A stretch of DNA of 64,000 nucleotides, from IMG/VR virus record IMGVR_UViG_2772190778_000001; one strand, given 5' to 3'. The stretch is from a virus. Its lineage: Duplodnaviria > Caudoviricetes. Shown one piece after another: positions 1-64,000 of this stretch. The translations under genes and the position numbers were made by a program. Within the stretch, counting starts at the first letter, position 1. Every line of letters begins with the position of its first letter. The notes under the pieces are model-generated. The model was not told where the DNA came from, did no database searches, and worked only from the letters and a program-made list of their open reading frames with translations.

Positions 1-1110
1 TCACTCCACATACCGAAACCCCTGCACGGCGCGAAAGTGCCCGCCGTAGCCGGTCCCGGCGGGCTTGAGACCTTTGCGTGCCCGGGCGGCGGCGAGGGTC
101 TTCATGCTGCGCTCCTTCGATTCGGCGTAGAGGATGGCCGAGACCTGCGCCCAGAGGGGATCGCGGCGGAGCGCCGCGGCGAGGCCGGGGTGCGAGGTAT
201 GAAAGAGCATCGGCATCGGTTTGTCATAACGGTTCACGCCGCGCCGCCAGAGGGCGCAGACCTCGTTGAGAAAGCGCAGGCCCAGCCCTGCGCCCTGCCA
301 CTCGGGCATCACGACAAGGCGACAGGCGCGACCCTCGACCAGCCCCGGCCGGGTGGAGACGGCGAGATGCGCCACGGGCGCGCCGTCGACGAAGCCCACG
401 TAGTAATTCGCCGCGATCATGCGGGGCAGCTTCAGGTAGTGATGCGGCTCAAAGGCGGGCCAGAAGGAGCCGTCTGTCTGGTGAATGTCCATGGCAATGC
501 GCGGTGCCCGTCGAAGACGCCTCCAGCGGAACTCGGCCCGGCGAGTGTCGATCACCCAATCGGGCTGTAGCCAGGACACCACGTCCTCGTGACAGGTGAC
601 GGCGACGAACTGGCCTTTGCCGCGCCGCCATGCCTTGGCAAAGGCGGCCGCCCCGATCTGGGCCACGCGCCGGTCGATGGTCGAGGTGAACTCGTCGAGA
701 ATGGCAAAGCTCGGCCGCTCGGCCAGAATGCGCGCGAGCTCAGCCCGGAATTGCTCGCCGGTCGAGAGGTGGCGGAATGGCCGCAGCCAGCTCGGCACCG
801 TGCCAAGGCCCACGGCCGAGAGGGCCGCCGCCACGGCATCGAACGCGCCCTCCGGGTCAATTGCGTCGATCAGCGCGCCCTCGGGCCACGGGCGTGGATC
901 AAGCTGCGCGCCAAAGGCCGCGCGGGCGAGGGAGGATTTGCCGCTGCCCGAGGGGCCGACGATGAGGCCGATCTGCCACGGACGGGCCAAGAGATCGGCC
1001 TCGACCTCGAGGCGGAAATCCGCGTCGCCCTCGACGTTGAAGAGGCTGGAGACTCGGGCCGCGCGATAGGTGTCCGGGATGGGGCTGGCGTGGTGAATGG
1101 CGAGCTTCAT
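1..1110 (-). CDS. ABC-ATPase / GNAT acyltransferase fusion at the Mu mom position
   Basis: Walker A GPSGSGKS, signature-like LSTGE, Walker B ILDE, H-loop VTCH; C-terminal GNAT motif RLVVMPEWQGAGLG; ATG at 1110 overlaps upstream stop (ATGA). Confidence 0.85.
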   Translation of the reverse strand: MKLAIHHASPIPDTYRAARVSSLFNVEGDADFRLEVEADLLARPWQIGLIVGPSGSGKSSLARAAFGAQLDPRPWPEGALIDAIDPEGAFDAVAAALSAVGLGTVPSWLRPFRHLSTGEQFRAELARILAERPSFAILDEFTSTIDRRVAQIGAAAFAKAWRRGKGQFVAVTCHEDVVSWLQPDWVIDTRRAEFRWRRLRRAPRIAMDIHQTDGSFWPAFEPHHYLKLPRMIAANYYVGFVDGAPVAHLAVSTRPGLVEGRACRLVVMPEWQGAGLGLRFLNEVCALWRRGVNRYDKPMPMLFHTSHPGLAAALRRDPLWAQVSAILYAESKERSMKTLAAARARKGLKPAGTGYGGHFRAVQGFRYVE

Positions 1111-1289
1111 GTCACCACCACGCGGCATTTGAAGCCTTGGCGGCGCAGGCGGCCGAAGGCGTCCACTTGGGCCGCCTCGTCCTCGAGGAGGACAATGACG
1201 CCATATTGCCGCCGGTAGCGGGTGCCCTTGGGCAGGCCCGGCGCACCGGGCGGCAAGTCAGGTTTCGGGAGTGTGGTCGATCTGGCCAA
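1107..1289 (-). CDS. 60-aa protein between com and ABC-GNAT
   Basis: SD AAGGAG + TTG start; nearly identical copy at 43432-43614; coupled to the downstream gene. Confidence 0.75.
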   Translation of the reverse strand: MARSTTLPKPDLPPGAPGLPKGTRYRRQYGVIVLLEDEAAQVDAFGRLRRQGFKCRVVVT

Positions 1290-1461
1290 GTTTGGCTCCT
1301 TCTCTCTGCGCAGCGCGCTTTGGGGGAAGGGCTCTTGGCCTCAGGATATTCATCGCCCGGCAGCGCGGGCACTTGATCGAGACGCCGGATATTTGCGCGC
1401 CTCTCTCATATTTAAATAGCAAACGGCTGCAGGCGCAGCAACGCAGTTCTAGACCTTCCAA
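1258..1461 (-). CDS. com: Com-like zinc-finger translational regulator
   Basis: RCCACSRLLFK...IKCPRCRAMN (CxxC...CxxC); probable TTG start at 1461 (in P2 the upstream ATG is followed by an in-frame stop). Confidence 0.85.
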   Translation of the reverse strand: MEGLELRCCACSRLLFKYERGAQISGVSIKCPRCRAMNILRPRALPPKRAAQREGAKLGQIDHTPET

Positions 1462-1609
1462 ATCGAATCGCCTCATAAAGTCGCCGCCCCTTTGGGGCAG
1501 GGAGCGGCCATGAGGTTATGTCTGGTCGGCGGGGTTTCTGTTTGGCGACTGTGCCCCGCGTCCCCGGGCGTATCTTCCTGAACGCTCGGGGCCTCCTGTG
1601 GTTTTGGGA

Positions 1610-1972
1610 TCAGAACCGCGCGGCGAGGCCTGCGACGCCCTCTGGCACCTCCGGCCAGAGCGGATCGTCGCCCGTCTCGATAGCGCGACGGCACTCGGCC
1701 TGCATCGCGGCCACCCATGCTTTCCAGCCCTGCGCCAATTCCAGATCGCCCTCGATCAGACCGGACGCGGCCAGAGCATCCGCGCGGGGGCTGCCGCCCA
1801 AGACGGCCGCCATAAACACGATCCCGGCTTGGGCGATGTTCATCTGCGTGGTCTCTGAGCCGACAAACAAGATACGCGACCGGCAGTCGGTCTTGATCAA
1901 GGCGGCACGAGCAAAGTTGTCTGCTAGGGTCTTGGCCTCGGCGGTGACGGCTTGGGCGAAATCAATCTGCAT
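1610..1972 (-). CDS. Putative tail fibre assembly/chaperone protein
   Basis: Position after tail fibre; coupled to upstream ORF. Confidence 0.55.
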   Translation of the reverse strand: MQIDFAQAVTAEAKTLADNFARAALIKTDCRSRILFVGSETTQMNIAQAGIVFMAAVLGGSPRADALAASGLIEGDLELAQGWKAWVAAMQAECRRAIETGDDPLWPEVPEGVAGLAARF

Positions 1973-2279
1973 CGGGGGTCTCCAACTCATAGGGCGGCAG
2001 GGTCACGGGGCCGTTGCCCGTAAGGGTGAGGGGCGCGGGAAAGAGCGTTTCTTGCGGCGCGTTGGCCCCGTGCGGCAGCACGAGCGTGAGGCGCAGCGTG
2101 CCGCCCACACGCTCGACCGGGCCTGCGAACCAATCGCTTGCGATGGCCTCGCGCGGCAGGGTCGCGCCCTCGGGCAGCGGCGTGAAATCGAGCACCTCGC
2201 CATTAAGCGTGAGCGCATCGCCGGTGCGGCTTAGCGTGAGGGGCGTGTCGCGGCGGGTGGGGGAAAGGGTGATCTGCAT
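1962..2279 (-). CDS. Small tail-associated protein (fibre assembly type)
   Basis: MQITLSPTRRD...LNGEVLDF N-terminus typical of genes following phage tail fibres; SD AAGGAG. Confidence 0.6.
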   Translation of the reverse strand: MQITLSPTRRDTPLTLSRTGDALTLNGEVLDFTPLPEGATLPREAIASDWFAGPVERVGGTLRLTLVLPHGANAPQETLFPAPLTLTGNGPVTLPPYELETPDAD

Positions 2280-2290
2280 GGGTGTCTCCT

Positions 2291-3403
2291 TTAGAACCAG
2301 CGGCCGGTGGCAATCAGATCAACAGTGCGATTGGCGGCAGCTTGCGTGGTGACGGCGGTCACGGCCCAAGGGCCGGATGTAGCATTTGGAGCACTGTGCG
2401 ACGCGGCTCCAAAGGCCGAAGCGGCGTTTGGCATCGCGACCAGTTTTGGCGCGCTGGCCGAAAGGAATTCCGCCGGAAACGTCCAGTTCTGCCCGCCGCT
2501 CCGAAACCCGCCCAAATAGGCGACGTTGATCGCGAGGTTGACCGTCAACGTATGCCAGCAAATCTGTGTACCATCTGCAAAGCGCACATAATCGCCATTG
2601 GCATTGCTGCCCCGCTCGATCACGGCCCCTGTAGGGACGCCGCCGGATTGGCTCACGGTGCCGACGAGGTTGGCCCTTGTCGTGATCTCAGTCCAGGCGG
2701 ACCAGACTGGGCCAACGGTATCCGTAAGGTGCCTCACAAAAATCTGGCTGCTGACCCCAAAGGCGATTTGCAAGAAGCCGCTGGCCCCCGAAGAGGCCAA
2801 GCGTGTCATGTGCAGGACGACGCCTGCTGAACTCGGTGCGCCGGTGGTCGTGCTAGCGTAGCGATGAAAGCCGGTTGTGGTCACGGTATCCAGAGATGCT
2901 GGGGACAAGATAGAAGAGGTTTCCCCAAGGCCGTGCGCCCGGTTCAGCAGCACCCGTCCCGCTGTGGCATCGGAAGGGGAGGATTGTTCAATCGTTGTCC
3001 GTGCCAAGAGCGCGCGTGCAGCTGGGGTCAGATCTGCCAGCGCCAACGTGCCCAAGCCGGTGAAGTAAGGCATTTTGTTCGCTGCCCCTTCCAAACCGGC
3101 AAGGCTCGTGAGGTTGCCAGAGCCGAGCGCTCCGACAATCTGGTTGAGCGCCACGAGCGACCGCTCGCCCGCGTCGATCAGGCGGATCGAGTAGTTTGCC
3201 GATGCCTGTCCACCGCCGGGCCAAGCGCGGGCAAGGGTGATCGAGGTGGCGCTGTTGACCGAGGCAATCTCAACCGTGAGGCCCGCTGCGCGGAAATCGT
3301 CACCGGGCAGGATGCCGCCCGCGATCCAGTTGGTGCCCACGCCTGTGACGGTCGTGCTGCCGTTGCTGACCGAGATGGTCCCCGTGGTATAGGTCGTCGT
3401 CAT
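2291..3403 (-). CDS. Side tail fibre / receptor-binding protein
   Basis: N-terminal YTTGTISVSNGSTTVTGVGT, MPYFTG repeat, C-terminal GSNANGDYVRFADGTQICW fibre-tip motif. Confidence 0.8.
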   Translation of the reverse strand: MTTTYTTGTISVSNGSTTVTGVGTNWIAGGILPGDDFRAAGLTVEIASVNSATSITLARAWPGGGQASANYSIRLIDAGERSLVALNQIVGALGSGNLTSLAGLEGAANKMPYFTGLGTLALADLTPAARALLARTTIEQSSPSDATAGRVLLNRAHGLGETSSILSPASLDTVTTTGFHRYASTTTGAPSSAGVVLHMTRLASSGASGFLQIAFGVSSQIFVRHLTDTVGPVWSAWTEITTRANLVGTVSQSGGVPTGAVIERGSNANGDYVRFADGTQICWHTLTVNLAINVAYLGGFRSGGQNWTFPAEFLSASAPKLVAMPNAASAFGAASHSAPNATSGPWAVTAVTTQAAANRTVDLIATGRWF

Positions 3404-3432
3404 CCCTCACTCCTTTGTTGATCGGGCCGCTG

Positions 3433-6400
3433 TCATGTGAATGCCGCCGTCGCTTTTTCTTCGGCGAACATCTGCGTTCCTTGCAAAACGTAGACGCCCT
3501 TCAGGCCACCGGGATGGGACCAGTAGCGCACCTGCAATGTGTAAGTCGTGGAGGACGCCCCCGGCGTCGTGCGGTTCTTGAACATCAAGCCATCGAGAAG
3601 CTGCCTGCGCCCTACCTCGATCCGCTGCCGATAGATGAGGGTATCCGCCATCTGGACCCCGTTCCTCAGGACCCGGTATTCGACGTCCGCCCCAGCATCA
3701 TCTGGGCTGAGGGACACCGCCTGAAACCGGACGTTCAGGATCATGTGACGCTCGCTGGGCAAGTTCCGATGCGCCGCAGTCAGCGTCAGAACGTCCTCAA
3801 AGTCGGTGGTGCTGGAGATCCCGAATGGGTCTTGCAGGGTCACGGCGCTGATCGCCCCAATCGCGTCGAGTGCAATCTTGTCGGTTAGGATTGACCCGCC
3901 AAGGATCAGATCCCCGTCCAAAACGAAATCGCCCGCCACCTGTACATTGCCGTCGAGACGCAGATAGTCGCCGGACCAGCGACCGGTGATTGTCGCCCCC
4001 TCCACGGTCCCATCACTGACGCTGACCGCCTCAAAGACGTTCTGCTCGTTCAGGCGCATGACAAAGCCCGCCGCAATCCCGTCTGCAGTGGCTTCGGCAA
4101 AGGCCGTGGCCTCGGCCAGTGCGGTCAGATCGCCGTAATTGGCCGAGACGGTCTGATTGACGGCCGCAACCGCCTCCGCCTCCGTTACCTTGGCGGCCTC
4201 GACCGTGGAGACCCGCGCGAGCAGACCGGTCTCGGGGGTATTGAGAGCGCTCTCGACGGTGGTGGTGCGCGAGGCGAGGGAGGTTAGAGCGCCATCGATC
4301 TCGGAGACTTCAGCGGTTAGCAGGTCCAGCGCGTTTGCCGTCGCTAGCCCCGGAATGGCCGCCTGCACCAAGGTGACTGCCGCTGAGACGATCTGGATTT
4401 GATCCTCGGTCAGGTCGATCCGGGAATTGAGGTCCTGGGCCGCCTGCGCCACGACCTCGCGCGTTGCAATCCCGTCCAGTATTGCGCGGGCGGCTCCTTC
4501 GACGGACTGTGCGCCTGTGAGCTTGAGCCGGGAGCGCACCGCGCGGGTGGAATTGGATTGCACCCGTTCGCCGTCCTCGAGCTGTTCGGCGCGCACAGTC
4601 AGTGTGTCCACGGCATCGCCGACCAGATTGAGGCCGGTTTCGAGGTCGGCAATCTCGCCGGTCAGCGCCGTGGTCGCGTCGGTCAGCGTGGCGACGCCTG
4701 CTTCGGTCTCGGTGACGCGGGCGTTGGTCTCGGTCAGCGCCTCCGCAGTGCCCGTGGCAAGCCCCTCCAAATCGGTCAGTTCGGAACCGAGCGCCGTGAT
4801 ATCCTCGGCCAGCGCCAGCCCCTGCGCGATGCGCGCCGCGCGCTCTGCGGTCAAATCGGCGCTTGAGGCTCCGGGGGCCGGGCGGCCAATCGCCAACCAG
4901 TCAATCTCGACGCTTGCGGGCAGGTCGAGGCGGACCCGGTCCACGGTGCCAGACCACGCCAGATCGACAGTGAGGAGCGCCACATCCTCCGCCCATTCCG
5001 GCTCGGCCACGTCGACGCGGCGCGCGGCGTCAAACGCCTGCCCCGAGGCGGCCCACCAGAATTGCGCGGCCCATGCTGGAACGCCACTGCGACGAAGCCG
5101 GGCGCGCAGCTGTCGATAGGCCTGCGTGGGGATCGCAAGACCAGCTGGCGAGATCGCGCCGCTGCCCGATGCGAGCGCAAGCCAACCGTCGGAGGTGACG
5201 CTTGGGGCGGTGGTGACGCCGGTCCACCCTTCGGCGTCTGCATCCCAATACCAGACTGCGGCGGCGTCGAACTGTGTGACCGTGCCCACGGAGAGGAGCG
5301 CAATCTGATTGGCCAGCGCGTCATCGCCGTCGATCCGCGCTTGGTCGACGGTCTGGGCAAGGGCCGCAATATCGCCGGTCGTGGTCTGGAGCGTCTGGAC
5401 CGACTGCGCGATCTGCACCTGCCCGTCGGCCAGCACGGTGAGCGCTGCCGAGGCTTCGGCCCGTGCGCCCTCGATCTCCGCCACCAGTGCGGTGCGCACC
5501 TCGTCGCGCGCCAGAAAGTCCCGCGCGGCGGCCTCGAGCGCCAGTTGTGCAGAGGATTTAATGCGGTCCCGCGCGGCGCGAACGCCGCCTGCGACGGAAA
5601 GCACGTCCCCGGCGCGGGCCTGCGCCTCTGTCAGCAGCGCGCCGTCGAGCCGCGTCACATGCGGCACCTCCGGCACATCGTCCACGCCAATGGGGGCGAT
5701 CACCTGCTCGATGCGGCCGAAAAGATCGGCGACGCTCGGCGGAATTCCATCCTCGCCAAGGTGTGCTTGGGTCAGGGCAAAGGCCGCGTCGAACTGGTCG
5801 CGCAGGGCATCGCTGAGGTCGGCCGCCGCCACCCGCACATCATCCGTGGTCACCCAAATCCAGGCCGACCAGATGCCCCGGCGATTGTCGGAGAGCGCCT
5901 TGGCGCGGACGCGCAGGTTGGTGAGTGGCGGCACAGGCTGGATGGTCGCAAGGCCCCGCTCGACATCGAGCACGGTGCCGCTCCAGACCTCTTCTTCGGT
6001 CTCGCGCTTTTGGCATTCGATGGCGATCCCCTTGATGGTATCGGCGATACCCGAGGCGTCCCAGAAGACGTCGACGGCGGCATGGGCGCGGGTGCCTTCT
6101 GCGTTCGTGACAGTGCGCGCGTCGGCATCAAAGAAGGGCAGGCCTGCGTCGTTGGGCACCGGGCGGGGCAGGATCGAGCTGCGGTCGGGGATCTCGAGCG
6201 CGGCGTCGATCTCGAAATCCTCCGGATCGCGTTCGCGCAGCGAGGCCACGACGGTCAGGCGGTGCAGATCGAGCACGATCTCGGTGACTTCAAAGAGCTT
6301 GTTCGCGTAGTCGTTCCACGCGCTGGTCACCGAGACGGTGTTGAGCGGGCGCAGTCCGGCATAATCGGGCGGCAGCGGCCAAGCGTGCCGCCGCCAGCGC

Positions 6401-7713
6401 CGGTGATCTTCGAGCGCGGATTTGGCCAGCTGTCCCCCCTGCGCGGCGTTGAAGACGGCGGGCAGGTCCATCTCGAAGTTACGCACAATGCCGTCTTCGG
6501 CTTGCCATGCGGGGTTGCTGATCTGCTCAAGCGGCACGCCGTTCCAGAGCGCGCCGGGCGAGACGTATTTGGCGGTGACGCGGTTGAAGATCTCGAGCAG
6601 TTCGGGAAACGGGTCTTTGGTGGCGGCATCCGTCACCAGAAGGTCGTCGTCGGTAATGCTGGCCACAGGGATATCGGGGGCGTCGACCTGAATGTAGAAG
6701 AAGCCGCCGAACTCGGCGATCTGCCCGTTGCAGGCGGCGAGCAGCTCGTCGATCACCTCGCCGGGCGTGTCCTCGGCGAATTTGATCTCATAGCCTGCCT
6801 CGTATTTCCGGCGGTCGCCAAGGTCGACGTCGCAGGCGTTCATGCCTGGCACCCAGTTCCAGCCGGGCAGGTCTTCGGCCTCGGCCTCGCCGCCCCAGAC
6901 CGAGCCGTCATAAAGGCCAATGCCGCGAAGGATGTTGTAGATCTGGACCACCGGGTTGCGCGTGGGCTCCCAGGTGGTGGGATCGTCCCAGCGATGCGGC
7001 CCCGTGCCCCCGGCGGTGCTGTCGCGGCGCAGGTCGTAATAGGGCACGCCGTTTTCCTCAAAGCGTTGCTCCGGCGCGCCATTGGGCCAGACCTTTGAAC
7101 TCACCTCCATTGTAAGGATGGCGTAGGGAATGCCCCGCCCGATATGGGCCTCCGTCCAGGGCGTCTCGGGGTCCTCGGCATAGTTCGCAACCAGCGTCGG
7201 ATCGGCGGCGGTCTGGGTGCCGTCATAGACCTTGATCCATGCAAAATCTCGGCCGAGGTCGCGCTTGGCGATGAGCGGGAAGCCGTAGTCGGGATGCGCC
7301 TCTTCACCCAGTTCGGAATAGACGCCGTCCACCATCACGCGGCTGAAGGCGGCACCGGGCAGGCCGCCCAACTCGATCACGGTCTGGTAATACTTGTTAT
7401 TGGGGCCGTGGCTGTTGTGATAGATCAGATGCCCCTTGGTGGCGTAAAAGCCCGTGATCGTCGTTTCGCTTTCCAACTCGCCGCGTGTCGTCGCCGTGAC
7501 TTGAAGACCGAAGGCCGTGTTGCGCCCACGCCGCGCGCGGCGTTGTTGCAGGATCGATAGGCCCACACCGGCAAAGAGGCGCAGGGCAAAAAGGGCCACA
7601 GCCTTGACCGTGATCCCGGCAAAGACAGCCGCCACGGCGGCGGCCACTGGCCCGGCCGAGGCAGGGGCGGCGGAGGCGAGTACGAGTGCCATGACCCATG
7701 CGAGCAGTCTCAT
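3433..7713 (-). CDS. Central tail fibre / host-specificity protein (gpJ-like), 1426 aa
   Basis: Size, position after NlpC-like gene, N-terminal hub similar to 45226-49164, long coiled-coil region. Confidence 0.85.
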   Translation of the reverse strand: MRLLAWVMALVLASAAPASAGPVAAAVAAVFAGITVKAVALFALRLFAGVGLSILQQRRARRGRNTAFGLQVTATTRGELESETTITGFYATKGHLIYHNSHGPNNKYYQTVIELGGLPGAAFSRVMVDGVYSELGEEAHPDYGFPLIAKRDLGRDFAWIKVYDGTQTAADPTLVANYAEDPETPWTEAHIGRGIPYAILTMEVSSKVWPNGAPEQRFEENGVPYYDLRRDSTAGGTGPHRWDDPTTWEPTRNPVVQIYNILRGIGLYDGSVWGGEAEAEDLPGWNWVPGMNACDVDLGDRRKYEAGYEIKFAEDTPGEVIDELLAACNGQIAEFGGFFYIQVDAPDIPVASITDDDLLVTDAATKDPFPELLEIFNRVTAKYVSPGALWNGVPLEQISNPAWQAEDGIVRNFEMDLPAVFNAAQGGQLAKSALEDHRRWRRHAWPLPPDYAGLRPLNTVSVTSAWNDYANKLFEVTEIVLDLHRLTVVASLRERDPEDFEIDAALEIPDRSSILPRPVPNDAGLPFFDADARTVTNAEGTRAHAAVDVFWDASGIADTIKGIAIECQKRETEEEVWSGTVLDVERGLATIQPVPPLTNLRVRAKALSDNRRGIWSAWIWVTTDDVRVAAADLSDALRDQFDAAFALTQAHLGEDGIPPSVADLFGRIEQVIAPIGVDDVPEVPHVTRLDGALLTEAQARAGDVLSVAGGVRAARDRIKSSAQLALEAAARDFLARDEVRTALVAEIEGARAEASAALTVLADGQVQIAQSVQTLQTTTGDIAALAQTVDQARIDGDDALANQIALLSVGTVTQFDAAAVWYWDADAEGWTGVTTAPSVTSDGWLALASGSGAISPAGLAIPTQAYRQLRARLRRSGVPAWAAQFWWAASGQAFDAARRVDVAEPEWAEDVALLTVDLAWSGTVDRVRLDLPASVEIDWLAIGRPAPGASSADLTAERAARIAQGLALAEDITALGSELTDLEGLATGTAEALTETNARVTETEAGVATLTDATTALTGEIADLETGLNLVGDAVDTLTVRAEQLEDGERVQSNSTRAVRSRLKLTGAQSVEGAARAILDGIATREVVAQAAQDLNSRIDLTEDQIQIVSAAVTLVQAAIPGLATANALDLLTAEVSEIDGALTSLASRTTTVESALNTPETGLLARVSTVEAAKVTEAEAVAAVNQTVSANYGDLTALAEATAFAEATADGIAAGFVMRLNEQNVFEAVSVSDGTVEGATITGRWSGDYLRLDGNVQVAGDFVLDGDLILGGSILTDKIALDAIGAISAVTLQDPFGISSTTDFEDVLTLTAAHRNLPSERHMILNVRFQAVSLSPDDAGADVEYRVLRNGVQMADTLIYRQRIEVGRRQLLDGLMFKNRTTPGASSTTYTLQVRYWSHPGGLKGVYVLQGTQMFAEEKATAAFT

Positions 7714-8111
7714 GGCCGGTAAATCCTGACGGCGCGGTTGAGTGGCACCGCGCCCAAGCCCCGCAGGGGACGCAGCACATGGATATGCCCCCCGCCGACG
7801 ATGCCCATGGCCTCGTCACCCGCCTCAATTAGCACCACGACGTCGCCCGCCTGTGCCTGCATCCAGCCCGCATCCGGCAACAGGATCGAGGCCAGAACCT
7901 CGGCAGGGGAGGCAAACCCGTCCGCCAAGAGAAGCGCGCGGCCTTCTTCTAAGGTGCGATATTGCCCGCGCCATTGCGCCGCCGGATCGGTGCCGGTCAG
8001 TTCTTCAATCCAGTCGGCTGCGAACATGGCGCAGTCGGAAAGGCTCGGGCGGAAAGGCTCTGCGCGCCGGGCATCGAGGAATTTCCGAAGGAGGCGTTCG
8101 CGTGTCATCAT
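7710..8111 (-). CDS. NlpC/P60-like tail-tip protein (gpK-like)
   Basis: SDCAMFAADW Cys motif with downstream His; synteny. Confidence 0.7.
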   Translation of the reverse strand: MMTRERLLRKFLDARRAEPFRPSLSDCAMFAADWIEELTGTDPAAQWRGQYRTLEEGRALLLADGFASPAEVLASILLPDAGWMQAQAGDVVVLIEAGDEAMGIVGGGHIHVLRPLRGLGAVPLNRAVRIYRP

Positions 8112-8764
8112 TTGCGGTCGCTCGGGTCGTTTTCGCGTATGAAGGGGGGCGGCTGCTCGGTCACGACCGTCTCTTGACCCCATGGGATCGGGCGGTCGGC
8201 AATGCTGGCGGCATGTTCGCGGAAGCGGTCGGACGGGTCGCGCAGCCGCTGTGCCGCATCGGATTTGAAGAGCGGCTGGCGGAAGGTGAGTGGGCGCGTA
8301 GCCGAGGAAATCACCAGCTCTGTGCGAGACTGATCACCGAGTTTGGCCAAGGTCTCGGGTGCCGTCTCGAGCCGTCCTTTGATGACGCGCTGCGGGGTCC
8401 CGAGTGGCGCGCCGGTGTAGATATCGAGCGGCTGCGACCAGACGCGCACCCGGGCCTGTGCGGCCTGATAAACCTGCAACGCCAGCTTGGCGGCATCGGT
8501 CATGGGCGGCAGGATCACGCGGTGGCGGCGCACCTCGAGGCCGATGCCTGCGCGGATTGGCGGCACCTCGATCACATTGCCCGCACCCAGAAAGAGATGG
8601 GTTTCGCCGTCGACGGTAAAGGTCTGGTGATCGTCCCCGGTCCAGAGGCCCATGGGCACGATCTCGCCCGTGACCCGGTCGCGCGGCTCGATCAGAACGA
8701 GGATATGGGCATCGGTGCCGCTGCGCTCGGCCAGCTGGTCCATTTGGGCAAGATCAAAGCTCAT
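8108..8764 (-). CDS. Tail-tip hub protein (gpL-like position)
   Basis: Synteny; distant similarity to P2 49541-50242. Confidence 0.6.
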   Translation of the reverse strand: MSFDLAQMDQLAERSGTDAHILVLIEPRDRVTGEIVPMGLWTGDDHQTFTVDGETHLFLGAGNVIEVPPIRAGIGLEVRRHRVILPPMTDAAKLALQVYQAAQARVRVWSQPLDIYTGAPLGTPQRVIKGRLETAPETLAKLGDQSRTELVISSATRPLTFRQPLFKSDAAQRLRDPSDRFREHAASIADRPIPWGQETVVTEQPPPFIRENDPSDRK

Positions 8765-9435
8765 ACTCCGCCCCCCAGCGTTTGCTGCCAGCTGAAGCTG
8801 CCGCCTTCGGTGCGCCGTGAGCGGCCCGGCCCCGGTTTGAAACTGAGCAGCTTTGCGCGCAGTTGCGGACGCTCAAGGATCACCGAGGCCCCGACCACCA
8901 CGCCGGGGCGGATAAAGGGCGAGACCTCGAACCGGGCTGTGGCCCCGGTGCTATCCGCCGTGACTGTGGCGTTCATGATCCTGTGGACGGCGTAGCGGAC
9001 GGGGCTCGCCAGATATTGAAAACCGATCTTCTGGCCCCGGCGCAGCGTGAAGTTCGGCGGCAGGCCCTGAAGGCTCAGTTCCCGATTGCCGGGGACAAGG
9101 CTCTTGATCGTGACCGGCTGTGCGGCCCAGTTGATGCCCCCCGGATAGGCAGGGTCTTGCGGCGCAAACTGGCGGCGGTCGTAGATCATGAAGGAAGCGC
9201 CCGGCTCGAGTAGGCTTTCGATCAGCGTATCTTGGGCGGCGATCACATCAGGCTCGGATTTGCCCAACACCACTTCGCCTTGCCAGAGCCGCGTGCCGCG
9301 CCGATGCACAATGACCTCGCCCCCGGCGGTGACCGAATTGGTGCTTTCGCCGCTGAGGAAAAACGTGGCCTCCTCGATGCCCAGAAGGTCAAAGAAGGCC
9401 GAGACCGGAAGGGGCCAATCCTGTACCGCCATCAT
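8761..9435 (-). CDS. Distal tail protein (Dit/gpM-like position)
   Basis: Directly after tape measure; distant similarity to P2 50244-50912. Confidence 0.6.
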   Translation of the reverse strand: MMAVQDWPLPVSAFFDLLGIEEATFFLSGESTNSVTAGGEVIVHRRGTRLWQGEVVLGKSEPDVIAAQDTLIESLLEPGASFMIYDRRQFAPQDPAYPGGINWAAQPVTIKSLVPGNRELSLQGLPPNFTLRRGQKIGFQYLASPVRYAVHRIMNATVTADSTGATARFEVSPFIRPGVVVGASVILERPQLRAKLLSFKPGPGRSRRTEGGSFSWQQTLGGGV

Positions 9436-12236
9436 CCTCTCCCTAATGGATCGCGCCGGATCGCCTCGACCCGGCCCGGCAGTTGTTGCGCCGAGAAATC
9501 GTCAACCACCTCGATGGCCACGTCGCGCGCGCGCTCTTCGGCGACGACGCGGAAAAGCTCCGACGGCTCGATGCGCAGGCGCGTGACGCTATTGCTCTGC
9601 AGGCCTGCGCCGCCCGCCGTCCCGACTGCACCCCCCGCCTGCGCGGGCAGCGGCAGGCCGCCCCCGGCAAAGCCCGGGATGATCGCGCCTGCGTTCATGG
9701 CTTCGAGCAGCGCGCGATTGCGGGCTGTGGCCTCGGCCGTCATGATGAACTCCCCGGCGCTGACCAGCGCGGGGATCTTGTCGCCCCGGCCTGTGCCTGC
9801 GCCCAAGAGGAGGCCGGGGCGGGTGACGAGAGGATCGCCGCCAGCGGCGAAGCCGGGCAACCCGCCGTTTGCGAAGGACAGAAGCGAGCCGCCGGAGAAG
9901 AGACCAAAGAGATCGCCAAGCGCGCCGCCGCTGCCGCCCCCGCCGAAGATCCCGCCCAGAAGGCCGCTGCCGCCAAAGAGCCCGCCCAAAGGACCTGACC
10001 CGAGGATGAGCGCCTCCTTGGCCGCGCGCACGATCATGTCGCCGATGCCTTTCCAGACGTCCCGCAGGCTTTCGGCCTCGAGGAGCACGTCATCTACGGC
10101 GCGGCTGAATTCCTCCTTGCGCTCCAAGGCGACGCGCTCGTTTTCATGGGCCTCGACAAGGGCCTCTATCTCTTCGCGCTGTTTCGGTGTTGCGGCGGTG
10201 AGGCTCTCGCGTAGGCGGATCATCTCGCGTTGCACCGGGTCGCTTTCACGCAAGGCCTCGATCTCGCGCCGCTTGCTCTCGATCAGCCGGTCGAGCGCCT
10301 GTTGTTCGCGCAAGGTGGCATTGGTCGACGCGCCCCGCGCGCCGCTGGTGGACCGAGTGGGCCGGGCCAGTTCGTTGAGCCGGGCGGTCTCGCGCGCCAG
10401 TTCGACCACAGCGTCCCGGCGCGCGTTGAGGGCGTCGACCGTTGGCAGATCACCGCTGGCCTCACCTCTGATGACGGCGGTTTCCCGGTCGAACCGCGCG
10501 CCCGCCAGTGCCCCCGCACGGCCCACCGGATCGTCGCGGAACTCCGCCCGGATACGGGCGTTCTCCAGTCCGACTTCGCCTTGGGACTGCAAGTCGAACA
10601 TTGCGTCGACGGCTCCGCGCACTTCGGCTGAGAGCCGTGCTGCCTCGTCGGCCGCCGCGCGGATACTGCCCGACATGTCGCTCGTGGCGATCTCGAATGC
10701 AGCTTGAGCCGCCTCGCGCATGGCGTCTTTCGTCTCCACGCTCGCGTCTGAGGCATCGGCCTCCGCAAGTGCGGCGTCGAGGGCGAACTGAGCGCGCAGG
10801 CGTGTCACGGCCGCGCTGTCCGCGCCATGCTGTGCGATGGCCAATGCAATCGCATTCTGCTCGGTCATCGTTGAGAGCATGGCCTGCGCCGCCGCCTCGG
10901 CCTTGAGCTGCTCGCCGGTGGCTTTGGTCACCAAGTCGAGGAAGGTCAGCATTTCCTCGATCTGGCGGTTCCGCGCGGGGTCTTGGCTTTGAAGCTGGGC
11001 GACTTCGGCCAGACGTAGACGCATCTGAGCCAACGTATCGAGCCGGGCCTTTTCAGCCTCCGAAACCTCGCCCGAGGCCTTTGCGGCGGCGCTGTAGCTT
11101 TCGATCAGCGCGTCGACGGCGGCAGCTTGTTCTTCAACGGTGCCTTTGGCGGCCTCCTCTAGGGCGGCAAAATCGTTGAGAACGTCCTGGACAAGTTGAC
11201 GGCTCCCGGCGCGCATCCGCCCAAAGAGGCCGCTGAGGTCAAGCTCGGACGCCAAGGTGGAAAGTGCCTGCCCTTCGGCCACGTCGAGCCCGCCGTCGAC
11301 AGATTGCGGCAGGAGCTCGCGGTTGCGGTTGACGCGCCCAAAGTCGACGCCGGTCTCGCCCAGAAAGCTTCCAATATTGTCGCGCGTTTCACGGGCGACG
11401 GCACGCTTTTCAGCCTCGACGATCCGGTCAAGCAGATCTTGGGCGCGCTCGACGAAGCCTTCACCAAAGCGCTCGGCCAGTTCGAGCCGGGTGCCGGAGG
11501 CCTCGGCGATCTTGTCCTTCAGGCTGTCGATCCGGGTCTCCAGCGCCTCGACCGTATCTGCGAATGTCTCGCCCTCTTCAGAGGCGGACATGAACCAATT
11601 GACCACGGTCGCCGTCGCCGCCAATGCGGCGATGGTGATCAGGTTGATCGGGCTCAGCATCGACAGGACCGCGCCCCCCAAGGCCCGGAACGCGCCCGCC
11701 GCTCCGAGCGGACCGATGACTTGGGTGATCTGGGTGCCCTGTTGAATGGCCAGCGTCAGCGGGTTTTGCCCCGCCGCCAGCATGACGAACACGTCATTGC
11801 CTTGTGCGACGAGGTTGCCCATCGAGCCTGCGGCGAGGCGATTGGCACCTGCCAATTGCTGGGCCGCCATCGTGCTGCGGGCAAAATCCGCGTTCAGGCT
11901 GTCTAGGGCGGCGTCATATTGCCGCGAGGTAAGCGCGCCGACCCTTTGAGCTGCATTTAGTTGTTCGAGCGCCGTTTCGTACCGTTTACTCGCCGCGAAC
12001 AGTGGGTCGAACTGCGCGCGCAGCCGATCCTGTTCTTGGGCCAGCACATTCATGCTCTCTTCGGCGGATTTTGTCGTGCGCGCCACGATGTCCATGCCGC
12101 GCCCGATACCGACACCTTCAACTCCAAGCGCCCGAAGATCCCTTGCCGCGCCGAGCGACGCCACGGCCAAGCTCCGCATCTGCGCCTTGGCCTGTTCGGT
12201 ATCCATCAGGATTTCGCCCTGGACACGCAACGTCAT
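9432..12236 (-). CDS. Tail tape measure protein, 934 aa
   Basis: Ala-rich helical protein, GQNPLTLAIQQGTQI motif, Gly-rich C-terminus, follows chaperones. Confidence 0.9.
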   Translation of the reverse strand: MTLRVQGEILMDTEQAKAQMRSLAVASLGAARDLRALGVEGVGIGRGMDIVARTTKSAEESMNVLAQEQDRLRAQFDPLFAASKRYETALEQLNAAQRVGALTSRQYDAALDSLNADFARSTMAAQQLAGANRLAAGSMGNLVAQGNDVFVMLAAGQNPLTLAIQQGTQITQVIGPLGAAGAFRALGGAVLSMLSPINLITIAALAATATVVNWFMSASEEGETFADTVEALETRIDSLKDKIAEASGTRLELAERFGEGFVERAQDLLDRIVEAEKRAVARETRDNIGSFLGETGVDFGRVNRNRELLPQSVDGGLDVAEGQALSTLASELDLSGLFGRMRAGSRQLVQDVLNDFAALEEAAKGTVEEQAAAVDALIESYSAAAKASGEVSEAEKARLDTLAQMRLRLAEVAQLQSQDPARNRQIEEMLTFLDLVTKATGEQLKAEAAAQAMLSTMTEQNAIALAIAQHGADSAAVTRLRAQFALDAALAEADASDASVETKDAMREAAQAAFEIATSDMSGSIRAAADEAARLSAEVRGAVDAMFDLQSQGEVGLENARIRAEFRDDPVGRAGALAGARFDRETAVIRGEASGDLPTVDALNARRDAVVELARETARLNELARPTRSTSGARGASTNATLREQQALDRLIESKRREIEALRESDPVQREMIRLRESLTAATPKQREEIEALVEAHENERVALERKEEFSRAVDDVLLEAESLRDVWKGIGDMIVRAAKEALILGSGPLGGLFGGSGLLGGIFGGGGSGGALGDLFGLFSGGSLLSFANGGLPGFAAGGDPLVTRPGLLLGAGTGRGDKIPALVSAGEFIMTAEATARNRALLEAMNAGAIIPGFAGGGLPLPAQAGGAVGTAGGAGLQSNSVTRLRIEPSELFRVVAEERARDVAIEVVDDFSAQQLPGRVEAIRRDPLGRG

Positions 12237-12237
12237 C

Positions 12238-12594
12238 TCAGCTCTCCCGCATCGCGGCCACGGCCGCGCCTTCGATCACCTGCACCTCGGCCCAAAGTGC
12301 GGGCGTGACCTTGATCCCGCTCATGCGCAGGCCCGCCCGCGCGGCCGTGTAGTCAAGGCCCACCACGCGGAAGCCCGCGAGCCCGGCCGAGACGGTGCGC
12401 CATTGATTGCAGACCGCGAGAAAGGCGCGCAGCGCCGGGACATTCTGCGGCCAGACACCAGAGCCGGAGCCGGACGGATCACGATTGAGCTGGCCCGGGT
12501 CGATCCCCCAGAAGGCTGCCTCGTCATCATGGTCGCGCCCCTCGTCATCCTCGATCAGGTCGCCGCGCGCCCATGCCCGCCCGGCCCATTTCAG
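12238..12594 (-). CDS. Tail assembly chaperone -1 frameshift extension (gpGT-like, DUF1799-like)
   Basis: Open -1 frame from slippery A AAA AAC to TGA at 12238; conserved in P2. Confidence 0.75.
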   Translation of the reverse strand: MKWAGRAWARGDLIEDDEGRDHDDEAAFWGIDPGQLNRDPSGSGSGVWPQNVPALRAFLAVCNQWRTVSAGLAGFRVVGLDYTAARAGLRMSGIKVTPALWAEVQVIEGAAVAAMRES

Positions 12595-12920
12595 TTTTTT
12601 ACCCGTTTCCCCATCAGCGCTGCGTAATAGGCGTTGATCATCGCCACGCGGACGTAAGCCAGACCAATCAGCCGGTCGCGCAGCGCGTGGCTGTATGGCA
12701 GCGCGACACCTTTCTCGTCCTCGACGTCGTCAAAGCCCACCACGGCCGCCGCCAGAAACTCCCGCTCGCCGCGCGAGGTGCGCATGTCGAAGGCCTCAAT
12801 CTCCTCGTCGGGCAGCACGCGGAATGTGACCTGCATGTCTTGCAGCTCGTGGCCGCCGTTGGCGGGCACCTTGATCTCGACGCGGTGGGTGAAGGTCGGG
12901 GTCTGGTCGATCTTGAACAT
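12591..12920 (-). CDS. Tail assembly chaperone (gpG-like)
   Basis: Between tail tube and tape measure; ends in slippery heptamer; near-identical P2 copy. Confidence 0.85.
   Translation of the reverse strand: MFKIDQTPTFTHRVEIKVPANGGHELQDMQVTFRVLPDEEIEAFDMRTSRGEREFLAAAVVGFDDVEDEKGVALPYSHALRDRLIGLAYVRVAMINAYYAALMGKRVKN
12594..12600 (-). other. -1 ribosomal frameshift slippery site A AAA AAC
   Basis: GTA AAA AAC TGA; -1 frame open for 118 codons; identical at 53909-53915. Confidence 0.75.
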
Positions 12921-12968
12921 GGGGGGAACTCTCTTTCAAAGGGGCGTTGAAGGGGGCGTTGAACCGTC

Positions 12969-13904
12969 TCAGGTGAGCGTCATCGTCCACTGGTCGGCGG
13001 CGGTAGCGGTGGTGGGCAAGGGCACGAGGCGCAGCGGCCATTCCTTGCGGCCCTGTCCGTCCTCCAGCCCCTCTGGGCGCTGCATCTGGGCGCGCGGGGC
13101 CGCGATATTGACGATGTTCCCGGCCGTTTTGCCGTGCTCGATCTCGACCGCGACCTTCTCTTGGGTGGCGGCCATGGTGAACGGGTTGAAGGTGGCCAGC
13201 GCCACCGCGCGCACCCGCGCCTCGATGGTGTTTTCATGCCCGTCGAGCAGCACTTCCTCCTCGCCGATCAGGAACTGCGCCTCGATGCGGTTGGCGAGGG
13301 AGAGCTTGAAGTTGCGCATCACGAGCGGGGTCGCATCAATCGTGAAGACGGGCGTGTTGGCATCCGAGGCCGCGAGCGGGTCGGGAATGCCGGTGAAATC
13401 CGCCGTGGGCACCGCCACGTCGGCCGGGGCCACATAGAGCGCGGTGAACTCGAATTCGATATAGGGAATGCCCGAGGCCGAGACGTCAAAGGCGGCGGTA
13501 CCGCGCACGCCCACCATGGCGTAGAGCGTGCCGTCGATATTGAGATGCAGCGTCACGCTCTCGAGGTTCGAATAGACCCGGTTGTAAACCACGGAGGTGC
13601 CCACGGTCACGGTCTCGGCGCAGCCACAGGCGCGCAGGAGGCGGCCCCAGCGGGGCGCTGTCCCGGCGGTACCGGAGCCTGCCAGCTCGACCTTGAACGA
13701 GATGGTGCGGTGCAGATCGACCGGGATCGTGCCCGTTGGGCCGCCGTGCGGCGTGTCGAGATTGCGGTCGAGGTCTTGACCCTGCATCGGCGACAGGCGC
13801 ACATCGGTGGCGAGGATCGCATCGCCTCCCGTGGGGGCAGCGTCGGTGCCATAGGTGGTCTCGAGCTTTGCGAGCAGGACCTTGCGTCTCCAGAGGCGGC
13901 TCAT
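12969..13904 (-). CDS. Major tail tube protein
   Basis: RRKVLLAKLETTYGTDA N-terminus, 311 aa, synteny. Confidence 0.85.
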   Translation of the reverse strand: MSRLWRRKVLLAKLETTYGTDAAPTGGDAILATDVRLSPMQGQDLDRNLDTPHGGPTGTIPVDLHRTISFKVELAGSGTAGTAPRWGRLLRACGCAETVTVGTSVVYNRVYSNLESVTLHLNIDGTLYAMVGVRGTAAFDVSASGIPYIEFEFTALYVAPADVAVPTADFTGIPDPLAASDANTPVFTIDATPLVMRNFKLSLANRIEAQFLIGEEEVLLDGHENTIEARVRAVALATFNPFTMAATQEKVAVEIEHGKTAGNIVNIAAPRAQMQRPEGLEDGQGRKEWPLRLVPLPTTATAADQWTMTLT

Positions 13905-14020
13905 TTATCAGCGTCCTTCTTTTCGGGTTTCGGCGCGGGCGCAGGCTTGGTCCCTGCGGGTTTGAGCGCGCCCTTGTCGTCGCGGGTGTAGGACCCGCCG
14001 GAGGTGGGGAGATTGGTCAT
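13901..14020 (-). CDS. 39-aa protein between tail terminator and tube
   Basis: ATGA overlaps on both sides; conserved at 55217-55324 (MTNLPTSGGSYTRDDKGAL). Confidence 0.65.
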   Translation of the reverse strand: MTNLPTSGGSYTRDDKGALKPAGTKPAPAPKPEKKDADK

Positions 14021-14451
14021 GAGAAGATCCTCAGTTGATCGTCGATGGAGAAATCGAGCTGATAGGCGAGCACACCGGCCCCGCTGGACATGAGTTGACC
14101 ACGCTCGAACCGGAAGACGCCGACCTCGTCGCCCGGTGCCCAGCCCGCCAAGGCGCGCACCACGCGCATCAGGAACTGGTCGATCTTGTCGAGGGAGGCG
14201 GCCCCGGTGCGGTCAAAGCTCTGCGCGAAGATAACCACGCTGGTGCGGTGGGTCAGCATCTGGCTGAACACGCCTGACGCAGCATCCGGGCGGCTGCCCT
14301 GAATGCCAGAGGGAAAGACGTAAGCCGCGACCGACTGCGCGGGCAGCTTCTTGGAGCGGATCAGATCGACAAAGGCGCGCCCACCGTCGATCCGGCCGCC
14401 AAGCTCGGGCACCTCAGATGCGAGGCGGGTCATGACATCGGTGATGGTCAT
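14017..14451 (-). CDS. Tail terminator / completion protein
   Basis: Synteny; near-identical P2 copy. Confidence 0.7.
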   Translation of the reverse strand: MTITDVMTRLASEVPELGGRIDGGRAFVDLIRSKKLPAQSVAAYVFPSGIQGSRPDAASGVFSQMLTHRTSVVIFAQSFDRTGAASLDKIDQFLMRVVRALAGWAPGDEVGVFRFERGQLMSSGAGVLAYQLDFSIDDQLRIFS

Positions 14452-14951
14452 GCAAAGACCTCGCGCAGATAGGCCTCGACCGTGTCCACGATGTCGGTCT
14501 CGTCCTTGTCGTCAAAGCCGAGGAATGGCCGGGCTGGGATTTCGACCTGGTCGACCATGATGAATTGACCATTGGGCAGGGTGAAGGCGAGTTTGGCCGT
14601 GGCGTCATCGCCTGCGGCCTTGGGCTCGATGAACGCGCCGAACTGATGGGTGGGCGCGTAGGGCACGTTGGTGCCGATGCGCGCGGACTGGCTGTCGGCC
14701 TCAGTCACGATGCTGTCGCGCAGCCGTGTGCTGTCGACCAGCGTCTTGCCGCCGAACTCCCGCGCGCGGTGCGAGATGGGCCACGCGATGCCGCCCGGTC
14801 CTTCACCCTTCTCGAACCGCTCCGAGACGGAAGTTTCCAGAACCGTCCCGATGTTCTGCATCAAAGGGGTGAGGTCGGACAACTGACGCAGCCCATTGGC
14901 GATGGCGTTGTCAAAGTCGAGACTGTCGAGGCTGACGGTGAGGGTGACCAT
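14448..14951 (-). CDS. Virion morphogenesis protein (Mu gpG-like)
   Basis: GTNVPYAPTHQFG and IPARPFLG motifs. Confidence 0.85.
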   Translation of the reverse strand: MVTLTVSLDSLDFDNAIANGLRQLSDLTPLMQNIGTVLETSVSERFEKGEGPGGIAWPISHRAREFGGKTLVDSTRLRDSIVTEADSQSARIGTNVPYAPTHQFGAFIEPKAAGDDATAKLAFTLPNGQFIMVDQVEIPARPFLGFDDKDETDIVDTVEAYLREVFA

Positions 14952-14952
14952 C

Positions 14953-15378
14953 TCAGAACCCCTTGAGGCTGTCGCGGCTGAAGGTGCCCGCTGGAGCGCT
15001 GATCTGCGGAAGCTGGGGATTGCCTCGGCCGGTGTCCTCGGGCGTCTCGTCGCCAAGCGAGGCCTCGCCCTTGCGCACTTGGCGCAAAAAGGCGACGGCG
15101 GCGTCATGGCCGTCTTTCGCCCCGTCAAAGGTGGCCGCTCGCGCGCCCAGAAGCCGATACCAGGCAATCGCGGCGGCATGCACGGTGAGTGCACGCGGCG
15201 GGTTGGCCGCAGTGTATAGCCCCGCGACATAGCTCTCGACCAGGGCCACGGCATCGTCGACGGCTACTTGTAAAACGGCATTGTCGACGACGCCCGGCGT
15301 GCCATCGCGGGCGGTGATCTCGGCCAAAAAGCCCTCGCCGTAGCGGTCGATCATATCTTGTGGTGTGAGGTAAGGCAT
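14953..15378 (-). CDS. Head-tail connector (Mu gp36 / DUF1320-like)
   Basis: MPYLTPQDMIDRYG N-terminus; 141 aa like P2 copy. Confidence 0.8.
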   Translation of the reverse strand: MPYLTPQDMIDRYGEGFLAEITARDGTPGVVDNAVLQVAVDDAVALVESYVAGLYTAANPPRALTVHAAAIAWYRLLGARAATFDGAKDGHDAAVAFLRQVRKGEASLGDETPEDTGRGNPQLPQISAPAGTFSRDSLKGF

Positions 15379-15605
15379 CAGCGTGTCAGCCCCTTGACGG
15401 CCCACATGACAGCCTCTTCGATCTTGGTGCGCGCAAGCGCGAACTCGCGCCCCTGCTCGCATGAAATCTCGGTAAGAAACGCATCCCCGATATCCTTGAC
15501 GGCTGAGACCCGGCACGCCTCGGCGTCGTTCAAGGTGCGGGGGATATGGCGCACGGGGCTGTTCGCGACCCGGGCGTCATCAGTGCTTTTGAACGTCTCT
15601 GACAT
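15378..15605 (-). CDS. Acb2/Tad1-like small protein (candidate signalling-nucleotide sponge)
   Basis: RTLNDAE...VKDIG and GREFALARTKIEEAVMW resemble remembered Acb2/Tad1 hairpin motifs; SD GGAGG; TGATG coupling; absent in P2. Confidence 0.65.
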   Translation of the reverse strand: MSETFKSTDDARVANSPVRHIPRTLNDAEACRVSAVKDIGDAFLTEISCEQGREFALARTKIEEAVMWAVKGLTR

Positions 15606-15785
15606 GGGATGCGCCTCCGGCTCAGGGTGTTTCGGTGCCGGTCTCTCCCGGCTGTCACGTCCATTTCTCAGACGTTGCAGGCTCCAACTCGCGTGGGCCG
15701 CGCCTACTCGGATCGCCTCCGGCGGGGTCTGGTTGTCGCCCGATGTGCCCGTGAGGTTCGCGATTGATCCTTTCGCTCTGGAATT

Positions 15786-16142
15786 TCAGGAAGCCGCGCC
15801 TGCGGCGGCCTGCATCTCGGCCCAGACAGTGTCCCGCACGGCGGCGGTGATCTGGTCGGCAAGGCCGGGGAGCGCGTCTTGCAGCGCCTTGACCTTGGGC
15901 TTGCCGCCTTTGTCGAAGGCGTCGCCCGGCAGGGCGTTGATGGCATTGGTCAAGGCCACGCGCAGCGCGTCGTCGAGGACAGGCGGCGGCGCGGTGTCGG
16001 CCCCGCCGTCGGTCTCTTCGATTGCGCCCAAGGCCAGAAGGCGCGCGATCTGCGCCGCGCTGCCGATCTCTTGCGCGGGGTGGGTCGATCCCGCCTCAAG
16101 CCGCGAGGCCGCGATCACAGTGCGTTTGATGAGATAGCTCAT
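15786..16142 (-). CDS. Head-associated protein after capsid (gp35-like position)
   Basis: ATGA coupling; conserved in P2 56761-57117. Confidence 0.65.
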   Translation of the reverse strand: MSYLIKRTVIAASRLEAGSTHPAQEIGSAAQIARLLALGAIEETDGGADTAPPPVLDDALRVALTNAINALPGDAFDKGGKPKVKALQDALPGLADQITAAVRDTVWAEMQAAAGAAS

Positions 16143-17098
16143 GCTGCGTCCTCGATCAGATAGCCGGTGGCGGGGGCGGCGATGACCTCGCGGAGCTGCT
16201 CGCCCACGCGCAGGGTGGTGGCGCCTTTGAGGCCGACCTTGGGGTCGAAGAAACGCCCCGAGACGCGGCCGTCGAATTGCGCGGTCCAGCCCCATGCGGG
16301 GGCGGTGCCATCGGGTCCGGCCTGTGTGTTGCGGTGGATGAGGGCGATATTGCCGCCCCAGACCTTCTCGAAGGCGGCCGTCTGACCTTTGCGCGCCGAG
16401 TTGATGTAGCTGTCGCCCACGAGGATCTCGGAAAGCTCGAAGAGCTCCGCCACCGCCTCGCGGCTGGCGCGGCCCTTGTCGCCCGAGGTCCGGTTGATGG
16501 CCTTCAGGATATCGGGATGGGTCGAGAGCGCCGTCCAGGCCTTGCGCCCCATCGCGGCCACATTGGGGCGCATGATGAAGGTCGCGTCGAGAGCGGCGGA
16601 GATCACGCCGATAGGGTCAGAGGTGGGATCGGTAAACTGGCCCGCGCCCGACAGCACCACCCGCTTGTCGGCGTCATAATTGGCCGCATCTTGCACCATG
16701 GCGGCCACGCGCTTTTCGCGGTCGAGCTGGATCAGATGGGTGAGACCCTCGACGGCACGGGCCTCGGGGTCAAAGGCCGAGTTGCCAGCGGCGCGGAGTG
16801 CCCGCGCGGCATCGATGTCGCGCTGCGGCACCACGTCGTCAAGACCGTAGTCCTTGACGGAGGAGGTGCGTTCTTCGCCGGTGAACTCGACCTGTTGGAC
16901 CAGACCTTTGCGGCCCACTTCCGTGTCCGGCACGGTGAACATCTGTTCGGGCGGATAAAAGGTCCATTTGAAATCCATCCCCATGACCGGCACGCGGGGC
17001 ATCACCTGGTCGGCAATGAAGAAGATATCGGGGTTGCGGTAGTTGACGGCGATGGCGGTCAGGACCGGATCGACGACAAAGGGGGTGGGGGTGCTCAT
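16139..17098 (-). CDS. Major capsid protein
   Basis: MSTPTPFVVDPVLTAIAVNYRN N-terminus, 319 aa, follows protease and cement gene. Confidence 0.9.
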   Translation of the reverse strand: MSTPTPFVVDPVLTAIAVNYRNPDIFFIADQVMPRVPVMGMDFKWTFYPPEQMFTVPDTEVGRKGLVQQVEFTGEERTSSVKDYGLDDVVPQRDIDAARALRAAGNSAFDPEARAVEGLTHLIQLDREKRVAAMVQDAANYDADKRVVLSGAGQFTDPTSDPIGVISAALDATFIMRPNVAAMGRKAWTALSTHPDILKAINRTSGDKGRASREAVAELFELSEILVGDSYINSARKGQTAAFEKVWGGNIALIHRNTQAGPDGTAPAWGWTAQFDGRVSGRFFDPKVGLKGATTLRVGEQLREVIAAPATGYLIEDAA

Positions 17099-17117
17099 GG
17101 ATCAGCGCTCCTAAGGA

Positions 17118-17483
17118 TCAGGTGACAGAGTGACGGGCAATGGCCACGTCGATGATGTCGCCAGCCACGCCCGCCTGCAGCGCGTAGCCGACGGCGATGT
17201 TTCCGGCCCCGGCGACGGCAGCTATGCCAAGGCCCACGCCGTTCGACGCGACGGGCGCACCGGCGGCAACCGTGCCCGCAAGCTCAAGCTCGGCCGAGCC
17301 GGACATGATCACGTCCTGAAGGTCGCCCGGTTTTGCGTCGAGCTGGTCCGAGATACCAATCGCGAGATTGGTCGCGGAGGCGGCCACAAGGATGCCACCG
17401 AGTGTGCCGAATTTAACGATCCGGCGGCCGGGCACCGCCGCCTCGGCGGGATAGGATTTGATGAACAGTCCGGGATTAGCCAT
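17118..17483 (-). CDS. Capsid cement/decoration protein (DUF2190-like)
   Basis: Ala/Gly-rich, AGVAGDIIDV C-terminus; synteny. Confidence 0.75.
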   Translation of the reverse strand: MANPGLFIKSYPAEAAVPGRRIVKFGTLGGILVAASATNLAIGISDQLDAKPGDLQDVIMSGSAELELAGTVAAGAPVASNGVGLGIAAVAGAGNIAVGYALQAGVAGDIIDVAIARHSVT

Positions 17484-18561
17484 TGTCGCTCTCCATGGTT
17501 TCCTCGATCTGGCGCGCCGCCTCGGCAAAGCTCAGCGTGCGGCCCTCGGCCTCTGCGTCCTTGATCAGGCGCTTGGCGGCGGCGGTGATGTCGTCTGGCC
17601 CTTTGACCTGCGGCAGGGCATCCCCGCCCGCCCGCTCGCTGAAGTCGATCAGCGGCTTGGTCTGCTTTGAGAGCAGATCGCGGAACCACGCGCGCGGGCT
17701 GGCGCTCTTGCCTTCGGCAAAGGCCACCTCGTCTTGCGCGTCGAGGCTTTCCATGAACGCGGCCATCTCGTCCTTGAGGCCGGGGGCGATGCGCCCGTCC
17801 TTGACCAGGGCCTCGACCAGGGCGGCGTCCTCGGCGCGGCGCGTCTTGCTCAGGGCCTCGGCGAAGGCGGCTTCCTTAGCCTCAAGCGCGGCTGCGCGCG
17901 CATCGAGCGCGGCTTGGCGGTCTTCGGGGGTTTGCGTGTCCTTGCCGGACATGGCGGTCTCTCCTTTTTGGGGTTCGGCGAATGGGATTTGTGTGGTCTC
18001 GGGCGCGCCTGTGGCGTCGCGGAGTGCCTCTTGGCCTGCGGGGGTGCGTGCCCAGGACAGGACGGCGGCAATCGCGCCTTTCAGCGTGTCCGCGAAACTG
18101 GCGGCGGGCGCTCCCTCTTCCGAGAAGGCGATCTCCAAGGTCACAGCCTCGGCGTCCTCGGCGAACTCGGCCGCCTTGAGGCCCTTCACGGCGGGGGGCT
18201 GCGCGCCCAGAAAGCCCACGTGCTTCAGGTAATAGGTGCCGGGGGTCGGGTTTGCGGCAGACTGGGGAGGATAGAAGGAGGCGCTGATCCGCTTGAAGCG
18301 GCCCGCGCGCACCATCTCGGCGAAGGCAGGCTCCACCTGGTCGGGCTCGGCAAAAAGCTCCGCCCCTTCGGCGCGCAAGCGTTTGACCCAGCCGTAAGCC
18401 GGGGCATCGGTGCGAGGATGGCCCACGACAATGGGGGCCTCATGGAGGGCGGGATTATAGGCGGTGGCAATGCCCTCGACCTCGGCTTCGGAAAACTCGA
18501 AGCTCTGCCCGGAATGGGCGGTGTGGCGACCAGCGCGGAAGATGTGAAGCGGTTTTGTCAT
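17476..18561 (-). CDS. Prohead protease/scaffold (Mu gpI-like)
   Basis: EAPIVVGHP, PAYGWV, YLKHVGFLGAQPPAVKGL motifs. Confidence 0.92.
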   Translation of the reverse strand: MTKPLHIFRAGRHTAHSGQSFEFSEAEVEGIATAYNPALHEAPIVVGHPRTDAPAYGWVKRLRAEGAELFAEPDQVEPAFAEMVRAGRFKRISASFYPPQSAANPTPGTYYLKHVGFLGAQPPAVKGLKAAEFAEDAEAVTLEIAFSEEGAPAASFADTLKGAIAAVLSWARTPAGQEALRDATGAPETTQIPFAEPQKGETAMSGKDTQTPEDRQAALDARAAALEAKEAAFAEALSKTRRAEDAALVEALVKDGRIAPGLKDEMAAFMESLDAQDEVAFAEGKSASPRAWFRDLLSKQTKPLIDFSERAGGDALPQVKGPDDITAAAKRLIKDAEAEGRTLSFAEAARQIEETMESDNG

Positions 18562-18567
18562 GACCCG

Positions 18568-18610
18568 ACATTAAGCCGGGGCGACGGGCCAGATCAGATG
18601 AAGGGCTTCA
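18568..18610 (-). promoter_or_regulatory. Late promoter: dyad TGAAGGGCTTCA at about -38 to -49 plus -10 TAATGT; probably leaderless
   Basis: Motif TCAGATGAAG lies 21 nt from a TAnnnT box here, at 27012-27047 and in P2 upstream of 59536. Confidence 0.55.
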
Positions 18611-18858
18611 GGGGAAGGGGGGCGCGCTGCGCGTGCCACCTTGGGTCAGACTAGCGCCCTCTAAGGGCATGCGGCAAGCCCGGAATGCAAACGGCCCCAG
18701 AACGGCCCGCTGAGTGCGCTTCTGGCTCTGGCGGGGGTTGGGTCGCAAAATCCCCGATGGGGGTATTAAATGGGTATTTAATGAGGCGCTGAGAGGCCAT
18801 TGCGTCTGGTGGGGTCGGTTGCAGGTGCACCTGCGGGGTCAAATAACCCCAAATTGCC

Positions 18859-19080
18859 TCAGGATGCCGATTTGTCGATGAAGGACCGGAGAAGTGCGCG
18901 GCGCTCTTCGGGCGTCCTCTTGGGGCGGTCGAAATAGACCCGAAGGTCTTCGCGGCGGACCGCGACCAGCTCTTCCTTGTCCGGATCTTCGTCGGGCAAG
19001 GCTTCGGCTTCACGCAATGCGGCCTCATAGGCCTCGCGGCTCCATTCGTCGGGGGGCTCAACCAGCAACGTTCGCATCAC
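18859..19080 (-). CDS. 73-aa acidic protein after MuF (putative immunity or anti-defence partner)
   Basis: Coupled to MuF stop; diverged homolog at 59835-60053. Confidence 0.7.
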   Translation of the reverse strand: MMRTLLVEPPDEWSREAYEAALREAEALPDEDPDKEELVAVRREDLRVYFDRPKRTPEERRALLRSFIDKSAS

Positions 19081-20408
19081 GCATCTCCGTTCATGGTCCT
19101 GACAATGGCGGCGGCAACAGCCCGGGCGGTCTCTTCTATGCGTTGGCGAATTGCTCGTGTCCGCGCGCCAAGGCTCTCTTGATATAAGATCAGGCCCTGA
19201 GACTGCAAGACGTCGAGGACCGCGAGGCGCACCGCATGGTCGCGCTCTGTGTTGGTCAAGCCCGGGGCAAACTCGTCAATGAGTTCGGCCGCGACCTCCG
19301 CAAGTTCGCGCATGTTGCCACGGCTGGGCCTCAGCATCTGTGCCCGGAAAAGCGAGCCGTCGTGACCAACGGCAACGATTGATCGAACTTGGCGCTGGAA
19401 CATGACCGCCATGTCATCCGGGCTGAGCGGTGCGGAACTGGGGTGATTGTGCACGAGGCCGACACCCGTGCCGCTCTCCAGCCGCCCGATTATGGAGGAG
19501 GTCAGTCTGACGCGCTTAGGCTTACCCACGCTCCAGTCGATTTCTTCGCCGGTCCCCAGGTCGAACGCGCCAAGATGCTCACGCCCGTCGCCAAGGCCCA
19601 TGAGCCGGGCGCGCATGGCAAAGCCAAGCTCGGTCGCTGCCGCCTGGGCTGAAAGCCCGGCCGATAGCCTCGCGTGGCGCGCGCCGAGGTCAAGCCACGC
19701 ATGGCCCGGGTTGCCGTCCCACGCGGGATCGACCCCGAGTGCCGTGGCTTCGATCTCGCCGGTGCGACGGTTCAGGACCCCGCGCTCCTCCAGCTCGAAA
19801 TCCTCTGTCACCTTGAGGCCGCGCCGCTCCAGCATGCCTTGCGAGAGTTGCTGGACCGTGCAGCCGCAGCGCCAGCCGTTGGGGGGAAAGATACGAAGCC
19901 ATGCCGGGTGATCGACGGGCAGGATCACCTCGTGATAGATCGCGTGTTCCTCGCGCTTGGTGTCGCGCTGGATCTGCACGTAGCGCAGGAAGGGAAAGGC
20001 GGCCTTGGTGCGTTGGATACGCGCCCATTTACCCGCAGCATGGGCCGCGCGCATATTGGCGTCGAAGATCACCCGCAGGCGGCGCGGCGAGCCAAGCCGG
20101 ACATTCTTCATCTCGCCGGTCAGGGGATCGCGCTCCATTCCGCTGCCCCACCAGCCGAGCCGTTTCAACTCGGGCTCGAGGTCATCCATGAAGCTGCCCA
20201 TCGTGCCGCCATTGGCCAGCGCACGGTCGAGTGCCGCCCGGATCGTCTCCAGAACATCAGTCCGCATCGCCTTGGCGACAACGAAGTTGCTGGCATGTTC
20301 ATTGCGCCAGACATCGCGGAAATCAAACCGCGCATCAGGCGGGGCGAGGCCCTTGGAGCGAAAGAACGACAGCGCGTCCTCAGGGCGCAGGCGCTGCAGG
20401 TCGATCAT
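19077..20408 (-). CDS. MuF (gpF) head protein with C-terminal JAB/MPN-like domain
   Basis: MuF motif FPPNGWRCGCTV; C-terminal E...HNHPSSAPLSPDD. Confidence 0.85.
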   Translation of the reverse strand: MIDLQRLRPEDALSFFRSKGLAPPDARFDFRDVWRNEHASNFVVAKAMRTDVLETIRAALDRALANGGTMGSFMDDLEPELKRLGWWGSGMERDPLTGEMKNVRLGSPRRLRVIFDANMRAAHAAGKWARIQRTKAAFPFLRYVQIQRDTKREEHAIYHEVILPVDHPAWLRIFPPNGWRCGCTVQQLSQGMLERRGLKVTEDFELEERGVLNRRTGEIEATALGVDPAWDGNPGHAWLDLGARHARLSAGLSAQAAATELGFAMRARLMGLGDGREHLGAFDLGTGEEIDWSVGKPKRVRLTSSIIGRLESGTGVGLVHNHPSSAPLSPDDMAVMFQRQVRSIVAVGHDGSLFRAQMLRPSRGNMRELAEVAAELIDEFAPGLTNTERDHAVRLAVLDVLQSQGLILYQESLGARTRAIRQRIEETARAVAAAIVRTMNGDA

Positions 20409-21955
20409 GGGGCCAAGGACCCGGGCAGGCTGTCCGACCCATCTGGTGTTTCGCTGTCATCCACCACGGCCCCCAGCTCGCCCGCGAGACGCGCGGCGAA
20501 ACTGGCCTCGGTCAGTAGATCAGTCATCGCTTGTCCGTCGCTTGGTGCGGCCGCCAAGGCGTCGAGACGGGCGCGCAGCGCCTCAAGCGTGGTGCCCGGT
20601 GCGACGCCACCCAGAAGGGCCGCGATATCTGCGAATAGCGGCTCGGCGGCCGTCTCGGCATGGCCCTCGGCGATGATCTCCGCCGCGAGTGCATCGAGCG
20701 CGCTCTCATGGCGATGCTCGGCAAAACCGGCCTCGGGCGGGTTCTCACCAGGTTGTGTTGGGTCGGGAGGGGCCGCGCGCTCATACCCGTCGCCATAGGT
20801 CTCCTTGACACGGTCCTCGGACATGCGCCAGCCCATGCGGTGCAGCTTCTCGTCGCGGTCCACGGCGGCGGTTGTATCCTCCGGGTCTTCCATCTTGCGC
20901 CAGACCCTTGGCGGCGTTACGCCGGGGAAGTTGAACTCGGAAAGCTGCGCCACCGGCCCTTCGTTGAAGGACTGGCAGACGAGATCCGCGTCTGACTTCT
21001 TGACGGCGTCGCCCACGTCATCATGCACCTCGGCCTGCGACCGGCTGGAGCCATTGTCGGTGGTCATGGTCTGCGACAGCACGATTTTCGAGATTGCGGC
21101 ATCCATCGTGTCGTGCAGCTTCTGGTAATCCAGAGAACTGGCACCCGAGGGCGCGGACAAAAGCTCAATATCCATGCCCTCGGGGATGATGATCCCGGCC
21201 TCCGAGCGGATGGCCATCACGGCCTCGAGCAGCTTCTTCTGTTCCGCTTCGGTGGCTTGCGAGGGATACTTGCCCCGCGCGGTCGGCATGCCGAATTTGT
21301 CGAGGGCGATCAGCCAGAGCTTCAGCCCATTGCGCTTGAACCAGACCGGCCAATAGAGCCAATGCGCGAGGCCAAGCCCATAAGGCTCGTCGTCGTGATC
21401 CGCCCCGGTCGAGAACACCCAGAACTTCTCGGGCGGCATTTCCTCTCCGGTCAGCATATTGGAGAGGGTCAAAAGGCGCAGGCCGCAATTCTCGTCAAAG
21501 CGAAACCGTACCCGGTCGCGCACGCGGATTTCCTCCCAGCCCCAGAGCCGCCCGTCGCGGCGATACATCTGCTCGGCGACGGAATAGCCATAAAAGAGGC
21601 CCCAGAGCATCTTCTCGGTCAGGCGGTCGAACTTCATGGCCGAAAGCTCGTCGCGCAGCCAGTCGGCGGCGCGTTTGCCCGCCGCCGTGTCCTCGCCCGG
21701 CACCACCTCCCATTCCCGGCTGGTGACGGCCGAGATGCGCTGCGTCATGACCGATTTGACCTGCGGATCGGTCAGGATCGGCTTGTAGATGTCAAAACTG
21801 CCACCGCCGCGCGTGCGCAGGATCGGGTCCGTTGGTTCGAGCAGCGGGCCGATCCATGGCCGGGTGATATCGCGACCGTTCTGGATGCCCGAAAGCTCCA
21901 TCGGGTTGCGCAGCCGTACCGAGCGCAGCCGCATGGTGCTGGTCTTTCTAGCCAT
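20405..21955 (-). CDS. Portal protein (Mu gp29 / DUF935)
   Basis: LDKFGMP, ISKIVLSQTMTT, AEVH motifs. Confidence 0.92.
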   Translation of the reverse strand: MARKTSTMRLRSVRLRNPMELSGIQNGRDITRPWIGPLLEPTDPILRTRGGGSFDIYKPILTDPQVKSVMTQRISAVTSREWEVVPGEDTAAGKRAADWLRDELSAMKFDRLTEKMLWGLFYGYSVAEQMYRRDGRLWGWEEIRVRDRVRFRFDENCGLRLLTLSNMLTGEEMPPEKFWVFSTGADHDDEPYGLGLAHWLYWPVWFKRNGLKLWLIALDKFGMPTARGKYPSQATEAEQKKLLEAVMAIRSEAGIIIPEGMDIELLSAPSGASSLDYQKLHDTMDAAISKIVLSQTMTTDNGSSRSQAEVHDDVGDAVKKSDADLVCQSFNEGPVAQLSEFNFPGVTPPRVWRKMEDPEDTTAAVDRDEKLHRMGWRMSEDRVKETYGDGYERAAPPDPTQPGENPPEAGFAEHRHESALDALAAEIIAEGHAETAAEPLFADIAALLGGVAPGTTLEALRARLDALAAAPSDGQAMTDLLTEASFAARLAGELGAVVDDSETPDGSDSLPGSLAP

Positions 21956-23597
21956 CCGGGAACCCTCCAAAATCCAGAACTCCGCCACCTCGGGCAAAGC
22001 CCATGCGCCGCCCGCCCAAAGGGCTGATGAAGTCCTCGGCCGTCAGAGCGGTGCGCCGCCCGGTCGATTGAAACTCCATGGGCACCACGTCCTGATTGCT
22101 CGCATGCCAGGCGAGCGCGCCTGCGATGGCGCTGTCGCCATGCCGGTCGAGACCGTCCGAGCCTTTGAAGCGGAAGTTCTCGGGCACGCGAATGATGCCG
22201 TTTGTGTATTGCAGCGCCTGATGGTCGCGCAGCACGTCCTCATGGGCGGGCAGAACGATGGTGCGATCCGAGAAGGCTTCGATATAGGGCGGCATCTCCA
22301 GCTCGTACCATGCCCTCGTGAATGAGACCTCGACGATCCGCGCGCCGTAGCGTTGGGCCGCGACCTCGGCGAGATAGGCCCCGTTGCCGGTGCGGTCCAT
22401 CGCGCCCTTTTGGAAATTGGGCAGGCGGTCGAGCAGCCAGAAGAGCACGTCGCGCTGCTGGTCAAAGGGGATATTGCGCAGCTCGACAATGAGCTTGGTG
22501 CGCCGGGTGAGATCGACGCCCTGCTCGAGAATGATGATGTCGGTGGCATCGCCCGAGCGCGCAAAGTCCTCGCCCATGAAATGCGGGCGCGTTCGGTCGA
22601 GGGTTTTAAGCACCGGTTCAAGGTGGGTTTTACACCAGGCTTCAGCGGCGGCCTTGCGGACGGGTTCGTCGGCATTCTTGAAGCTGTCGGGCTGCGTCCA
22701 GCGATGGAACGGGATGCCCTGCGCCATGCAGGCCTCGATTTGGACGCGGGTCAGGGCCGCGCCTTCCATCTCGGCGGGTTCCGCATCAAGCTCTTGGCGC
22801 ATCGCGGCCTCGCGCGCGCCGTAAGCCCGGCGCACAGTGGCCTCCCACGCGGCCTCGGCCTCTGGCGTCCAGGTCTTGCCCTGCATCATGCAGACGCGTT
22901 TATAAAGCCCGTTGGCGACCGCGTCGCTGAATGTGTAGCGATGCACCGCAAAGCCGTTCTTGCCCGCGCGCGCCTCGCGGATCAGCTCGTTGAAGGCATT
23001 GAGATAACCGTTATGGGTCGAGATGATCCGGACCTTGCCGCCCCAGATCAGCATTGCGTTCACGGCGTCGATCACCTCGCGCACGTCCTTGTGGAACGCG
23101 GCCTCGTCGATCACCACGGTGCCCTGAAGGCCCCGGATATTGGCGGGGTTGGAGCTGAGCGCCTCGACGCGGAACCCGGAGGCAAAGCGCACGCGGTAGG
23201 CCGAGATGAACTTGGTGGTGCCGTCGGGCTGTTGATCCTCGAAGAGAAACTCCTCGATAGGGTGCGCCGCCCCCGCGATCACCCGCGCGAAATGCGCCAC
23301 ATAGCCAATGGCCTCGCGGCCCTTATCCTTGGTGTCGCCGATGTAAAAGCAGTTCTGCCCGCCCGCACCGCGCGCGGCGGCGGCAATGAGGGCGCAGCCC
23401 AGCATCTCGGCAAAGGTGATGCCGGTGCGGCGACCCTTCTCGCAGACCTTGAGATCGCTCTCGTCGGCCAGCCAAGAGCGTTGATGTTCCATCAGGATGC
23501 CGTCTGCCAGCGGATCGAGGCTCTCGGGGATCTCCGAGCCGCGCGGCAATTCCTCGGGGAGCGCGTCCGGGTCGCGGGTGAGGACGGGGGCGGTCAC
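21948..23597 (-). CDS. Large terminase (Mu gp28-like)
   Basis: EKGRRTGIT Walker A, VVIDEAAFH Walker B, GEDFAR nuclease, HGDSAIA. Confidence 0.92.
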   Translation of the reverse strand: MTAPVLTRDPDALPEELPRGSEIPESLDPLADGILMEHQRSWLADESDLKVCEKGRRTGITFAEMLGCALIAAAARGAGGQNCFYIGDTKDKGREAIGYVAHFARVIAGAAHPIEEFLFEDQQPDGTTKFISAYRVRFASGFRVEALSSNPANIRGLQGTVVIDEAAFHKDVREVIDAVNAMLIWGGKVRIISTHNGYLNAFNELIREARAGKNGFAVHRYTFSDAVANGLYKRVCMMQGKTWTPEAEAAWEATVRRAYGAREAAMRQELDAEPAEMEGAALTRVQIEACMAQGIPFHRWTQPDSFKNADEPVRKAAAEAWCKTHLEPVLKTLDRTRPHFMGEDFARSGDATDIIILEQGVDLTRRTKLIVELRNIPFDQQRDVLFWLLDRLPNFQKGAMDRTGNGAYLAEVAAQRYGARIVEVSFTRAWYELEMPPYIEAFSDRTIVLPAHEDVLRDHQALQYTNGIIRVPENFRFKGSDGLDRHGDSAIAGALAWHASNQDVVPMEFQSTGRRTALTAEDFISPLGGRRMGFARGGGVLDFGGFPDG

Positions 23598-23788
23598 GGC
23601 TGGCCCTGCTCGATTTGCCAACCTTTACCGGCGAGCGATTTGAACAGCAGCACTGCGATCTGAAGATCGACAGTGAGCCGGAGGCCCGGCGACGAACTTT
23701 TTTTCTGAACCGCGTCACGCATTGCAGCCGCTTCGGTTGCAACCCAGCTCCCGGTTTTGCCGTCCGGGCTTTTCCATCGAAAGGCCAT
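23594..23788 (-). CDS. Hypothetical 64-aa protein
   Basis: Coupled on both sides (TAATG, GTGA). Confidence 0.55.
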   Translation of the reverse strand: MAFRWKSPDGKTGSWVATEAAAMRDAVQKKSSSPGLRLTVDLQIAVLLFKSLAGKGWQIEQGQP

Positions 23789-24078
23789 TAGCGCCGCTCC
23801 CGTTCTTTCCTGAGCAGGCGCCAATTGTTCAGGGCCACGCCGCCGGTGATCGCGGCGAGCAGCATGATCCAGTGCTCTTGTCCCAGCCACGTGAGCAGAA
23901 TGCCAGCGGCCAGCGCCACGCCGAGTTTGACGGCCCACCAGTTGCCGGTCAGCCCCATGAGGCGGGCCATGAGCGGGTTGGCCTCGACCAGCCCGCCGCG
24001 CAGGGCCGCGCGCGTGGTCGCCACGTCGGCGAATTGCGCCAGCAGATAAACAGCCCAGATGAAAACCAGATCAGACAT
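23788..24078 (-). CDS. Small membrane protein (DUF5658-like)
   Basis: ADVATT...GLVEANPLMA motif and hydrophobic helices. Confidence 0.65.
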   Translation of the reverse strand: MSDLVFIWAVYLLAQFADVATTRAALRGGLVEANPLMARLMGLTGNWWAVKLGVALAAGILLTWLGQEHWIMLLAAITGGVALNNWRLLRKERERR

Positions 24079-24374
24079 CAGGCAACCTCCCAGTAGCCAT
24101 CGCGCAGCCAGCCATGCCAGCCGCAACGCAGTTGATTGACCGACGGTGTGAGCGTCGGCTCGGACAAGGACCCGTCCCATTCCCAGCTCGGGCTGGACGC
24201 GGGCTTGCCGCGCAGGCCGATGATGATCCGGCTCGGACCTTCGCAGCCGCAGGGGCAGTAAAACCAAAAGGACGCGGCGTCGGGGCCACCTTGGGTCAGG
24301 TCGATGTGGAAACTGCCCGGCAGCTTTTGCCGCCGGAACTCGGCCGGGTTGGGGAATTCGATGGCGCGGATCAT
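24078..24374 (-). CDS. Zn-binding protein (DUF6527-like)
   Basis: CPCGC...PTLTPS...CGWHGW...W pattern. Confidence 0.65.
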   Translation of the reverse strand: MIRAIEFPNPAEFRRQKLPGSFHIDLTQGGPDAASFWFYCPCGCEGPSRIIIGLRGKPASSPSWEWDGSLSEPTLTPSVNQLRCGWHGWLRDGYWEVA

Positions 24375-24610
24375 GGGCGCGCCTCGGCAATCCAGACCAG
24401 ATAGGGCTGATCCCGCCACCATGCGACGGTGCAGTGAAGGCCCAGATGCGTGATGCGCTCCCTGCGCCCGAACAGGAATATCCGCACACGGCGGGACAAG
24501 GGCGCGCGACGCCAGTTGTGGTCACCAACCATCACCTTCCCTCCGGTCGAGAGGTCCTTGGACGGTATTCCCGCGAGGTCATCCATTGCTGTCGGTATCA
24601 ATTCATCCAC
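24371..24610 (-). CDS. Hypothetical 79-aa protein
   Basis: Coupled to neighbours. Confidence 0.5.
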   Translation of the reverse strand: MDELIPTAMDDLAGIPSKDLSTGGKVMVGDHNWRRAPLSRRVRIFLFGRRERITHLGLHCTVAWWRDQPYLVWIAEARP

Positions 24611-25175
24611 CGCGCACCCCCAGAAACTCGCGCTTGAGCTTGTCGATGATGCCGCTGCTTAGGCCCAGCTCATCGCGGGCGCTGTCCAGTGCCTCGACGG
24701 CATTGGCGCGCTCTTCGGCGGCGATGCGGGCGCGTTCCTTGACCATCAGCTGCTCGCGGATGCCCGCGCTCGACATGATGTCCTTCATCATCTTTCCGAG
24801 GAAATGCAGCTCGCGCGGGTCGATGTCCTCGCCCTCCTTGGTCATCTGCGATTTCAGGACCTTGAAGGCCACGCTTGTCATCATCTGGAAAAGAACGCGG
24901 TGCCGGTCGGCCTCCTCCGAGAGGTCATTGTCGGCCAGCCATTGCTGCGCCCAGGCACCGGCCTCGTCCTGGAGTTTGACGAATTGCTCATACTCCTGCC
25001 CATAGGCATGCAGGGCGCTCTTGCCGATGCGCAGCTCGAGCCCGTCTTCCGCGAGGCGGAAGTTCAATTCCTCGGCCAGCTCCTCGTAGCCGTGAAAACC
25101 CTTGGCTTTCCACCAGTCATGCAGCCACTGGCGCAACTCGGGCGGCAAGAGCTCAACCTTACGGGGCGGGGGCAT
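24603..25175 (-). CDS. Small terminase (Mu gp27 / DUF3486)
   Basis: RKVELLPPELRQWL, IGKSALHAYG motifs. Confidence 0.85.
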   Translation of the reverse strand: MPPPRKVELLPPELRQWLHDWWKAKGFHGYEELAEELNFRLAEDGLELRIGKSALHAYGQEYEQFVKLQDEAGAWAQQWLADNDLSEEADRHRVLFQMMTSVAFKVLKSQMTKEGEDIDPRELHFLGKMMKDIMSSAGIREQLMVKERARIAAEERANAVEALDSARDELGLSSGIIDKLKREFLGVRGG

Positions 25176-25176
25176 G

Positions 25177-25479
25177 TCAGAGCCTCCGCGCGCTTGGACG
25201 CTGGATATCCGGATGAACGGCCTCGCCGCGCGCGACCTCGATGCCGCGCCGGGTGGCCTCGGCAATGACAAAGTCGCCATGGTCGGCGACGGTGACCATG
25301 CCCACTTCCTGCAGCCATGCCAGTTCGGTGGTCACCTGGTCGAAGGTGGAGCCCACGCCCACGCCATTGAGCACGTCGCGCAGGATCGAGGCATTGGCCG
25401 TATAGCCCGAAACCTGCTCGAGATGGCGCAGGATCGCGAGGCGGCGGTGTTTGCGCAAGGTTGCCTGATAATCGCTCAC
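25177..25479 (-). CDS. Mu gp26-like winged-helix protein
   Basis: RRLAILRHL...YTANASIL...LAWLQEVG. Confidence 0.75.
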   Translation of the reverse strand: MSDYQATLRKHRRLAILRHLEQVSGYTANASILRDVLNGVGVGSTFDQVTTELAWLQEVGMVTVADHGDFVIAEATRRGIEVARGEAVHPDIQRPSARRL

Positions 25480-25820
25480 TTCTTGCCTCCATCGAGCAGG
25501 TGTTGTTCGTGGCGGGATACGATGGCCTCCAGCCGCGCGGTGATCATGGCGTTGCCCTCCATGACGGCGGCCATCTTCTCCATCGATCCGGTTTGTCGGA
25601 CCAGCTCGAGCTGGAGCGCGTGCATGTCATCCTTGCCCGGCATGTTCTGCACCGCCTGTTCGAGCCGCGAGATGCGCGCCTCGTGTCGGTCCATGCGCTC
25701 GTGACCCGCCTCGAGCTTTTTATCGAGGTCTTTGCGGCGGGTGGCCACGAAGGTGTAGAAGGCGACCAGCATCGGGAAGATGACGCCGAGCCCTTTCCAG
25801 AAGAGGTCCCAATCCATCAT
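25476..25820 (-). CDS. DUF2730-like membrane-anchored coiled-coil protein
   Basis: N-terminal TM plus coiled coil; Mu-like lysis-region synteny. Confidence 0.7.
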   Translation of the reverse strand: MMDWDLFWKGLGVIFPMLVAFYTFVATRRKDLDKKLEAGHERMDRHEARISRLEQAVQNMPGKDDMHALQLELVRQTGSMEKMAAVMEGNAMITARLEAIVSRHEQHLLDGGKK

Positions 25821-26389
25821 GCCGTGCGCTTCCAGTCGTCGAGCGCTGGATTGTCTGTCACGTCCACGGCGGCCAAGGTGATCTCGGCATCCGGCCCTGT
25901 ATCGGCCGCCCCCGGGCTGTCGGCGCGCAGCGCCCGCAATTGGGCGACGCTGTGCGCCACTTGTGGGGCCTGTGCGATGATCCGCGCGGCCTCTTTTTGC
26001 ATCGCGGTTCCCCGGAACTTATGCAGCTCGCGCGCGCCGAAGTAGAAGGCAACAATGGCCCCCATCAGCGCCCAGAGCGGTTCGGGCACGAGGGCGAGGC
26101 CGGTCATCCGCTCCGCAAACCAGATCGGGTCGGACATGGCCGACCAGAAGAGGAAAATGCAGCCAAAGGCCATGGCCGGGCGCGGCAAGCGGTTGAGACC
26201 GTCCACGAACTGGCCCCAAAGGCCCTGCGCGCCGGTGAACTCAGCCGCCATCTGGCTCAGCGCCGCCTGCTGAAACGCGGCCTCGCGCATATCCGCCTTT
26301 TCGGCATTGGGCCGAAAGACCTCTGCCGTCTCGGCAATGACATTGCGCCCGCCGCCAAAGAGCGCGCCCAGAAATCGGATCAGCCCCAT
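25817..26389 (-). CDS. Holin (GTA-type 3TM family)
   Basis: VDGLNRLPRPAMAFG, IVAFYFGAR motifs; follows lysin. Confidence 0.8.
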   Translation of the reverse strand: MGLIRFLGALFGGGRNVIAETAEVFRPNAEKADMREAAFQQAALSQMAAEFTGAQGLWGQFVDGLNRLPRPAMAFGCIFLFWSAMSDPIWFAERMTGLALVPEPLWALMGAIVAFYFGARELHKFRGTAMQKEAARIIAQAPQVAHSVAQLRALRADSPGAADTGPDAEITLAAVDVTDNPALDDWKRTA

Positions 26390-26991
26390 GATGCCACCCT
26401 CTCTTTGAAATCTGCGTCCGTCATGCGGTAGCGCGCTGACATGAATTCCTCGGCGCGCCTGATCCAGCCGCCTTTGCCGCCTGAGCGGGCGCGTGCGAAC
26501 TTGCGGCTTGCAGGCCGCGCATCGGCGAGGCGGAAATAGTAGTTGCGCCGGGCAATCGCGTAGGCGTCGGCGATATGGGCGGGGGCCGCGTCATGGGCGG
26601 CCTCAACCGCGCGCAAGGTGGCCGGGCCAATCACGCCGTCGACAGTCGCCGGGAAACCCATTTCGGTGACGAGGCGCTGCAGGATTTTCACGGCATTGGA
26701 GCCTGCGTTGACCTGCATGTCAAAGACGCTCGCCTGCAGCGCCTCGGGCAGTTCCGCGATGCGGGGCCGCACGAAATAGTGCTCGATGAAGATCTCGACG
26801 GCGCGGGCGCGGGTCATGAGGCGCACGTCGGCCACGTCCACGTCGCCATCCCGGTCGAGATCAAGGCCCAAGCTGCGCATGGTGTGGATCGTGATGCCAA
26901 AATTGGTGGCCCCGCCGGGATCAGCGGGGTCATTCACAAAGCCGCCTTCGCGGGCGACAATCTCTTCGGCAATGGTTCGGACTGTTTGCAT
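26380..26991 (-). CDS. Endolysin, glycoside hydrolase family 108
   Basis: REGGFVNDPADPGGATNFGIT catalytic motif; C-terminal GWIRR. Confidence 0.92.
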   Translation of the reverse strand: MQTVRTIAEEIVAREGGFVNDPADPGGATNFGITIHTMRSLGLDLDRDGDVDVADVRLMTRARAVEIFIEHYFVRPRIAELPEALQASVFDMQVNAGSNAVKILQRLVTEMGFPATVDGVIGPATLRAVEAAHDAAPAHIADAYAIARRNYYFRLADARPASRKFARARSGGKGGWIRRAEEFMSARYRMTDADFKERVASWG

Positions 26992-27011
26992 GGGTGCCCC
27001 CCTTTCCCGTC

Positions 27012-27052
27012 AGGATAAAGGGGGCGGCATGGCTTATTCAGATGAAGCCTTT
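27012..27052 (-). promoter_or_regulatory. Lysis late promoter (Plys-like)
   Basis: TCAGATGAAGCCTTTC element with TATCCT box at the same spacing as before the protease gene. Confidence 0.5.
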
Positions 27053-27423
27053 CGCATGACCTGGAGGAGGGGTGGTTCTTCCTCCTCTGCCAGCTCTGCC
27101 TTGACCTGCAAAACGCGGCGGGCGGTCACGCCGAAACGGTTGGCCAGTTCATTGACCGGCGTATCCGGGGCCTCGCGCAGGGCTTGTTTGAGGCCCTCCC
27201 GGGCCTGAGCGCGCCCCGAGGGCACGTCCAGATATTCGCCAGCGTAGCGGGCGGAAATCCATCTGGCAATATCCCGGCCCGCCAGCGTCACGAGGAGGCT
27301 GTCGGCAAGGCGAGTGCCGGGCACATAAAGCCGCATGCCGCCTGCGCGAGACAGGAAACGCTCGACCGGGGCCTCGCCCAGATCGGCGCGTATCTCGTCG
27401 ATCCAAGACGGCTCACGCTCCAT
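27034..27423 (-). CDS. Mor/C-family late transcription activator
   Basis: AGGMRLYVP, YAGEYLDVP, C-terminal HTH; last early gene before lysis. Confidence 0.8.
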   Translation of the reverse strand: MEREPSWIDEIRADLGEAPVERFLSRAGGMRLYVPGTRLADSLLVTLAGRDIARWISARYAGEYLDVPSGRAQAREGLKQALREAPDTPVNELANRFGVTARRVLQVKAELAEEEEPPLLQVMRKASSE

Positions 27424-27664
27424 GGGGAGGCTTCCTGCGTCGCCGCCCCGGAGGCGGCGTGTGCTGCCGGGTCACGGTCACAACGCAACCGCCCTCGATC
27501 CTGTAGACGAACCCGCCGCTGATCACGCCGCAGGCTCCGGCCTCGAGACCTTGATCCACCACGCGCCCGATCTCGCGGCGCACCGCGTCGATATCCACGC
27601 CCTTGACCCGCTCGAGATAGCGGATCACGGCATGGTCAGAGGCGGGGTGGCGGGGCTTTTTCAC
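27413..27664 (-). CDS. Small protein with SDHAVIRYLER motif (RNase/RelE-like fold candidate)
   Basis: GTGA coupling; motif recalled from small phage proteins. Confidence 0.55.
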   Translation of the reverse strand: MKKPRHPASDHAVIRYLERVKGVDIDAVRREIGRVVDQGLEAGACGVISGGFVYRIEGGCVVTVTRQHTPPPGRRRRKPPHGA

Positions 27665-28113
27665 CGGCGGTGATCCTCCCAGTCGAAGTCGATGTTCTGC
27701 CGATGGCCCCACGTTTTGAGGGCCTGAATGACAGCGTCGATCTGTTCCCACTCGCGCAGCATGTCGACATCGGCAGGGACCGATCCCCAGACAGCGCCGA
27801 ACCGCGCGCGGATGAACTTGTTGAGCCCGGCGCGAGAAGGATCGCGCAGCGCGCCCGACTGGCCGAGCTTGCGCCAAAGCACATGGATCATGCGCAGATC
27901 GGCGCGCGGTGCGGACTTGTGGCGCGGGTTGTGGGGCTTGTCCTCGAACCCGGCTTGCTTCAGCCGGTTGACGATCAGCCGCAACTCGCCGTCGTTCATG
28001 TCGCGCAAAGACGCCTTGCCGGTGACGCTGACCTGCAAGTCGCGGCGCGCGTCCTCGTCGAGGCCCAACTGGCGGCAGGCCGCGAAGATGAGCTTGTGAA
28101 GTGCGTGGTTCAT
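27661..28113 (-). CDS. gemA: GemA (Mu gp16 / DUF1018)
   Basis: CRQLGLDEDARR...TGKASLRDM...MIHVLW...IQALK pattern. Confidence 0.8.
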   Translation of the reverse strand: MNHALHKLIFAACRQLGLDEDARRDLQVSVTGKASLRDMNDGELRLIVNRLKQAGFEDKPHNPRHKSAPRADLRMIHVLWRKLGQSGALRDPSRAGLNKFIRARFGAVWGSVPADVDMLREWEQIDAVIQALKTWGHRQNIDFDWEDHRR

Positions 28114-28526
28114 GCGGTGGCCTCCGCACTCTCGTCCGGGTACCAACAGATCAGCGCCCCGTTGAAATACTCGACGTCACCATGGGCGCGTGCCCAGAAC
28201 CCCGACATGTCCGCAATGTCCGAGAACCCGTCCTGACGCGCAAACTTGTCCAGATCCGCGACCTGCGTCCAACGTCCGGATGACCAAGTGCCAATCTCGA
28301 CCTCGACAATACTGCGCGCGCTCAGACGGATCGAGATTGGCAGCACCACCGTGCAGAACGGGTCAGGGATGATTTTCATGCAATGGCGCGTCCGCATGCC
28401 CGTGAACAGCTGGAGTTTCTCACCCGGGCGCGCATGCCGTTTGCGCGGCAGTCGGATGGTCTGGCGCTTGGTGCCCGCGAGGATCTGCGGTGCAAAGCGC
28501 TTCTGGAAGGAGTAGGCGACCATCAT
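28110..28526 (-). CDS. ASCH-domain protein
   Basis: ILAGTKRQTIR (GxKxxTxR), FARQDGF motifs. Confidence 0.8.
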   Translation of the reverse strand: MMVAYSFQKRFAPQILAGTKRQTIRLPRKRHARPGEKLQLFTGMRTRHCMKIIPDPFCTVVLPISIRLSARSIVEVEIGTWSSGRWTQVADLDKFARQDGFSDIADMSGFWARAHGDVEYFNGALICWYPDESAEATA

Positions 28527-28551
28527 GGCAACCTTTCTTGCAGGGCGCGGT

Positions 28552-28812
28552 TCATGCCAGCGTCATCCCGAGCGCTTGCGCGTACATCTCAAGAACCGCC
28601 TGTTCCTCGGCGACGTCGTTGATGTCGCGCTTGCGCAGGGCGATGATCTTGCGCATCACGGCGGTGTCGTAGCCGCGCCCTTTGGCCTCGGCCATCAGCT
28701 CTTTTTGCTGCTCCGAAAGATCCTTCTTCTCCGCTTCAAGGTGCTCCCACCGCTCGATAAACTGGCGCAACTCTTCTGCCGTGACGCGGTAATTCTGATC
28801 ATTGGTCGTCAT
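28552..28812 (-). CDS. gapR: GapR-like nucleoid-associated protein (DUF2312/UPF0335)
   Basis: ELRQFIERWEHLEAEKK...EAKGRGYDTAVMRKIIALRKRD...LEMYAQALGM. Confidence 0.88.
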   Translation of the reverse strand: MTTNDQNYRVTAEELRQFIERWEHLEAEKKDLSEQQKELMAEAKGRGYDTAVMRKIIALRKRDINDVAEEQAVLEMYAQALGMTLA

Positions 28813-28815
28813 GGG

Positions 28816-29025
28816 TCACTCCTCCTCTTCTGCGTCAACAAGCGACGTCACGCAGACGGGTTGATGGTCGATCTCGCATTCAATGGCGCGCTCGCACTCG
28901 GGGCAGGTATGACGGCCGGACCCGATATTGCCCAAATCGTGATAGCAGCCCGGGCAGGTCCAATAGTCATCCCTCCCCGCGTTGGCGCATGTGTCGGCAA
29001 AAGGCTCATAGCTCGGACGGCTCAT
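28816..29025 (-). CDS. Small Cys-rich Zn-finger protein
   Basis: CPGC...CPEC; coupled start. Confidence 0.6.
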   Translation of the reverse strand: MSRPSYEPFADTCANAGRDDYWTCPGCYHDLGNIGSGRHTCPECERAIECEIDHQPVCVTSLVDAEEEE

Positions 29026-29261
29026 AGCGCGCTCTCCAGATAGCGGGTGACCGCGCCGTGAAGCTGGGTGCGGTCCTCATCCTCGCCGGGCATGGCCTCG
29101 ATCAGGAGCCGCATGGCGTCGGCCAAGATCGAGAGCGTGTCGCCCGTCACAATGTTACCATGGGGGAACGGTCCGCCCTCCCGCGCAGCCTCGATCAAAT
29201 CGAAGGTGGCGCTGGCGGTATGTTCCGCTGCGGCGAGCAGCTTGTTGACGATCTCTTCCAT
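29022..29261 (-). CDS. Hypothetical protein
   Basis: SD GAGAG, coupled to next gene. Confidence 0.55.
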   Translation of the reverse strand: MEEIVNKLLAAAEHTASATFDLIEAAREGGPFPHGNIVTGDTLSILADAMRLLIEAMPGEDEDRTQLHGAVTRYLESAL

Positions 29262-29273
29262 CTCTCTGAACTC

Positions 29274-29453
29274 CTATTGAAGCGCTAAGACGACAAGGGC
29301 CGTGCCCAGCAGGCTGAAAAATGGTGCGGCAATGGAGGTCGCCGTCGCCTTATCTAACTCGCCCTTGTCAAGCTGCTGGCCGCACAATGCGGCGACCATC
29401 AGCGCCAGCAGACGGAAGACGACCCCGGCCATAATGATTAGAACGGCGCTCAT
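29274..29453 (-). CDS. Small membrane protein
   Basis: Two hydrophobic segments; SD GAGGG. Confidence 0.45.
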   Translation of the reverse strand: MSAVLIIMAGVVFRLLALMVAALCGQQLDKGELDKATATSIAAPFFSLLGTALVVLALQ

Positions 29454-29457
29454 CCCC

Positions 29458-30108
29458 TCACACCTTCGCAAGATCGAGAACCACCGTCTGCCACGGGGCC
29501 TCTGTGTTGGGGCGGTGCTTGACGCGCACATACGTAGCCTTGCCCACTACCCGCATGGCGTCGCGGATGGCGTCCATCGCCCGGTTCCACCGCGCGTCGG
29601 CGATGTCGAGCCGCAGGAGCATGAAGATTTCGGCGCGGTTGATCTGGCCTTCTTTGTCGGTGTTGAAGGCGCGCGTCACGATGGCCTGAATTTCCGGGCG
29701 ACTGTCAGCGGACCATTCATTGAGGCATTCGTCGATGAGGCCCTTGGCGATCTGCAACTCGGGGCCGAAGTCCACCCGGTCCTGCACTTGGACCTGCACC
29801 TGAAAGAGCCCGTCATAGGTGGTCAGCGTCTTGTTGCCCTTGGCCCCGCCGACGGTGGTCCCATACTCCTGCGCGAGGATTGCCTCGAAATCCGAAATGT
29901 CGTCGAAGGTGTGTTCCTTGAAGCGGCGGAGCTGGTCGCTGAGGGCCAGCGCATATCCGGCGATCTTGCGCACCTGTTCGTCTTGCAACTGGTCTTGCGG
30001 GCGCACGAGATCAAGCGGCACTTCGCGGCCCTTGGCGTCGACCATCTTGCGGCGGCCGTTCTCCTCTATGATGCCTGACGGCACCGGATGGGGGGTGAAT
30101 GCAGACAT
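29458..30108 (-). CDS. DUF3164 protein (positional analogue of Mu gam)
   Basis: MVDAKGREVP, GGAKGNKTL, FGPELQIAKGLIDEC, W.RAM.AI motifs. Confidence 0.8.
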   Translation of the reverse strand: MSAFTPHPVPSGIIEENGRRKMVDAKGREVPLDLVRPQDQLQDEQVRKIAGYALALSDQLRRFKEHTFDDISDFEAILAQEYGTTVGGAKGNKTLTTYDGLFQVQVQVQDRVDFGPELQIAKGLIDECLNEWSADSRPEIQAIVTRAFNTDKEGQINRAEIFMLLRLDIADARWNRAMDAIRDAMRVVGKATYVRVKHRPNTEAPWQTVVLDLAKV

Positions 30109-30109
30109 T

Positions 30110-30310
30110 TTACTCTCCTGTTGAAGGGGGTGTTGAAAGCAGGCTTGGACCCACACCATGGAGCGCGCAGACGGCGGCCATGGCGGCGATCTCGTCCATT
30201 GAGCAAAGCGTGCTGCCGCGCGGGCCAAGCAGGTCCACCTTAGCTACTCCCGAGGCTGCAAGGCGCAGCATCTCGTCGGGACTCCAGCGGCAGATTTCGG
30301 GGGCGTTCAT
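30110..30310 (-). CDS. Hypothetical early protein
   Basis: Coupled in early operon. Confidence 0.55.
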   Translation of the reverse strand: MNAPEICRWSPDEMLRLAASGVAKVDLLGPRGSTLCSMDEIAAMAAVCALHGVGPSLLSTPPSTGE

Positions 30311-30657
30311 TGTCCTGTCTCCTTGTCGTCGAGAATGGCGTCGATCAGATTGTCGCGGATCACGACGTCGAGGATGCGGACGGCGAGCGCCTTGGTTTCC
30401 ATCCCGCGCGCGATGGCATGCGGCTCGAGCGCGGCGCGGGTCTCGGCGTTGAGCCTTGTCAGCTGTGCACCTTGAGGCCCGCAGGGTTTGCCCGGCCGAA
30501 CCGGTGGAAAAGTGACCCCGTGGCGGCGCAGGTAGTGCAGCACGGAGTGGACGCGCTGCGTCGTGACCCCGAGGCGGCGCGCGATCTCTGAGGCCGGTAC
30601 CGCCTGCGCCGCAAGCTCCGTCACCGGTACATCAAGGCTGTCGTCATGCCGCGTCAT
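30307..30657 (-). CDS. HTH-containing early protein
   Basis: PASEIARRLGVTTQRVHSVL helix-turn-helix. Confidence 0.65.
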   Translation of the reverse strand: MTRHDDSLDVPVTELAAQAVPASEIARRLGVTTQRVHSVLHYLRRHGVTFPPVRPGKPCGPQGAQLTRLNAETRAALEPHAIARGMETKALAVRILDVVIRDNLIDAILDDKETGQ

Positions 30658-31018
30658 CGTCGGCCCCCTTGTGGATGGGGCAGCGATTGCAGGCGCGGTA
30701 CATGGAGACGCTGAGCGAGTTCACATTCTCGAACTGCGCCGCCTTGCCGCGCCAGCGCCGGCAGACCTGTTTGCCGATCTCGCCCAAGGCGGGGCAGTCG
30801 ACCACTTCGCGCATGAAATGCCCGCGCACGAGGTCCTCGACGATGCCGGTATCGGCGGGATAGCGGTTGCGCAGAATGTTCGACACGAGGGTCGCGCTGC
30901 GCTCCATCTTGACCGCGACCTTGTTCTGGCTGGTCTCGTCGCAGGCCCGCGCCAAGGCGGCCACCCAATCGGGCAGGTCCTCGCCCCAGAAGGTGCGGGC
31001 GGTGTCGAGCGCACTCAT
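30644..31018 (-). CDS. Early protein with HTH and Cys cluster
   Basis: SQNKVA...SATLVS HTH-like segment; CPALG...C...C..C. Confidence 0.65.
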   Translation of the reverse strand: MSALDTARTFWGEDLPDWVAALARACDETSQNKVAVKMERSATLVSNILRNRYPADTGIVEDLVRGHFMREVVDCPALGEIGKQVCRRWRGKAAQFENVNSLSVSMYRACNRCPIHKGADDDAA

Positions 31019-31545
31019 GCCGCACCGCCTTTCGCCGGGCTGAAATCGCCGGTGTTGGGATCGAGAATGCCCGCCAGGCGCACCGGCTTGGGCGCGCGCG
31101 GGCCGGTATCCTCGACAATCTGGTAAAGCGCTTCACGGCGGCCGGGAATGGCAGTCTGCCTCACTTTCAAGTGGTTTGAGGCCAAGAGTTGGCGGCAATA
31201 TGCGCGGGCCTTTTCGACAGTCACTTCGACGCCTCCAGCATTGGCATGCGCGGCAACGTCTGTCGGGTTGAAGTGGCGCAGAAGGCGCATGGCGCGCCAC
31301 ATATTGCCCTCGGGTGTTGCCTCGCCAGAGACAGGCTGGGGGCCGGGCAGGGGTAGGTGGCAGGGGCTATACCAGCGCTTGCCGTTGCGCCCGATCCGCG
31401 ACACGCGGATTTGTCCTGCATCCGCCCAGTGTCGGATATAGCGAACGGCAGTCTCGCGGCTGCAGCCAAGTCGAGAGACTTCGGCCCAGTCGAACTCCTC
31501 GAGGTTTTTAACCTCGGCCCACATCTGCGCAAAAAGATCGCTCAT
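31015..31545 (-). CDS. Tandem winged-helix protein
   Basis: Follows B; NMWRAMR motif typical of Mu-like early regions. Confidence 0.65.
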   Translation of the reverse strand: MSDLFAQMWAEVKNLEEFDWAEVSRLGCSRETAVRYIRHWADAGQIRVSRIGRNGKRWYSPCHLPLPGPQPVSGEATPEGNMWRAMRLLRHFNPTDVAAHANAGGVEVTVEKARAYCRQLLASNHLKVRQTAIPGRREALYQIVEDTGPRAPKPVRLAGILDPNTGDFSPAKGGAA

Positions 31546-32339
31546 GCCCGCGCCGCCTTTCCTGCTGGCCCAAGTGGCACAACAGTCTCAGGACTGCGCG
31601 CCGCCGCCGGGCGAAAATCATCAACCCGCCGGACGGCTGGGGGCTGCCCTGTGTCGAAGGCTCGATTAGCCCAAAGCTGGAGGTCGACAGAGCGCTGCCC
31701 TCGGCCCTTGGCCAACTCCTTGGCACGGGCGAGGTTGGTGGCTACCCGCCGCATCGAGCCGCCCGACGCTTCCACAATGGCCTCGAGCAGATCAGAGGCC
31801 ACGTCGACACCTGAAGCGTAGATCGGGACGAGTTTCTGTGCGTCCGTAAGGTTGCAGGCGAGGGCAGGTTCCCATGCGAGCTGCAAACTGTGGATGTTCT
31901 CCCAGCGGGTCAGGTCTTGTGGCAATTTTTCCTCGCCGACGAGGATCAGCGTACCTTGCGAGCCTTTGTAGATATCGCGCACCAGCTCAATCATTCGCTT
32001 TCGCAGGAGGTTCTGCGCATCGTCGATAATGAGCGGACGGTCGGTTCGTGCCAAATGCGCGGAGATCGCATCGGCCATGTGCGTGACCCGTCGCATTGGT
32101 GGCAGGCCAATCTCATGCATTATTTTTTGCACAAGGTCTGTCGGCGTCCAGTAGTCTTTCACTTCAACGAAATATGCCTGATACTCGTTGGCCGCGACCG
32201 TCACGGCGGTGGTCTTGCCCCAGCCGGAGGGTCCATAGAACGTGGCCATGCCGGGTAGGCCAAAGGCGCGGGACTGGACGCGCTCGACGAGGCCGATCAG
32301 CGCTGCGACGTTTCGCAGGGGCGCAATGGAAGGTGTCAT
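31542..32339 (-). CDS. Transposition ATPase (MuB-like)
   Basis: Walker A GPSGWGKT, Walker B LIIDDA; follows transposase. Confidence 0.92.
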   Translation of the reverse strand: MTPSIAPLRNVAALIGLVERVQSRAFGLPGMATFYGPSGWGKTTAVTVAANEYQAYFVEVKDYWTPTDLVQKIMHEIGLPPMRRVTHMADAISAHLARTDRPLIIDDAQNLLRKRMIELVRDIYKGSQGTLILVGEEKLPQDLTRWENIHSLQLAWEPALACNLTDAQKLVPIYASGVDVASDLLEAIVEASGGSMRRVATNLARAKELAKGRGQRSVDLQLWANRAFDTGQPPAVRRVDDFRPAAARSPETVVPLGPAGKAARA

Positions 32340-32357
32340 GCTGCTCTCCTTTTCTTG

Positions 32358-34481
32358 TTACTCTTGGGCACCGAAGCGGCGCTCCATGCGCAGCTGGGTG
32401 CGGTAGTCGGAACTCTGTTGGTAGTCGGCCAGCCAATCGGCCTGCGCCTGCGTCAGCGTCTCGCCCTCCGCCTGCGCGGTCTCGAGGGCGCGGGCACGCA
32501 GAAAAAGGGCCTTGGGATCGTCTTCATCGACCTCAACGGGGCGGGCGCGATGCTCGGCGAGGCGCGTCACGCGGGCCTCAAGCGCTGCTTCGCGCTCTTT
32601 CTCCTCGGCGCTCTGCGCGCGCCGCCGTTTGGGGGCGGCCTTGTGCGGCGTCACAAGCTGATGAACTTGCGCCTCGGGCAGGGGGTCGTCTGCCGCCAGC
32701 CCCGAGGCTGCGCGCACCCGGGCGGCCACCTCGGCCGCCGTCAACTCGCGCGCGGCCTTGGCCTCATCGCGCTGCGCACGCATCCATGTCTTGCGCTTTC
32801 GGTTGTGATCGCGTGCGGCCTCAACGTCGCGGAACTTGGCGTCCTTGAGACATTTGGCATGGCCGAGGTACCGGCCCGCCAGATCATAAACCTCGAGACC
32901 GGCTGTCAAATCATCCGCGTCGAACCGCGCAACCACCTTCTCGCCTGCGATCCGGTACATCCACTCTGACCAGTATTCCGTGTCGTAGAGCTTCAGAGCG
33001 CCGTTGCTGGTCTTGGCCCGCACACCCTCGGCGCGCAGGAGCCAGAGACGCAGTTGTTCGTCCGTCGCGCGCTTGATCGTGGCGCGCGCATAGCCCTCGT
33101 TGAACACCTCATTAAACGACCGTCCCATGGCCACTTCGCTGCGCCGCCCGGGGCGGGCGTTGTGATGCGCGAGTTCGTCCTCTAAGACGAGGCGGAACTC
33201 CTCGAGCGGGATGGCGCGGGTGCCGTAATCCTCGGGCTTGGCGTCCGGTTTGTTGCCGGTATAGGCCCCGTCAAAGGCGGGATGCTTGGCCACCCGGTCG
33301 CAGAGGTCGCGAAACGCGCGCTCGATGGGCTTGGATTGCCCCGAATAGGGTGTGGCCCAATGTATTTCGACGCCCAAGAGCGGAAGGAGGCCGGGAATAT
33401 CCTCGTCGGTGATCTTGAAGCGGAACCGGGTCGGCGTGCCGCCTGTCATCGCCTTGGCCGCGAACTCCCGGCCGTTGTCGATCAGAACCGACTGTGGGAT
33501 GCCATAGGTCCGGATCAGGTCGCCGGTGACCAGCTGCACCGTGTGGCTGTTCGCCGTCGGCGACAGGCGCCAAGCCAAGAGCTTGCCGGAATAGACGTCC
33601 GACCAGACCATCATCTGCGGTCGCACGGGCTTGTCGTAGCCCGGCCACGACACAAAGACGTCGAACTTGTGATAGTCGCCCTGGACGCATTCGAGCGGGG
33701 CCATGAACGCCTTGCTGCGAACCTGCGCAGGATAAAGGCGGCGCAGCGCTTCCTCGCCCTTGCGCATGAAAATCTCCGTGGGTACCGAGACGCTGGCCTT
33801 GAGCCAACGGCGCACCTGATGGAGAGGCGGCACGGCGCTGTTGCGCCGCTCTGAGGTCCAGACGCGCACGGCACGGTCATAGCAACTGGTGAGAGAGGGT
33901 TGCGACAGGCGCAGCCAGTCGCTGCGCACAAGTGACAGAAACGCAGGGTCTATGTCATCCCGCCGGGCGGGGGAGCGCCGCAGCGCGCGCCCGTCGATCA
34001 GGTAAGCCAGCCGGTCGGCCCGGGCGACGCCCTCGACCTGCCCGAGGTAATTCCAGAGGGATTTGTCAGACCGCTCCAGCTTGCGCGCGACCTCGCGCAC
34101 GGCCGCCGAGCGGGTCAGCCCGGCCCCTTCCAGCAATTCGACCTCGGCAATAGCCCCAAGCCGCGCCTCGGCCTCGGCGCGCGCCTTGTCGCCCGCCGCC
34201 GCATAGCGCTCCCATGCCTCGCCAGTCCCGGGCTTATCCGCCGGAGCCGCGACCAGACCGGCGCTGAGCCGCATCCGGGCGCGCAGAGGCAAGATGCTCC
34301 AGTGATACTCGACGCCGCCGCCGACCCCCTTACGCCGCCGGACCTTTCCGGGGTGCCGTGCCCAGCCCTCGCGCACCGCCAGATCGTTGACCTTGCGCTT
34401 TGTGCCGGGCAGGTCGGGCAATCCGGCCTCGGCCAGCTCGGCGGCAGACCACCACTCTTGCGCAGGGGCGGGTCCAGTCAT
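32358..34481 (-). CDS. DDE transposase (MuA-like), 707 aa
   Basis: N-terminal Mu HTH (WWSAAEL...LPG), DYHKFD / DNGREF / KPIERAF catalytic motifs. Confidence 0.95.
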   Translation of the reverse strand: MTGPAPAQEWWSAAELAEAGLPDLPGTKRKVNDLAVREGWARHPGKVRRRKGVGGGVEYHWSILPLRARMRLSAGLVAAPADKPGTGEAWERYAAAGDKARAEAEARLGAIAEVELLEGAGLTRSAAVREVARKLERSDKSLWNYLGQVEGVARADRLAYLIDGRALRRSPARRDDIDPAFLSLVRSDWLRLSQPSLTSCYDRAVRVWTSERRNSAVPPLHQVRRWLKASVSVPTEIFMRKGEEALRRLYPAQVRSKAFMAPLECVQGDYHKFDVFVSWPGYDKPVRPQMMVWSDVYSGKLLAWRLSPTANSHTVQLVTGDLIRTYGIPQSVLIDNGREFAAKAMTGGTPTRFRFKITDEDIPGLLPLLGVEIHWATPYSGQSKPIERAFRDLCDRVAKHPAFDGAYTGNKPDAKPEDYGTRAIPLEEFRLVLEDELAHHNARPGRRSEVAMGRSFNEVFNEGYARATIKRATDEQLRLWLLRAEGVRAKTSNGALKLYDTEYWSEWMYRIAGEKVVARFDADDLTAGLEVYDLAGRYLGHAKCLKDAKFRDVEAARDHNRKRKTWMRAQRDEAKAARELTAAEVAARVRAASGLAADDPLPEAQVHQLVTPHKAAPKRRRAQSAEEKEREAALEARVTRLAEHRARPVEVDEDDPKALFLRARALETAQAEGETLTQAQADWLADYQQSSDYRTQLRMERRFGAQE

Positions 34482-35332
34482 GCCGCGTCCCCTTGGTCAA
34501 TCTCGCCGAACAGCGCCGCAACCTCTGCGCCGCGCTCCTCGAGAAACGCCATGCGCTCCCGCTTGCCCGCACGGTCCCATGCGTCCATGAGGCGCGCGAG
34601 GGTGGCGTCTTTTGGGCTGGCCGGGGCCGGTGCCTCACCGCGCGCGGCGCGGTACGCCTCGCGTGCGGCTTTGACCGTTTTTGCCCGCCCGGCTGATAGT
34701 TCTTCTACAACGAAACCTCGTTCCTCGGCCTCGCCCATTTTGCCGATATCAATCAGGTCCATCACCTCGACCCGCTTTGGAGCGGCACGAAGGCGCTCTA
34801 TCTCTTTGCGCCGTAGGAGACTGCCTGCGCGCACGAAGTTGCGAACGTGGCGCTCGCTGAGGCCGAGATTTTCCGCAACGCTTTCGGCAAAGGATGCGAC
34901 GGAAATCATTTCCGCCGTATCCCATCGCTTGGATGCAAGGCCCGCCCCGGTCGCCGCTTTAGCCTCCGGGTGCAGCCGTTCATAGGCCGACTTGCGTTCA
35001 GCCAAAAACAACGCCAGATCGACCGGGATAAGGGGCTGACTGGCAAGGTTGCCGTCGATCTCCATCATTCTGGCTTCGGCGTCGTTGCAGCGAAAGAGAT
35101 CAACGGGGACCACCGTCTCGCCAAGTTCTTGCATCGCGGTCAAACGGTGCAGTCCCTCGACTAGATAATCGCCGTCCTTCTTACGCCGCACCCATATTTT
35201 GCCACGAAAACCGCTCTGGCGGATCGACGCCTTCAGGCTCTCGACATGCTTGCGCGACACATTCCGCAACCGGTCTTCGACCTTGATCGCTTCAATCGGC
35301 AGTTCGGTGATTGTGGAAAGGTGCTCAATCAT
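34478..35332 (-). CDS. ParB/Srx-like N-terminal domain plus HTH protein
   Basis: LKASIRQSG...LVEGLHRLTA...EIDGNL; coupled to transposase. Confidence 0.8.
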   Translation of the reverse strand: MIEHLSTITELPIEAIKVEDRLRNVSRKHVESLKASIRQSGFRGKIWVRRKKDGDYLVEGLHRLTAMQELGETVVPVDLFRCNDAEARMMEIDGNLASQPLIPVDLALFLAERKSAYERLHPEAKAATGAGLASKRWDTAEMISVASFAESVAENLGLSERHVRNFVRAGSLLRRKEIERLRAAPKRVEVMDLIDIGKMGEAEERGFVVEELSAGRAKTVKAAREAYRAARGEAPAPASPKDATLARLMDAWDRAGKRERMAFLEERGAEVAALFGEIDQGDAA

Positions 35333-35553
35333 TCTGGGGCCTTCGTCATTGTGTAGCGGCAGATCAGCCGGTCGGCTTTGCGCTCGCGGGTGCAGAGGAT
35401 CTCCGCCCCGTTGGCGCGCAATTCGGAAATGCAGCTGTTCACCGCCACCACATGCGCCCGCCGCACGATCTCGCGCGTGGTGTGCGGGCGGCCATCCTTG
35501 AGGACGGCAAGCACCCGTTGCAGGCGGGGCGAGGTGAGCGGCGCGTGATGCAT
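35329..35553 (-). CDS. Small winged-helix protein
   Basis: RVLAVLKDGRPHTTREI...ISELRANG. Confidence 0.7.
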   Translation of the reverse strand: MHHAPLTSPRLQRVLAVLKDGRPHTTREIVRRAHVVAVNSCISELRANGAEILCTRERKADRLICRYTMTKAPE

Positions 35554-35813
35554 CAGCCCACCATCTGGGCGTCGAGCCCGGCGCAATTGGTGCGGCAGTT
35601 GCCGCACATGCGGTGCCCGGGTCCCGTTGACCAGAACTCGGTGCCGCAGGTCAGGCAGGGGCGGTTGCGAGCGTGCTTGGCCTTGAGAGCCTCGTCCTGC
35701 ATTCGGTCTTGGGCGCGCAGCGCGATATCACGATTGCTGAACGCGCCGGACACGCGCTCCTTGCCACGGAAAACGGCGTAGCCGTCGCCCCATCTTTGAA
35801 CATGCAGGTCCAT
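35553..35813 (-). CDS. Small Zn-finger protein
   Basis: RPCLTCGTEFWSTGPGHRMCGNC; SD GGAGG. Confidence 0.7.
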   Translation of the reverse strand: MDLHVQRWGDGYAVFRGKERVSGAFSNRDIALRAQDRMQDEALKAKHARNRPCLTCGTEFWSTGPGHRMCGNCRTNCAGLDAQMVG

Positions 35814-35818
35814 TTCGC

Positions 35819-36007
35819 TCACCTCCCGAAACTCGCGACGGCGAAGAGCAGGACGAACAGCGCCACAGCCCCCACCACATCGCCGATGACAGAAAAAACG
35901 CCCCGGCCGGAGCAAGCAGACTGGGCACAGCCGGGGCGCAGGAGCCGCGCAGCGCACAGGCCAGCACGCGCGCGGAGACGAAACTTATGGGCAAGGCGGC
36001 GGATCAT
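35819..36007 (-). CDS. Small membrane protein
   Basis: C-terminal TM; coupled start. Confidence 0.45.
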   Translation of the reverse strand: MIRRLAHKFRLRARAGLCAARLLRPGCAQSACSGRGVFSVIGDVVGAVALFVLLFAVASFGR

Positions 36008-36216
36008 CGCGAACGCTCCCGGATGAAATCCGCCTTGCGGATCGACAGGTGATGATCCGCAGCCAAGCGGCTCAGGCGCATCAGCGGCAACGCGCAGCGC
36101 GGTTCGTCGATGTCGCGCACCAACTGCAGGGCCAGCGCGACGCGCAGCGCCTGCGGAATGGCCGCGATCTCGTCCTGCAACTGCCCGGCGTCGGGAATGA
36201 GATCGGATAACCGCAT
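36004..36216 (-). CDS. Hypothetical early protein
   Basis: TGATG coupling. Confidence 0.5.
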   Translation of the reverse strand: MRLSDLIPDAGQLQDEIAAIPQALRVALALQLVRDIDEPRCALPLMRLSRLAADHHLSIRKADFIRERSR

Positions 36217-36386
36217 CACATTGAATCCTGTGTTGAAGGGGGTGTTTCAGGGGCGGCACCTCGGCCCAGAACAGCGACGGACAGGCCTGCGGCGACCACG
36301 GCCCAGAAGATGAGGGCAAAGAGGAAGGCTATGGCGAGGCCGCTACCCGGAGGCAGGCGACGTTCGGGTGCGGGGCGCGGGCTCAT
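36216..36386 (-). CDS. 56-aa single-TM protein (below ORF-track cutoff)
   Basis: MSPRPAPERRLPPGSGLAIAFLFALIFWAVV...; coupled to next ORF. Confidence 0.55.
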   Translation of the reverse strand: MSPRPAPERRLPPGSGLAIAFLFALIFWAVVAAGLSVAVLGRGAAPETPPSTQDSM

Positions 36387-36414
36387 GCGGCACCCCCGGT
36401 TGCGCGGACGAGGC

Positions 36415-36444
36415 TCGACACCCCGCCCGCGCGCGCCCTACCAT
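36415..36444 (+). promoter_or_regulatory. sigma70-like promoter TCGACA-N18-TACCAT for antisense gene
   Basis: Read directly; followed by GGAGG and TTG at 36477. Confidence 0.5.
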
Positions 36445-36476
36445 CGTCGCTACCAACAAACCGACGGAGGGAACCC

Positions 36477-36896
36477 TTGGAAAACGAATGGATGACGCAG
36501 GACATATTCGACGGACAGCCGCTGATACTCATGCCGGTCGCGCGCTTCGCCTCAGACCTTGAATTAATCTGGAGAAGCGTCGGCACTACGCGCTTACCGC
36601 ACCCGGCACCCGACGACGTTGAATGGGAGGACATCGTCAAGCGGCTCATTCCTGACCACCCGTCATATATCGGAAGCCGAGATTGGCTCCGCTCATACTC
36701 CGAGCGGGACCGGGCGGCTCTGGGTTACACAGCCAACAGGCTTTGGCATCTGACCCAGCGGCTGGGCATTCACCCGAACGGTGCGCCTGACCCAGAATGG
36801 GTGTTGGCACATTCTGATTGGAGAGCGCGAATGAGCCTGTGTCTTGGTGCAGGAGTGATCCCATTTGCGTGGGTTCGTCTGACTGACGCTCTTTGA
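36477..36896 (+). CDS. 139-aa protein antisense to the early operon
   Basis: Own promoter-like and SD signals; lower GC. Confidence 0.65.
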   Translation: MENEWMTQDIFDGQPLILMPVARFASDLELIWRSVGTTRLPHPAPDDVEWEDIVKRLIPDHPSYIGSRDWLRSYSERDRAALGYTANRLWHLTQRLGIHPNGAPDPEWVLAHSDWRARMSLCLGAGVIPFAWVRLTDAL

Positions 36897-37092
36897 CCCG
36901 GACGGAGCGGAAGACTGGTGTCACCTCGGCACCCTGCGGGAGCCGTGACGCCTTGAACTCGCGCGCAATCCGGCGCACGGCCCCGACGTCGTAAAACTCG
37001 AAGGCCTCACAGCCAAGCTCCTCGCGCGTGGGGCGCGCAGGACGCCCAAGCTCCGGGCAGATCATCAGGGCAAGGCGGCGGCGGATGCTCAT
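36646..37092 (-). CDS. Hypothetical protein coupled to cro; 3' part overlaps antisense gene
   Basis: ATGA overlap with cro stop; MSIRRRLALMICPELG. Confidence 0.45.
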   Translation of the reverse strand: MSIRRRLALMICPELGRPARPTREELGCEAFEFYDVGAVRRIAREFKASRLPQGAEVTPVFRSVRVKERQSDEPTQMGSLLHQDTGSFALSNQNVPTPILGQAHRSGECPAAGSDAKACWLCNPEPPGPARSMSGANLGFRYMTGGQE

Positions 37093-37334
37093 GCGGCGTC
37101 CTCCTGATTGGCGGAAGGTCGAGGGATGTCGCGGGGCCATTCAAGGTCGGTGGGCCAGTTGTCAGAGAACCATTCCGCGACTTTTTGGGCGGTCTTTGTG
37201 CGGCAGTCGTAGCCCCCGATTAGCCGCAAGAAGAACTTGCCGTCGTTCACTGCGTAAACGCCTAGCGTCGAAACCTTGAGGCCAGTGTGGCTCGAATAGC
37301 TACTGGCCAGTGCCTGGATTTGTTCGGAATTCAT
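37089..37334 (-). CDS. Cro/Ner-like lytic regulator
   Basis: Divergent from repressor; STLGVYAVNDGKFFLRL...T..KVAEWFSDNWP pattern. Confidence 0.75.
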   Translation of the reverse strand: MNSEQIQALASSYSSHTGLKVSTLGVYAVNDGKFFLRLIGGYDCRTKTAQKVAEWFSDNWPTDLEWPRDIPRPSANQEDAA

Positions 37335-37347
37335 GCTCGCGCCCTTA

Positions 37348-37420
37348 TTTGGCATTTGCCCAACTATAATTTAGGGAAATGCCAAATTGCAAGCATTTTT
37401 TTATTAGGGCATTTGCCCAA
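37348..37420. promoter_or_regulatory. Three operator-like imperfect palindromes in the repressor/cro switch
   Basis: TTTGGCATTTGCCCAA (37348), TTAGGGAAATGCCAAA (37371, inverted), TAGGGCATTTGCCCAA (37405). Confidence 0.75.
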
Positions 37421-37439
37421 AATGGATTAAGGGAGCGTT

Positions 37440-38096
37440 ATGGACTTTGGATCTCTAGTGCTTGCACGGCTCGAGGAGCTGGGAGAAAATGTGAATAGCT
37501 TTGAGGCCAAGTGCGGCTGGCCTCAAGGCTACCTCCGGGCTGTTGTCAGAAACGACGAGAAGCGAACAAGGCCCAATCTGGAGCGGGCTAAGGAGATCGC
37601 CGAGGCGCTCGACCTTGACTTCTACATTGGGCCAAAGCGGGAGACCGGAACGGTCTACACCACCCAGATCGACCACGAAGATTTCGCGGCGATCCCGCGC
37701 GTCGATGCGCGGCTTGCGGCAGGGGCCGGGGCTTTAAACGGAGAAGTCAGCCTTCAGGGCGCACTTGCGTTTCGCCAGGACTGGCTGCGCGAGCGGGGCA
37801 TCTCCCCGGCACAAGCTTGCCTTCTTACCGTTGCCGGTGACAGCATGTCGCCCACTCTGCACGACGGCGACCTCGTCATGATCGACGAGCGCCGCACCAC
37901 AGTTCGAAATCGCCACGTCTACGCCTTCGTCGACGTCGACGGCAGCGCCCGCGTCAAGCGCGTCGAATTGGTACCCGACCAGCTGATCATCCTGACATCT
38001 GACAATGCCGCCCACCCGACCGAAACACGAACCGGCCCGGACATGAACCGCCTGCGCATCCTCGGCGAGATTGTCTGGTCGGCGCATGCCTGGTAG
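37440..38096 (+). CDS. CI-like repressor (HTH + S24 peptidase)
   Basis: N-terminal HTH, LAAGAG, VAGDSMSPTLHDGD (Ser), VKRV (Lys). Confidence 0.92.
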   Translation: MDFGSLVLARLEELGENVNSFEAKCGWPQGYLRAVVRNDEKRTRPNLERAKEIAEALDLDFYIGPKRETGTVYTTQIDHEDFAAIPRVDARLAAGAGALNGEVSLQGALAFRQDWLRERGISPAQACLLTVAGDSMSPTLHDGDLVMIDERRTTVRNRHVYAFVDVDGSARVKRVELVPDQLIILTSDNAAHPTETRTGPDMNRLRILGEIVWSAHAW

Positions 38097-38150
38097 GCCA
38101 ATCCCTTTAGGCACCGGCCTCGCACGAAGATCCTGAATAGGAGGTTTACG

Positions 38151-38633
38151 ATGAAAGCTCCCACTATGCCTGCCGCGCTCATCGCTACTTTTACATTGGC
38201 CTGCTTTGGCTGCGGCCCTTTTTTTAGTGTCGCCACGCCAGCTCTAGCCCAGAGCGCCGCGAGCCAACAAGAAAGTTACAGTGACATCCAGAAGCGGCTG
38301 AAGACCCAACGCCAAGAGCACCAGATGAACGAGCAACGAAGGCTCTTTAAAGAAAGACAGGATCGATTTTGTAAAGAGGTCGACCTAAGGGCGAGCCTTT
38401 CCATTTCTGCTCGGCAGTTCGGAAAGATGACCGTTGAGCAGGCGTTGGAGGAGTACGTCGGCCCAAGCTACGCTTATAACAAAGGGCAGCGCAGCGTTCA
38501 TGAGGCTATCATTTGGGACGCGTTTAGTGTTCCCGTGGCTTATCAGAACGGCTCGGTTCCTTCGCATGTTTTGAGCGACTTTACCGACAAGTGGGTTGGG
38601 TTATGCGAGCGCGGCGAGCTTGGCTGGCCCTGA
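38151..38633 (+). CDS. Exported protein downstream of repressor
   Basis: SD AGGAGG; signal peptide ending ALA; paired Cys (FC...KW..LC). Confidence 0.7.
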   Translation: MKAPTMPAALIATFTLACFGCGPFFSVATPALAQSAASQQESYSDIQKRLKTQRQEHQMNEQRRLFKERQDRFCKEVDLRASLSISARQFGKMTVEQALEEYVGPSYAYNKGQRSVHEAIIWDAFSVPVAYQNGSVPSHVLSDFTDKWVGLCERGELGWP

Positions 38634-38648
38634 TACCACGCCAAAAAA

Positions 38649-38735
38649 CGCGTCCCACTTCCCTTTGCTCTTCAGCCTAGGCCGAGAATGGCTATATTAT
38701 TGATATTAATAGATTAAACATGTAAGTGGGACGCG
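38649..38735. repeat. 12-bp perfect inverted repeat flanking an AT-rich IHF-like site
   Basis: CGCGTCCCACTT (38649-38660) and AAGTGGGACGCG (38724-38735); TATCAATAATATA on the minus strand between them. Confidence 0.65.
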
Positions 38736-38919
38736 GAATAAGAACTGGGCGGACTTGGTCCCAGTTCCGGACCCCTCAAGTGCCTTGATATGGCCTTCTG
38801 AACACCCCTGAAAGGGCCGTTTAAACCCTGTTTTAATGGGGTTTGGCCGCTTTCTGGCGCTTCCCTCGCCCGCGCCCCTCGTCAGCGCCTTTTTTGCCCT
38901 ATCGGCCCTATTTTGCCCT

Positions 38920-39104
38920 TTCACTGCAAACTTCGCGTACCGCCGAGTTGTCCGCCCGATTATCCCGCCAAAGCCCTTATTTCATTGGCCTATCCGGCAA
39001 AGTCCGGCGTCAGTTCGGTTCTTCCGGCATCACTGTAAACTAATGTGTAACCCTACAGCGTGACAGCGAAGTTTGCAGTGAATTACAGTGAAGTTTACAG
39101 CAAC
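38920..39104. repeat. Four 22-bp transposase-binding-type sites (L2, L1 inverted; R1, R2 direct)
   Basis: rev 38920-38941 GGTACGCGAAGTTTGCAGTGAA; rev 39029-39050 TTACACATTAGTTTACAGTGAT; 39061-39082 TGACAGCGAAGTTTGCAGTGAA; 39083-39104 TTACAGTGAAGTTTACAGCAAC. Confidence 0.8.
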
Positions 39105-39322
39105 GCGATTTTGGAAATGACCGAGTCGAGCGTCACTTTGGACATTAGCTCTAGCCTGGCCCTTTGATTTCGTCACGGTTTGTTCGGGATTCAGAGGTCA
39201 CGGTCAAAAGACAATTGTCGCCATTGATCTTGCGCTAAAGTGAAGCCCCCGCCCAAATCCCACTATTGCGTCAACGAACTGCTCTTCTTAGGCTACCGGT
39301 GATAGCAGCAGGTGATACCCGA

Positions 39323-40699
39323 ATGGATTATTACACAATTGGCGTGCTGGTTTGGTTTTTATCAGCACCGCTTTTTTTCATCCTCTTCCTTATTTTCAGA
39401 TCGAAGCTCCGGTCGACACGTAAGCAGATGATTGACCTTGAGGCGTCGACCCAGCGCGTTCGGGAACAGGCCGACGCAAATGTGAAGGCGTCTGACGAAA
39501 AATACAGCTGGATAACCTCGCGAGAAAAAGAAATTGAACGCTTAGAGGCCAGTGCATCGCAACTGCGCAAAGACATTGATGAGTTGCGCACCTCATACAA
39601 GGATAAGAAGTCGACTTTTGATCGGCTACGGCAAGAGGTCGCCTTATACGACGAACGGATAGCTTTCGCGGAACTTGGCGTCTATGAGCCCCATTTCGAC
39701 TTCGGAGATTCTGAGGTTTTCAGGACCGCAATCAACGAAGTCCGTGAAAAGCAGAAGGCCATGGTATCAGCCAAAATGGCGACGGCCTGTCCGACTGATT
39801 GGACCGTGGACGGTAGCAAGTCCAAGGGAGCCGCGATGATCAATCGTCAGACTCGATTGACCCTGCGCGCGTTCAACAGTGAATGCGACGCCGCAATAGC
39901 GAACGCTCGCTGGAACAACGTAAACGCCATGGAGAAGCGTATCTTGAACGCGGAGAAGCAAATCAACGCGGCCAATGCCTCTATGAACCTGACCATTCGC
40001 GGGGAGTATGTTGCTTTGAAGCTTGATGAGCTGCATCTGACCCACGAGTACCGCGAACAGCAGAAGCGCGAGAGGGACGAGCGGGCAGAAAGTGCGCGGC
40101 TGGACCGAGAGGAGAAAAAGCTCCAAGCTGAAGCCGCCGCCGCAGCCGCCGAAGAGAAAAAGTACCAAGAGATGCTTGATAAGGCACGGCAGGAAGTAGG
40201 CGTTGATGAGGAAAGAATCGTAGAACTAGAGCGCGCATTGGCTGAGGCCCACGAGAAGACAGAACGGGCAAAATCCATGGCGGAAATGACGAAGTCTGGG
40301 TATGTCTACATCATCTCGAACGTCGGTAGCTTTGGTGAAGACGTTGTCAAAATCGGATTGACCAGAAGGCTCGATCCAGACGACCGGGTGCGTGAGCTTG
40401 GAGATGCAAGCGTACCGTTTCTGTTTGACACTCATGCCATGATTTATTCTGAAGAAGCTCCGGCTCTCGAGGCCGCTTTGCATCGGGAATTTGAAGAAAG
40501 ACGTGTAAACGCCGCAAACATGCGCAAAGAGTTCTTCCGGGTTTCTCTCGAGGAGGTCGAAGAGGCGGTGAAGCGCCTTGCCACGGGCGCAGAGTTTTTC
40601 AAGGATCGCGAGGCACAGGAGTGGCACGAGACCTTGTGGCGCAGGAAGCAGCTATTGTCTGCCCAAGGAACCGCCGAGGCGTTGCCTGATAATATCTAA
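39323..40699 (+). CDS. DUF4041 / T5orf172 (GIY-YIG-like) protein with N-terminal TM
   Basis: LRAFNSECD, GYVYIISNVGSFGEDVVKIGLTRR, SVPF.FD.HA, RKEFF motifs. Confidence 0.9.
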   Translation: MDYYTIGVLVWFLSAPLFFILFLIFRSKLRSTRKQMIDLEASTQRVREQADANVKASDEKYSWITSREKEIERLEASASQLRKDIDELRTSYKDKKSTFDRLRQEVALYDERIAFAELGVYEPHFDFGDSEVFRTAINEVREKQKAMVSAKMATACPTDWTVDGSKSKGAAMINRQTRLTLRAFNSECDAAIANARWNNVNAMEKRILNAEKQINAANASMNLTIRGEYVALKLDELHLTHEYREQQKRERDERAESARLDREEKKLQAEAAAAAAEEKKYQEMLDKARQEVGVDEERIVELERALAEAHEKTERAKSMAEMTKSGYVYIISNVGSFGEDVVKIGLTRRLDPDDRVRELGDASVPFLFDTHAMIYSEEAPALEAALHREFEERRVNAANMRKEFFRVSLEEVEEAVKRLATGAEFFKDREAQEWHETLWRRKQLLSAQGTAEALPDNI

Positions 40700-40834
40700 C
40701 GAGAACCATTAAAAAAATCGAAGTCAACCGTGACCGCGTCTAAAGAAATTCCTTGAGGTATCCTAATTCGCCAACGTTCGACGGCCGAACCTCATCTTTT
40801 CAACGCCCCTTTAACACCCCGCTAAACACCTCCC

Positions 40835-40873
40835 TCACTCCACATACCGAAACCCCTGCACGGCGCGGGAATG
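40835..40873 (-). pseudogene. Remnant of the last 12 codons of the ABC-GNAT gene
   Basis: HSRAVQGFRYVE* versus HFRAVQGFRYVE*; 37-bp perfect match 40832-40868 = 42323-42359. Confidence 0.8.
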
Positions 40874-41060
40874 TCCCATATGCGCAGGAGGCGGGCTTTG
40901 CAAAGGTGGGATCTTGGCACCGAAGCCGACCTTCGTGACAGCGCAGCGAATGACGGGTCGGAGCCCATTGTGCTGGATGCTGCGTTTTGCACCAACGACT
41001 GTTTTCGCAACAACAATTGAGAAGCAGGTGCGTAACGGACAAGAAAACTCCGGAAACACA

Positions 41061-41954
41061 TTAAAAGCGGAAGTCACGTCCCTTTTTCTTTGCCTTCTGA
41101 CGAAGATCGGATACTCTTTTGCGGCTCTCTTCTGTTAATTCATTGTCAACTTCTGTGAGAGCGGCATTGATCGTTTTCTTCTCGATCAGTAACTCTTTTA
41201 GTAAATTGTTTAATGCGATATCGATTTCGTGAAAGCACGCGAAGACCGACTGATAGCATTCCGAAGCTGGATCTGAATAGTATTGATATTCAACTCCATC
41301 AACTTCAATGCTCTCCACCGTTATCTCGGGTTTATCGAGCTTTTCGAGCTCAACGCTCTCCTTCCAGGTTGCATTGTCGTAAAGAGCAGACGTAGTGCCA
41401 GGAAAAAATGTGTAAGGATTGAATTTTGCGGCATCTTCCAGCTCGAACATCAAGGCTTCGAGCTTCAGTGGAAGATTAGTGGTACTTCTGAGTTTCATGA
41501 TCTCGTAGTGGAAGTTCTTCCTAGTCAGAATATTCTCTATGAATTGCCTCTCAAAACCAAAGGGCGATGGATAGTATTCAACAAATCTAGGTATATAGTC
41601 ACCATGATCGCCTGCCCACTTTTCTTGGAAAAACGGAACTCTTGAATAAAGCTCATCTTTAATTTGGAGGACTGGAATCAACGCATTTTCCAAATCGCTT
41701 CTCATTAAAACCAAACTCTCTCTAGTCGCGGCCAAAGACTGGCGTCGGGTCTCAATGACCTGCCGAGCAGCGTACCAAATTGCAATCACGGTAAATATGG
41801 CTGCAAGGGGATTTATCCAACTTCGCAGGCAGATAACTGGGCTCTCGTCGGCAACACAGAAATAGCTATGGAGAGAAGACGCGTAAAGCCAGGCCGCAAA
41901 CAAAAGTACTACGCTGCCCAACGAAACAGCGCATAGGATGAAAAGTTGTTTCAT
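41061..41954 (-). CDS. AT-rich ORFan with two N-terminal TM helices (alternative start 41984)
   Basis: Long open frame with GC far below flanks; hydrophobic N-terminus. Confidence 0.75.
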   Translation of the reverse strand: MKQLFILCAVSLGSVVLLFAAWLYASSLHSYFCVADESPVICLRSWINPLAAIFTVIAIWYAARQVIETRRQSLAATRESLVLMRSDLENALIPVLQIKDELYSRVPFFQEKWAGDHGDYIPRFVEYYPSPFGFERQFIENILTRKNFHYEIMKLRSTTNLPLKLEALMFELEDAAKFNPYTFFPGTTSALYDNATWKESVELEKLDKPEITVESIEVDGVEYQYYSDPASECYQSVFACFHEIDIALNNLLKELLIEKKTINAALTEVDNELTEESRKRVSDLRQKAKKKGRDFRF

Positions 41955-42325
41955 ACGTTTAGAGTCCCTTTTGCCTTCCACCAACCGTTGGCCAGAGTTG
42001 CCGATGGATACTGAGACGTCAATTGCTTGGTGTGCATTCCTCTGCAGGATCGCCTCGGGCAGCCAATGCTGCCATCAACTAACTCCCCGAAGTGTCCTAG
42101 GGCTTTCAATGGATGCCGTTCACCATTGCCGGGTAGCAATTTACGAGCGGTCATTGTTCTTAACAAGATCAGCGACCTCATCGTCCGCATCCTACCAGTT
42201 CGTGGCCCCCGCGGTGAATGTCAGCTATCGCAAATTCGCGTCTGGGACCGTGGGTCCGCTTCGGGCTGACATCGGTCATTAACTAGGAACATGAGGGGCA
42301 GGTTTAACCCCCCTTAAACACCCCC

Positions 42326-43435
42326 TCACTCCACATACCGAAACCCCTGCACGGCGCGGAAATGGCCGCCATAGCCAGTCCCGGCGGGCTTCAGGCCGCG
42401 ACGCGCCCGGGCAGCGGCGAGGGTCTTCATGCTGCGTTCCTTGGACTGGGCGTAGAGGATGGCGGAGACCTGCGCCCAGAGGGGATCGCGGCGGAGCGCT
42501 GCGGCGAGGCCGGGGTGCGAGGTGTGAAAGAGCATCGGCATCGGTTTGTCGTAGCGGTTCACGCCGCGCCGCCAGAGGGCGCAGACCTCGTTGAGAAAGC
42601 GCAGGCCCAGCCCCGCGCCTTGCCACTCGGGCATGACGACAAGGCGACAGGCGCGGCCCTCGACCAGCCCCGGCCGGGTCGAGACGGCGAGATGCGCCAC
42701 GGGCGCGCCATCGACGAAACCCACGTAGTAATTGGCCGCGATCATGCGGGGCAGCTTCAGGTAGTGATGCGGCTCAAAGGCGGGCCAGAAGGAGCCGTCC
42801 GTCTGGTGAATGTCCATGGCAATGCGCGGTGCCCGTCGAAGACGCCTCCAGCGGAACTCGGCGCGGCGGGTGTCGATCACCCAATCGGGCTGTAGCCATG
42901 ACACCACGTCCTCGTGACAGGTGACGGCGACGAACTGGCCTTTGCCGCGCCGCCACGCCTTGGCAAACGCGGCGGCCCCGATCTGGGCCACGCGCCGGTC
43001 GATGGTCGAGGTGAACTCGTCGAGAATGGCAAAGCTCGGCCGCTCTGCCAGAATGCGCGCCAACTCAGCCCGGAATTGCTCGCCGGTCGAGAGATGGTGG
43101 AAGGGGCGCAGCCAGCTCGGCACGGTGCCAAGGCCCACGGCGGAGAGGGCCGCCGCGACGGCATCGAATGCGCCCTCGGGATCAATCGCGTCGATCAGCG
43201 CGCCCTCGGGCCACGGACGTGGATCAAGCTGCGCGCCAAAGGCCGCGCGGGCAAGCGAGGATTTGCCGCTGCCCGAGGGGCCGACAATGAGGCCGATCTG
43301 CCACGGCCGGGCCAAGAGATCGGCCTCGACCTCGAGGCGGAAATCCGCGTCGCCCTCGACGTTGAAGAGGCTGGAGACCCGGGCCGCGCGGTAGGTGTCC
43401 GGGATGGGGCTAGGGTGGTGGATGGCGAGCTTCAT
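42326..43435 (-). CDS. ABC-ATPase / GNAT fusion (P2 copy)
   Basis: Only a few aa differ from 1-1110; same motifs. Confidence 0.85.
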   Translation of the reverse strand: MKLAIHHPSPIPDTYRAARVSSLFNVEGDADFRLEVEADLLARPWQIGLIVGPSGSGKSSLARAAFGAQLDPRPWPEGALIDAIDPEGAFDAVAAALSAVGLGTVPSWLRPFHHLSTGEQFRAELARILAERPSFAILDEFTSTIDRRVAQIGAAAFAKAWRRGKGQFVAVTCHEDVVSWLQPDWVIDTRRAEFRWRRLRRAPRIAMDIHQTDGSFWPAFEPHHYLKLPRMIAANYYVGFVDGAPVAHLAVSTRPGLVEGRACRLVVMPEWQGAGLGLRFLNEVCALWRRGVNRYDKPMPMLFHTSHPGLAAALRRDPLWAQVSAILYAQSKERSMKTLAAARARRGLKPAGTGYGGHFRAVQGFRYVE

Positions 43436-43614
43436 GTCACCACCACGCGGCATTTGAAGCCCTGACGGCGCAGGCGGCCAAAGGCATCCACTTGGGCGGC
43501 CTCGTCCTCGAGCAGGACAATGACGCCATATTGCCGCCGGTAGCGGGTGCCCTTGGGCAGGCCCGGCGCACCGGGCGGCAGCTCAGGTTTCGGGAGGGTG
43601 GACGATCTTGCCAA
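43432..43614 (-). CDS. 60-aa protein (P2 copy)
   Basis: Near-identical to 1107-1289. Confidence 0.75.
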   Translation of the reverse strand: MARSSTLPKPELPPGAPGLPKGTRYRRQYGVIVLLEDEAAQVDAFGRLRRQGFKCRVVVT

Positions 43615-43786
43615 GTTTGGCTCCTTCTCTTAGCGCATCGCGCTTTGGGGGAAGGGCTCTTGGCCTCGGTGTGTTCATGGCCCGGCATCTTGGGCACTTG
43701 ATCGAGATGCCGGATATCCGCGCGCCTCTCGAAAACTTGAATAACAAACGGCCACATGCGCAGCAACGGGCATCTCGATCTTCCAC
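43583..43786 (-). CDS. com: Com-like zinc-finger regulator (P2 copy)
   Basis: RCCACGRLLFK...IKCPRCRAMN; GAGG + GTG start. Confidence 0.85.
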   Translation of the reverse strand: MEDRDARCCACGRLLFKFSRGARISGISIKCPRCRAMNTPRPRALPPKRDALREGAKLGKIVHPPET

Positions 43787-44361
43787 TTAGAATCACCTCA
43801 TAAGATCACCGCCCCCTTGGGGCAGGGAGCGGCCATGAGGTCTGTCTGGTCGGCGGGGTTTCTGTTTGGTGACGTGGCCCCGTGCCCTAGGGCGCGTTCC
43901 AGAAGCGCGCGCCCTAGGGTCTCTCTCTAGCGCCACAGTGGGGCCAGCGGCCGGTGTGGTTCGCCAGTTTCGCGCGGGGCAATCGGCCATTCCAGATGAA
44001 GGATTTCCGAGGGTCCCACGGCCCCTTGTGCTGTTTGAGCCCTTTGGCGCTGCCAATCTCTGAGCGGGCCGCCGGAGACACACGTATCTCGCCACGATGT
44101 GAACGGGAGTGAGGCCTTATGCGGCCCCGCGGACCTCGACCCTGACCACAGAATCGCCCATTGGTGCCGCGGCTCTCCTCCGAGCTTGGGGCGATGATTT
44201 GTTGTGTTGGTCGGCGGGGCCCTGCGTTTTGCATCCCCGTGCCTCGGGACGTGCCCTCCCTGCGTCCCGAGGCCCCCATGGAGGCAGGCCTATAAGGGTC
44301 ACCAATGGTCTGCGGCATAATCCGCCTGCATCGGGTCCATGGCCAGCAGCGCAGTCAGGAC

Positions 44362-44805
44362 TTAGCTGTCGAACTCTGCTATTTCAGCCTCGAACTGCCC
44401 GAGCGCATCGTCAGTATCCGTTACAGATTGCGACAGGCTAATGGCCTGGATCGTTTCGATCCGCGCCTTTTCCAATTGAGCGCCAATGTCTCTCCACTGG
44501 GCCGCCAGATTCAGAAACACTTGGGCCACTTCGTATGCGCTGCTGCCTGTAGATCCGACTTCTCCGGCAATAAATGGATAGTCTTGTTCCCAGCCTGCCA
44601 CCGTGTTTGGTTCGGGTGTTGCTGCGACGTACGCCAAGGCCTCGGCTTCCTTGGCCATGTAGATCATGGATTGACCCGCAATCGACGTGATGAACCTCGA
44701 CCTGATCTGATCCATTCTCTTGTTGACGGCATCCTTGGCTTTAGCCTTGCAAACGTTCAGTTCGCGCGCTTTGCTCACATCGGAGCGGGACAATATGCGT
44801 GTCAT
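44362..44805 (-). CDS. Tail fibre assembly-type protein
   Basis: RFITSIAGQSMIYMAKEAEALAY pattern; follows tail tip. Confidence 0.65.
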   Translation of the reverse strand: MTRILSRSDVSKARELNVCKAKAKDAVNKRMDQIRSRFITSIAGQSMIYMAKEAEALAYVAATPEPNTVAGWEQDYPFIAGEVGSTGSSAYEVAQVFLNLAAQWRDIGAQLEKARIETIQAISLSQSVTDTDDALGQFEAEIAEFDS

Positions 44806-45224
44806 TCAATCATTACCTCGGCAAATGTTGGAACATGGGGAAATGGTGCTTCGACCTCGACCCGGTATGTTCCGGGGTCAATAAATTCAAATGCCTCCTC
44901 GTGATCATCGGTTTCGGCAATGATTGTTGCCATGACTTCTTGACCAGTTTGATCAAATACATTGATCGTCGTTCCTTCGGAGCATGACGGAACAATTATC
45001 TTGCCATCACTTGAATAAGGTTGGGGCGACTTTGGTCTTGAAACAAGGATACCTTCGACAAGCATCATGTTACTCAGCTCATAAAGGGTCACCGGAACGG
45101 GTGTTTGAATCTCGCCGTCGCTTGGCTGATCGACCACAACCCTCATAAATCCCTCGGGTTGACCGCTGGTAGAAACTGCTTCCTGGACAATGCCCTGTTC
45201 GTTCAATTTCACAAAATATCCCAT
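44802..45224 (-). CDS. Putative tail-associated/chaperone protein, AT-rich
   Basis: SD GGAGG; coupled; low GC. Confidence 0.6.
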   Translation of the reverse strand: MGYFVKLNEQGIVQEAVSTSGQPEGFMRVVVDQPSDGEIQTPVPVTLYELSNMMLVEGILVSRPKSPQPYSSDGKIIVPSCSEGTTINVFDQTGQEVMATIIAETDDHEEAFEFIDPGTYRVEVEAPFPHVPTFAEVMIE

Positions 45225-45225
45225 G

Positions 45226-48200
45226 TTACCTCCTTACTGCCCTTAGACTAATAGCTGCGTTTCTCAGGCAGTTTTGGGTTGTTGACAAACCTCCAGTCGG
45301 AAAATCATAGGCCGTCAAAAGACGAAGCTGGACGCTGTCCGCATTGTAAATGCGATTGGTTACAAAGTGTCTTTGAGTGTAAGTTGCCCCAATACCGCCG
45401 ATAGCATAGCCACTATTGTAAAGGTTCGCCCAAGCGCTCCAAGAGCCCGCAAAGTTGATCCGTTCTTGTAACAGGAATGCGGTGTTCACAACCCGGCCAT
45501 CAAAAGCCGATGTTCCTGCTGGCCTATGTTCAAAGAAGGTACCAATTGTGTACATTGACTCTGGTGTGGCGTCTCCGGACGAAAGTGTGGTCAGGCAGTG
45601 AACTGAGTTATGTGCAACGTGCTGAGCGGCCGTGCTAAGTGCAGTTCCCCCATCAGAAACAGAGCCTTCGACAAGCGAAGATCGAACGATCAGACTGTTG
45701 AACTCGGCATTACCGTTTTTGTTGATCTGCCATCCCATAGAACCGGCAGAAAAATCATCAGATTGAAGAGCATCACCAAAGAGAGCCAGACCAGCGGCCG
45801 CGAAACTTCCAGTGTTGATATGATTGGATTGAATTTCGCCATCAACAATCAGCTTTCCAGTATTCATGCGGCGCACCATGACGCCACCTATGTAGCAGTT
45901 GGTGGTGCCGTTGTTGCCTTTGATCAGACGAATGCGCGCGAACTTGAAGCCCGCCGGAACATTGATCGCGCCCTCGACCTTCGTGATGGAGGTAGAGGAG
46001 ACGGCCCCAATATTCGCGAAGATGTAGTCGGTTCCGTTCACGCCGGAAAAGGTCGGGTTTCTGGACAACTGCAGGTCCGCATAAACGTTGCCTGTTCCGG
46101 CGACGATCCGTGCAAAATAACGGAAATAGAGGGCTTCCCCTTCACCGTTCAACTCAATCGTAAAGAGGCTGTTGGATACGGTGTAGGTCGTGCCCACCCC
46201 TTGCAAGCGCGCAAGGTTGGTGGATCCCCAGCTCGTGATGGCAGAGGTCGTGATCCAGTCGACGCCAGCAGGGTTGGACCATGCGGAATGATCATCAAAA
46301 TTGGCGTCGACATTCAGGTTGTCGAAGGACCCGATGGCCATATTCCGCGCGCGCACGGCGTTGGCCGCCAATTGATCCGCGCCAATGGCGCCTGCCGCGA
46401 TGGAGGCGGCCGTGAATTGCCCCACCACGTCGGTGCTGGCAACCGAGGCGACATAGGCCGTACCGTTCCAGCGATAGATTTTGCCGCCAAACGCGACCAG
46501 CTCAGTCGATTTGACCGTGGGCAGAGACCCCACAACCGTGACCGGCTCCAGACCCGCCGCAAAGCTCGTCGCGTCAATCAGCCCTTGAAGTGCCTCCTGA
46601 TTGATCACGTCGCCCGCCGCGCGCGCGGTGGCCGTCACCCTCGCAGACCAGCCTGATTTGTTGCCCGAGGTGTCGACCGCGCGCACCCAATAGTTCAGGG
46701 TCTGGCCCCCTGTCAGGTTCTGGCTGATAAATTGCGGCGTGGTGGTGATATAGGTCGGCACAGTGCTGACGCCCGGAGCCGTGGCCGACACCCGCTCGAC
46801 GATCTCATAGCGCGACAGATCGCTTTCGGTGTTGGCGGTCCACTTGACCCAGATGCCCTCGAACATCCCCTCGGCAGAGATGCCGCTCGGGACGGCGGGC
46901 GGTATCGTATCGACAGCCGCCGTGATGCCAACCGCTGCCGACCAAGCCGACTTGGTGCCAATCGCCGACACCGCGCGCACGCGCATCGAAAACACCGATC
47001 CCGGCACCCCATCGCGAGACCACGCAGGCCCTCCGGCCGGAAAGATCGTCTCGGTCCCGCCCGTGGTGACCCCCACCTCGTAACTGGCCGCATTCGCAAC
47101 AGCACCCCAGACTGCGGAGACCCGCGAGAGGGCGTCGGCGACCAGCACCGTTGCCAGTGCCAGCCCCGTCGGCACAGTCACGGTGGTGAGTGCGGGATCA
47201 AGATCGACGCCGGTCATGCGCAGGTCGGGCGTGGTCACGCTCAGCCATGGCGACCAGGCGGTCGGGGCATCCGCCACGTAGCGGGCGCGCACCTCGTATT
47301 CCGTGGCGGCGATCAGATCGCCGCGCACCAGCACGCGGCCACCTTCCACCGGCTTGATCCCCTCGGCGATGAGCTCCTGCGTGGCCCGGACGCGGACCTC
47401 ATAGCGCAGGTTTCGGATCGACGGGAACGCATCGTCAACCGTCCAGGTCAGCAGGATTGCCGGGCGGCGAGCATTGCCCGCATCGTCAGACAGATCAAAG
47501 GCCGCAACAGACAGCGCCACGACCGCAGGGGTGGGCGGCGTTTGCCCGTTGGTCGGCAGAGGGGCTGCGACTTCAAGCTCCGGCTTGATCGCAACGTCGC
47601 CCGCCTCGCGCTCGCGCACGGTCACGACCTGCAAGAGCGTGTCGGGTCGGTCCTCGACCTCGATCACCTCGAACATTTTGCTGGTGTAACCAAAGGTCTC
47701 GGAGGTGAAGCTGATCGAATCCAGCGGCTCAACTAGGGCAAAGGACGGCGGCAGCGTCATCTGATGGGTGCGAAACCGTCGCCCGTCCAGCAGATAGGCG
47801 TTCAAGAGTTGCTGCGCCTGCGCCTTGACGCTTACGGCTGGCAGGCCAAGGCTGGATACGCGCTGACGGCCATCCTCGGCCACCCAATCCTCATTGAGGA
47901 TCAGATCGGCGTCCCGACCTTCCCAAATGTCGTTTGGCTCAACATAGGTGCCGGTGATGCCGTTGGTCACGGTGTCGAACGCCGGGAACGGTGTCAGCAC
48001 AGACCCTTCCGTGATTACGAAATCCGCGTCGGTCACATGCAGGACCGGGGCGGCGGGCGCACCCACGCGCACCCGGAACACCCCACCAAACTCGCTCATC
48101 TGGGCAAAGCTGGCGCGGTTCATTTCCTCGATCACATCGACGGGCTCCATTTCCTCGACGTTGATCTCGAACCCGGCCACGTATTGCTTGCGCCCGCCGA

Positions 48201-49164
48201 CATCGACGTCGCACTCGTTCATGGCGGCGAACCAGTTATCAAGCGGCAAATCCTCTGCGTCGACCCGCCCGCCCCAGATATCGCCGGTGGGCAGGGTGAT
48301 GCCGCGCATAACGTTGTAATTGATCACTATCGGGTTTTCGGTCCACTCCCACGTGGTCGGATCATCCCAACGATGCGCGCCAGAGCCGCCCACGGTCGTA
48401 TCCTTGCGCGGATCATAGAGCTTGATGCCCTGCACCTCGAAACGCACCGAGGGCAGGCCCTGATAGATCTCGGGATCAAGCGCGAACTCCAGCACAGCAT
48501 AGGCCGTGCCGCGCAGGACGTGATCGGTTGTCCAAGGGCGATCAACGTGGTGTTCGTAATAGTGCACCAGAGGCTCGGCGGCGGTGGTCTGGGTGCCGTC
48601 ATAGAACCACAGCCACGCGGTCGGATCGGTATCATCCTGCCGGAACGCTGTCAGGATGCGGCGGCCAGACCCGGTAAACACTTCATTGAATGGCCCCGCG
48701 CTATCTGCGGGCGCTTCGATGTCGGAGTATTTCCCGTTGATCACGATCCGCCCGGTCAGGCCAGTGACGGGAACATTCGAGACCTCAAGAATGTAAGTCA
48801 GGATGCCGTTGTTCTTGAACCGGGAATAGGCGGGTGCGACCGCGTGACCCTCGACGGCGTAGGTGCCCACCACGAACTTGGCGGGCGTGACATCGCCGGT
48901 GGTGGTCTGCTCTGTCTGGATGCCCTGGCCGTTCACCTTCGGCTTCTTGGCGAAGGCTTGGCTCAGCAGCGACAGGCCCGCGCCGACGATGATCCGCGTC
49001 GCAAAAGCCCCGAGCGCGCCGAACCCGGCCGCAATTGCAGCAAAGGTGCCAGCTCCCGCGCTCGATGCGGCCAGAGCGATGGCAATCGCAGACGAAATCG
49101 GCTCGGCCAAAGCTCCGCTCGGCGCTGCGATGAATGCCGCGAGGATCGCAAAGAAGAGGATCAT
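45226..49164 (-). CDS. Central tail fibre (gpJ-like) with Fn3-like and carbohydrate-binding-like domains, 1312 aa
   Basis: Hub N-terminus; Fn3-like YWVRAVDTSGNKSGWS; AT-rich variable C-terminus. Confidence 0.85.
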   Translation of the reverse strand: MILFFAILAAFIAAPSGALAEPISSAIAIALAASSAGAGTFAAIAAGFGALGAFATRIIVGAGLSLLSQAFAKKPKVNGQGIQTEQTTTGDVTPAKFVVGTYAVEGHAVAPAYSRFKNNGILTYILEVSNVPVTGLTGRIVINGKYSDIEAPADSAGPFNEVFTGSGRRILTAFRQDDTDPTAWLWFYDGTQTTAAEPLVHYYEHHVDRPWTTDHVLRGTAYAVLEFALDPEIYQGLPSVRFEVQGIKLYDPRKDTTVGGSGAHRWDDPTTWEWTENPIVINYNVMRGITLPTGDIWGGRVDAEDLPLDNWFAAMNECDVDVGGRKQYVAGFEINVEEMEPVDVIEEMNRASFAQMSEFGGVFRVRVGAPAAPVLHVTDADFVITEGSVLTPFPAFDTVTNGITGTYVEPNDIWEGRDADLILNEDWVAEDGRQRVSSLGLPAVSVKAQAQQLLNAYLLDGRRFRTHQMTLPPSFALVEPLDSISFTSETFGYTSKMFEVIEVEDRPDTLLQVVTVREREAGDVAIKPELEVAAPLPTNGQTPPTPAVVALSVAAFDLSDDAGNARRPAILLTWTVDDAFPSIRNLRYEVRVRATQELIAEGIKPVEGGRVLVRGDLIAATEYEVRARYVADAPTAWSPWLSVTTPDLRMTGVDLDPALTTVTVPTGLALATVLVADALSRVSAVWGAVANAASYEVGVTTGGTETIFPAGGPAWSRDGVPGSVFSMRVRAVSAIGTKSAWSAAVGITAAVDTIPPAVPSGISAEGMFEGIWVKWTANTESDLSRYEIVERVSATAPGVSTVPTYITTTPQFISQNLTGGQTLNYWVRAVDTSGNKSGWSARVTATARAAGDVINQEALQGLIDATSFAAGLEPVTVVGSLPTVKSTELVAFGGKIYRWNGTAYVASVASTDVVGQFTAASIAAGAIGADQLAANAVRARNMAIGSFDNLNVDANFDDHSAWSNPAGVDWITTSAITSWGSTNLARLQGVGTTYTVSNSLFTIELNGEGEALYFRYFARIVAGTGNVYADLQLSRNPTFSGVNGTDYIFANIGAVSSTSITKVEGAINVPAGFKFARIRLIKGNNGTTNCYIGGVMVRRMNTGKLIVDGEIQSNHINTGSFAAAGLALFGDALQSDDFSAGSMGWQINKNGNAEFNSLIVRSSLVEGSVSDGGTALSTAAQHVAHNSVHCLTTLSSGDATPESMYTIGTFFEHRPAGTSAFDGRVVNTAFLLQERINFAGSWSAWANLYNSGYAIGGIGATYTQRHFVTNRIYNADSVQLRLLTAYDFPTGGLSTTQNCLRNAAISLRAVRR

Positions 49165-49544
49165 ATCTGGAAGGCCCTCTCCGCTTTGAGGCGGGACAGA
49201 TGCCCCAGCCCGTCAGGCCGCAGCACGAACACGCGGTCACTGGCAAAGATGCCCATGGCGCTGCCCTCGCACACCGCCAGATCGCCGACCTGTGCCATGG
49301 CGGGCGGGATCTCCGGGAAGAGGCTCGCGATGTAATCGACATGGCTGGCAAAGCCGTCTTGGGCCATCACGCGGGTGAGGCCTGCCATGCTGCGATAGCG
49401 CCCGCGCCACCGCTCGCCGTGATCGACGCCGGTCGCGACCTTCACCCACCCGGCCACATACATGCCGCAGTCGTGGCTGCCGGGCCGAAACCGCTTGGCC
49501 CGCACGGCGTCGAGATAATCGATCAATCGTATTGCCCGGCTCAT
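49161..49544 (-). CDS. NlpC/P60-like tail-tip protein
   Basis: HDCGMYVAGW motif; synteny. Confidence 0.7.
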   Translation of the reverse strand: MSRAIRLIDYLDAVRAKRFRPGSHDCGMYVAGWVKVATGVDHGERWRGRYRSMAGLTRVMAQDGFASHVDYIASLFPEIPPAMAQVGDLAVCEGSAMGIFASDRVFVLRPDGLGHLSRLKAERAFQI

Positions 49545-50242
49545 CCGCGATTGTCTCCGCTGCCCGAAAAGCCGCCTGTGCGGTCATCTGCCGTTGGCGT
49601 GGCAGGCACGGTTGCCGTCGGCGGCGGTGTTCCGTTCTGTGATTTGCCAGCCCCCCAGAACACCGGCACCGCACCGGAGACGGCCGCATATTCCCGGCCC
49701 CGATCCGCCGGGTTGATGCGCCGTTGTGCCGAGTCCGATTTCTTGAGGGCTAGCGTGCGGGTCAGGGCGCGGGCGGCGCTGGCCACGGTCATTTCGATTT
49801 CGGCGCTCTGGCCCTCGGCCGCGCGCGGCAAGGGCATCTCCTCGACCGACCCCTTGATCACGCGCACAGGCACGCCCACCTGCACGGCCTTGACCGGATC
49901 GAAGAACACGCGATGCACCTCAACGGGTGCGCCAAGCAGATGATAGGTGTTCAACAGGTTCAGAACCGTGGCCGGGATGCCCGAAAACCGGATCGTGTGC
50001 ATGCGCACGTTCAGACCCACCTCGCCCCGGATCGGATCAAGCCCCAGCAGCGACCCGGCAGCGGCATAGCTGCGCGCCTCTGCGCCCACCGTGAACTGGC
50101 GCACATCGAGGCCGTTCCAAAACCCTGCCGCCTCGATCAGTCCCGTGTCGCGTCGCCGGGGCTGGACCCAGACCAGATGCCGGGTAATGACGCCGGTGAG
50201 GCTGGCGAGCATGGCCTCCGTGGCGGTGCCGTAGTCGCGCAT
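49541..50242 (-). CDS. Tail-tip hub protein
   Basis: Synteny; start MRDYG. Confidence 0.6.
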   Translation of the reverse strand: MRDYGTATEAMLASLTGVITRHLVWVQPRRRDTGLIEAAGFWNGLDVRQFTVGAEARSYAAAGSLLGLDPIRGEVGLNVRMHTIRFSGIPATVLNLLNTYHLLGAPVEVHRVFFDPVKAVQVGVPVRVIKGSVEEMPLPRAAEGQSAEIEMTVASAARALTRTLALKKSDSAQRRINPADRGREYAAVSGAVPVFWGAGKSQNGTPPPTATVPATPTADDRTGGFSGSGDNRG

Positions 50243-50243
50243 C

Positions 50244-50912
50244 TCAAACCCCCACGATCTGCACGAAAGAAAACTGCGCGCCTTCGGCCCTGCCAGAGCG
50301 ATGCGCGCCGTAGGCCGGATTTGGTTCAAGCCGCGCCTTGATCACGGGCTTGATCAGCGTCACGGGGTCACTGACGACAACGCCGGGCTGAATGGGCGGC
50401 GTCACCTGAAGCCAGTCGGTCGTGCCGAGCGGGCCCGACTGAATATCGCTCACAACGCGGTGCAGGGCATAGCGGGTGGGGTTGCTGCCATATTGCCAGC
50501 CAATGAAATCGCCGCCGCGAAGCCAGTATTGGCTCGGCATGCCTTGCAGCTTGACCATCCGCGCATCGTTCGCGTCGAGCTGCGCAATCGTTGGCGTGGC
50601 CGCGCCGAGGATTGTCCCGGCCGGATCATCTGCCGGGTGCGTCTTGACCGGATCATGAACGAGAAACGATGCGCCCGGGGTATTGAGCACGGACAAGAGC
50701 GCGTCGATCCGGGCTGCGTCCGAGCGGTTGTTGGTGGGGGGAAGAGAAAACGATCCGCGCCAGTTGCTCTCGCCTGTCTGGGCAGGGAGCGGCACACCGC
50801 CCGCCGTGCGGTCGATCTGCATGGGCGTGTTGATATAAAATTCCGAGACCGAGATTTTCAATCTGGCCTGAAACTCCGCGAATGAAAGCGGGAATGCGAG
50901 CGGGTCTGCCAT
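50244..50912 (-). CDS. Distal tail protein
   Basis: After tape measure. Confidence 0.6.
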   Translation of the reverse strand: MADPLAFPLSFAEFQARLKISVSEFYINTPMQIDRTAGGVPLPAQTGESNWRGSFSLPPTNNRSDAARIDALLSVLNTPGASFLVHDPVKTHPADDPAGTILGAATPTIAQLDANDARMVKLQGMPSQYWLRGGDFIGWQYGSNPTRYALHRVVSDIQSGPLGTTDWLQVTPPIQPGVVVSDPVTLIKPVIKARLEPNPAYGAHRSGRAEGAQFSFVQIVGV

Positions 50913-53551
50913 TAGCCGCGCCTCTTGGGGTCTTTGTTGATCCGGTCGACGGCTTGCGGCAGGCCGTCGCGCATGAATTGCTTTATGCCCATCTTCGTGA
51001 CTTCAATCGCCATGTCGCGCGCGCGCTCTTCGATCACGGCGTGGAAAAGCTCGGATGGCTCGATGCGCAGGCGCGTAACGCCATTGCCCTGCGCGCCCGC
51101 ACCGCCCGCCGCCGAGGCAGCACCCCCGGCCCGCGCGGCCAAGGGCAGGCCGCCTCCGGCGAAGCCCGGGATGATGGCCCCGGCATTCATGGCCTCGAGC
51201 AGCGTGCGGTTGCGGGCTGTAGCCTCGGCCGTCATGATGAATTCCCCGGCGCTGACCAGAGCGGGGATCTTGTCGCCCCGGCCCGTGCCCGCACCCAAAA
51301 GGATGCCAGGGCGGCTGACGAGAGGATCGCCGCCGCTGGCAAAGCCGGGCAGGGCGGCGGCGGGCAGGCCGCCGTTTGCGAAGGGCAGGGACGAGCTGCC
51401 GGAAAAGAGGCCAAAGAGACCGCCGAGCGCGCCGCCATTGCCGCCGCCGAAGATCCCGCTCAGGAATCCTCCGCCGCCGCTGCCGCCAAAGAGGCCCGAG
51501 AGTGGACCGGTGCCGAGGATCAGAGCTTCCTTGGCCGCGCGGATGATCATGTCGCCAATGCCCTCCCAGACATCCCGCAGGCTTTCGGCCTCGAGCAGTA
51601 CGTCGTCGACGGAGCGGCCGAATTCCTCCTTGCGCTCCAAGGCCACGCGCTCGTTTTCATGGGCCGCGATAAGGGCCTCGATCTCTTCGCGCTGCTTTGG
51701 CGTCGCGGCGGTCAGGCGTTCGCGCAGGCGGATCAACTCGCGCTGCACCGGGTCGCTCTCGCGCAGGGCCTCGATCTCGCGCCGCTTGCTCTCGATCAGG
51801 CGGTCGAGCGCCTGCTGTTCGCGCAGGGTCTCGTTGGTCGATCCGCCCCGCGCGCCGCTGGTGGAGCGCACGGGCCGGGCGAGTTCATTGAGACGCGCGG
51901 TTTCCCGGGCCAGTTCGACCACGGCGTCCCGGCGCGCGTTGAGGGCGTCGACCGTCGCCAGATCCCCGCTGGCCTCGCCCCTTATGACGGCGGTTTCCCG
52001 GTCGAACCGCGCCCCTGCCAAGGCTCCGGCGCGGCCAATCGGATCGTCGCGGAACTCTGCCCGGATGCGGGCGTTCTCAAGCCCCACTTCGCCCTGGGAC
52101 TGTAGGTCAGCCATCGCGTCGACCGCGCCGCGCACTTCGGCCGCAAGGCGCGAGGCTTCGTCGGCGGCCGCGCGGATGCCGCCGGAAATGTCGCTCGTGG
52201 CGATCTCGAATGCGGCTTGTGCCGCCTCGCGCAGGGCGTCTTTGGTCTCCACGCTTGCGTCCGAGGCATCGGCCTCCGCAAGTGCGGCATTGAGGGCGAA
52301 CTGGGCGCGCAGGCGTGTCACGGCGGCGCTGTCCGCGCCATGCTGTGCGATGGCCTCTGCAATCGCATTCTGCTCAAGCATCGTCGAGAGCAAGGCCTGC
52401 GCGGCGGCCTCGGCCTTCAATTGCTCGCCGGTGGCCTTGGTTACCAGTTCGAGGAAGGCAAGCATTTCCTCATTCTGGCGGTTTTGCGCCGGGTCTTGGG
52501 ATTGAAGCTCGGCGACCTCGGCCAGCCGAAGGCGCATCTGATCCAGCGTGTCGAGGCGCGCCTGCTCCGCCTCCGAGATCTCGCCCGAGGCCTCTGCCGC
52601 GCGCGTGTAGCTTTCGATCAACGCGTCAACGGCGGCGGCTTGTTCTTCGACCGTGCCTTGGGCCGCTTCTTGTAACCCGACGAGGTCGGCCAGAACGTCA
52701 TTGATCAGGCTTCGGCTCTCTCGGCGCGCACGGCCGAAGAAGATGTTACCCAGGTCGAATTCCTGCGCAAGCCGCACTTGGTCGCCGCTGTCCGGGCGGG
52801 GCAGGTTGATATTGCCCTCTTCAAGAAAGCTGGTGATCCCAGCCGCCGCCTCACGCTGCGCCGCGCGCTTTTCGGCCTCGACGATCCGATCGAGGATGTT
52901 TTGCGCGCGCTCGACGAAGCCTTCGCCGAAGCGCTCGGCCAATTCGAGGCGCGTGGCCGAGGCCTCCGTGATCTTGTCGCGCAGGCTGTCGATGCGGGTC
53001 TCGAGCGCCTCGACGGTATCGGCAAAACTCTCGCCCTCGTCAGAAGCGGAGGTGAACCAGTTGACCAAGGCCGCCGTTGCCGCCAGCGCGCCGATGGTGA
53101 TCAGATTGATCGGGCTCAGCATCGACAAGACAGCGCCGCGTAAGGCCCGGAACGCCCCCGCAGCCCCAAGCGGCCCGATCACCTGAGTGATTTGCGTGCC
53201 CTGCTGAATGGCGAGCTGAAATGGGTTTTGTCCCGCAGCCAGCATGACAAGCACATCATTGCCCTGCGAGACGAGATTGCCCATCGATCCGGCGGCGAGG
53301 CGGGTTGCGCCGGACAATTTCTGGGTTGCAGCAGCGTTGACATCCGCGGCGGCGCTGGCCGTCGTGAGACCCGTCGCCGAGGTCCGCGCTGCGGTCCCGA
53401 GTTGCCCCACCCCGCGCGCGGCCGCAGCACCTTGGGTGCCCACGCCGCGAATGTCTTGAGCCGCCCCCTTGGCGGCGGTGCCGGTGGCCTGCAGCTCCGC
53501 CTTCGCCTGATCGGCGTCCATCAGGATTTCGCCCTGGACACGCAATGTCAT
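50912..53551 (-). CDS. Tail tape measure protein, 879 aa
   Basis: Mosaic homolog of 9432-12236. Confidence 0.9.
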   Translation of the reverse strand: MTLRVQGEILMDADQAKAELQATGTAAKGAAQDIRGVGTQGAAAARGVGQLGTAARTSATGLTTASAAADVNAAATQKLSGATRLAAGSMGNLVSQGNDVLVMLAAGQNPFQLAIQQGTQITQVIGPLGAAGAFRALRGAVLSMLSPINLITIGALAATAALVNWFTSASDEGESFADTVEALETRIDSLRDKITEASATRLELAERFGEGFVERAQNILDRIVEAEKRAAQREAAAGITSFLEEGNINLPRPDSGDQVRLAQEFDLGNIFFGRARRESRSLINDVLADLVGLQEAAQGTVEEQAAAVDALIESYTRAAEASGEISEAEQARLDTLDQMRLRLAEVAELQSQDPAQNRQNEEMLAFLELVTKATGEQLKAEAAAQALLSTMLEQNAIAEAIAQHGADSAAVTRLRAQFALNAALAEADASDASVETKDALREAAQAAFEIATSDISGGIRAAADEASRLAAEVRGAVDAMADLQSQGEVGLENARIRAEFRDDPIGRAGALAGARFDRETAVIRGEASGDLATVDALNARRDAVVELARETARLNELARPVRSTSGARGGSTNETLREQQALDRLIESKRREIEALRESDPVQRELIRLRERLTAATPKQREEIEALIAAHENERVALERKEEFGRSVDDVLLEAESLRDVWEGIGDMIIRAAKEALILGTGPLSGLFGGSGGGGFLSGIFGGGNGGALGGLFGLFSGSSSLPFANGGLPAAALPGFASGGDPLVSRPGILLGAGTGRGDKIPALVSAGEFIMTAEATARNRTLLEAMNAGAIIPGFAGGGLPLAARAGGAASAAGGAGAQGNGVTRLRIEPSELFHAVIEERARDMAIEVTKMGIKQFMRDGLPQAVDRINKDPKRRG

Positions 53552-53552
53552 C

Positions 53553-53909
53553 TCAGCTCTCCCGCATCGCGGCCACGGCCGCGCCTTCGATCACCTGCAC
53601 CTCGGCCCAAAGCTCGGGCGTGATCCGGACGCCGCTCATGCGCAGCCCCGCCCGTGCGGCCGTGTAGTCGAGGCCCACCACGCGGAACCCTGCGAGCCCG
53701 GCCGAGACGGTGCGCCACTGGTTGCAGACCGCGAGGAAGGCGCGCACGGCAGGGACATTCTGCGGCCAAACGCCAGAGCCGGGGCCGGACGGATCACGAC
53801 TGAGCTGGCCCGGGTCGATCCCCCAGAAGGCTGCCTCGTCGTCATGGTCGCGCCCCTCGTCATCGCCGATCAGGTCGCCGCGCGCCCATGCCCGCCCGGC
53901 CCATTTCAG
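53553..53909 (-). CDS. Tail assembly chaperone -1 frameshift extension
   Basis: Same slippery site and open -1 frame as P1. Confidence 0.75.
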   Translation of the reverse strand: MKWAGRAWARGDLIGDDEGRDHDDEAAFWGIDPGQLSRDPSGPGSGVWPQNVPAVRAFLAVCNQWRTVSAGLAGFRVVGLDYTAARAGLRMSGVRITPELWAEVQVIEGAAVAAMRES

Positions 53910-54235
53910 TTTTTTACCCGCTTCCCCATGATCGCCGCGTAATAGGCGTTGATCATCGCCACGCGGACGTAAGCCAGACCAATCAACCGGTCGCGCAGGG
54001 CGTGGCTGTAGGGCAGCTTCGCGCCTTTCTCGTCCTCGACGTCGTCAAAGTCTTGAACCACGGCCCCCAGAAACTCCCGCTCGCCGCGCGCGGTGCGCAT
54101 GTCGAAGCCTTCGACCTCCGCGTCGGGCAGCACACGGAAGGTGACCTGCATATCCTGCACCTCGTGGCCGCCGTCGGAGGGCACCTTGATCTCCACGCGG
54201 TGCGTGAAGGTCGGGGTTTGGTCGATCTTGAACAT
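53906..54235 (-). CDS. Tail assembly chaperone
   Basis: Homolog of 12591-12920. Confidence 0.85.
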   Translation of the reverse strand: MFKIDQTPTFTHRVEIKVPSDGGHEVQDMQVTFRVLPDAEVEGFDMRTARGEREFLGAVVQDFDDVEDEKGAKLPYSHALRDRLIGLAYVRVAMINAYYAAIMGKRVKN

Positions 54236-54284
54236 GGGCGTGATCTCTCTTTCAAAGGGGTGTTGAAGGGGGCGTTGAACTGGC

Positions 54285-55220
54285 TCAGGTGAGGGTCATC
54301 ACCCACTGGTCGGCGGCGGTGGCGGTGGTGGGCAGCGGCACGAGGCGCAGCGGCCATTCCTTGCGACCCTGTCCATCCTCGAGACCTTCGGGGCGCTGCA
54401 TCTGCGCATTGGGGGCCGCGATGTTGACGATGTTTCCGGCGGCCTTGCCGTGCTCGATCTCGACGGGCACCTTGGCTTGGGTGGCGGCCATGGCGAAGGG
54501 ATCGAACGCGGCCAGCGCCACGGCCCGCACCCGCGCCTCGATGGTGTTCTCGTGCCCGTCGAGGATCACTTCCTCCTCGCCGATCAGAAACTGCGGCTCG
54601 ATGCGGTTGGCGAGGGTCAGCTTGAAACTGCGCATCACCAGCGCGGTGCCGCCAATTGTGAAGACCGGCGTGTTGGTGGTGGAGGCGGCCAGCGGATCGG
54701 GAATGCCGGTGAAATCCGCCGTGGGCACCGCCACGTCGGCCGGGGCCACGTAGAGCGCGGTGAACTCGAACTCGATATAGGGAATGCCCGAGGCCGAGAC
54801 GTCAAAGGCGGCGGTACCCCGCACGCCCACCATGGCATAGAGCGTGCCGCCGATATTGAGGTGTAGCGTGACGCTCTCGAGGTTCGAATAGACGCGGTTG
54901 TAGACCACGGAGGTGCCCGGCGTCACGGTCTCGGCGCTACCACAAGCGCGCAGGAGGCATCCCCAACGGGGCGCGGTCCCGGCTGTGCCGGAGCCTGCCA
55001 GTTCGACCTTGAACGAGATCGTGCGGTGCAGATCGACCGGGATCGTGCCGGTGGGGCCGCCATGAGGCGTGTCGAGATTGCGGTCGAGGTCCTGACCCTG
55101 CATGGGCGACAGGCGCACATCGTTGGCGAGGATTGCGTCGCCGCCGGTGGGGGCAGCATCGGTGCCATAGGTGGCCTCGAGCTTCGCGAGCAAGACCTTG
55201 CGTCTCCAGAGCAGGCTCAT
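54285..55220 (-). CDS. Major tail tube protein
   Basis: Homolog of 12969-13904. Confidence 0.85.
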   Translation of the reverse strand: MSLLWRRKVLLAKLEATYGTDAAPTGGDAILANDVRLSPMQGQDLDRNLDTPHGGPTGTIPVDLHRTISFKVELAGSGTAGTAPRWGCLLRACGSAETVTPGTSVVYNRVYSNLESVTLHLNIGGTLYAMVGVRGTAAFDVSASGIPYIEFEFTALYVAPADVAVPTADFTGIPDPLAASTTNTPVFTIGGTALVMRSFKLTLANRIEPQFLIGEEEVILDGHENTIEARVRAVALAAFDPFAMAATQAKVPVEIEHGKAAGNIVNIAAPNAQMQRPEGLEDGQGRKEWPLRLVPLPTTATAADQWVMTLT

Positions 55221-55324
55221 TTCTCGGCATCCTTTTTCTGGGGTTTCGGGGTGGGCGCGGCCCGCTTCAGCGCGCCCTTGTCGTCGCGGGTGTAAGACCC
55301 GCCGGAGGTGGGGAGATTGGTCAT
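55217..55324 (-). CDS. 35-aa protein
   Basis: Homolog of 13901-14020. Confidence 0.65.
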   Translation of the reverse strand: MTNLPTSGGSYTRDDKGALKRAAPTPKPQKKDAEK

Positions 55325-55755
55325 GTGAAGATCCTCAGTTGATCGTCGATGGAGAAATCGAGCTGATAGGCGAGCACACCGGCCCCGCTGGACACGAGAT
55401 GCCCGCGTTCGAACCGGAAGACGCCGACCTCGTCGCCCGGTGCCCAGCCCGCCAAGGCGCGCACCACGCGCATCAGGAACTGGTCGATCTTGTCGAGGGA
55501 GGCGGCCCCGGTGCGGTCAAAGCTCTGCGCGAAGATCACCACGCTCGTGCGGTGGGTCAGCATCTGGCTGAAGACGCCCGAGGCGGCGTCGGGGCGGCTG
55601 CCCTGAATGCCGGAGGGAAAGACATAGGCCGCGACCGATTGCGCGGGCAGCTTCTTGGAGCGGATCAGATCGACAAAGGCGCGGCCCCCGTCGATACGAC
55701 CGCCAAGCTCGGGCACCTGCGCCTCGATCCGGGTCATGACATCGTTGATGGTCAT
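55321..55755 (-). CDS. Tail terminator / completion protein
   Basis: Homolog of 14017-14451. Confidence 0.7.
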   Translation of the reverse strand: MTINDVMTRIEAQVPELGGRIDGGRAFVDLIRSKKLPAQSVAAYVFPSGIQGSRPDAASGVFSQMLTHRTSVVIFAQSFDRTGAASLDKIDQFLMRVVRALAGWAPGDEVGVFRFERGHLVSSGAGVLAYQLDFSIDDQLRIFT

Positions 55756-56249
55756 GCGAAGACCTCGCGCAGATAGGCCTCGACGGTGCCCGCGATGTCG
55801 GTCTCGTCCTTGTCGTCAAAGCCCAGAAAGGGCCGGGCCGGGATTTCGACCTGGTCGACCATGATGAATTGGCCATTGGGGAGGGTGAAGGCCAGCTTTG
55901 CGGCGGCGTCCGCGCCGGTCGGCTCGATGAAGGCTCCGAACTGATGCGTGGCGGCATAGGGCACATTGGTGCCGATGCGCGCGGAAAAGCTATCGGCCTC
56001 TGTCACGATGCTGTCGCGCAGGCGTGTGCTGTCGACCAGCGTCTTGCCGCCGGATTCGCGCGCGCGATGCGAGATGGGCCAAACGATGCCGCCCGGACCT
56101 TCACTCTTCTCGAACCGCTCGGAGACGGAGGTTTCCAGAACGGTGCCGATGCGGCGCATCAAAGGGGTGAGGTCGGACAAATAGCGCAGGCCATTGGCGA
56201 CGGCGCTGTCAAAGTCGAGACTGTCGAGGCTGACGGTGAGGGTGACCAT
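55752..56249 (-). CDS. Virion morphogenesis protein (gpG-like)
   Basis: GTNVPYAATHQFG, IPARPFLG. Confidence 0.85.
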   Translation of the reverse strand: MVTLTVSLDSLDFDSAVANGLRYLSDLTPLMRRIGTVLETSVSERFEKSEGPGGIVWPISHRARESGGKTLVDSTRLRDSIVTEADSFSARIGTNVPYAATHQFGAFIEPTGADAAAKLAFTLPNGQFIMVDQVEIPARPFLGFDDKDETDIAGTVEAYLREVFA

Positions 56250-56250
56250 C

Positions 56251-56676
56251 TCAGAACCCCTTGAGGCTGTCGCGGCTGAAGGTGGCCTGCGGCGCGCTGA
56301 TCTGCGGCAGCTGTGGATTGCCGGGGCCGGTATCGGCGGGCGTCTCGTCGCCGAGCGAGGCCTCGCCCCGGCGCACCTCGCGCAAGAAGCTGAGGGCGGC
56401 GTCATAGCCTTCCTTGGCCCCGTCATAGGCGGCGGCCCGCGCGCCCAAGAGGCGATGCCAGGCAATCGCGGCGGCGTGCATCGTGAGCGCGCGCGGGGGG
56501 GTGTCTGCGTTGTAAAGCCCCGCGACATAGCTTTCGGTGACCGACACGGCATCGTCGATGGCCACTTGCAGAACGCCCATATCCACGACGCCGGGCGCTG
56601 CGCCCTGTGCCGTGATCTCAGCCAAAAAGCCCTCGCCGTAGCGGTCGATCATATCCTGTGCGCTGAGATAGGGCAT
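56251..56676 (-). CDS. Head-tail connector (gp36/DUF1320-like)
   Basis: Homolog of 14953-15378. Confidence 0.8.
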   Translation of the reverse strand: MPYLSAQDMIDRYGEGFLAEITAQGAAPGVVDMGVLQVAIDDAVSVTESYVAGLYNADTPPRALTMHAAAIAWHRLLGARAAAYDGAKEGYDAALSFLREVRRGEASLGDETPADTGPGNPQLPQISAPQATFSRDSLKGF

Positions 56677-56760
56677 GTCCGCCTCCGGCTTGGGTGTAGG
56701 GGTGCCGGTCTCTCCCGGCTGTCACGCCTGATCCTTGGCGGCGTCCCCTTGGGGGTATTC

Positions 56761-57117
56761 TCAGGAACCCGCGCCAGCGGCGGCCTGCATCTCGGCCCAG
56801 ACCGCATCCCGCACACCGGCGGTGATCTGGTCGCCGAGGCCCGGGGCTGCGTCCTGCAACGCCTTGACGCGTGGCTTGCCGCTCTTGTCGAAGGCGTCGC
56901 CCGGCAGGGCTTTGACGGCCTCGCTCAAGGCCACGCGCAGCGCGTCGTCGAGGACAGGCGGCGGCGCGGTGTCAGCCCCTCCGTCAGTCTCTTCGATTGC
57001 GCCCAGGGCCAGAAGGCGCGCGATCTGCGCCGCGCTGCCGATCTCTTGCGCGGGGTGGGTCGATCCCGCCTCAAGCCGCGAGGCCGCGATCACGGTGCGT
57101 TTGATGAGATAGCTCAT
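56761..57117 (-). CDS. Head-associated protein (gp35-like position)
   Basis: Homolog of 15786-16142. Confidence 0.65.
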   Translation of the reverse strand: MSYLIKRTVIAASRLEAGSTHPAQEIGSAAQIARLLALGAIEETDGGADTAPPPVLDDALRVALSEAVKALPGDAFDKSGKPRVKALQDAAPGLGDQITAGVRDAVWAEMQAAAGAGS

Positions 57118-58073
57118 GCTGCGTCCTCGATCAGATACCCGGTGGCGGGGGCGGCGATGACTTCGCGGAGCTGCTCGCCCACACGCAGGGTGGTGGCGCC
57201 TTTAAGGCCCACTTTGGGATCGAAGAAACGCCCCGAGACGCGGCCGTCGAATTGCGCGGTCCAGCCCCAAGCAGGGGCGGTACCATCCGGACCGGCCTGT
57301 GTGTTGCGGTGGAGGAGGGCGATATTGCCGCCCCAGACCTTCTCGAAGGCCGCCGTCTGACCCTTGCGGGCGGCGTTGATATAGCTGTCGCCCACGAGGA
57401 TTTCCGACAGCTCGAAGAGCTCGGCCACAGCCTCGCGGCTGGCGCGGCCCTTGTCGCCCGAGGTTCGGTTGATCGCCTTCAGGATATCGGGATGGGTCGA
57501 GAGCGCGGTCCAGGCCTTGCGTCCCATGGCGGCCACGTTGGGGCGCATGATGAAGGTGGCATCAAGGGCGGCAGAGATCACACCGATGGGGTCGGACGCA
57601 GAATCGGAGAACTGACCCGCGCCGGACAGCACCACCTTCTTGTCCGCGTCATAATTGGCCGCATCCTGCACCATGGCGGCCACGCGCTTTTCGCGGTCGA
57701 GCTGGATCAGATGGGTAAGGCCCTCTACGGCGCGCGCCTCGGGATCGAAGGCCGAGTTGCCAGCGGCGCGGAGCGCCCGGGCGGCCTCGATGTCACGCTG
57801 CGGCACCACGTCGTCGAGACCGTAGTCCTTGACCGAGGAGGTCTTTTCTTCGCCGGTGAACTCGACCTGTTGGACCAGACCTTTGCGGCCCACTTCCGTA
57901 TTGGGCACGGTGAACATCTGTTCAGGCGGATAATAGGTCCATTTGAAATCCATCCCCATGACCGGCACGCGCGGCATGACCTGATCGGCGATGAAGGAGA
58001 TATCGGGGTTGCGGTAGTTGACGGCGATGGCGGTCAGAACCGGATCGACGACAAAGGGGGTGGGGGTGCTCAT
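57114..58073 (-). CDS. Major capsid protein
   Basis: Near-identical to 16139-17098. Confidence 0.9.
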   Translation of the reverse strand: MSTPTPFVVDPVLTAIAVNYRNPDISFIADQVMPRVPVMGMDFKWTYYPPEQMFTVPNTEVGRKGLVQQVEFTGEEKTSSVKDYGLDDVVPQRDIEAARALRAAGNSAFDPEARAVEGLTHLIQLDREKRVAAMVQDAANYDADKKVVLSGAGQFSDSASDPIGVISAALDATFIMRPNVAAMGRKAWTALSTHPDILKAINRTSGDKGRASREAVAELFELSEILVGDSYINAARKGQTAAFEKVWGGNIALLHRNTQAGPDGTAPAWGWTAQFDGRVSGRFFDPKVGLKGATTLRVGEQLREVIAAPATGYLIEDAA

Positions 58074-58092
58074 GGATCAGCGCTCCTAAAGA

Positions 58093-58458
58093 TCAGGTGA
58101 CGGAGTGACGGGCAATCGCCACGTCGATGATGTCGCCAGCCACGCCCGCCTGCAGCGCGTAGCCGACGGCGATGTTTCCGGCCCCGGCAGCGGCGGCGAC
58201 GCCAAGGCCCGAGGCGTCCGACGCGATGGGCGCACCGGCGGCAACCGTGCCCGCAAGCTCGAGCTCGGCCGAGCCGGACATGATCACGTCCTGAAGGTCG
58301 CCCGGCTTTGCGTCGAGCTGGTCCGAGATGCCAATCGCGAGATTGGTCGCGGCGGCGGCCACGAGGATGCCGCCCGCCGCACCGAACTTGACGATCCGGC
58401 GACCGGGCACCGCCGCTTCGGCGGTGTAGGATTTGATGAACGCTCCGGGGTTAGGCAT
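58093..58458 (-). CDS. Capsid cement protein (DUF2190-like)
   Basis: Homolog of 17118-17483. Confidence 0.75.
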   Translation of the reverse strand: MPNPGAFIKSYTAEAAVPGRRIVKFGAAGGILVAAAATNLAIGISDQLDAKPGDLQDVIMSGSAELELAGTVAAGAPIASDASGLGVAAAAGAGNIAVGYALQAGVAGDIIDVAIARHSVT

Positions 58459-59536
58459 TGTCGGCCTCCATGGTTTCCTCGATCTGGCGCGCAGCCTCGG
58501 CAAAGCTCAGCGTGCGGCCCTCGGCCTCTGCGTCCTTGATCAGGCGCTTGGCGGCGGCGGTGATGTCGTCTGACCCTTTGACCTGCGGCGGGGTGGCACC
58601 GCCCGCCCGCTCGCTGAAGTCGATCAGCGGCTTGGTCTGCTTTGAGAGCAGATCGCGGAACCACGCGCGCGGGCTGGCGCTCTTGCCTTCGGCAAAGGCC
58701 ACCTCGTCTTGCGCGTCGAGGCTTTCCATGAACGCGGCAAGCTCGTCCTTGAGGCCGGGTGCGATGCGGCCGTCCTTGACCAGGGCCTCGACCAGGGCGG
58801 CATCCTCGGCGCGGCGCGTCTTGTTCAGGGCCTCGGCGAAGGCGGCTTCCTTCGCGTCGAGTTCGGCCGCGCGCGCATCGAGCGCGGCTTGGCGGTCTTC
58901 GGGGGTTTGCGTGTCCTTGCCGGACATGGCGGTCTCTCCTTTTTGGGGTTCGGCGAATGGGGTTTGCGCGGTCTCAGGCGCGCCTGCGGCGTCGCGGAGC
59001 GCCTCTTGGCCTGCGGGGGTGCGTGCCCAGGACAGGACGGCGGCAATCGCGCCTTTCAGGGCGTCCGCGAAACTGGCGGCGGGCGCGTCCTCTTCCGAGA
59101 AGGCGATCTCGAGGGTCACGACCTCGGCGTCCTCGGCGAACTCGGCCGCCTTGAGGCCCTTCACGGCGGGGGGCTGTGCGCCCAGAAACCCCACATGCTT
59201 CAGGTAATAGGTGCCGGGGGTCGGGTTCGCGGCGGATTGAGGAGGATAGAACGAGGCGCTGATCCGCTTGAAGCGGCCCGCGCGCACCATCTCGGCGAAG
59301 GCAGGCTCCACCTGGTCAGGCTCTGCAAAAAGCTCGGCCCCGTCGGCGCGCAAGCGTTTGACCCAGCCATAGGCCGGGGCATCGGTGCGAGGATGGCCCA
59401 CGACAATGGGGGCCTCATGGAGGGCGGGATCATAGGCGGCGGCGATGCCCTCGACCTCGGCTTCGGAAAACTCGAAGCTCTGCCCGGATTGGGCGGTGTG
59501 GCGGCCAGCGCGGAAGATGTGAAGCGGTTTTGTCAT
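58451..59536 (-). CDS. Prohead protease/scaffold (gpI-like)
   Basis: Homolog of 17476-18561. Confidence 0.92.
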   Translation of the reverse strand: MTKPLHIFRAGRHTAQSGQSFEFSEAEVEGIAAAYDPALHEAPIVVGHPRTDAPAYGWVKRLRADGAELFAEPDQVEPAFAEMVRAGRFKRISASFYPPQSAANPTPGTYYLKHVGFLGAQPPAVKGLKAAEFAEDAEVVTLEIAFSEEDAPAASFADALKGAIAAVLSWARTPAGQEALRDAAGAPETAQTPFAEPQKGETAMSGKDTQTPEDRQAALDARAAELDAKEAAFAEALNKTRRAEDAALVEALVKDGRIAPGLKDELAAFMESLDAQDEVAFAEGKSASPRAWFRDLLSKQTKPLIDFSERAGGATPPQVKGSDDITAAAKRLIKDAEAEGRTLSFAEAARQIEETMEADNA

Positions 59537-59834
59537 GACCCGACATTAAGCCGGGGCGACGGGCCAGATCAGATGAAGGGCTTCAGGGGAAAGGGTGGGG
59601 CGCTGCGCGTGCCGCCTTGGGTGAGACTAGCGCCCTCTGAGGGCAGGCGGCAAGCCCGGAATGCAAACGGCCCCAGAACGGCCCGCTGAGTGCGCTTCCG
59701 GCTCTGGCGGGGGTTGGGTCGCAAAATCGCCGAGGGGGGTATTAAATGGGTATTTAATGAGGCGCTGAGAGGCCATTGCGTCTGGCGGGGTCGGTTGCAG
59801 GTGCGCCCGCGCGGTCAAACAGCCCCAAATTGCC

Positions 59835-60053
59835 TCAGGATGCCGGTTTGTCGATGAAGGACCGGAGGAGTGCGCGGCGCTCTTCGGGGGTGCGCCGGGG
59901 GGAGGGGCCGAACATGATTTCTAGCTGTTTTTTGCGCGCGGCGACAATCTCGGCTTTGTCCGGATCGTCGTCGGGCAGAGCCTCGGCGTCGCGCAGCGCG
60001 TCTTCGTAATCCTGGCGCGAGGAGCCTTGGGGTTCGGTCAAGAGATAAGCCAA
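59835..60053 (-). CDS. 72-aa acidic protein after MuF
   Basis: Diverged homolog of 18859-19080. Confidence 0.7.
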   Translation of the reverse strand: MAYLLTEPQGSSRQDYEDALRDAEALPDDDPDKAEIVAARKKQLEIMFGPSPRRTPEERRALLRSFIDKPAS

Positions 60054-60056
60054 GTC

Positions 60057-61382
60057 TCACTCCTCCAGCATCTCGGTGATTGCGCGGACAACCTCTGCAA
60101 CCGGGCCTCCCACTCTCTGGCGAACTTCAAGGGCGCGCGCACCGGGGCTGTCCGAATATAGGATCAGCCCTTGCGCGCGCAACACCTCGAGAACAATCAG
60201 GCGGATCGCAGTATCTCGGTCCGCCCGGTCCAGATCCGGCGCGATCTCGTCGAGCATTTCCCCCGCGACGTCCTGAAACCCCACGACGTTAACCCGCGCG
60301 GACGACAGACGCACGGCCCTGTAGAGCGACCCGTCATGGCCCACCGCCAGAATGGAGGTGACGCGCCGCTCGAACATCGTGGCGAGGTCTTGCGGGCTGA
60401 GAGGCGCAGAACTGGGATGATTGTGCACAAGGCCAATCTCTTGCCCGTCGCGCAGGCGTTGCGTGACCTCCGGCCCGAGGCGCACCCGGTCAGCACCCCC
60501 CACGCTCCAGTCGATTTCCTCGCCAGTCCGCAGATTGAACGCGCCAAGATGCTCGCGCCCGTCGCCAAGGCCCATAAGCCGGGCGCGCATGGCAAAGCCA
60601 AGCTCGGTTGCCGCCGCCGGGGCGGAAAGCCCGGTCGATATCCCTGCATGGCGCGCGCCGAGGTCAAGCCAAGCATGGCCCGCGTTGCTATCCCATGCCG
60701 GATCGACCCCAAGCGCCGTGGGTTCAATCTCGCCGGTGCGACGGTTCAAGACCCCGCGCTCCTCCAGCTCGAAATCCTCTGTCACCTTCAGGCCGCCCCG
60801 GTCGATCATGCCTTGGGAGAGTTGCTGGACCGTGCAGCCGCACCGCCAGCCGTTGGGGGGAAAGATACGAAGCCATGCCGGGTGATCGACGGGCAGGATC
60901 AGGTCGTGATAGCGCGCGTGGTCCTCGCGCTTGGTGTCGCGCTGGATCTGGACGTAGCGCAGGAAGGGGAAGGCCGCCTTGGTGCGTTGAATGCGTGCCC
61001 ATTTGCCCGCAGCATGGGCTGCGCGCATATTGGCGTCGAAGATCACCCGCAGGCGGCGGGGCGAGCCAAGCTGGACGTTCTTCAACTCGCCGGTCAGGGG
61101 ATCGCGCTCTGTGGCGCTGCCCCACCAGCCAAGCCGTTTCAACTCGGGCTCGAGGTCATCCATGAAGCTGCTGAGCGTGCCGCCATTGGCCAGCGCCCGG
61201 TCGAGCGCCCCACGGATCGTCTCGAGCACGTCAGTTCGCATCGCCTTGGCGACAACGAAATTGCTGGCGTGCTCATTGCGCCAGACGTCGCGGAAATCGA
61301 ACCGCGCATCGGGCGGGGCGAGGCCTTTGGAGCGAAAGAAGGACAGCGCATCCTCGGGGCGCAGGCGCTGCAGGTCGATCAT
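60057..61382 (-). CDS. MuF with C-terminal JAB-like domain
   Basis: HNHPSSAPLSPQD; N-terminus near-identical to P1, C-terminus diverged. Confidence 0.85.
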   Translation of the reverse strand: MIDLQRLRPEDALSFFRSKGLAPPDARFDFRDVWRNEHASNFVVAKAMRTDVLETIRGALDRALANGGTLSSFMDDLEPELKRLGWWGSATERDPLTGELKNVQLGSPRRLRVIFDANMRAAHAAGKWARIQRTKAAFPFLRYVQIQRDTKREDHARYHDLILPVDHPAWLRIFPPNGWRCGCTVQQLSQGMIDRGGLKVTEDFELEERGVLNRRTGEIEPTALGVDPAWDSNAGHAWLDLGARHAGISTGLSAPAAATELGFAMRARLMGLGDGREHLGAFNLRTGEEIDWSVGGADRVRLGPEVTQRLRDGQEIGLVHNHPSSAPLSPQDLATMFERRVTSILAVGHDGSLYRAVRLSSARVNVVGFQDVAGEMLDEIAPDLDRADRDTAIRLIVLEVLRAQGLILYSDSPGARALEVRQRVGGPVAEVVRAITEMLEE

Positions 61383-62929
61383 GGGGCCACGGAGCCGGGC
61401 AGGGTGTCCGACCCATCTGTTGCCTCGCTGTCGTCCACCACGGCCCCCAGTTCACCCGCCAGACGCGCGGCAAAACTGGCCTCGGTCAGCAGATCAGTCA
61501 TCGCTTGTCCGTCGCTCGGTGCGGCCGCCAAGGCGTCGAGACGGGCGCGCAGCGCCTCAAGCGTGGTGCCCGGTGCGATGCTGCCCAGAAGGGCCGCGAT
61601 ATCTGCGAATAGCGGCTCGACGGCCGTCTCGGCATGACCCTCCGCGATGATCTCGGCCGCAAGCCTGTCGAGCGCGCTCTCATGGCGATGCTCGGCGAAA
61701 CCGGCCTCGGGCGGGTTCTCACCAGGTGGGGTAGGGTCGGGAGGTGCTGTGCGCTCATAGCCGTCACCATAGATTTCCTTTACGCGATCCTCAGTCATCT
61801 GCCAGCCGATGCGATGCAGCTTCTCATCGCGGTCGACGGCGGCGGTTGTATCCTCCGGGTCTTCCATCTTGCGCCAGACCCTCGGCGGCGCAACACCGGG
61901 AAAGTTGAATTCACACAATCGTGCGACAGGCCCCTCGTTGAAGGATTGGCAGACGAGATCGGCATCGGATTTCTTGACCGCGTCGCCCACGTCGTCATGC
62001 ACCTCGGCCTGAGACCGGCTGGAGCCATTGTCGGTGGTCATGGTCTGCGACAGCACGATTTTCGAGATGGCGGCATCCATCGTGTCGTGCAGCTTCTGGT
62101 AATCAAGAGAGCTGGCACCTGCGGGTGCAGATAAAAGCTCGATATCCATGCCCTCGGGGATGATGATCCCGGCCTCCGAGCGGATGGCCAGAACCGCCTC
62201 GAGCAGGGTCTTTTGCTCTTCCTCCGTCGCCTGCGCGGGATATTTGCCGCGCGCGGTCGGCATGCCGAATTTGTCGAGGGCGATGAGCCAGAGCTTCAGA
62301 CCGTTGCGCTTGAACCAGACCGGCCAATAGAGCCAATGCGCGAGACCCAGCCCGTAAGGCTCGTCGTCGTGATCAGCCCCTGTCGAGAAGACCCAGAACT
62401 TCTCGGGCGGCATTTCCTCGCCGGTCAGCATGTTTGAGAGGGTCAAAAGGCGCAACCCGCAATCCTCGTCAAAGCGAAACCGCACCCGGTCGCGCACGCG
62501 GATTTCTTCCCAGCCCCAGAGCCGCCCGTCGCGCCGATACATCTGTTCGGCGACGGAATAGCCATAGAAGAGGCCCCAGAGCATTTTCTCGGTCAGGCGG
62601 TCGAATTTCAGGCCCGCGAGTTCCTCCCGCAGCCAGTCGGCCGCGCGCTTGCCTGCCGCCGTGTCCTCGCCCGGTACCACCTCCCATTCCCGGCTGGTCA
62701 CGGCCGAGATGCGTTGCGTCATCACCGATTTGACCTGCGGGTCTGTCAGGATGGGCTTGTAGATGTCGAAACTGCCGCCGCCCCGTGTGCGCAGGATCGG
62801 ATCTGTCGGCTCGAGCAGCGGGCCGATCCACGGACGGGTGATGTCACGCCCGCCCTGAATGCCCGCGAGCTCCATCGGGTTGCGCATCCGCACCGACCGC
62901 AGCCGCATGGTGCTGGTCTTTCTCGCCAT
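61379..62929 (-). CDS. Portal protein (gp29/DUF935)
   Basis: Homolog of 20405-21955. Confidence 0.92.
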   Translation of the reverse strand: MARKTSTMRLRSVRMRNPMELAGIQGGRDITRPWIGPLLEPTDPILRTRGGGSFDIYKPILTDPQVKSVMTQRISAVTSREWEVVPGEDTAAGKRAADWLREELAGLKFDRLTEKMLWGLFYGYSVAEQMYRRDGRLWGWEEIRVRDRVRFRFDEDCGLRLLTLSNMLTGEEMPPEKFWVFSTGADHDDEPYGLGLAHWLYWPVWFKRNGLKLWLIALDKFGMPTARGKYPAQATEEEQKTLLEAVLAIRSEAGIIIPEGMDIELLSAPAGASSLDYQKLHDTMDAAISKIVLSQTMTTDNGSSRSQAEVHDDVGDAVKKSDADLVCQSFNEGPVARLCEFNFPGVAPPRVWRKMEDPEDTTAAVDRDEKLHRIGWQMTEDRVKEIYGDGYERTAPPDPTPPGENPPEAGFAEHRHESALDRLAAEIIAEGHAETAVEPLFADIAALLGSIAPGTTLEALRARLDALAAAPSDGQAMTDLLTEASFAARLAGELGAVVDDSEATDGSDTLPGSVAP

Positions 62930-62930
62930 C

Positions 62931-64000
62931 TCAGAATCCTCCGAAATCCAAGCCACCCCGGCCCCGGGCAAAGCCCATGCGCCGCCCGCCCAAGGGGCTG
63001 GTGAAGTCTTGAGCCGTCAAAGCGGTGCGCGGCCCGGTCGATTGAAACTCCATCGGCACCACGTCCTGATTGCTCGCATACCAGGCGAGCGCGCCTGCAA
63101 TGGCGCTGTCGCCGTGCCGGTCGAGCCCGTCTGAGCCCTTGAAGCGGAAATTCTCGGGCACGCGGATGATGCCGTTTGTGTATTGCAGCGCCTGGTGGTC
63201 GCGCAGCACGTCCTCATGGGCGGGCAGAACGATGGTGCGATCCGAGAAAGCCTCGATATAGGGGGGCATCTCGAGCTCGTACCATTGGCGCGTGAAGGAG
63301 ACTTCGACGATCCGCTCGCCGTAGCGTTGGGCCGCGACCTCGGCGAGATAGGCCCCATTGCCGGTGCGGTCCATCGCGCCCTTGTAGAAATTAGGCAGCC
63401 GGTCGAGCAGCCAGAAGAGCACATCACGCTGCTGATCGAAGGGGATGTTGCGCAGCTCGACAATGAGCTTGGTGCGCCGCGTGAGATCGACGCCCTGCTC
63501 GAGAATGATGATGTCGGTGGCGTCGCCTGAGCGCGCAAAGTCCTCGCCCATGAAATGCGGGCGGGTTGGGTCGAGGGTTTTAAGCACCGGTTCAAGGTGG
63601 GTTTTACACCAGGCTTCAGCAGCGGCCTTGCGCACGGGTTCGTCGGCGTTCTTGAAGCTGTCGGGCTGCGTCCAGCGATGGAACGGGATGCCCTTGGCCA
63701 TGCAGGCCTCGATCTGCACGCGGGTGAGGGCCGCGCCTTCCATCTCGGCCGGTTCCGCATCAAGCTCCTGGCGCATGGCGGCCTCGCGCGCGCCGTAAGC
63801 GCGGCGCACGGTGGCCTCCCACGCGGCCTCGGCTTCCGGCGTCCAGGTCTTGCCCTGCATCATGCAGACGCGTTTATAGAGCCCGTTGGCGACCGCGTCG
63901 CCGAAGGTGTAGCGATGCACCGCAAAGCCGTTCTTGCCCGCGCGCGCCTCGCGGATGAGTTCGTTGAAGGCGTTGAGATAGCCGTTATGGGTCGAGATGA
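62931..64000 (-). CDS. Large terminase, 5'-truncated by window edge
   Basis: Homolog of 21948-23597. Confidence 0.92.
   Translation of the reverse strand, partial: ISTHNGYLNAFNELIREARAGKNGFAVHRYTFGDAVANGLYKRVCMMQGKTWTPEAEAAWEATVRRAYGAREAAMRQELDAEPAEMEGAALTRVQIEACMAKGIPFHRWTQPDSFKNADEPVRKAAAEAWCKTHLEPVLKTLDPTRPHFMGEDFARSGDATDIIILEQGVDLTRRTKLIVELRNIPFDQQRDVLFWLLDRLPNFYKGAMDRTGNGAYLAEVAAQRYGERIVEVSFTRQWYELEMPPYIEAFSDRTIVLPAHEDVLRDHQALQYTNGIIRVPENFRFKGSDGLDRHGDSAIAGALAWYASNQDVVPMEFQSTGPRTALTAQDFTSPLGGRRMGFARGRGGLDFGGF

Follow-up and report, generated by a model that had tools for sequence, protein, structure and literature searches.

A candidate Com-controlled DNA-acylation module in the mom position of two prophages

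In enzymes of the TmcA/NAT10 type, an ATPase is fused to a GNAT domain, and the product is N4-acetylcytidine in RNA. Among phages, the Mom protein of Mu carries out a glycyl-tRNA-dependent modification of adenine at N6, an activity that requires a helix-turn-helix-like insertion at about residues 175 to 209 (PMC13219725), and phage thymine dioxygenases need a ParB-like partner for activity on DNA (bioRxiv 10.1101/2025.08.14.668559; PNAS 2026, PMC13229309). A family combining an ABC ATPase with a GNAT domain was predicted by Iyer et al. (NAR 2013) to acylate a DNA base, as that work is cited in PMC7824862 (2021), and an earlier reading of the present DNA (the original prediction) had rightly described ABC+GNAT fusions as computationally predicted phage base modifiers. 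Both the family and its predicted activity have been in print since 2013, and the DNA described here does not amount to the discovery of a family. That no product has been characterized, also part of the original prediction, agrees with our literature searches, which found none: queries on COG2401, on ABC+GNAT+formyltransferase, and on ParB+ABC+acetyltransferase returned no experimental work, a paper on a Leptospira phage lists the cassette genes only, and the literature searched holds no bench demonstration that phage DNA bases are acylated by a machine using ATP and acyl-CoA.

Here, we describe two copies of such a module in a 64,000-nt stretch of DNA from a member of the Caudoviricetes (IMG/VR record IMGVR_UViG_2772190778_000001; the window hereafter). 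At a probability of about 0.55, we read the module as a functional replacement of mom that would acylate DNA bases late, under gating by Com and with the help of ATP.

Two copies of a com-led operon at prophage ends

The terminal operon of both prophages consists of com, a 60-aa open reading frame (ORF), and a gene for a 369-aa ABC-ATPase/GNAT fusion, all on the minus strand, and the three-gene arrangement first proposed holds for every ORF in both copies (Table 1). The copies lie in a shared block (positions 1 to 1565 and 42326 to 43887; 92.6% identical), beyond which the prophages show no homology until position 9508 and the adjoining tail-fibre regions are unrelated. Despite these unrelated tail modules, the enzymes are nearly identical, as had been noticed at the outset, with 4 of 369 residues differing (dN/dS, 0.035). 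No sigma-70-like site was found in the shared block upstream of com, whose noncoding segment in copy 1 may be a late promoter. No membrane-protein gene adjoins the enzyme in either copy; the neighboring genes are com, those for tail fibres, and, past the prophage end, one resembling RelA/SpoT, in keeping with the earlier statement that no permease lies nearby.

The prophage ends within about 50 nt of the enzyme's stop codon, and low-GC cargo lies beside the module. The last 10 codons and the stop codon are base-for-base identical between the copies, while the remainder of the gene has a dS of 0.22; three exact occurrences of the 34-mer at this position, and a fourth that carries 3 mismatches, share one orientation. 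Judged from the sequence, this identical 3' end is probably a prophage-end element that overlaps the gene. A search of the left end of the prophage for the right-end sequence in inverted form found none.

Both com copies score above the cutoff of 22.9 bits for the Pfam family Zn_ribbon_Com (PF10122), and copy 1 is 31% identical to Mu Com (BLASTP E value, 2e-8); among the zinc-ribbon cysteines, C13, C16, and C36 are invariant in the alignment and C39 is nearly so. As in Mu com-mom, the start of the controlled gene sits inside the 3' end of com, and the module occupies, as originally proposed, the right-end slot under com control where Mu carries mom. That start, the TTG of the 60-aa ORF, lies 6 nt after AAGGAG, and in both copies it is paired, together with the ribosome-binding (SD) sequence, in an mRNA hairpin that 5 relatives keep and that shows 2 compensatory pairs among them. 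Occlusion of the SD sequence and start is also predicted in Komp_PAO1_1, by a different sequence (z, -1.5), and is seen in phiE255, where, however, shuffled sequences fold just as well (z, -0.3). By analogy with Mu, the hairpin is a candidate translation block released by Com, and translation of the module would then depend on Com.

Table 1. Features of the two module copies in the window
Feature	Positions	Strand	Details
ABC-ATPase/GNAT fusion, copy 1	1-1110	-	ORF, 369 aa; stop codon 1-3, ATG 1108-1110; matches phrog_11143 and ABC_tran; AF2 model
Last 10 codons and stop codon of enzyme gene	1-33		Same bases in copy 2 (42325-42358) and in a "solo" copy without the gene (40834-40867)
60-aa ORF, copy 1	1107-1289	-	TTG start; phrog_28816; home-made HMM E value, 4e-17
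com, copy 1	1258-1476	-	72-aa zinc ribbon with 4 Cys; PF10122, 32.8 bits
mRNA hairpin, copy 1	1284-1340	-	Pairs SD (GAAGGAG) and TTG of 60-aa ORF; MFE, -25.3 kcal/mol; z, -2.9
Noncoding block upstream of com, copy 1	1477-1565	-	Common to both prophages; candidate late promoter
ABC-ATPase/GNAT fusion, copy 2	42326-43435	-	Differs from copy 1 at 4 residues and 61 bases
60-aa ORF, copy 2	43432-43614	-	HMM E value, 3e-17; differs from copy 1 at 2 residues; dN/dS, 0.075
com, copy 2	43583-43786	-	67 aa; GTG start; PF10122, 27.5 bits
SD/start hairpin, copy 2	43610-43664	-	MFE, -22.7 kcal/mol; z, -2.6
Noncoding block upstream of com, copy 2	43787-43887	-	Homology with copy 1 block

The enzyme and its small partner

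The ATG of the enzyme gene overlaps the stop codon of the 60-aa ORF as ATGA; an alternative 375-aa reading begins 6 codons earlier, and homologues align from residue 7. The match to phrog_11143 extends over the full length of the enzyme (E value, 4.7e-131; residues 8 to 374 against profile positions 2 to 349 of 357), which puts the family assignment far beyond chance. The ABC domain matches PF00005 (ABC_tran) at 39.7 bits against a cutoff of 25, and among 97 homologues, Walker A (G52 to S59), the signature motif (L115 to R122), Walker B/E (D139-E140), and H174 show little or no variation, the invariant residues being S54, G55, G57, and K58; L115, S116, G118, and R122; D139 and E140; and H174. 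Only 56 residues separate Walker A from the signature motif, and the alignment of the 97 homologues has no conserved Q-loop glutamine between them, so the "full motif set" of the original prediction was slightly generous: the two Walker motifs, the signature, and the H-loop are present, but the Q-loop glutamine is not conserved.

An AF2 model of the full enzyme is confident in its two-domain arrangement (pLDDT, 92). Because a Foldseek search with the whole model returned transporter ATPase domains only (E value, about 1e-8), the GNAT domain was folded alone. The ABC domain resembles the nucleotide-binding domains of transporters, ABCE, and ABCF and not those of the DNA-handling Rad50/SMC/MutS class. 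Two further identities were considered and rejected: an ABC transporter ATPase subunit, since there is neither an adjoining permease gene nor a conserved Q-loop glutamine, and an ABC-type defense protein, since the weak PADLOC matches (mad3, 4.7e-15, residues 116 to 194 only) are confined to the generic ABC core.

The GNAT domain, whose fusion to the ATPase had been part of the initial claim, is weak in Pfam (E value, 1.7e-3) but clear in its own model (pLDDT, 89.7; Z scores of 13 to 15 to solved GNATs). It shows the standard order of GNAT elements, with one long helix (134 to 149) and one poorly modeled loop, and it carries the acyl-CoA motif QxxGxG (Q272-x-x-G275-x-G277), in which Q272, G273, and G275 are invariant or nearly so. 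The nearest solved structures are generic small-molecule or protein N-acetyltransferases (RimI, with a Z score of 14.6, Naa50, NatA, and Ard1), with no nucleic-acid enzyme among them, and Mom, Fem-type, and TmcA structures are absent from the best 50 structural matches. The Mom family PF25680, which scores 2e-75 with Mu Mom itself, gives no hit to the enzyme at an E value of ≤1, and hhalign of the enzyme family profile against Mu Mom returns a probability of 0.2%. Kinship with Mom beyond the shared superfamily fold is thus not upheld, and the domain is an ordinary acyl-CoA-type GNAT, not a Mom-like one.

The product of the 60-aa ORF consists of a Pro-rich tail followed by a beta-alpha-beta module of about 35 residues; it matches phrog_28816, has no Pfam match, and drew an uninformative result from the ESM Atlas. 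In alignment, the 35-residue module is homologous to the C terminus of ParB-like proteins that elsewhere precede the enzyme or are fused to it, and it lies directly upstream of the enzyme in all 77 viral loci that have upstream sequence. Across viral loci, it occurs alone, behind a ParB N-domain, or within proteins of 558 to 623 aa that fuse ParB-N, module, ABC, and GNAT; the only longer fused forms found are intein-bearing or have a duplicated ATPase. On alignment evidence, the enzyme has a conserved partner in the 60-aa ORF, and the earlier suggestion that this ORF might act as an adaptor is strengthened by this homology to the ParB-like partner together with its constant adjacency or fusion. 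Home-made HMMs detected no second small module elsewhere in the window and no formyltransferase anywhere in it.

Family distribution and the genes that follow com

The enzyme has over 5,700 homologues at E values of ≤1e-10 and keeps 48 to 50% identity between phages of Proteobacteria, Bacteroidota, and Actinobacteria. Few phage enzyme families that still have no known product are as widespread or as well conserved as phrog_11143. Thousands of clusters at 50% identity make up the family. In 80 loci, the conserved neighbors of the enzyme are the small module, ParB-N, com, and a formyltransferase; the cassette stands immediately before the terminase gene in Gram-positive and actinobacterial phages and is also present, adjoining the terminase gene, in lytic phages. 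Most other cassettes have a formyltransferase downstream of the enzyme, whereas the window cassette is minimal, lacking both this gene and the ParB N-domain. Since both are missing here, the small module and the enzyme would form the working core. Matches at 1e-30 were found in 0 of 150 other genera of the host family, which is weak evidence, 13 candidates per genome having been scored.

As a check on how often the module takes the mom slot, we surveyed the gene following com in 80 com-bearing viral loci, ranked by likeness to the window's Com and counted as loci rather than as independent lineages: a DNA methyltransferase follows in 48 (D12 N6-adenine in 20, N6/N4 in 17, and C5 in 11), the ABC-GNAT module in 11, Mom in 6, another gene in 5, and none or a cut one in 10. 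When the loci are clustered at 70% identity, known DNA-base modifiers account for 24 of 30 clusters and genes of unknown function for 5. Because the slot otherwise holds DNA methyltransferases and Mom, the census gives independent contextual support to a DNA target and, by analogy, points to DNA as what the module acts on.

Proposed activity, alternatives, and known systems

If the module does acylate DNA, a late transcript would begin upstream of com, and the Com zinc ribbon, acting as in Mu, would open the observed hairpin that hides the ribosome-binding site and TTG of the 60-aa ORF. Translation of that ORF would be coupled to the enzyme gene via the ATGA overlap seen in the sequence, and the 35-residue module of the small protein may dock on the enzyme, as its constant adjacency and the natural fusions suggest. 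The ABC domain would dimerize on ATP and hold or distort the substrate; the GNAT domain would then pass an acyl group, probably acetyl, to the exocyclic amine of a base before packaging. This reading draws on the family membership, the com slot and its census, the ever-present small partner, the precedent of the ParB-dependent thymine dioxygenases, the position before the terminase gene in Gram-positive and actinobacterial phages, the start-hiding hairpins, and signs of an intact enzyme, namely the invariant ATPase and QxxGxG motifs, the confident two-domain model, and the low dN/dS between the copies. A more specific proposal, which we hold tentatively and at somewhat under even odds, is that of a two-protein, Com-gated machine in which the docking module and the ABC-GNAT enzyme, with ATP and acyl-CoA, acylate base amines directly in duplex DNA, the module serving in most other phages as a handle that recruits ParB-type CTP clamps.

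The original interpretation fares unevenly under this scheme: the com slot, the literature background, and the adaptor idea stand, but Mom kinship, substrate activation, and hypermodification fall away. There is no basis for an ATPase that activates the substrate, as ABC ATPases work by ATP-driven dimerization and not by adenylation; nor is hypermodification indicated, plain acyl transfer being simplest and the window copy being without the formyltransferase of most other cassettes.

Several points speak against DNA acylation: the nearest solved GNAT folds are not nucleic-acid enzymes, the ABC domain is not Rad50/SMC/MutS-like, the com census is one of loci ranked by likeness to a single Com, with 5 of its 30 clusters of unknown function, and the window copy is without the ParB N-domain, the part that most directly suggests DNA. 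The closest solved folds (RimI, then Naa50, NatA, and Ard1) are protein N-terminal acetyltransferases and, with the canonical acyl-CoA motif, favor late acetylation of a host or phage protein (e.g., RNA polymerase or a defense, packaging, or virion protein), in which the ABC domain would clamp the substrate in an ATP-dependent manner, with the small module as a specificity or dimerization subunit; a phage GNAT that modifies a host protein is known in Rac of phiKMV, as described in PMC7824862. We nonetheless consider a protein target unlikely, given that the com slot holds almost only DNA-base modifiers, that ParB-type proteins, whose tail the partner module represents, accompany DNA-acting enzymes in phages, and that the conservation of the enzyme across phyla fits a universal substrate better than a protein particular to the host.

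Alternatively, the module could modify RNA as a functional analogue of TmcA/NAT10 on tRNA or rRNA, biasing translation or escaping tRNA-directed defenses. Fmt-type formyltransferases act on charged tRNA, and the formyltransferase of other phages would, like Fmt, act on aminoacyl-tRNA. An ATPase+GNAT protein with an RNA target has its precedent in TmcA, and ABCE and ABCF, proteins associated with ribosomes and tRNA, are among the sequence neighbors of the ABC domain. Mom itself uses Gly-tRNA (PMC13219725). We give this possibility little credence: the enzyme has no TmcA domain match, Com control and the ParB linkage point to DNA, and the window copy has no formyltransferase.

Hardly any weight falls on a lysogenic-conversion or defense/toxin module, whether a GNAT toxin with an upstream antitoxin or an ABC-ATPase abortive-infection system, which would fit the overlapping upstream ORF, the position at the very prophage end beside low-GC cargo and a RelA/SpoT-like gene, and the weak mad3 match, but is countered by a small ORF that is the tail of ParB-like proteins (enzyme-fused in many phages) and not an antitoxin-type DNA binder, by the presence of the cassette beside the terminase gene in lytic phages, by Com gating, which implies late lytic expression, and by PADLOC matches that span the generic ABC core only. 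In TacT/AtaT-type pairs, a small upstream ORF likewise overlaps the GNAT toxin gene, the toxin being a stand-alone protein of about 170 aa and the upstream antitoxin DNA binding; such a pair was rejected here, as the GNAT forms part of a fusion with an ABC ATPase and the upstream ORF is a ParB-like tail without a Pfam match.

An acyl mark on DNA, if true, would add a new class to the DNA modifications of phages, with bearing on restriction evasion and on sequencing-based detection of modified bases, and if two proteins do make up the machine, the ParB-less, formyltransferase-less Mu-type copy would be its minimal active unit. What the window adds is the simplest, two-gene form under a known type of translational switch, the recognition of the small partner module, and a com-slot context that suggests a DNA target.

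Among known systems, ABC transporter nucleotide-binding domains (MalK, CbiO, SufC, and others) share the fold and ATP-binding motifs of the enzyme, as the Foldseek and PF00005 matches indicate, but the window enzyme is fused to a GNAT, has no permease partner or conserved Q-loop glutamine, and is distinguished by its short spacing from Walker A to signature. TmcA/NAT10 likewise couples a P-loop ATPase to an acetyl-CoA GNAT and acetylates a base amine in structured nucleic acid; its ATPase, however, is helicase-like, whereas that of the window is ABC and the target is presumed to be DNA, and the Pfam families for the TmcA/NAT10 helicase-type ATPase and the TmcA-type GNAT give no hit to the enzyme at an E value of ≤1. 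The ParB-dependent thymine dioxygenases are DNA-modifying phage enzymes that need a ParB-like partner without a DNA-binding domain (PMC13229309), and most ABC-GNAT cassettes similarly have a ParB N-domain partner, plus the short C-terminal module; the catalytic enzyme differs, and the window retains the partner's C-terminal module only.

Mu com-mom shares with the window module its slot, a com that overlaps the start of the next gene, a start-hiding hairpin, a GNAT-superfamily catalytic fold, and a presumed purpose, that of shielding DNA from restriction. The enzymes are unrelated in sequence. That of the window has a canonical acyl-CoA motif, whereas Mom uses charged tRNA, and the window module further includes an ABC ATPase together with an obligatory small partner. 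A counterpart of Mom's helix-turn-helix-like insertion was not recognized in the GNAT model, in which one loop is poorly modeled. The likeness is closest to the system predicted in 2013, as represented in PMC7824862: the family is the same (phrog_11143, over its full length), the architecture is two-domain and phage-borne, and neither has a characterized product. The window copy departs from it in having the 35-residue partner module with no ParB N-domain or downstream formyltransferase and in its com control and its place at the right end of a prophage that is Mu-like and transposable.

Two com-led operons and the ends of their prophages

Three overlapping minus-strand genes close each of two Mu-like prophages (see table), and the original prediction had described both operons correctly. 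The prophages are transposable and of Mu type, with a MuA-like transposase (phrog_310, E 8e-160), a MuB-like protein, and head and tail genes of siphovirus type. Both copies of Com score above the cut-off of the Pfam Com zinc ribbon, and identity to Mu Com is 31% (E 2e-8). The 60-aa ORF has a TTG start codon, 6 nt past AAGGAG and 32 nt within com; at its other end, the stop codon and the ATG of the enzyme gene share the sequence ATGA.

The homology block common to both prophages spans 1-1565 and 42326-43887. Beyond it, the tail-fibre regions are unrelated as far as 9508, with no similarity detectable between the tail-fibre and distal tail regions at 1566-9507 and 43888-50999. Identity is 82-95% in both flanks of this region, the com module and the tape-measure and head genes, and the difference is a clean mosaic swap of a host-range module. 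The enzyme copies differ at 61 bases and only 4 residues (dN/dS 0.035), and dN/dS for the 60-aa ORF is 0.075; strong purifying selection acts on both copies.

Both prophages and a gene-less "solo" copy match base for base over 34 nt that in the prophages form the end of the enzyme gene, stop codon included; conservation this perfect suggests that the gene end overlaps a cis element, transposase-binding or of another kind. Inverted ends are expected of a MuA/MuB phage, whereas the four repeat copies here all lie in a single orientation, with no inverted one. Some 41 kb away in each prophage, past the repressor and low-GC cargo, is an attR-like direct repeat, about 75-95 nt in length. This cargo (45-55% GC), between the repressor gene and the solo repeat, differs in content between the prophages (that of prophage 2 includes a 1067-aa protein and several others), and its genes are candidate defence or moron genes.

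Features of the prophages and related loci (window coordinates unless prefixed; L and G handles denote other sequence stretches)
Feature	Coordinates	Strand	Remark
Enzyme gene (369 aa), copy 1	1-1110	-	ABC_tran + GNAT, phrog_11143
60-aa ORF, copy 1	1107-1289	-	ORF
com, copy 1	1258-1476	-	Com zinc ribbon
Enzyme gene (369 aa), copy 2	42326-43435	-	ABC_tran + GNAT, phrog_11143
60-aa ORF, copy 2	43432-43614	-	ORF
com, copy 2	43583-43786	-	Com zinc ribbon
mRNA hairpin	1284-1340		Copy 1
34-nt end repeat	1-33; 42325-42358; solo 40834-40867		Exact matches
Fourth end-repeat copy	G000:C1:3693445-3693478, about window 83883		3 mismatches
S24-type repressor gene	37440-38096		Prophage 1
Cargo region	38100-40700; L190:11372-19510		Prophage 1; prophage 2 (outside window)
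DUF4041 + T5orf172 (GIY-YIG-like) protein, 477 aa	39266-40699		Prophage 1 cargo
ParB N-domain protein, 284 aa	34478-35332	-	Just upstream of MuA-like transposase
307-aa gene	41061-41984	-	44% GC
RelA/SpoT-domain protein, 424 aa	L004:31-1305	-	Adjoins prophage 1 just beyond right end
Unannotated com homologues	L001:3677-3841; L002:3683-3847		phiE255; Komp_PAO1_1
Two-ORF enzyme	L027:3492-4555		Streptococcus phage Javan141

The enzyme and its partner module

The enzyme matches ABC_tran above the Pfam cut-off, GNAT profiles weakly, and phrog_11143, a phage family of no assigned function, over its full length (E 4.7e-131). This is a very large family: more than 5,700 proteins fall at E<=1e-10 among the matches listed, and representatives of 50%-identity clusters number 4,492 at E<=1e-3 and 503 at E<=1e-30. 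Identity to the enzyme is 61% in phiE255 (Proteobacteria), 50% in Porphyromonas phages (Bacteroidota), 48% in Gordonia phages (Actinobacteria) and about 35% in Streptococcus, Lactococcus and Oenococcus phages (Firmicutes), a cross-phylum conservation that is unusual among phage proteins. Across 97 diverse homologues, invariance is complete or nearly so for Walker A, the signature, Walker B with its glutamate, the H-loop histidine and the GNAT motif Q272-x-x-G275-x-G277; the transporter Q-loop position shows no conserved glutamine. Some homologues (e.g., the proteins P0249 and P0271) carry an intein with Hint and LAGLIDADG domains inside the ABC domain. In Javan141 and several related streptococcal phages, the ABC and GNAT parts are annotated as two ORFs; tblastn likewise returns two pieces, which could reflect a frameshift, a switch or a true split.

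The AlphaFold2 model of the enzyme is confident and has two domains (pLDDT 92, pTM 0.87; GNAT domain folded alone, pLDDT 89.7); in a Foldseek search, its N-terminal half hits ABC nucleotide-binding domains.

The last ~35 residues of the 60-aa ORF are predicted to form strand-helix-strand (consensus xYxxQxGVIVxCxDExxQ...LxxxGxxxKVVxV). In phiE255, Pseudomonas phage Komp_PAO1_1 and Porphyromonas phages, the same module occurs in small ORFs ahead of the enzyme gene. In Gordonia and Streptococcus phages it is the C-terminus of ParB N-domain proteins encoded ahead of the enzyme, and in natural fusions of 558-623 residues it joins ParB N-domain to ABC domain. The published genomes of phiE255 and Komp_PAO1_1 have an unannotated com homologue in the gap that precedes the small ORF. 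Scanning 80 viral loci encoding the enzyme with home-made HMMs, we found the module directly upstream in all 77 having upstream sequence; 16 of the 80 have com and lack the ParB N-domain, about 40 have that domain, and the others have the module alone. A PurN/Fmt-type formyltransferase (PF00551) follows the enzyme in most loci, not all; among com-type loci it is present in 7 and absent in 4, and in 5 the contig stops no more than about 130 nt past the stop codon, as the end of a Mu-type genome would. Because the module is constant and the other genes vary, module and enzyme constitute the cassette's invariant core.

The window carries only this core, under com. The HMM scan detected no formyltransferase in it: downstream of copy 1 is a RelA/SpoT-like gene outside the prophage, and downstream of copy 2, in the 1.4 kb separating the prophages, the low-GC 307-aa gene, which has no Pfam match. 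The window also encodes a 284-aa ParB N-domain protein; the small module is absent from it, and there is thus no sign that it partners the enzyme.

The probable target

How often this gene triad occupies the mom slot was surveyed in reverse, by classifying the gene after com in 80 viral loci encoding a Com homologue (all counts here are of loci in a single viral collection and do not represent independent lineages). D12-class N6-adenine methyltransferases follow in 20, N6/N4 methyltransferases in 17, C5-cytosine methyltransferases in 11, the small ORF with ABC-GNAT in 11 (10 being close relatives of the window phage), Mom in 6, other genes in 5, and none, or one lost at a contig end, in 10. 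Since 24 of 30 clusters at 70% identity are known DNA-base modifiers, Com almost always switches a DNA-modifying enzyme.

DNA is the most probable target, as this census, the ParB linkage, the cassette's location immediately ahead of the terminase gene in other phages, and the published prediction (Iyer et al. 2013, quoted in a passage of PMC7824862, which already covers the enzyme family and its predicted role) all agree, although all of this evidence is contextual. Against DNA stand the ABC domain, of transporter/ABCE/ABCF rather than Rad50/SMC kind, and the missing ParB N-domain of the window copy. The nearest solved folds, too, are protein and small-molecule acetyltransferases: the C-terminal half resembles ordinary acetyl-CoA GNATs (RimI, Naa50; Z 13-15), and the GNAT domain's best 50 structure matches include no nucleic-acid GNAT. 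Protein acetylation is nevertheless unlikely, given the genomic lines that agree on DNA. RNA modification is less likely still; the closest working analogue of the enzyme is TmcA, a fused ATPase and GNAT for acetylation of cytidine in tRNA, although the two are not related by sequence. A defence or toxin-like role for the module is the least credible.

We favor Com-gated, ATP-dependent acylation of DNA bases, at a probability of roughly 0.55. The ABC domains would dimerise on ATP, clamping or distorting DNA, the GNAT would move an acyl group from acyl-CoA, and the small module would serve in docking or dimerisation; activation of the substrate by the ATPase, as the original prediction suggested, is unlikely for an ABC ATPase. 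The literature searched yielded no bench data on the ABC-GNAT family. New here are the com-slot census, a negative test against Mom, recognition of the com-type copy as the minimal form of the cassette, and the assignment of the 60-aa ORF as the ParB-tail module, constant across loci.

Comparison with Mu com-mom and ParB-dependent enzymes

A precedent for partners like those of the ABC-GNAT enzyme comes from a recent study (PMC13229309), which showed that DNA thymine dioxygenases require phage ParB-like proteins without the DNA-binding domain as partners.

In Mu, mom starts 50 nt within com, compared with 32 nt for the 60-aa ORF. An mRNA hairpin pairs GAAGGAG and the TTG start (copy 1, -25.3 kcal/mol, z -2.9; copy 2, -22.7 kcal/mol, z -2.6), and is kept in 5 relatives with 2 compensatory pairs, which is thin evidence. 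Different sequences bury the ribosome-binding site or start in Komp_PAO1_1, whose fold outdoes shuffles by a modest margin (z -1.5), and in phiE255, whose fold does not (z -0.3). The hairpin fits the Mu model of Com opening a structure that blocks translation; by analogy, Com would act on it, and the enzyme would be made through translational coupling to the 60-aa ORF.

The enzyme shares only a superfamily fold with Mom, because hhalign of the family profile saw no relationship to Mu Mom (probability 0.2%) and the enzyme does not match the Pfam Mom family, which Mu Mom itself matches at 2e-75. Their donors differ as well: Mom uses glycyl-tRNA (PMC13219725), whereas that of the enzyme is most likely an acyl-CoA.

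What the first reader, a model, noticed from the sequence alone, without database searches (positions are those of the whole stretch)
15378..15605. Acb2/Tad1-like gene slotted into the head operon of P1 only
Seen: the 75-aa ORF sits between the shared AGCCGGAGGC ribosome-binding segment and the gp36 start, coupled by TGATG; in P2 the same segment leads straight into gp36. Its RTLNDAE..VKDIG and GREFALARTKIEEAVMW segments match my memory of Acb2 and the Tad1 hairpin. Established: Acb2 and Tad1 are sponges for CBASS/Thoeris signals. The Tyr I recall before the RxL motif is Pro here. Inference: a late-expressed anti-defence moron, possibly with altered ligand specificity.
Basis: partly seen in the sequence, partly recalled or inferred. 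Interest (0 to 1): 0.75.

Follow-up and report, generated by a model that had tools for sequence, protein, structure and literature searches.

The report
Acb2-family sponge gene in Mu-like prophage
One of two sister Mu-like prophages carries a small gene of the known Acb2 family of phage "sponge" proteins, which soak up bacterial immune signals; the copy is ordinary except that the tyrosine that normally stacks on the signal molecule is a proline.

Summary
A 75-aa ORF (15378-15605, minus strand) lies between a shared GGAGG ribosome-binding segment and the Mu gp36-like gene, with stop and start overlapping in TGATG. The sister prophage P2 runs from the same segment straight into gp36. This is the only copy in the 4.38-Mb genome.

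The ORF hits Pfam PF24729 (Acb2/Tad1 hairpin) at 51.5 bits against a cut-off of 27. A profile of its homologs reaches solved Acb2 structures (E 8e-5) and the biochemically validated JBD67 Acb2 (hhalign 92%). JBD67 acb2 occupies the same slot, directly upstream of a gp36-like gene. It is an Acb2-type protein, not Tad1: it is too short, and only one helix matches Tad1.

The dinucleotide-stacking Tyr (PaMx33 Y11) is Pro here, against Tyr in 113 of 120 homologs. A family-conserved Lys30 is Ala. The phosphate-binding Lys (K26 equivalent) and the trinucleotide-pocket Arg and Thr (R67/T74 equivalents) are kept. Five distinct alleles share Pro and Ala, and dN/dS is about 0.25, so the variant is maintained rather than decaying.

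The host carries a type II CBASS and a type III Thoeris-like locus. I file it as a new member of a known kind. The scan flagged similar genes in other genomes.

The parts
15378..15605 (-). acb2-like gene, 75 aa (Acb2/Tad1 hairpin domain; P22 and A30 variant)
   Evidence: ORF. PF24729 at 51.5 bits, E 1.2e-13. Profile hits to Acb2 structures. hhalign to JBD67 Acb2. Only copy in the genome.
15613..15622 (-). Shared ribosome-binding segment AGCCGGAGGC; the GGAGG lies 8 nt upstream of the ATG
   Evidence: The same segment precedes gp36 directly in P2 (56681-56690).
15376..15380 (-). TGATG stop/start overlap coupling the acb2-like ORF to gp36
   Evidence: Read directly from the sequence. The gp36 start is fixed by comparison with P2.
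14953..15378 (-). Mu gp36-like head-tail gene, 141 aa
   Evidence: PF07030, E 8e-21.
15623..15785 (-). Intergenic region with a highly conserved non-coding element. The invariant 28-nt hairpin piece CGTGACAGCCGGGAGAGACCGGCACC is shared with P2. The 5' ~92 nt are absent from P2.
   Evidence: No Rfam match.
15786..16142 (-). Conserved 118-aa gene after the major capsid gene; no family match
   Evidence: Present in all related loci.
16139..17098 (-). Major capsid protein, 319 aa
   Evidence: Weak PF03864 hit, below its cut-off, plus position in the Mu-like head module.
56677..56760 (-). Empty site in sister prophage P2: an 84-nt intergenic region leads from the 118-aa gene straight to gp36
56251..56676 (-). 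P2 gp36-like gene
   Evidence: PF07030, E 7.6e-19.

Best explanation
The ORF is a real, expressed-looking gene for a short-form member of the Acb2 family of phage signal-sequestering 'sponge' proteins. It sits in the accessory slot between the capsid genes and the gp36-like head-tail gene of a Mu-like prophage, the same slot that holds the validated acb2 of Pseudomonas phage JBD67. It would be transcribed with the late head operon and translated from the GGAGG site that serves gp36 in prophages lacking it; gp36 is then translated by TGATG coupling (inferred). By homology the product is a helical hairpin that assembles into a hexamer and binds nucleotide immune signals without degrading them (inferred, not tested). 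In this allele group the vertex pocket is remodelled. The base-stacking Tyr (PaMx33 Y11 / T4 Y8) is Pro22 and the subfamily-conserved Lys30 is Ala, while the phosphate-binding Lys37 (K26 equivalent) and Lys71 remain. The residues that form the separate cyclic-trinucleotide pocket in PaMx33 Acb2 (R67, A70, I71, T74) are kept as R53, A56, L57 and T60. My most likely reading is a functional sponge whose canonical cGAMP-type dinucleotide binding is weakened or changed. Trinucleotide (cA3/cAAG-type) binding, or binding of another ligand such as a cyclic ADPR isomer at the vertex pocket, may remain.
For: Family membership: PF24729 at 51.5 bits against a cut-off of 27. The 51-sequence profile hits PaMx33 Acb2 8h2j at E 8e-5 over profile positions 21-74, Acb2_43 9ptq at 1e-4 and T4 Vs.4 at 3e-3. 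hhalign to JBD67 Acb2 gives 91.7% probability, E 7.6e-7. The AF2 model (pLDDT 86) is a two-helix hairpin, and its best structural neighbours are Vs.4 (Z 6.3, rmsd 2.1 over 58 residues) and PaMx33 Acb2 (Z 5.9).

Slot: JBD67 acb2 lies immediately upstream of a PF07030 gene. Seven related loci have the same arrangement.

Dispensable accessory: the gene is absent from P2, whose flanking head genes are 89-93% identical.

Residue mapping: read against PMC10312549 (Y11A and K26A abolish dinucleotide binding; R67A and T74A affect cA3 binding; the two pockets are independent).

Maintenance: five distinct alleles, including Roseovarius mucosus DSM 17069 and Tara metagenomes, all carry P22 and A30. dN/dS is 0.25 overall, with 0 nonsynonymous against 4 synonymous changes in residues 37-75. 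The ratio for the N-terminal half (0.44) falls within the range of Tyr-type pairs (0.21-0.84).

Precedent for a Tyr-less active Acb2: Acb2_43 binds 3'cADPR through an N-terminal strand plus K19 and K55, and does not inhibit CBASS (10.1101/2025.08.24.671296).

Potential targets in the host: a type II CBASS (DncV-like CD-NTase, Cap2 E1/E2, 2TM Cap15 effector) and a ThsB + ThcA type III Thoeris-like pair.
Against: No binding, oligomer state or anti-defence phenotype was or could be tested here. Tyr-to-Ala at the equivalent position abolishes dinucleotide binding in PaMx33 and T4 Acb2, so the vertex pocket may simply be dead. Having the Arg and Thr is not sufficient for cA3 binding: T4 Acb2 D61R still fails to bind (PMC10312549). 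Fold matches are no better than those to unrelated helical hairpins. The dN/dS estimates rest on 19 differences. Pairwise BLAST to JBD67 Acb2 finds nothing, so homology is visible only at profile level. I could not find this subfamily in the held (truncated) part of the published sponge tables.
Confidence: 0.6

Rival explanations
1. It is an inactivated sponge. The Tyr22Pro and Lys30Ala changes killed ligand binding, and the ORF persists only because it sits in the late operon and its translation delivers ribosomes to gp36.
For: Two positions conserved at 94% and 93% in the subfamily are both replaced. Y11A abolishes binding in PaMx33 Acb2 (PMC10312549). P2 does without the gene entirely. Other degenerate-looking variants exist (P0026, P0106, P0119).
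Against: Selection for coupling alone would not preserve the amino-acid sequence. Yet residues 37-75 show 0 nonsynonymous against 4 synonymous changes, overall dN/dS is 0.25, and the N-terminal half is no more relaxed than in Tyr-type pairs. Five alleles keep both substitutions and an intact frame. Each substitution needed two base changes and has been retained since.
Confidence: 0.2
2. It is a fully canonical anti-CBASS Acb2 that still binds cGAMP-type dinucleotides, with neighbouring residues compensating for the missing Tyr (for example His20, which is Tyr20 in the Tara allele).
For: K37, L25 and K71 are retained. The host carries a DncV-like CBASS that such a sponge would counter. P0002 has Tyr at position 20.
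Against: The stacking Tyr is described as highly conserved and essential in PaMx33 and T4 Acb2 (PMC10312549; PMC12657218). Proline cannot stack on a base.
Confidence: 0.12
3. It is not an anti-defence protein at all, but a small head-completion or head-tail joining accessory that happens to share a helical hairpin.
For: It sits among structural genes and is coupled to gp36. Helical hairpins are a common fold.
Against: The sequence-level family match is well above threshold. P2 has near-identical head genes and lacks it. Homologs also occur outside the head module, for example next to GemA in L012. The same-slot JBD67 gene is a proven sponge (PMC10312549).
Confidence: 0.05

Closest known systems
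Acb2 of Pseudomonas phages JBD67 and PaMx33 (PDB 8H2J; anti-CBASS sponge, hexamer)
   Same: It carries the same Pfam domain and aligns at profile level across both helices. The K26, R67, A70, I71 and T74 equivalents are present. In JBD67 the gene occupies the same slot directly upstream of a Mu gp36-like gene in a Mu-like phage.
   Different: Y11 is replaced by Pro. It is much shorter: the hairpin loop lacks the ~24-40 residue insertion. It has a 20-residue conserved N-terminal extension (S-x-D-D-x-R..N..R-H). Pairwise BLAST shows no similarity.
Acb2_43 (PDB 9PTQ; Acb2 homolog that binds 3'cADPR and inhibits type I Thoeris, not CBASS)
   Same: It is a similar size (76 against 75 aa) and a short hairpin form. 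The profile matches at E 1e-4. The Lys pair that contacts the ligand phosphates (K19 and K55) aligns with K37 and K71 here. It has no stacking Tyr at the PaMx33 Y11 position; by ungapped extension that position is T4.
   Different: The N-terminal segment that forms the ligand-contacting beta-strand in Acb2_43 (T4-H5-L6-V7) has no evident sequence counterpart here. The AF2 monomer predicts no N-terminal strand.
T4 Vs.4 / Acb2 (PDB 7UQ2)
   Same: It is the best structural neighbour (Z 6.3) and a profile hit at E 3e-3 on the second helix.
   Different: T4 uses Y8 and F82 for stacking. This protein has neither equivalent.
Tad1 (Thoeris anti-defence 1; PDB 7UAV, 8KBB)
   Same: They share the C-terminal helix motif RE..A.T..EEA.MW.
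   Different: Tad1 is 123-138 aa, and the match is confined to its C-terminal helix (chain positions ~87-122), leaving the whole N-terminal part unmatched. From established knowledge, that N-terminal domain forms the gcADPR pocket. Only residues 52-72 of this protein align (E 8e-3).

Membership tests
Acb2 family (Pfam PF24729-containing short phage sponges) | Acb2/Tad1 hairpin domain scoring above Pfam's gathering cut-off | tested here: met
   51.5 bits against 27, E 1.2e-13, covering residues 23-75.
Acb2 family (Pfam PF24729-containing short phage sponges) | Homology to experimentally characterised Acb2 proteins across both helices | tested here: met
   The family profile hits 8h2j at E 8e-5 (profile 21-74 against chain 10-87) and 9ptq at 1e-4. 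hhalign to JBD67 Acb2 gives 91.7%.
Acb2 family (Pfam PF24729-containing short phage sponges) | Small single-domain protein folding as two long antiparallel helices | tested here: met
   The AF2 model has pLDDT 86 with helices 27-46 and 53-74. It superposes on Vs.4 and Acb2 at rmsd 1.7-2.1 over 57-58 residues, but the Z of about 6 is not discriminating for hairpins.
Acb2 family (Pfam PF24729-containing short phage sponges) | Homo-hexamer with ligand pockets at protomer interfaces | not testable with these tools
   Only monomer prediction is available.
Canonical cGAMP-binding Acb2 (PaMx33/T4 type) | Base-stacking Tyr (PaMx33 Y11, T4 Y8) | tested here: not met
   Pro22 aligns with Y11 of PaMx33 and of JBD67. 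Tyr occupies this position in 113 of 120 homologs. This residue defines the dinucleotide-binding activity, not the family: Acb2_43 binds its ligand by a different mechanism, without the Y11-type stacking.
Canonical cGAMP-binding Acb2 (PaMx33/T4 type) | Phosphate-binding Lys (PaMx33 K26) | tested here: met
   K37 is invariant in 120 of 120 homologs and aligns with RVK(E/A)LG.
Trinucleotide-binding Acb2 (PaMx33/JBD67 type) | R67 and T74 (plus A70 and I71) lining the cA3 pocket | tested here: met
   R53, T60, A56 and L57 align. R53 and T60 are invariant. Their presence is necessary but not sufficient (PMC10312549).
Acb2 family (function) | Sequesters, without cleaving, a nucleotide immune signal and rescues phage from CBASS or Thoeris | not testable with these tools
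   This needs biochemistry and plaque assays.
Tad1 | A protein of roughly 123-138 aa whose N-terminal domain forms the gcADPR pocket, followed by the hairpin | tested here: not met
   This protein is 75 aa. Only residues 52-72 align to Tad1 chains, at chain positions about 87-122.

The most novel reading that the evidence does not exclude
The Pro22/Ala30 allele group is a naturally re-tuned Acb2, for which I see two candidate explanations. One is that it shed cyclic-dinucleotide binding to escape sponge-sensing guard systems of the Panoptes type; in that system an Acb2 Tyr mutant or loss of acb2 escapes defence, and P1 and P2 would then show the two escape routes side by side. In that case it may keep trinucleotide binding. 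The other is that its vertex pocket now captures a different signal, such as the still uncharacterised signal of the type III Thoeris that this host carries. In that case the protein could serve as a handle to identify that molecule.
Probability: 0.15. Interest if true: 0.6.

Novelty: new member of a known kind. Interest (0 to 1): 0.3.

Why it matters
Acb2 sponges are an established and very large family: more than 4,000 non-redundant homologs are reported, and UniRef already labels this protein by its domain. A further member in the expected slot is routine annotation.

What gives it modest value is a natural experiment inside one chromosome. Two about 90% identical Mu-like prophages differ by presence or absence of the sponge gene. 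The copy that is present lacks the residue that published mutagenesis shows is required for dinucleotide binding, yet it appears to be under purifying selection. The lysogen itself carries a CBASS and a type III Thoeris-like locus.

That combination makes a cheap test system for three questions. How do sponge pockets diversify? Can the two Acb2 pockets be uncoupled in nature? Do sponge-guard systems drive loss of binding?

Tried and rejected
- **Direct PDB search.** phmmer with the single protein gave only a marginal hit (9ptq, E 1.4). The family profile was needed.
- **Pairwise BLAST to JBD67 Acb2.** No alignment. hhalign was needed.
- **Foldseek against PDB.** No match at E <= 0.001, although Acb2 and Vs.4 chains took ranks 1-8. 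The VIA second look gave Z of about 6, on a par with unrelated hairpins such as YscE and EscE. Structure is therefore supportive only.
- **Other family libraries.** PHROGs gave only unnamed families. NCBIfam and PADLOC have no model that matches the ORF.
- **Published sponge tables.** I looked for this subfamily in the supplement of the 84-sponge study. None was found in the held part of the file, which is truncated, so this is inconclusive.
- **Relaxed selection in the Pro clade.** The dN/dS of the N-terminal half is 0.44, within the spread of Tyr-type pairs. Relaxation is not supported, but the numbers are small.
- **Promoter and terminator scan.** There is no sigma-70-like site, and the only terminator-like hit lies inside gp36. 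The scan uses an E. coli-type consensus, so it is weak evidence against an autonomous moron.
- **Host defence genes.** SMODS (PF18144) and mCpol (PF18182) were not found in the host. The CD-NTase was found instead through the Cap15 neighbour and PF21654. No Panoptes synthase was detected.
- **Rfam.** Nothing matched the conserved intergenic element.

Full report
**Observation**

The window holds two related Mu-like prophages with late genes on the minus strand: P1 at about 1-41 kb and P2 from about 42.3 kb onwards. Their structural modules are 85-93% identical.

P1 has the following gene order, going leftward in window coordinates:
- portal (PF06074) and MuF (PF04233);
- a 361-aa and a 136-aa gene;
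- the major capsid gene (16139-17098);
- a conserved 118-aa gene (15786-16142);
- a 180-nt spacer;
- the 75-aa ORF 15378-15605;
- Mu gp36 (PF07030, 14953-15378);
- gpG-like Phage_tail_S, tail terminator and tail tube.

The ORF's ATG follows AGCCGGAGGCGCATCCC, and its TGA overlaps the gp36 ATG as TGATG. In P2 the same AGCCGGAGGCG is followed by GAC-ATG of gp36. The self-comparison breaks exactly at 15378-15780 against 56676-56754. A whole-genome scan with PF24729 finds only this copy in 4.38 Mb.

**Is it a gene, and of what family?**

The ORF matches Pfam PF24729 (Acb2/Tad1 hairpin domain) at 51.5 bits, cut-off 27, E 1.2e-13, over residues 23-75. A search of the large protein collection returns 148 homologs of 64-89 aa. 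Almost all carry the same Pfam domain, and several are named 'Acb2/Tad1 domain-containing protein' by UniRef.

A profile of 51 of these homologs gives the following hits in PDB:
- PaMx33 Acb2 (8h2j), E 8e-5, over profile positions 21-74;
- Acb2 homolog 43 (9ptq), E 1e-4;
- T4 Vs.4, E 3e-3;
- Tad1 chains, E 8e-3, only on the second helix.

hhalign of the profile against the JBD67 Acb2 protein gives 91.7% probability, E 7.6e-7. The AF2 model (pLDDT 86) is a two-helix hairpin with a less confident 20-residue N-terminal arm. Acb2 and Vs.4 chains occupy Foldseek ranks 1-8, and VIA-align gives Z 5.9-6.3 at rmsd 1.7-2.1 over 57-58 residues. Unrelated hairpins score similarly, so the fold evidence is only corroborative.

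At 75 aa, with no counterpart to the part of Tad1 that lies upstream of the matched helix, the protein is Acb2-type, not Tad1-type.

**Genomic slot**

In Pseudomonas phage JBD67, a Mu-like Beetrevirus, the biochemically characterised acb2 was deleted at 23005-23232 in PMC10312549. It lies after the major head gene and one small ORF, and immediately upstream of a PF07030 gp36-like gene.

Seven further loci carrying homologs show the same order: capsid, about 118-aa gene, spacer, acb2-like, gp36. These are P0002, P0003, P0008, P0009, P0011 and P0016, plus the more distant myovirus-type P0031. Homologs also occur elsewhere. One sits near GemA in another Mu-like element, and one lies between the adaptor and stopper genes in Sinorhizobium phage Aussie.

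The gene is therefore a mobile accessory with a preferred, already known slot. In this lineage P2 is the unusual one. In a sample of 150 genomes of the same taxonomic family, 8 had a match, which is the sporadic pattern expected of prophage cargo. No promoter-like site was found near the ORF, and no terminator-like site lies between it and gp36; the only terminator-like hit is inside gp36. 'Embedded late-operon accessory gene' describes it better than 'moron'.

**Ligand-site residues**

The profile and hhalign alignments give the following mapping, checked against the mutagenesis primers quoted in PMC10312549.

| PaMx33 residue | Role in PaMx33 | Residue here | Subfamily conservation |
|---|---|---|---|
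| Y11 | pi-stacking on the dinucleotide base | Pro22 | Tyr in 113/120 |
| L14 | hydrophobic contact to adenine | Leu25 | Leu in 119/120 |
| K26 | salt bridge to phosphate | Lys37 | Lys in 120/120 |
| R67 | cyclic-trinucleotide pocket | Arg53 | Arg in 120/120 |
| A70 | cyclic-trinucleotide pocket | Ala56 | Ala in 68/120 |
| I71 | cyclic-trinucleotide pocket | Leu57 | Leu in 84/120 |
| T74 | cyclic-trinucleotide pocket | Thr60 | Thr in 120/120 |

A second subfamily-conserved residue, Lys30 (111/120), is Ala here. It lies seven residues before Lys37 in the first helix, so it should be on the same face; that placement is an inference.

Published work shows three relevant points. Y11A and K26A abolish dinucleotide binding but not cA3 binding. 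R67A and T74A do the reverse. Possessing the Arg and Thr is not sufficient, because T4 D61R still fails to bind cA3 (PMC10312549). Separately, Acb2_43 has no stacking Tyr. It binds 3'cADPR through an N-terminal strand plus K19 and K55, which align with K37 and K71 here, and it inhibits Thoeris but not CBASS (10.1101/2025.08.24.671296). Absence of the Tyr therefore argues against canonical cGAMP binding but not against sponge function.

**Is the variant maintained?**

Pro22 and Ala30 are shared by five distinct alleles:
- the window's own sequence;
- three cluster members, including Roseovarius mucosus DSM 17069;
- a Tara Oceans allele at 89% identity.

The nearest Tyr/Lys-type relatives are 72-80% identical. 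Each substitution needed two base changes: TAY to CCC, and AAG to GCG.

Between the window allele and the Tara allele, dS is 0.21 and dN/dS is 0.25. Residues 37-75 show no nonsynonymous changes against four synonymous ones. The N-terminal half has dN/dS 0.44, within the 0.21-0.84 range seen among Tyr-type pairs. The counts are small, but there is no sign of decay.

**Host context**

The same genome carries two signalling-based defence loci.
- **Type II CBASS.** A DncV-like CD-NTase (PF21654 and PF21713; PADLOC cyclase E 1e-157), Cap2 (E1-E2, E 1e-202) and a divergently oriented 2TM Cap15-type effector (PF18153). It lies about 390 kb from the window, beside a lower-GC stretch with an IS110 transposase.
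- **Type III Thoeris-like pair on contig 2.** A ThsB-type TIR protein (PADLOC E 8e-137) sits next to a SLOG protein that matches NCBIfam 'Thoeris type III ThcA' at 213 bits, cut-off 110. The signal of type III Thoeris was described as uncharacterised in December 2025 (10.64898/2025.12.03.692087).

No mCpol (Panoptes synthase) was detected. These loci show that signalling defences of the kind sponges counter circulate in this host. They do not show which signal, if any, this protein binds.

**A frame for the polymorphism**

The Panoptes study showed that phages escape that sponge-sensing system in two ways: by losing acb2, or by mutating its dinucleotide-binding residues (T4 Y8A, F82C) (PMC12657218). 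P2 has no gene, and P1 has Pro in place of the Tyr. These correspond to the two outcomes. This is a hypothesis only, and no Panoptes synthase is present in this genome.

**Verdict**

This is a new member of a well-known family in its known slot, so interest is modest. The maintained Tyr-to-Pro and Lys-to-Ala allele group, the within-genome presence/absence pair and the host's own CBASS and Thoeris loci make it a convenient test case rather than a discovery.

The scan had already flagged look-alike genes in other genomes. They include the same one-of-two-prophages pattern and a Cys-for-Tyr variant. I also saw a Cys at the Tyr position in homolog P0013.

Noticed in passing
window 15623-15772 (- strand); also L003:3833-3976, L009, L015, L016, L018: A non-coding element of about 144 nt upstream of the acb2-like gene is 90-98% identical among six prophage loci whose adjacent coding DNA has dS of 0.2-1.4. 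It is far more conserved than the genes around it. RNAalifold draws five hairpins (-48 kcal/mol), but there is only one compensatory pair. Rfam has no match. Its 3' 28 nt (hairpin GCCGG-GAGAGA-CCGGC) are invariant, including in P2 and L017. Its 5' ~92 nt are missing from P2 and from L017, which does carry acb2, so this indel is independent of the gene.
   Followed up: partly
G000:C1:4060388-4063991 (locus L014 2389-5992): The host has a type II CBASS: a DncV-like CD-NTase (407 aa), Cap2 E1/E2 (550 aa) and a divergent 2TM Cap15-type effector (216 aa). It lies next to a lower-GC stretch (46-53%) with unassigned 430-, 501- (AAA_16 + HHH) and 277-aa genes and an IS110 transposase. This may be a defence island.
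   Followed up: partly
G000:C2 about 72100-74040 (locus L008 392-2328, - strand): A ThsB-type TIR protein (453 aa) overlaps a 223-aa SLOG protein that matches NCBIfam NF058525, Thoeris type III ThcA. The signal of that system is reported as uncharacterised.
   Followed up: partly
window 40810-40873 versus 42303-42364: A 64-bp direct match (92%) lies just left of the P2 left end and about 1.5 kb upstream of it. It may be a prophage-end or attachment repeat between the two tandem Mu-like prophages.
   Followed up: no
window 1565-9508 versus 43887-51000, and 11150-12176 versus 52663-53491: The tail-fibre/host-range part and a segment of the tape-measure region show no blastn match between P1 and P2, although the flanking modules are 85-93% identical. 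The prophages are mosaic.
   Followed up: no
homologs P0013, P0105, P0119, P0106, P0026: Other members of the subfamily also lack the stacking Tyr (Cys, His, Thr, Pro), and some have truncated or degenerate N-termini. Change at this pocket position therefore recurs.
   Followed up: partly

Follow-up and report, generated by a model that had tools for sequence, protein, structure and literature searches.

MuF is a portal-associated minor head protein that is packed in the capsid and, in well-studied relatives, exits with the DNA. In the MuF polymorphic toxins of temperate phages, a conserved MuF N-terminus is joined to a variable C-terminus and followed by a short downstream gene presumed to confer immunity (Jamet et al. 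2017, PMC5576092), and domains fused to MuF have been argued to be delivered effectors (PMC5512222). The MuF toxins described so far come mostly from Firmicutes and carry nuclease, metallopeptidase, ADP-ribosyltransferase (ART) or RelA-like domains; JAB and RadC do not occur in that report, and its table gives the MuF of RcapMu as 'Cter-Unk' (PMC5576092). A second class of relevance here is the RadC-like JAB domain (PF04002; PDB 2qlc), which has an HNHP signature, an E..HxH..S..D site and the JAB fold, and which has also been described in polyvalent proteins (Iyer et al. 2017, PMC5512222). The locus analysed here unites the two in a pair of Mu-like prophages, where a conserved MuF N-terminus carries a variable, RadC-like JAB C-terminus and is followed by a short gene for an acidic partner protein. 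The JAB-MuF pair is thus a variation on the known theme of polymorphic MuF effectors. To our knowledge, few bacterial and phage domains that lack a known activity are as widespread as the RadC-like JAB domains. Neither JAB nor RadC domains count among the established toxins, and we know of no case in which JAB toxicity has been demonstrated.

The window, the whole 64,000-nucleotide stretch of DNA that was analysed, holds both prophages, A and B, whose host is a marine Roseovarius. In prophage A, MuF is encoded at 19077..20408 on the minus strand (443 aa; N-terminal MuF domain and C-terminal JAB domain), within the head module, where it immediately follows the portal gene. The portal gene (20405-21997; phrog_113, 8e-122) overlaps the start of MuF, and the protease gene (17476-18561) lies on its other side. 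The Pfam model Phage_Mu_F (PF04233; cut-off 29.6 bits) matches MuF A at 39.3 bits over residues 55-185 and MuF B (441 aa; 60057..61382, minus strand) at 42.7 bits, and MuF A matches phrog_220, 'minor head protein and DNA pilot', at 3e-72. Partner gene A (18859..19077, minus strand) encodes a 72-aa acidic helical protein with a pI of 4.8 and overlaps MuF in a TGATG. Partner gene B (59835..60053, minus strand), also of 72 aa, begins, in the frame of MuF, at a TTG (60053) one codon past the MuF stop, with a GGAGGAG ribosome-binding site ahead of it. Both MuF genes and both small genes lie where the preliminary description had placed them, except that the most likely start of partner A has been moved to ATG 19077 from GTG 19080. 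From the start codons at the MuF stop, translation of the partner is predicted to be coupled to that of MuF. Programmed read-through of the type B MuF stop, with the partner in frame, was rejected since L038 has a TAA there; the strong ribosome-binding site before the TTG also speaks against it, and in type A the partner is out of frame.

The two prophages differ at this locus in a localized manner. MuF A and MuF B are 79% identical overall by BLASTP, but identity is 92.4% over residues 1-278 and only 55.9% over residues 279-439; both copies nonetheless keep E277 and the stretch HNHPSSAPLSP(D/Q)D (320-332). The partners are 64% identical overall, with 57% identity over the first 50 residues and 86% over the tails. 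All of this agrees with the earlier account of a conserved N-terminus, a roughly half-identical C-terminus that keeps its motif and a small downstream gene that has diverged similarly; only its wording 'nearly identical' slightly overstates the 92% identity of the N-terminus. At the DNA level, a 100-nt sliding window across prophages A and B gives 82-98% identity in 15786-18884, 89-95% in 19573-20772 and 83-97% in 20773-22972, and a sharp fall to 46-67% (about 60%, against flanks of about 92%) occurs only in 18885-19572. This exchanged cassette of prophage A, read on the minus strand, covers most of the JAB domain and the first ~50 codons of the partner gene. Synonymous divergence reaches 1.42 in the JAB block and 0.285 in the N-terminal part of MuF, which points to an old allele imported by recombination; locally accelerated evolution of the block is ruled out by a synonymous divergence that is itself five times higher. 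Outside the cassette, the conserved non-coding spacer of 297 bp between partner gene A and the protease gene (18562..18858) is 93-98% identical between the prophages.

The C-terminal domain of MuF A (residues 258-443; 19080..19637, minus strand) was assigned by AlphaFold2, Foldseek, VIA-align and hhalign. Its AlphaFold2 model is of high confidence (pLDDT 94.3, pTM 0.88), and the top Foldseek matches are all JAB/MPN chains, though with E values of only 2e-3 to 3e-2. VIA-align ranks PfJAMM1 (Z 7.3), the CBASS peptidase Cap3 (Z 6.8), RadC (Z 6.1) and a bacterial Ubl-deubiquitinase complex (Z 5.5) among the relatives, but the scores of Cap3, JAMM1 and RadC are tied and deaminases of the same fold class reach Z ~6. 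In profile comparison, hhalign matches the JAB family to RadC at 94.7% (E 6e-8) over 59 columns that include the catalytic ones, and to Prok-JAB at 72%, the control comparison of RadC with Prok-JAB giving 87%. On the strength of these models and profiles, the MuF C-terminus is best described as a JAB/MPN-fold domain whose nearest relative by profile comparison is RadC, and the JAB type that had first been proposed from the letters of the motif is upheld by both the fold matches and the profile-profile match.

Pfam RadC (PF04002) had no match in the window proteins or in 20 relatives at E values up to 10, and a six-frame genome search with it detected the chromosomal radC alone; a single distant family member, P0101, reached its cut-off of 22.1 bits (23.5 bits). 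The Pfam JAB and Prok-JAB models did not match the MuF JAB domain, the C-terminal domain and the small proteins were without matches in Pfam, PHROGs and NCBIfam, sequence and profile searches of the PDB returned spurious matches only, and viral scans with single distant family proteins gave none.

The putative active site is well preserved. Both copies have E277, H320, H322, S329 and D332, which fall on the expected structural elements; in the AlphaFold2 model the HxH ends strand 59-65 and the S..D begins helix 73-81, as in JAMM enzymes. In prophage A the predicted catalytic Glu277 is encoded at 19578-19580 and the metal-binding motif HNHPSSAPLSPDD (H320, H322, S329, D332) at 19413..19451, both read from the translation of the minus strand; in prophage B the JAB domain (60060-60611, minus strand) has its motif at 60387-60425 and its Glu codon at 60552-60554. 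With its E..HxH..S..D site intact, the domain in MuF A and MuF B is predicted from sequence to be an active zinc enzyme. The family consensus reads VHNHPxxxxLSxxDL, the EHHSD pattern is intact in 120 of 150 family representatives, and the domain has evolved under purifying selection (dN/dS 0.2-0.4). In total the family counts 722 representatives, which are carried on MuF, on minor-capsid proteins and on giant phage polyvalent proteins, the last in keeping with the RadC-like JAB domains described in giant multidomain proteins of mobile elements. Unlike RadC, it has six residues instead of the canonical seven between HxH and S, a family-specific C-terminal extension predicted by the model to comprise three helices and a strand, and a phage-borne setting, fused to MuF and found with ddrB-ParB. 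Standalone members of the family have signal-peptide-like leaders; the standalone 240-aa form was absent from 400 sampled Pseudomonadota genomes.

The C-terminus of MuF is exchangeable among relatives, as had been suspected: besides JAB types A to D, it can be an ADP-ribosyltransferase (PF03496) or PBECR2. Relatives with the ADP-ribosyltransferase have a MuF N-terminus that is 75% identical, and thus bear a classical toxin domain at the very same place; at the partner position they have a different, overlapping gene of 93 aa. For this class, L058 and L059 were scanned, and L060 was grouped with them because its C-terminus is not JAB and has the same 450-aa length. Many functional-looking relatives, among them a Rhodobacter capsulatus prophage, keep the JAB fold with a ruined motif, from which it follows that JAB activity is dispensable for head assembly.

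The small gene is tied to the JAB domain by several lines of evidence. A family HMM finds homologues of the partner directly after MuF in relatives, and they form one conserved family across Rhodobacteraceae phages and not a variable set, with a dN/dS of 0.04-0.2 and a K-T/S-P-x-E motif near the C-terminus that is common to several clades. Identity over partner residues 1-50 follows JAB identity closely (r 0.90, with a partial r of 0.90 when the N-terminus is controlled for; permutation p 2e-4) and does not track the MuF N-terminus (partial r -0.42). Linkage alone, however, causes neighbouring genes to be inherited together, and the correlation therefore cannot serve as separate proof that the two proteins interact. 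Gene loss is another source of evidence. With four loci at contig ends left unscored, all complete loci with an intact motif in the RcapMu-like and Roseovarius clades have the partner except L009, where the gene is truncated, and in lineages with a decayed motif the partner is deleted in nearly all; the median distance between MuF and the protease gene is 513 nt where the partner is present and 257 nt where it is absent. Among phylogenetically independent pairs the direction of co-loss occurs 4-5 times and the opposite direction never (sign test, p ~0.06). Exceptions exist on both sides, namely L010/L064 (ERHSD) and L016/L092 (DYRSD), which keep the partner beside a decayed motif, and L066 and L076 of a more distant clade, which have intact motifs and no detectable partner.

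A third kind of evidence is provided by extra genes. Across the ~100 loci examined, there is one orphan fragment and there are two tandem partner duplications. In L037, downstream of the complete gene pair, a 3' JAB fragment (HMM positions 128-177, E 1e-10) precedes a second partner gene, which belongs to another type, and in L062 and L073 a second partner gene stands in tandem with the first; the extra genes in all three loci are paralogues of the partner family. A truncated effector 3' end with its own partner gene is reminiscent of the orphan toxin-tip and immunity modules of CDI, Rhs and MafB systems, although the carrier here is a phage head protein and not a secreted toxin. Cassette co-inheritance, co-loss with active-site decay and the orphan fragment with its second partner gene all bear out the view of the small gene as a cognate partner. 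A search of the ESM Atlas found no useful look-alike for it. A read-through JAB-partner fusion, modelled as a stand-in for the complex, lowered the pTM from 0.88 to 0.71, with a partner pLDDT of 67-85 and a placement of moderate confidence. The partner gene belongs to a late operon and would not protect the lysogen.

The reading that best accommodates these results, to which we assign a probability of roughly 55%, is that of a virion-carried, exchangeable JAB effector with a cognate inhibitor as its partner. The last ~185 residues of MuF would be an accessory RadC-like JAB effector on a structural scaffold, and this MuF, like its well-studied relatives, would be packaged and ejected with the DNA. 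The 72-aa, three-helix acidic partner would be cognate to the enzyme and most likely an immunity-like inhibitor, which may bind the JAB domain during synthesis and so silence it in the producing cell. Specificity would lie in the partner's variable first 50 residues, and the conserved K-T/S-P-x-E tail could contact the invariant catalytic region. JAB domain and partner travel between phages as one recombination cassette. The effector may be a toxin or a deconjugase that counters Ubl-based defence, and it may act on a peptide or isopeptide bond or on nucleic acid. A basic nuclease inhibited by a DNA-mimic partner is not supported, since the JAB domain, like the partner, is mostly acidic, which is a weak argument against it. 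Against the effector-inhibitor reading as a whole speak the late-operon position of the partner gene, the moderate confidence of the fusion model, the exceptions to co-loss and the fact that JAB and RadC domains are not among the established toxins.

An unlikely but more specific form of this best explanation names the target: the JAB domain would be a virion-delivered deconjugase or isopeptidase directed against the Ubl conjugates of host defence (CBASS Cap2, Bil or Bub), with the partner as a pseudo-substrate inhibitor or regulator. Extended to the whole RadC-like JAB clade on MuF and minor-capsid proteins, this tentative proposal would have capsid-carried, DNA-coinjected peptidases strip such conjugates in the first minute of infection, each held in check in the producing cell by an acidic pseudo-substrate inhibitor. 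Cap3, the Ubl-deubiquitinase and BubCD are all among the structural matches of the model, an acidic JAB domain resembles a peptidase rather than a DNA binder, and the leaders on standalone members fit a peptidase that acts on proteins. JAMM/MPN+ peptidases (PfJAMM1 5ld9, Cap3 9ild, Rpn11, CSN5) provide the best structural matches and share the metal-site geometry. Their Z-scores are, however, tied and equalled by deaminases, the profile lies nearer to RadC than to Prok-JAB, and RadC-type domains have been argued to be without a ubiquitin-tail groove (PMC5512222). Moreover, the partner gene here is not a Ubl, E1 or E2, and its product is helical and not beta-grasp.

It is similarly doubtful that the partner is a substrate, cofactor or assembly factor of an active enzyme, for instance a protein whose tail is cleaved by the JAB domain or which serves the catalytic cycle alone. 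Co-loss with catalytic decay would fit such a role equally well as it fits an inhibitor, and the conserved K-T/S-P-x-E near the C-terminus recalls the action of JAB enzymes on C-terminal tails. Orphan and tandem extra partner genes, on the other hand, are a hallmark of immunity genes and not of substrates, and the ART-type MuF has a different small gene at the partner position. If the partner were a chaperone for folding or packaging, dead domains should still need it, yet there it is lost.

Quite unlikely, in our estimate, is an independent accessory or anti-defence gene that sits in a hot spot between MuF and protease and shares the cassette by adjacency alone. Linkage by itself could produce the correlation between partner and JAB domain, extra small genes do gather in L037, L062 and L073, and the position matches what we take to be the accessory (anti-CRISPR) locus of Pseudomonas Mu-like phages. 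That analogy, which the preliminary description had drawn, is not supported here, as no aca-like regulator follows the partner gene. The ~300 bp that separate it from the protease gene are conserved and carry no coding sequence, with a length fixed within each clade and no conserved gene in the ORF lists between partner and protease. A hot spot also accords poorly with a single conserved partner family across Rhodobacteraceae phages, with a partner start coupled to the MuF stop, with the deletion of the partner in several separate lineages with decayed active sites and never the reverse, and with extra genes that are paralogous to the partner, one of them accompanied by a JAB fragment. Lastly, a purely structural C-terminal domain, for instance a contact for portal or DNA, whose motif is non-catalytic would suit the functional-looking relatives with ruined motifs, but we regard it as very improbable given the five catalytic residues in both window copies and most representatives, the purifying selection on the domain and a partner whose presence follows the state of the motif.

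Comparison with phage Mu itself places the pair in a conserved architectural context. Mu likewise has portal, MuF (gp30), a gene overlapping the MuF stop, a gyrase-site spacer and a protease gene; in the Mu record the gyrase cut site lies between genes G and I, equivalent to the spacer at 18562..18858. Mu gene G, in contrast, encodes 156 aa and is unrelated to the 72-aa partner, and the C-terminal domain of gp30 is unrelated as well (MuF_C / PBECR; a weak Pfam MuF_C match). Identity of the MuF JAB domain with this MuF_C/PBECR domain was rejected, the JAB HMM having no match to Mu gp30.

An exchangeable JAB effector with a cognate inhibitor would extend the MuF effector-immunity idea beyond Firmicutes and enlarge the set of capsid-delivered effectors by a phage-borne JAB clade, and a fold can now be assigned to one MuF extension of a Proteobacterial phage, RcapMu, formerly 'Cter-Unk'. 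Should the counter-defence peptidase reading prove true, the RadC branch of JAB domains would gain its first biochemical function. A dedicated partner also offers a direct genetic assay for RadC-like JAB enzymes through co-expression, partner swaps and HxH mutation. Such tests are feasible, as two cultured phages, Rhodovulum phage vB_RhkS_P1 and Pelagibaca phage vB_PeaS-P1, have the intact JAB-partner pair. In Streptococcus phage MissF, a JAB domain on the minor capsid protein is likewise followed directly by a small ORF, of 52 aa and a net charge of -8, which adds to the case for a partner linked to the domain.

The window carries two related Mu-like prophages, A and B, both on the minus strand, in which the genes run terminase, portal, MuF, small gene, spacer, protease/scaffold and major capsid. 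MuF A (19077-20408, minus strand, 443 aa) is followed by its small partner gene at 18859-19077 (minus strand), and MuF B (60057-61382, minus strand, 441 aa) by its partner gene at 59835-60053 (minus strand). A non-coding spacer of ~297 bp (18562-18858 and 59537-59834) separates the small gene from the protease gene and is 93-98% identical between the prophages. In the phage Mu record, a gyrase cut site is marked between genes G and I, the position equivalent to this spacer. Close relatives occur in Roseovarius genomes (91-94% identity) and many marine viral contigs, and the MuF/small-gene arrangement is shared by the nearest cultured phages, Rhodovulum phage vB_RhkS_P1 and Pelagibaca phage vB_PeaS-P1.

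The preliminary description held that the two MuF proteins are nearly identical N-terminally and about half identical C-terminally, a contrast confirmed at 92.4% identity over residues 1-278 and 55.9% over residues 279-439. E277 and HNHPSSAPLSP(D/Q)D are retained in both copies despite this divergence, as had been noted. The small gene was said to have diverged alongside, and it has. In a sliding comparison, DNA identity is 82-98% across the 7.2-kb head module except in one sharp-edged block, 18885-19572, where it is 46-67%. This exchanged cassette reaches from just past the C-terminal domain's first strand to ~50 codons inside the small gene; beyond it, the partner tails (RTPEERRALLRSFIDK) are conserved again, as is the spacer. 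Synonymous divergence is 1.42 in the block and 0.285 upstream, which rules out fast local change and identifies the block as an old allele imported by recombination. The divergence pattern is real and non-random.

Sequence searches of MuF against Pfam, PHROGs, NCBIfam and the PDB return no match outside the MuF domain, and the Pfam RadC and Prok-JAB models leave the C-terminal domain undetected in a six-frame search of the host genome. Its earlier description as JAB-type is borne out by structural modelling and by profile alignment to RadC. Modelled with 20 homologues, residues 258-443 give a confident AlphaFold2 structure (pLDDT 94.3, pTM 0.88). The leading Foldseek matches are all JAB/MPN proteins (CSN5, Rpn11, archaeal JAMM1, AMSH, RadC and BubCD) at modest E-values of 2e-3 to 3e-2, and an exhaustive structural scan gives PfJAMM1 at Z 7.3, Cap3 at Z 6.8 and RadC at Z 6.1, with deaminases of the same fold class at ~Z 6. 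The first strand of the model opens with the Glu; HxH ends a strand and S..D begins the helix that follows, both placed as in JAMM enzymes. For the family profile, the alignment probability is 94.7% against Rhodobacteraceae RadC (E 6e-8 over 59 columns that span the catalytic core) and 72% against Prok-JAB; RadC against Prok-JAB, as a yardstick, gives 87%. From the fold and this profile comparison, and as the HNHP signature also suggests, the domain is assigned to the JAB superfamily, closest to RadC, in which the HxH-to-S spacing is one residue longer than in this family.

The JAB domain is an accessory that can be exchanged. In its place, related phages with a 75% identical MuF N-terminus carry an ADP-ribosyltransferase (ART; PF03496), as on two IMG/VR contigs (L058:1495-3136 and L059:1495-3118), where the next ORF overlaps MuF, is conserved, encodes 93 aa and matches no family; these probably represent an ART-immunity pair at the same locus. 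Other relatives have PBECR2 as the MuF C-terminal domain. In JAB-bearing phages the active site (EHHSD when intact) has decayed many times, to AQHSD, GRLGD, DRRTD, DRTSD, ERYGD, GRSHE, RTQVE and others, with the fold preserved, so head building can do without catalysis. At intact-site loci, dN/dS is 0.2-0.4 for the JAB domain and ~0.1 for the N-terminus, values that indicate purifying selection on the domain.

The partner gene is genuine and conserved. An HMM made from 13 of its copies matches directly after MuF in most relatives (E 1e-12 to 1e-29), and every product is acidic (pI 4.1-5.7), with three helices predicted and dN/dS of 0.04-0.2. The partner's start codon lies against the MuF stop in one of several coupled arrangements: a TGATG or ATGA overlap, a 13-20 nt overlap, or a TTG three bases past the stop with GGAGGAG ahead of it. 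In type-B cassettes (60054-60059 in the window; relatives L004, L005, L037 and L039), the partner lies in the MuF frame with the stop and one codon between; programmed read-through seems unlikely, since L038 has TAA where the others have TGA.

At least four cassette types occur among 18 Roseovarius-clade loci. JAB identity and identity over the partner's first 50 residues rise together (r 0.90, and again 0.90 as a partial r given the N-terminus; permutation p 2e-4), and the MuF N-terminus does not account for this (partial r -0.42); two loci, L018 and L036, join a type-A cassette to a B-like N-terminus. With four contig-end loci excluded from scoring, all complete intact-motif loci in the RcapMu-like and Roseovarius clades have a partner save L009, where it is truncated. 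In that locus (Salipiger aestuarii DSM 22011, 3848-4138), the partner start (MKIIIRPEPDL...) is joined to protease N-terminal sequence (DRIELIPVGSF...); the two genes were apparently fused by a deletion, with the JAB motif left intact. No partner was detectable at L066 and L076, intact-motif loci of a more distant clade. In decayed-motif lineages the partner is physically deleted, except in two (ERHSD and DYRSD), and the median MuF-to-protease gap is 257 nt without a partner and 513 nt with one. Phylogenetically independent pairs on a tree from the N-terminus only are concordant in 4-5 cases and opposite in none, an underpowered comparison (p ~0.06). Downstream of a complete type-B pair on contig IMGVR_UViG_3300029266_001636 lies an orphan 3' JAB fragment of a fifth type (L037:3098-3483; HMM positions 128-177, E 1e-10), which overlaps the start of a second partner gene that belongs to it, encodes 75 aa and is likewise of a different type; this is how orphan tip-plus-immunity modules are arranged in polymorphic toxin loci. 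Tandem second partner genes occur at L062 (3072-3251) and L073 (2742-2924). In Streptococcus phage MissF (L138:1711-3445, OL799250.1), the domain sits on a minor capsid protein, and two bases past that gene begins an ORF of 52 aa with net charge -8. Co-inheritance, co-loss, orphan and duplicated copies and the MissF layout are all evidence that the small gene is tied to the JAB domain. The MissF ORF is annotated 'ATP-dependent RNA helicase', a label that looks wrong for 52 residues with that charge.

These comparisons favour the partner as an inhibitor of the enzyme. It could instead be a substrate or cofactor, or an unrelated accessory gene co-inherited through linkage, and the JAB domain could have a structural role only; inhibition is favoured by the orphan module, by the co-loss and by the unlike small gene that follows ART-type MuF. 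An inhibitory partner would be co-produced with MuF-JAB late in infection and would bind and silence the JAB domain, while MuF would dock at the portal and enter the capsid; at the next infection the domain would be released along with the DNA and act early. Cognate recognition would come from the partner's variable part, and its conserved tail motif K-T/S-P-x-E would touch the invariant catalytic region. A joint fold of the B domain and partner, with TGA read as Trp, models the partner with moderate confidence only (pLDDT 67-85; pTM 0.71). The pair reads as a new version of the MuF polymorphic effector-immunity theme, with an unannotated clade of RadC-like JAB domains at its base; in Jamet et al. 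2017 (PMC5576092) the C-terminus of the RcapMu MuF is entered as unknown. As substrate, a peptide or isopeptide bond would agree with the similarity to Cap3 and JAMM1, with the acidity of the domain and with the leaders on standalone members. A nucleic acid or nucleotide is what the RadC literature predicts; according to a 2025 review (PMC11981726), RadC-like domains still have no known function.

Among 1.84 billion representative proteins, 722 match the family profile at E up to 1e-3; the consensus is VHNHPxxxxLSxxDL, and all five catalytic residues are kept in 120 of 150 representatives. Neighbours of the domain in the ESM Atlas are all unannotated, the nearest named families being Phage_min_cap2, Prok-JAB and RadC. 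Many MuF proteins of 440-950 aa end in the domain, and some of these contain inteins; in P0147, P0153 and P0167 (818-948 aa), a Hint/intein is inserted directly after the MuF domain. Other carriers of the domain are giant polyvalent proteins of phage type, for instance one of 3937 aa with ddrB-ParB and another with InPase, and the domain is also found as standalone proteins of 180-250 aa. None of the ~240-aa standalone form occurs in 400 sampled Pseudomonadota genomes. Several such members (P0043, P0050, P0056, P0067 and others) have hydrophobic N-termini resembling signal peptides or lipoprotein leaders, which suggests secreted or periplasmic JAB enzymes; these leader-bearing proteins are all metagenomic.
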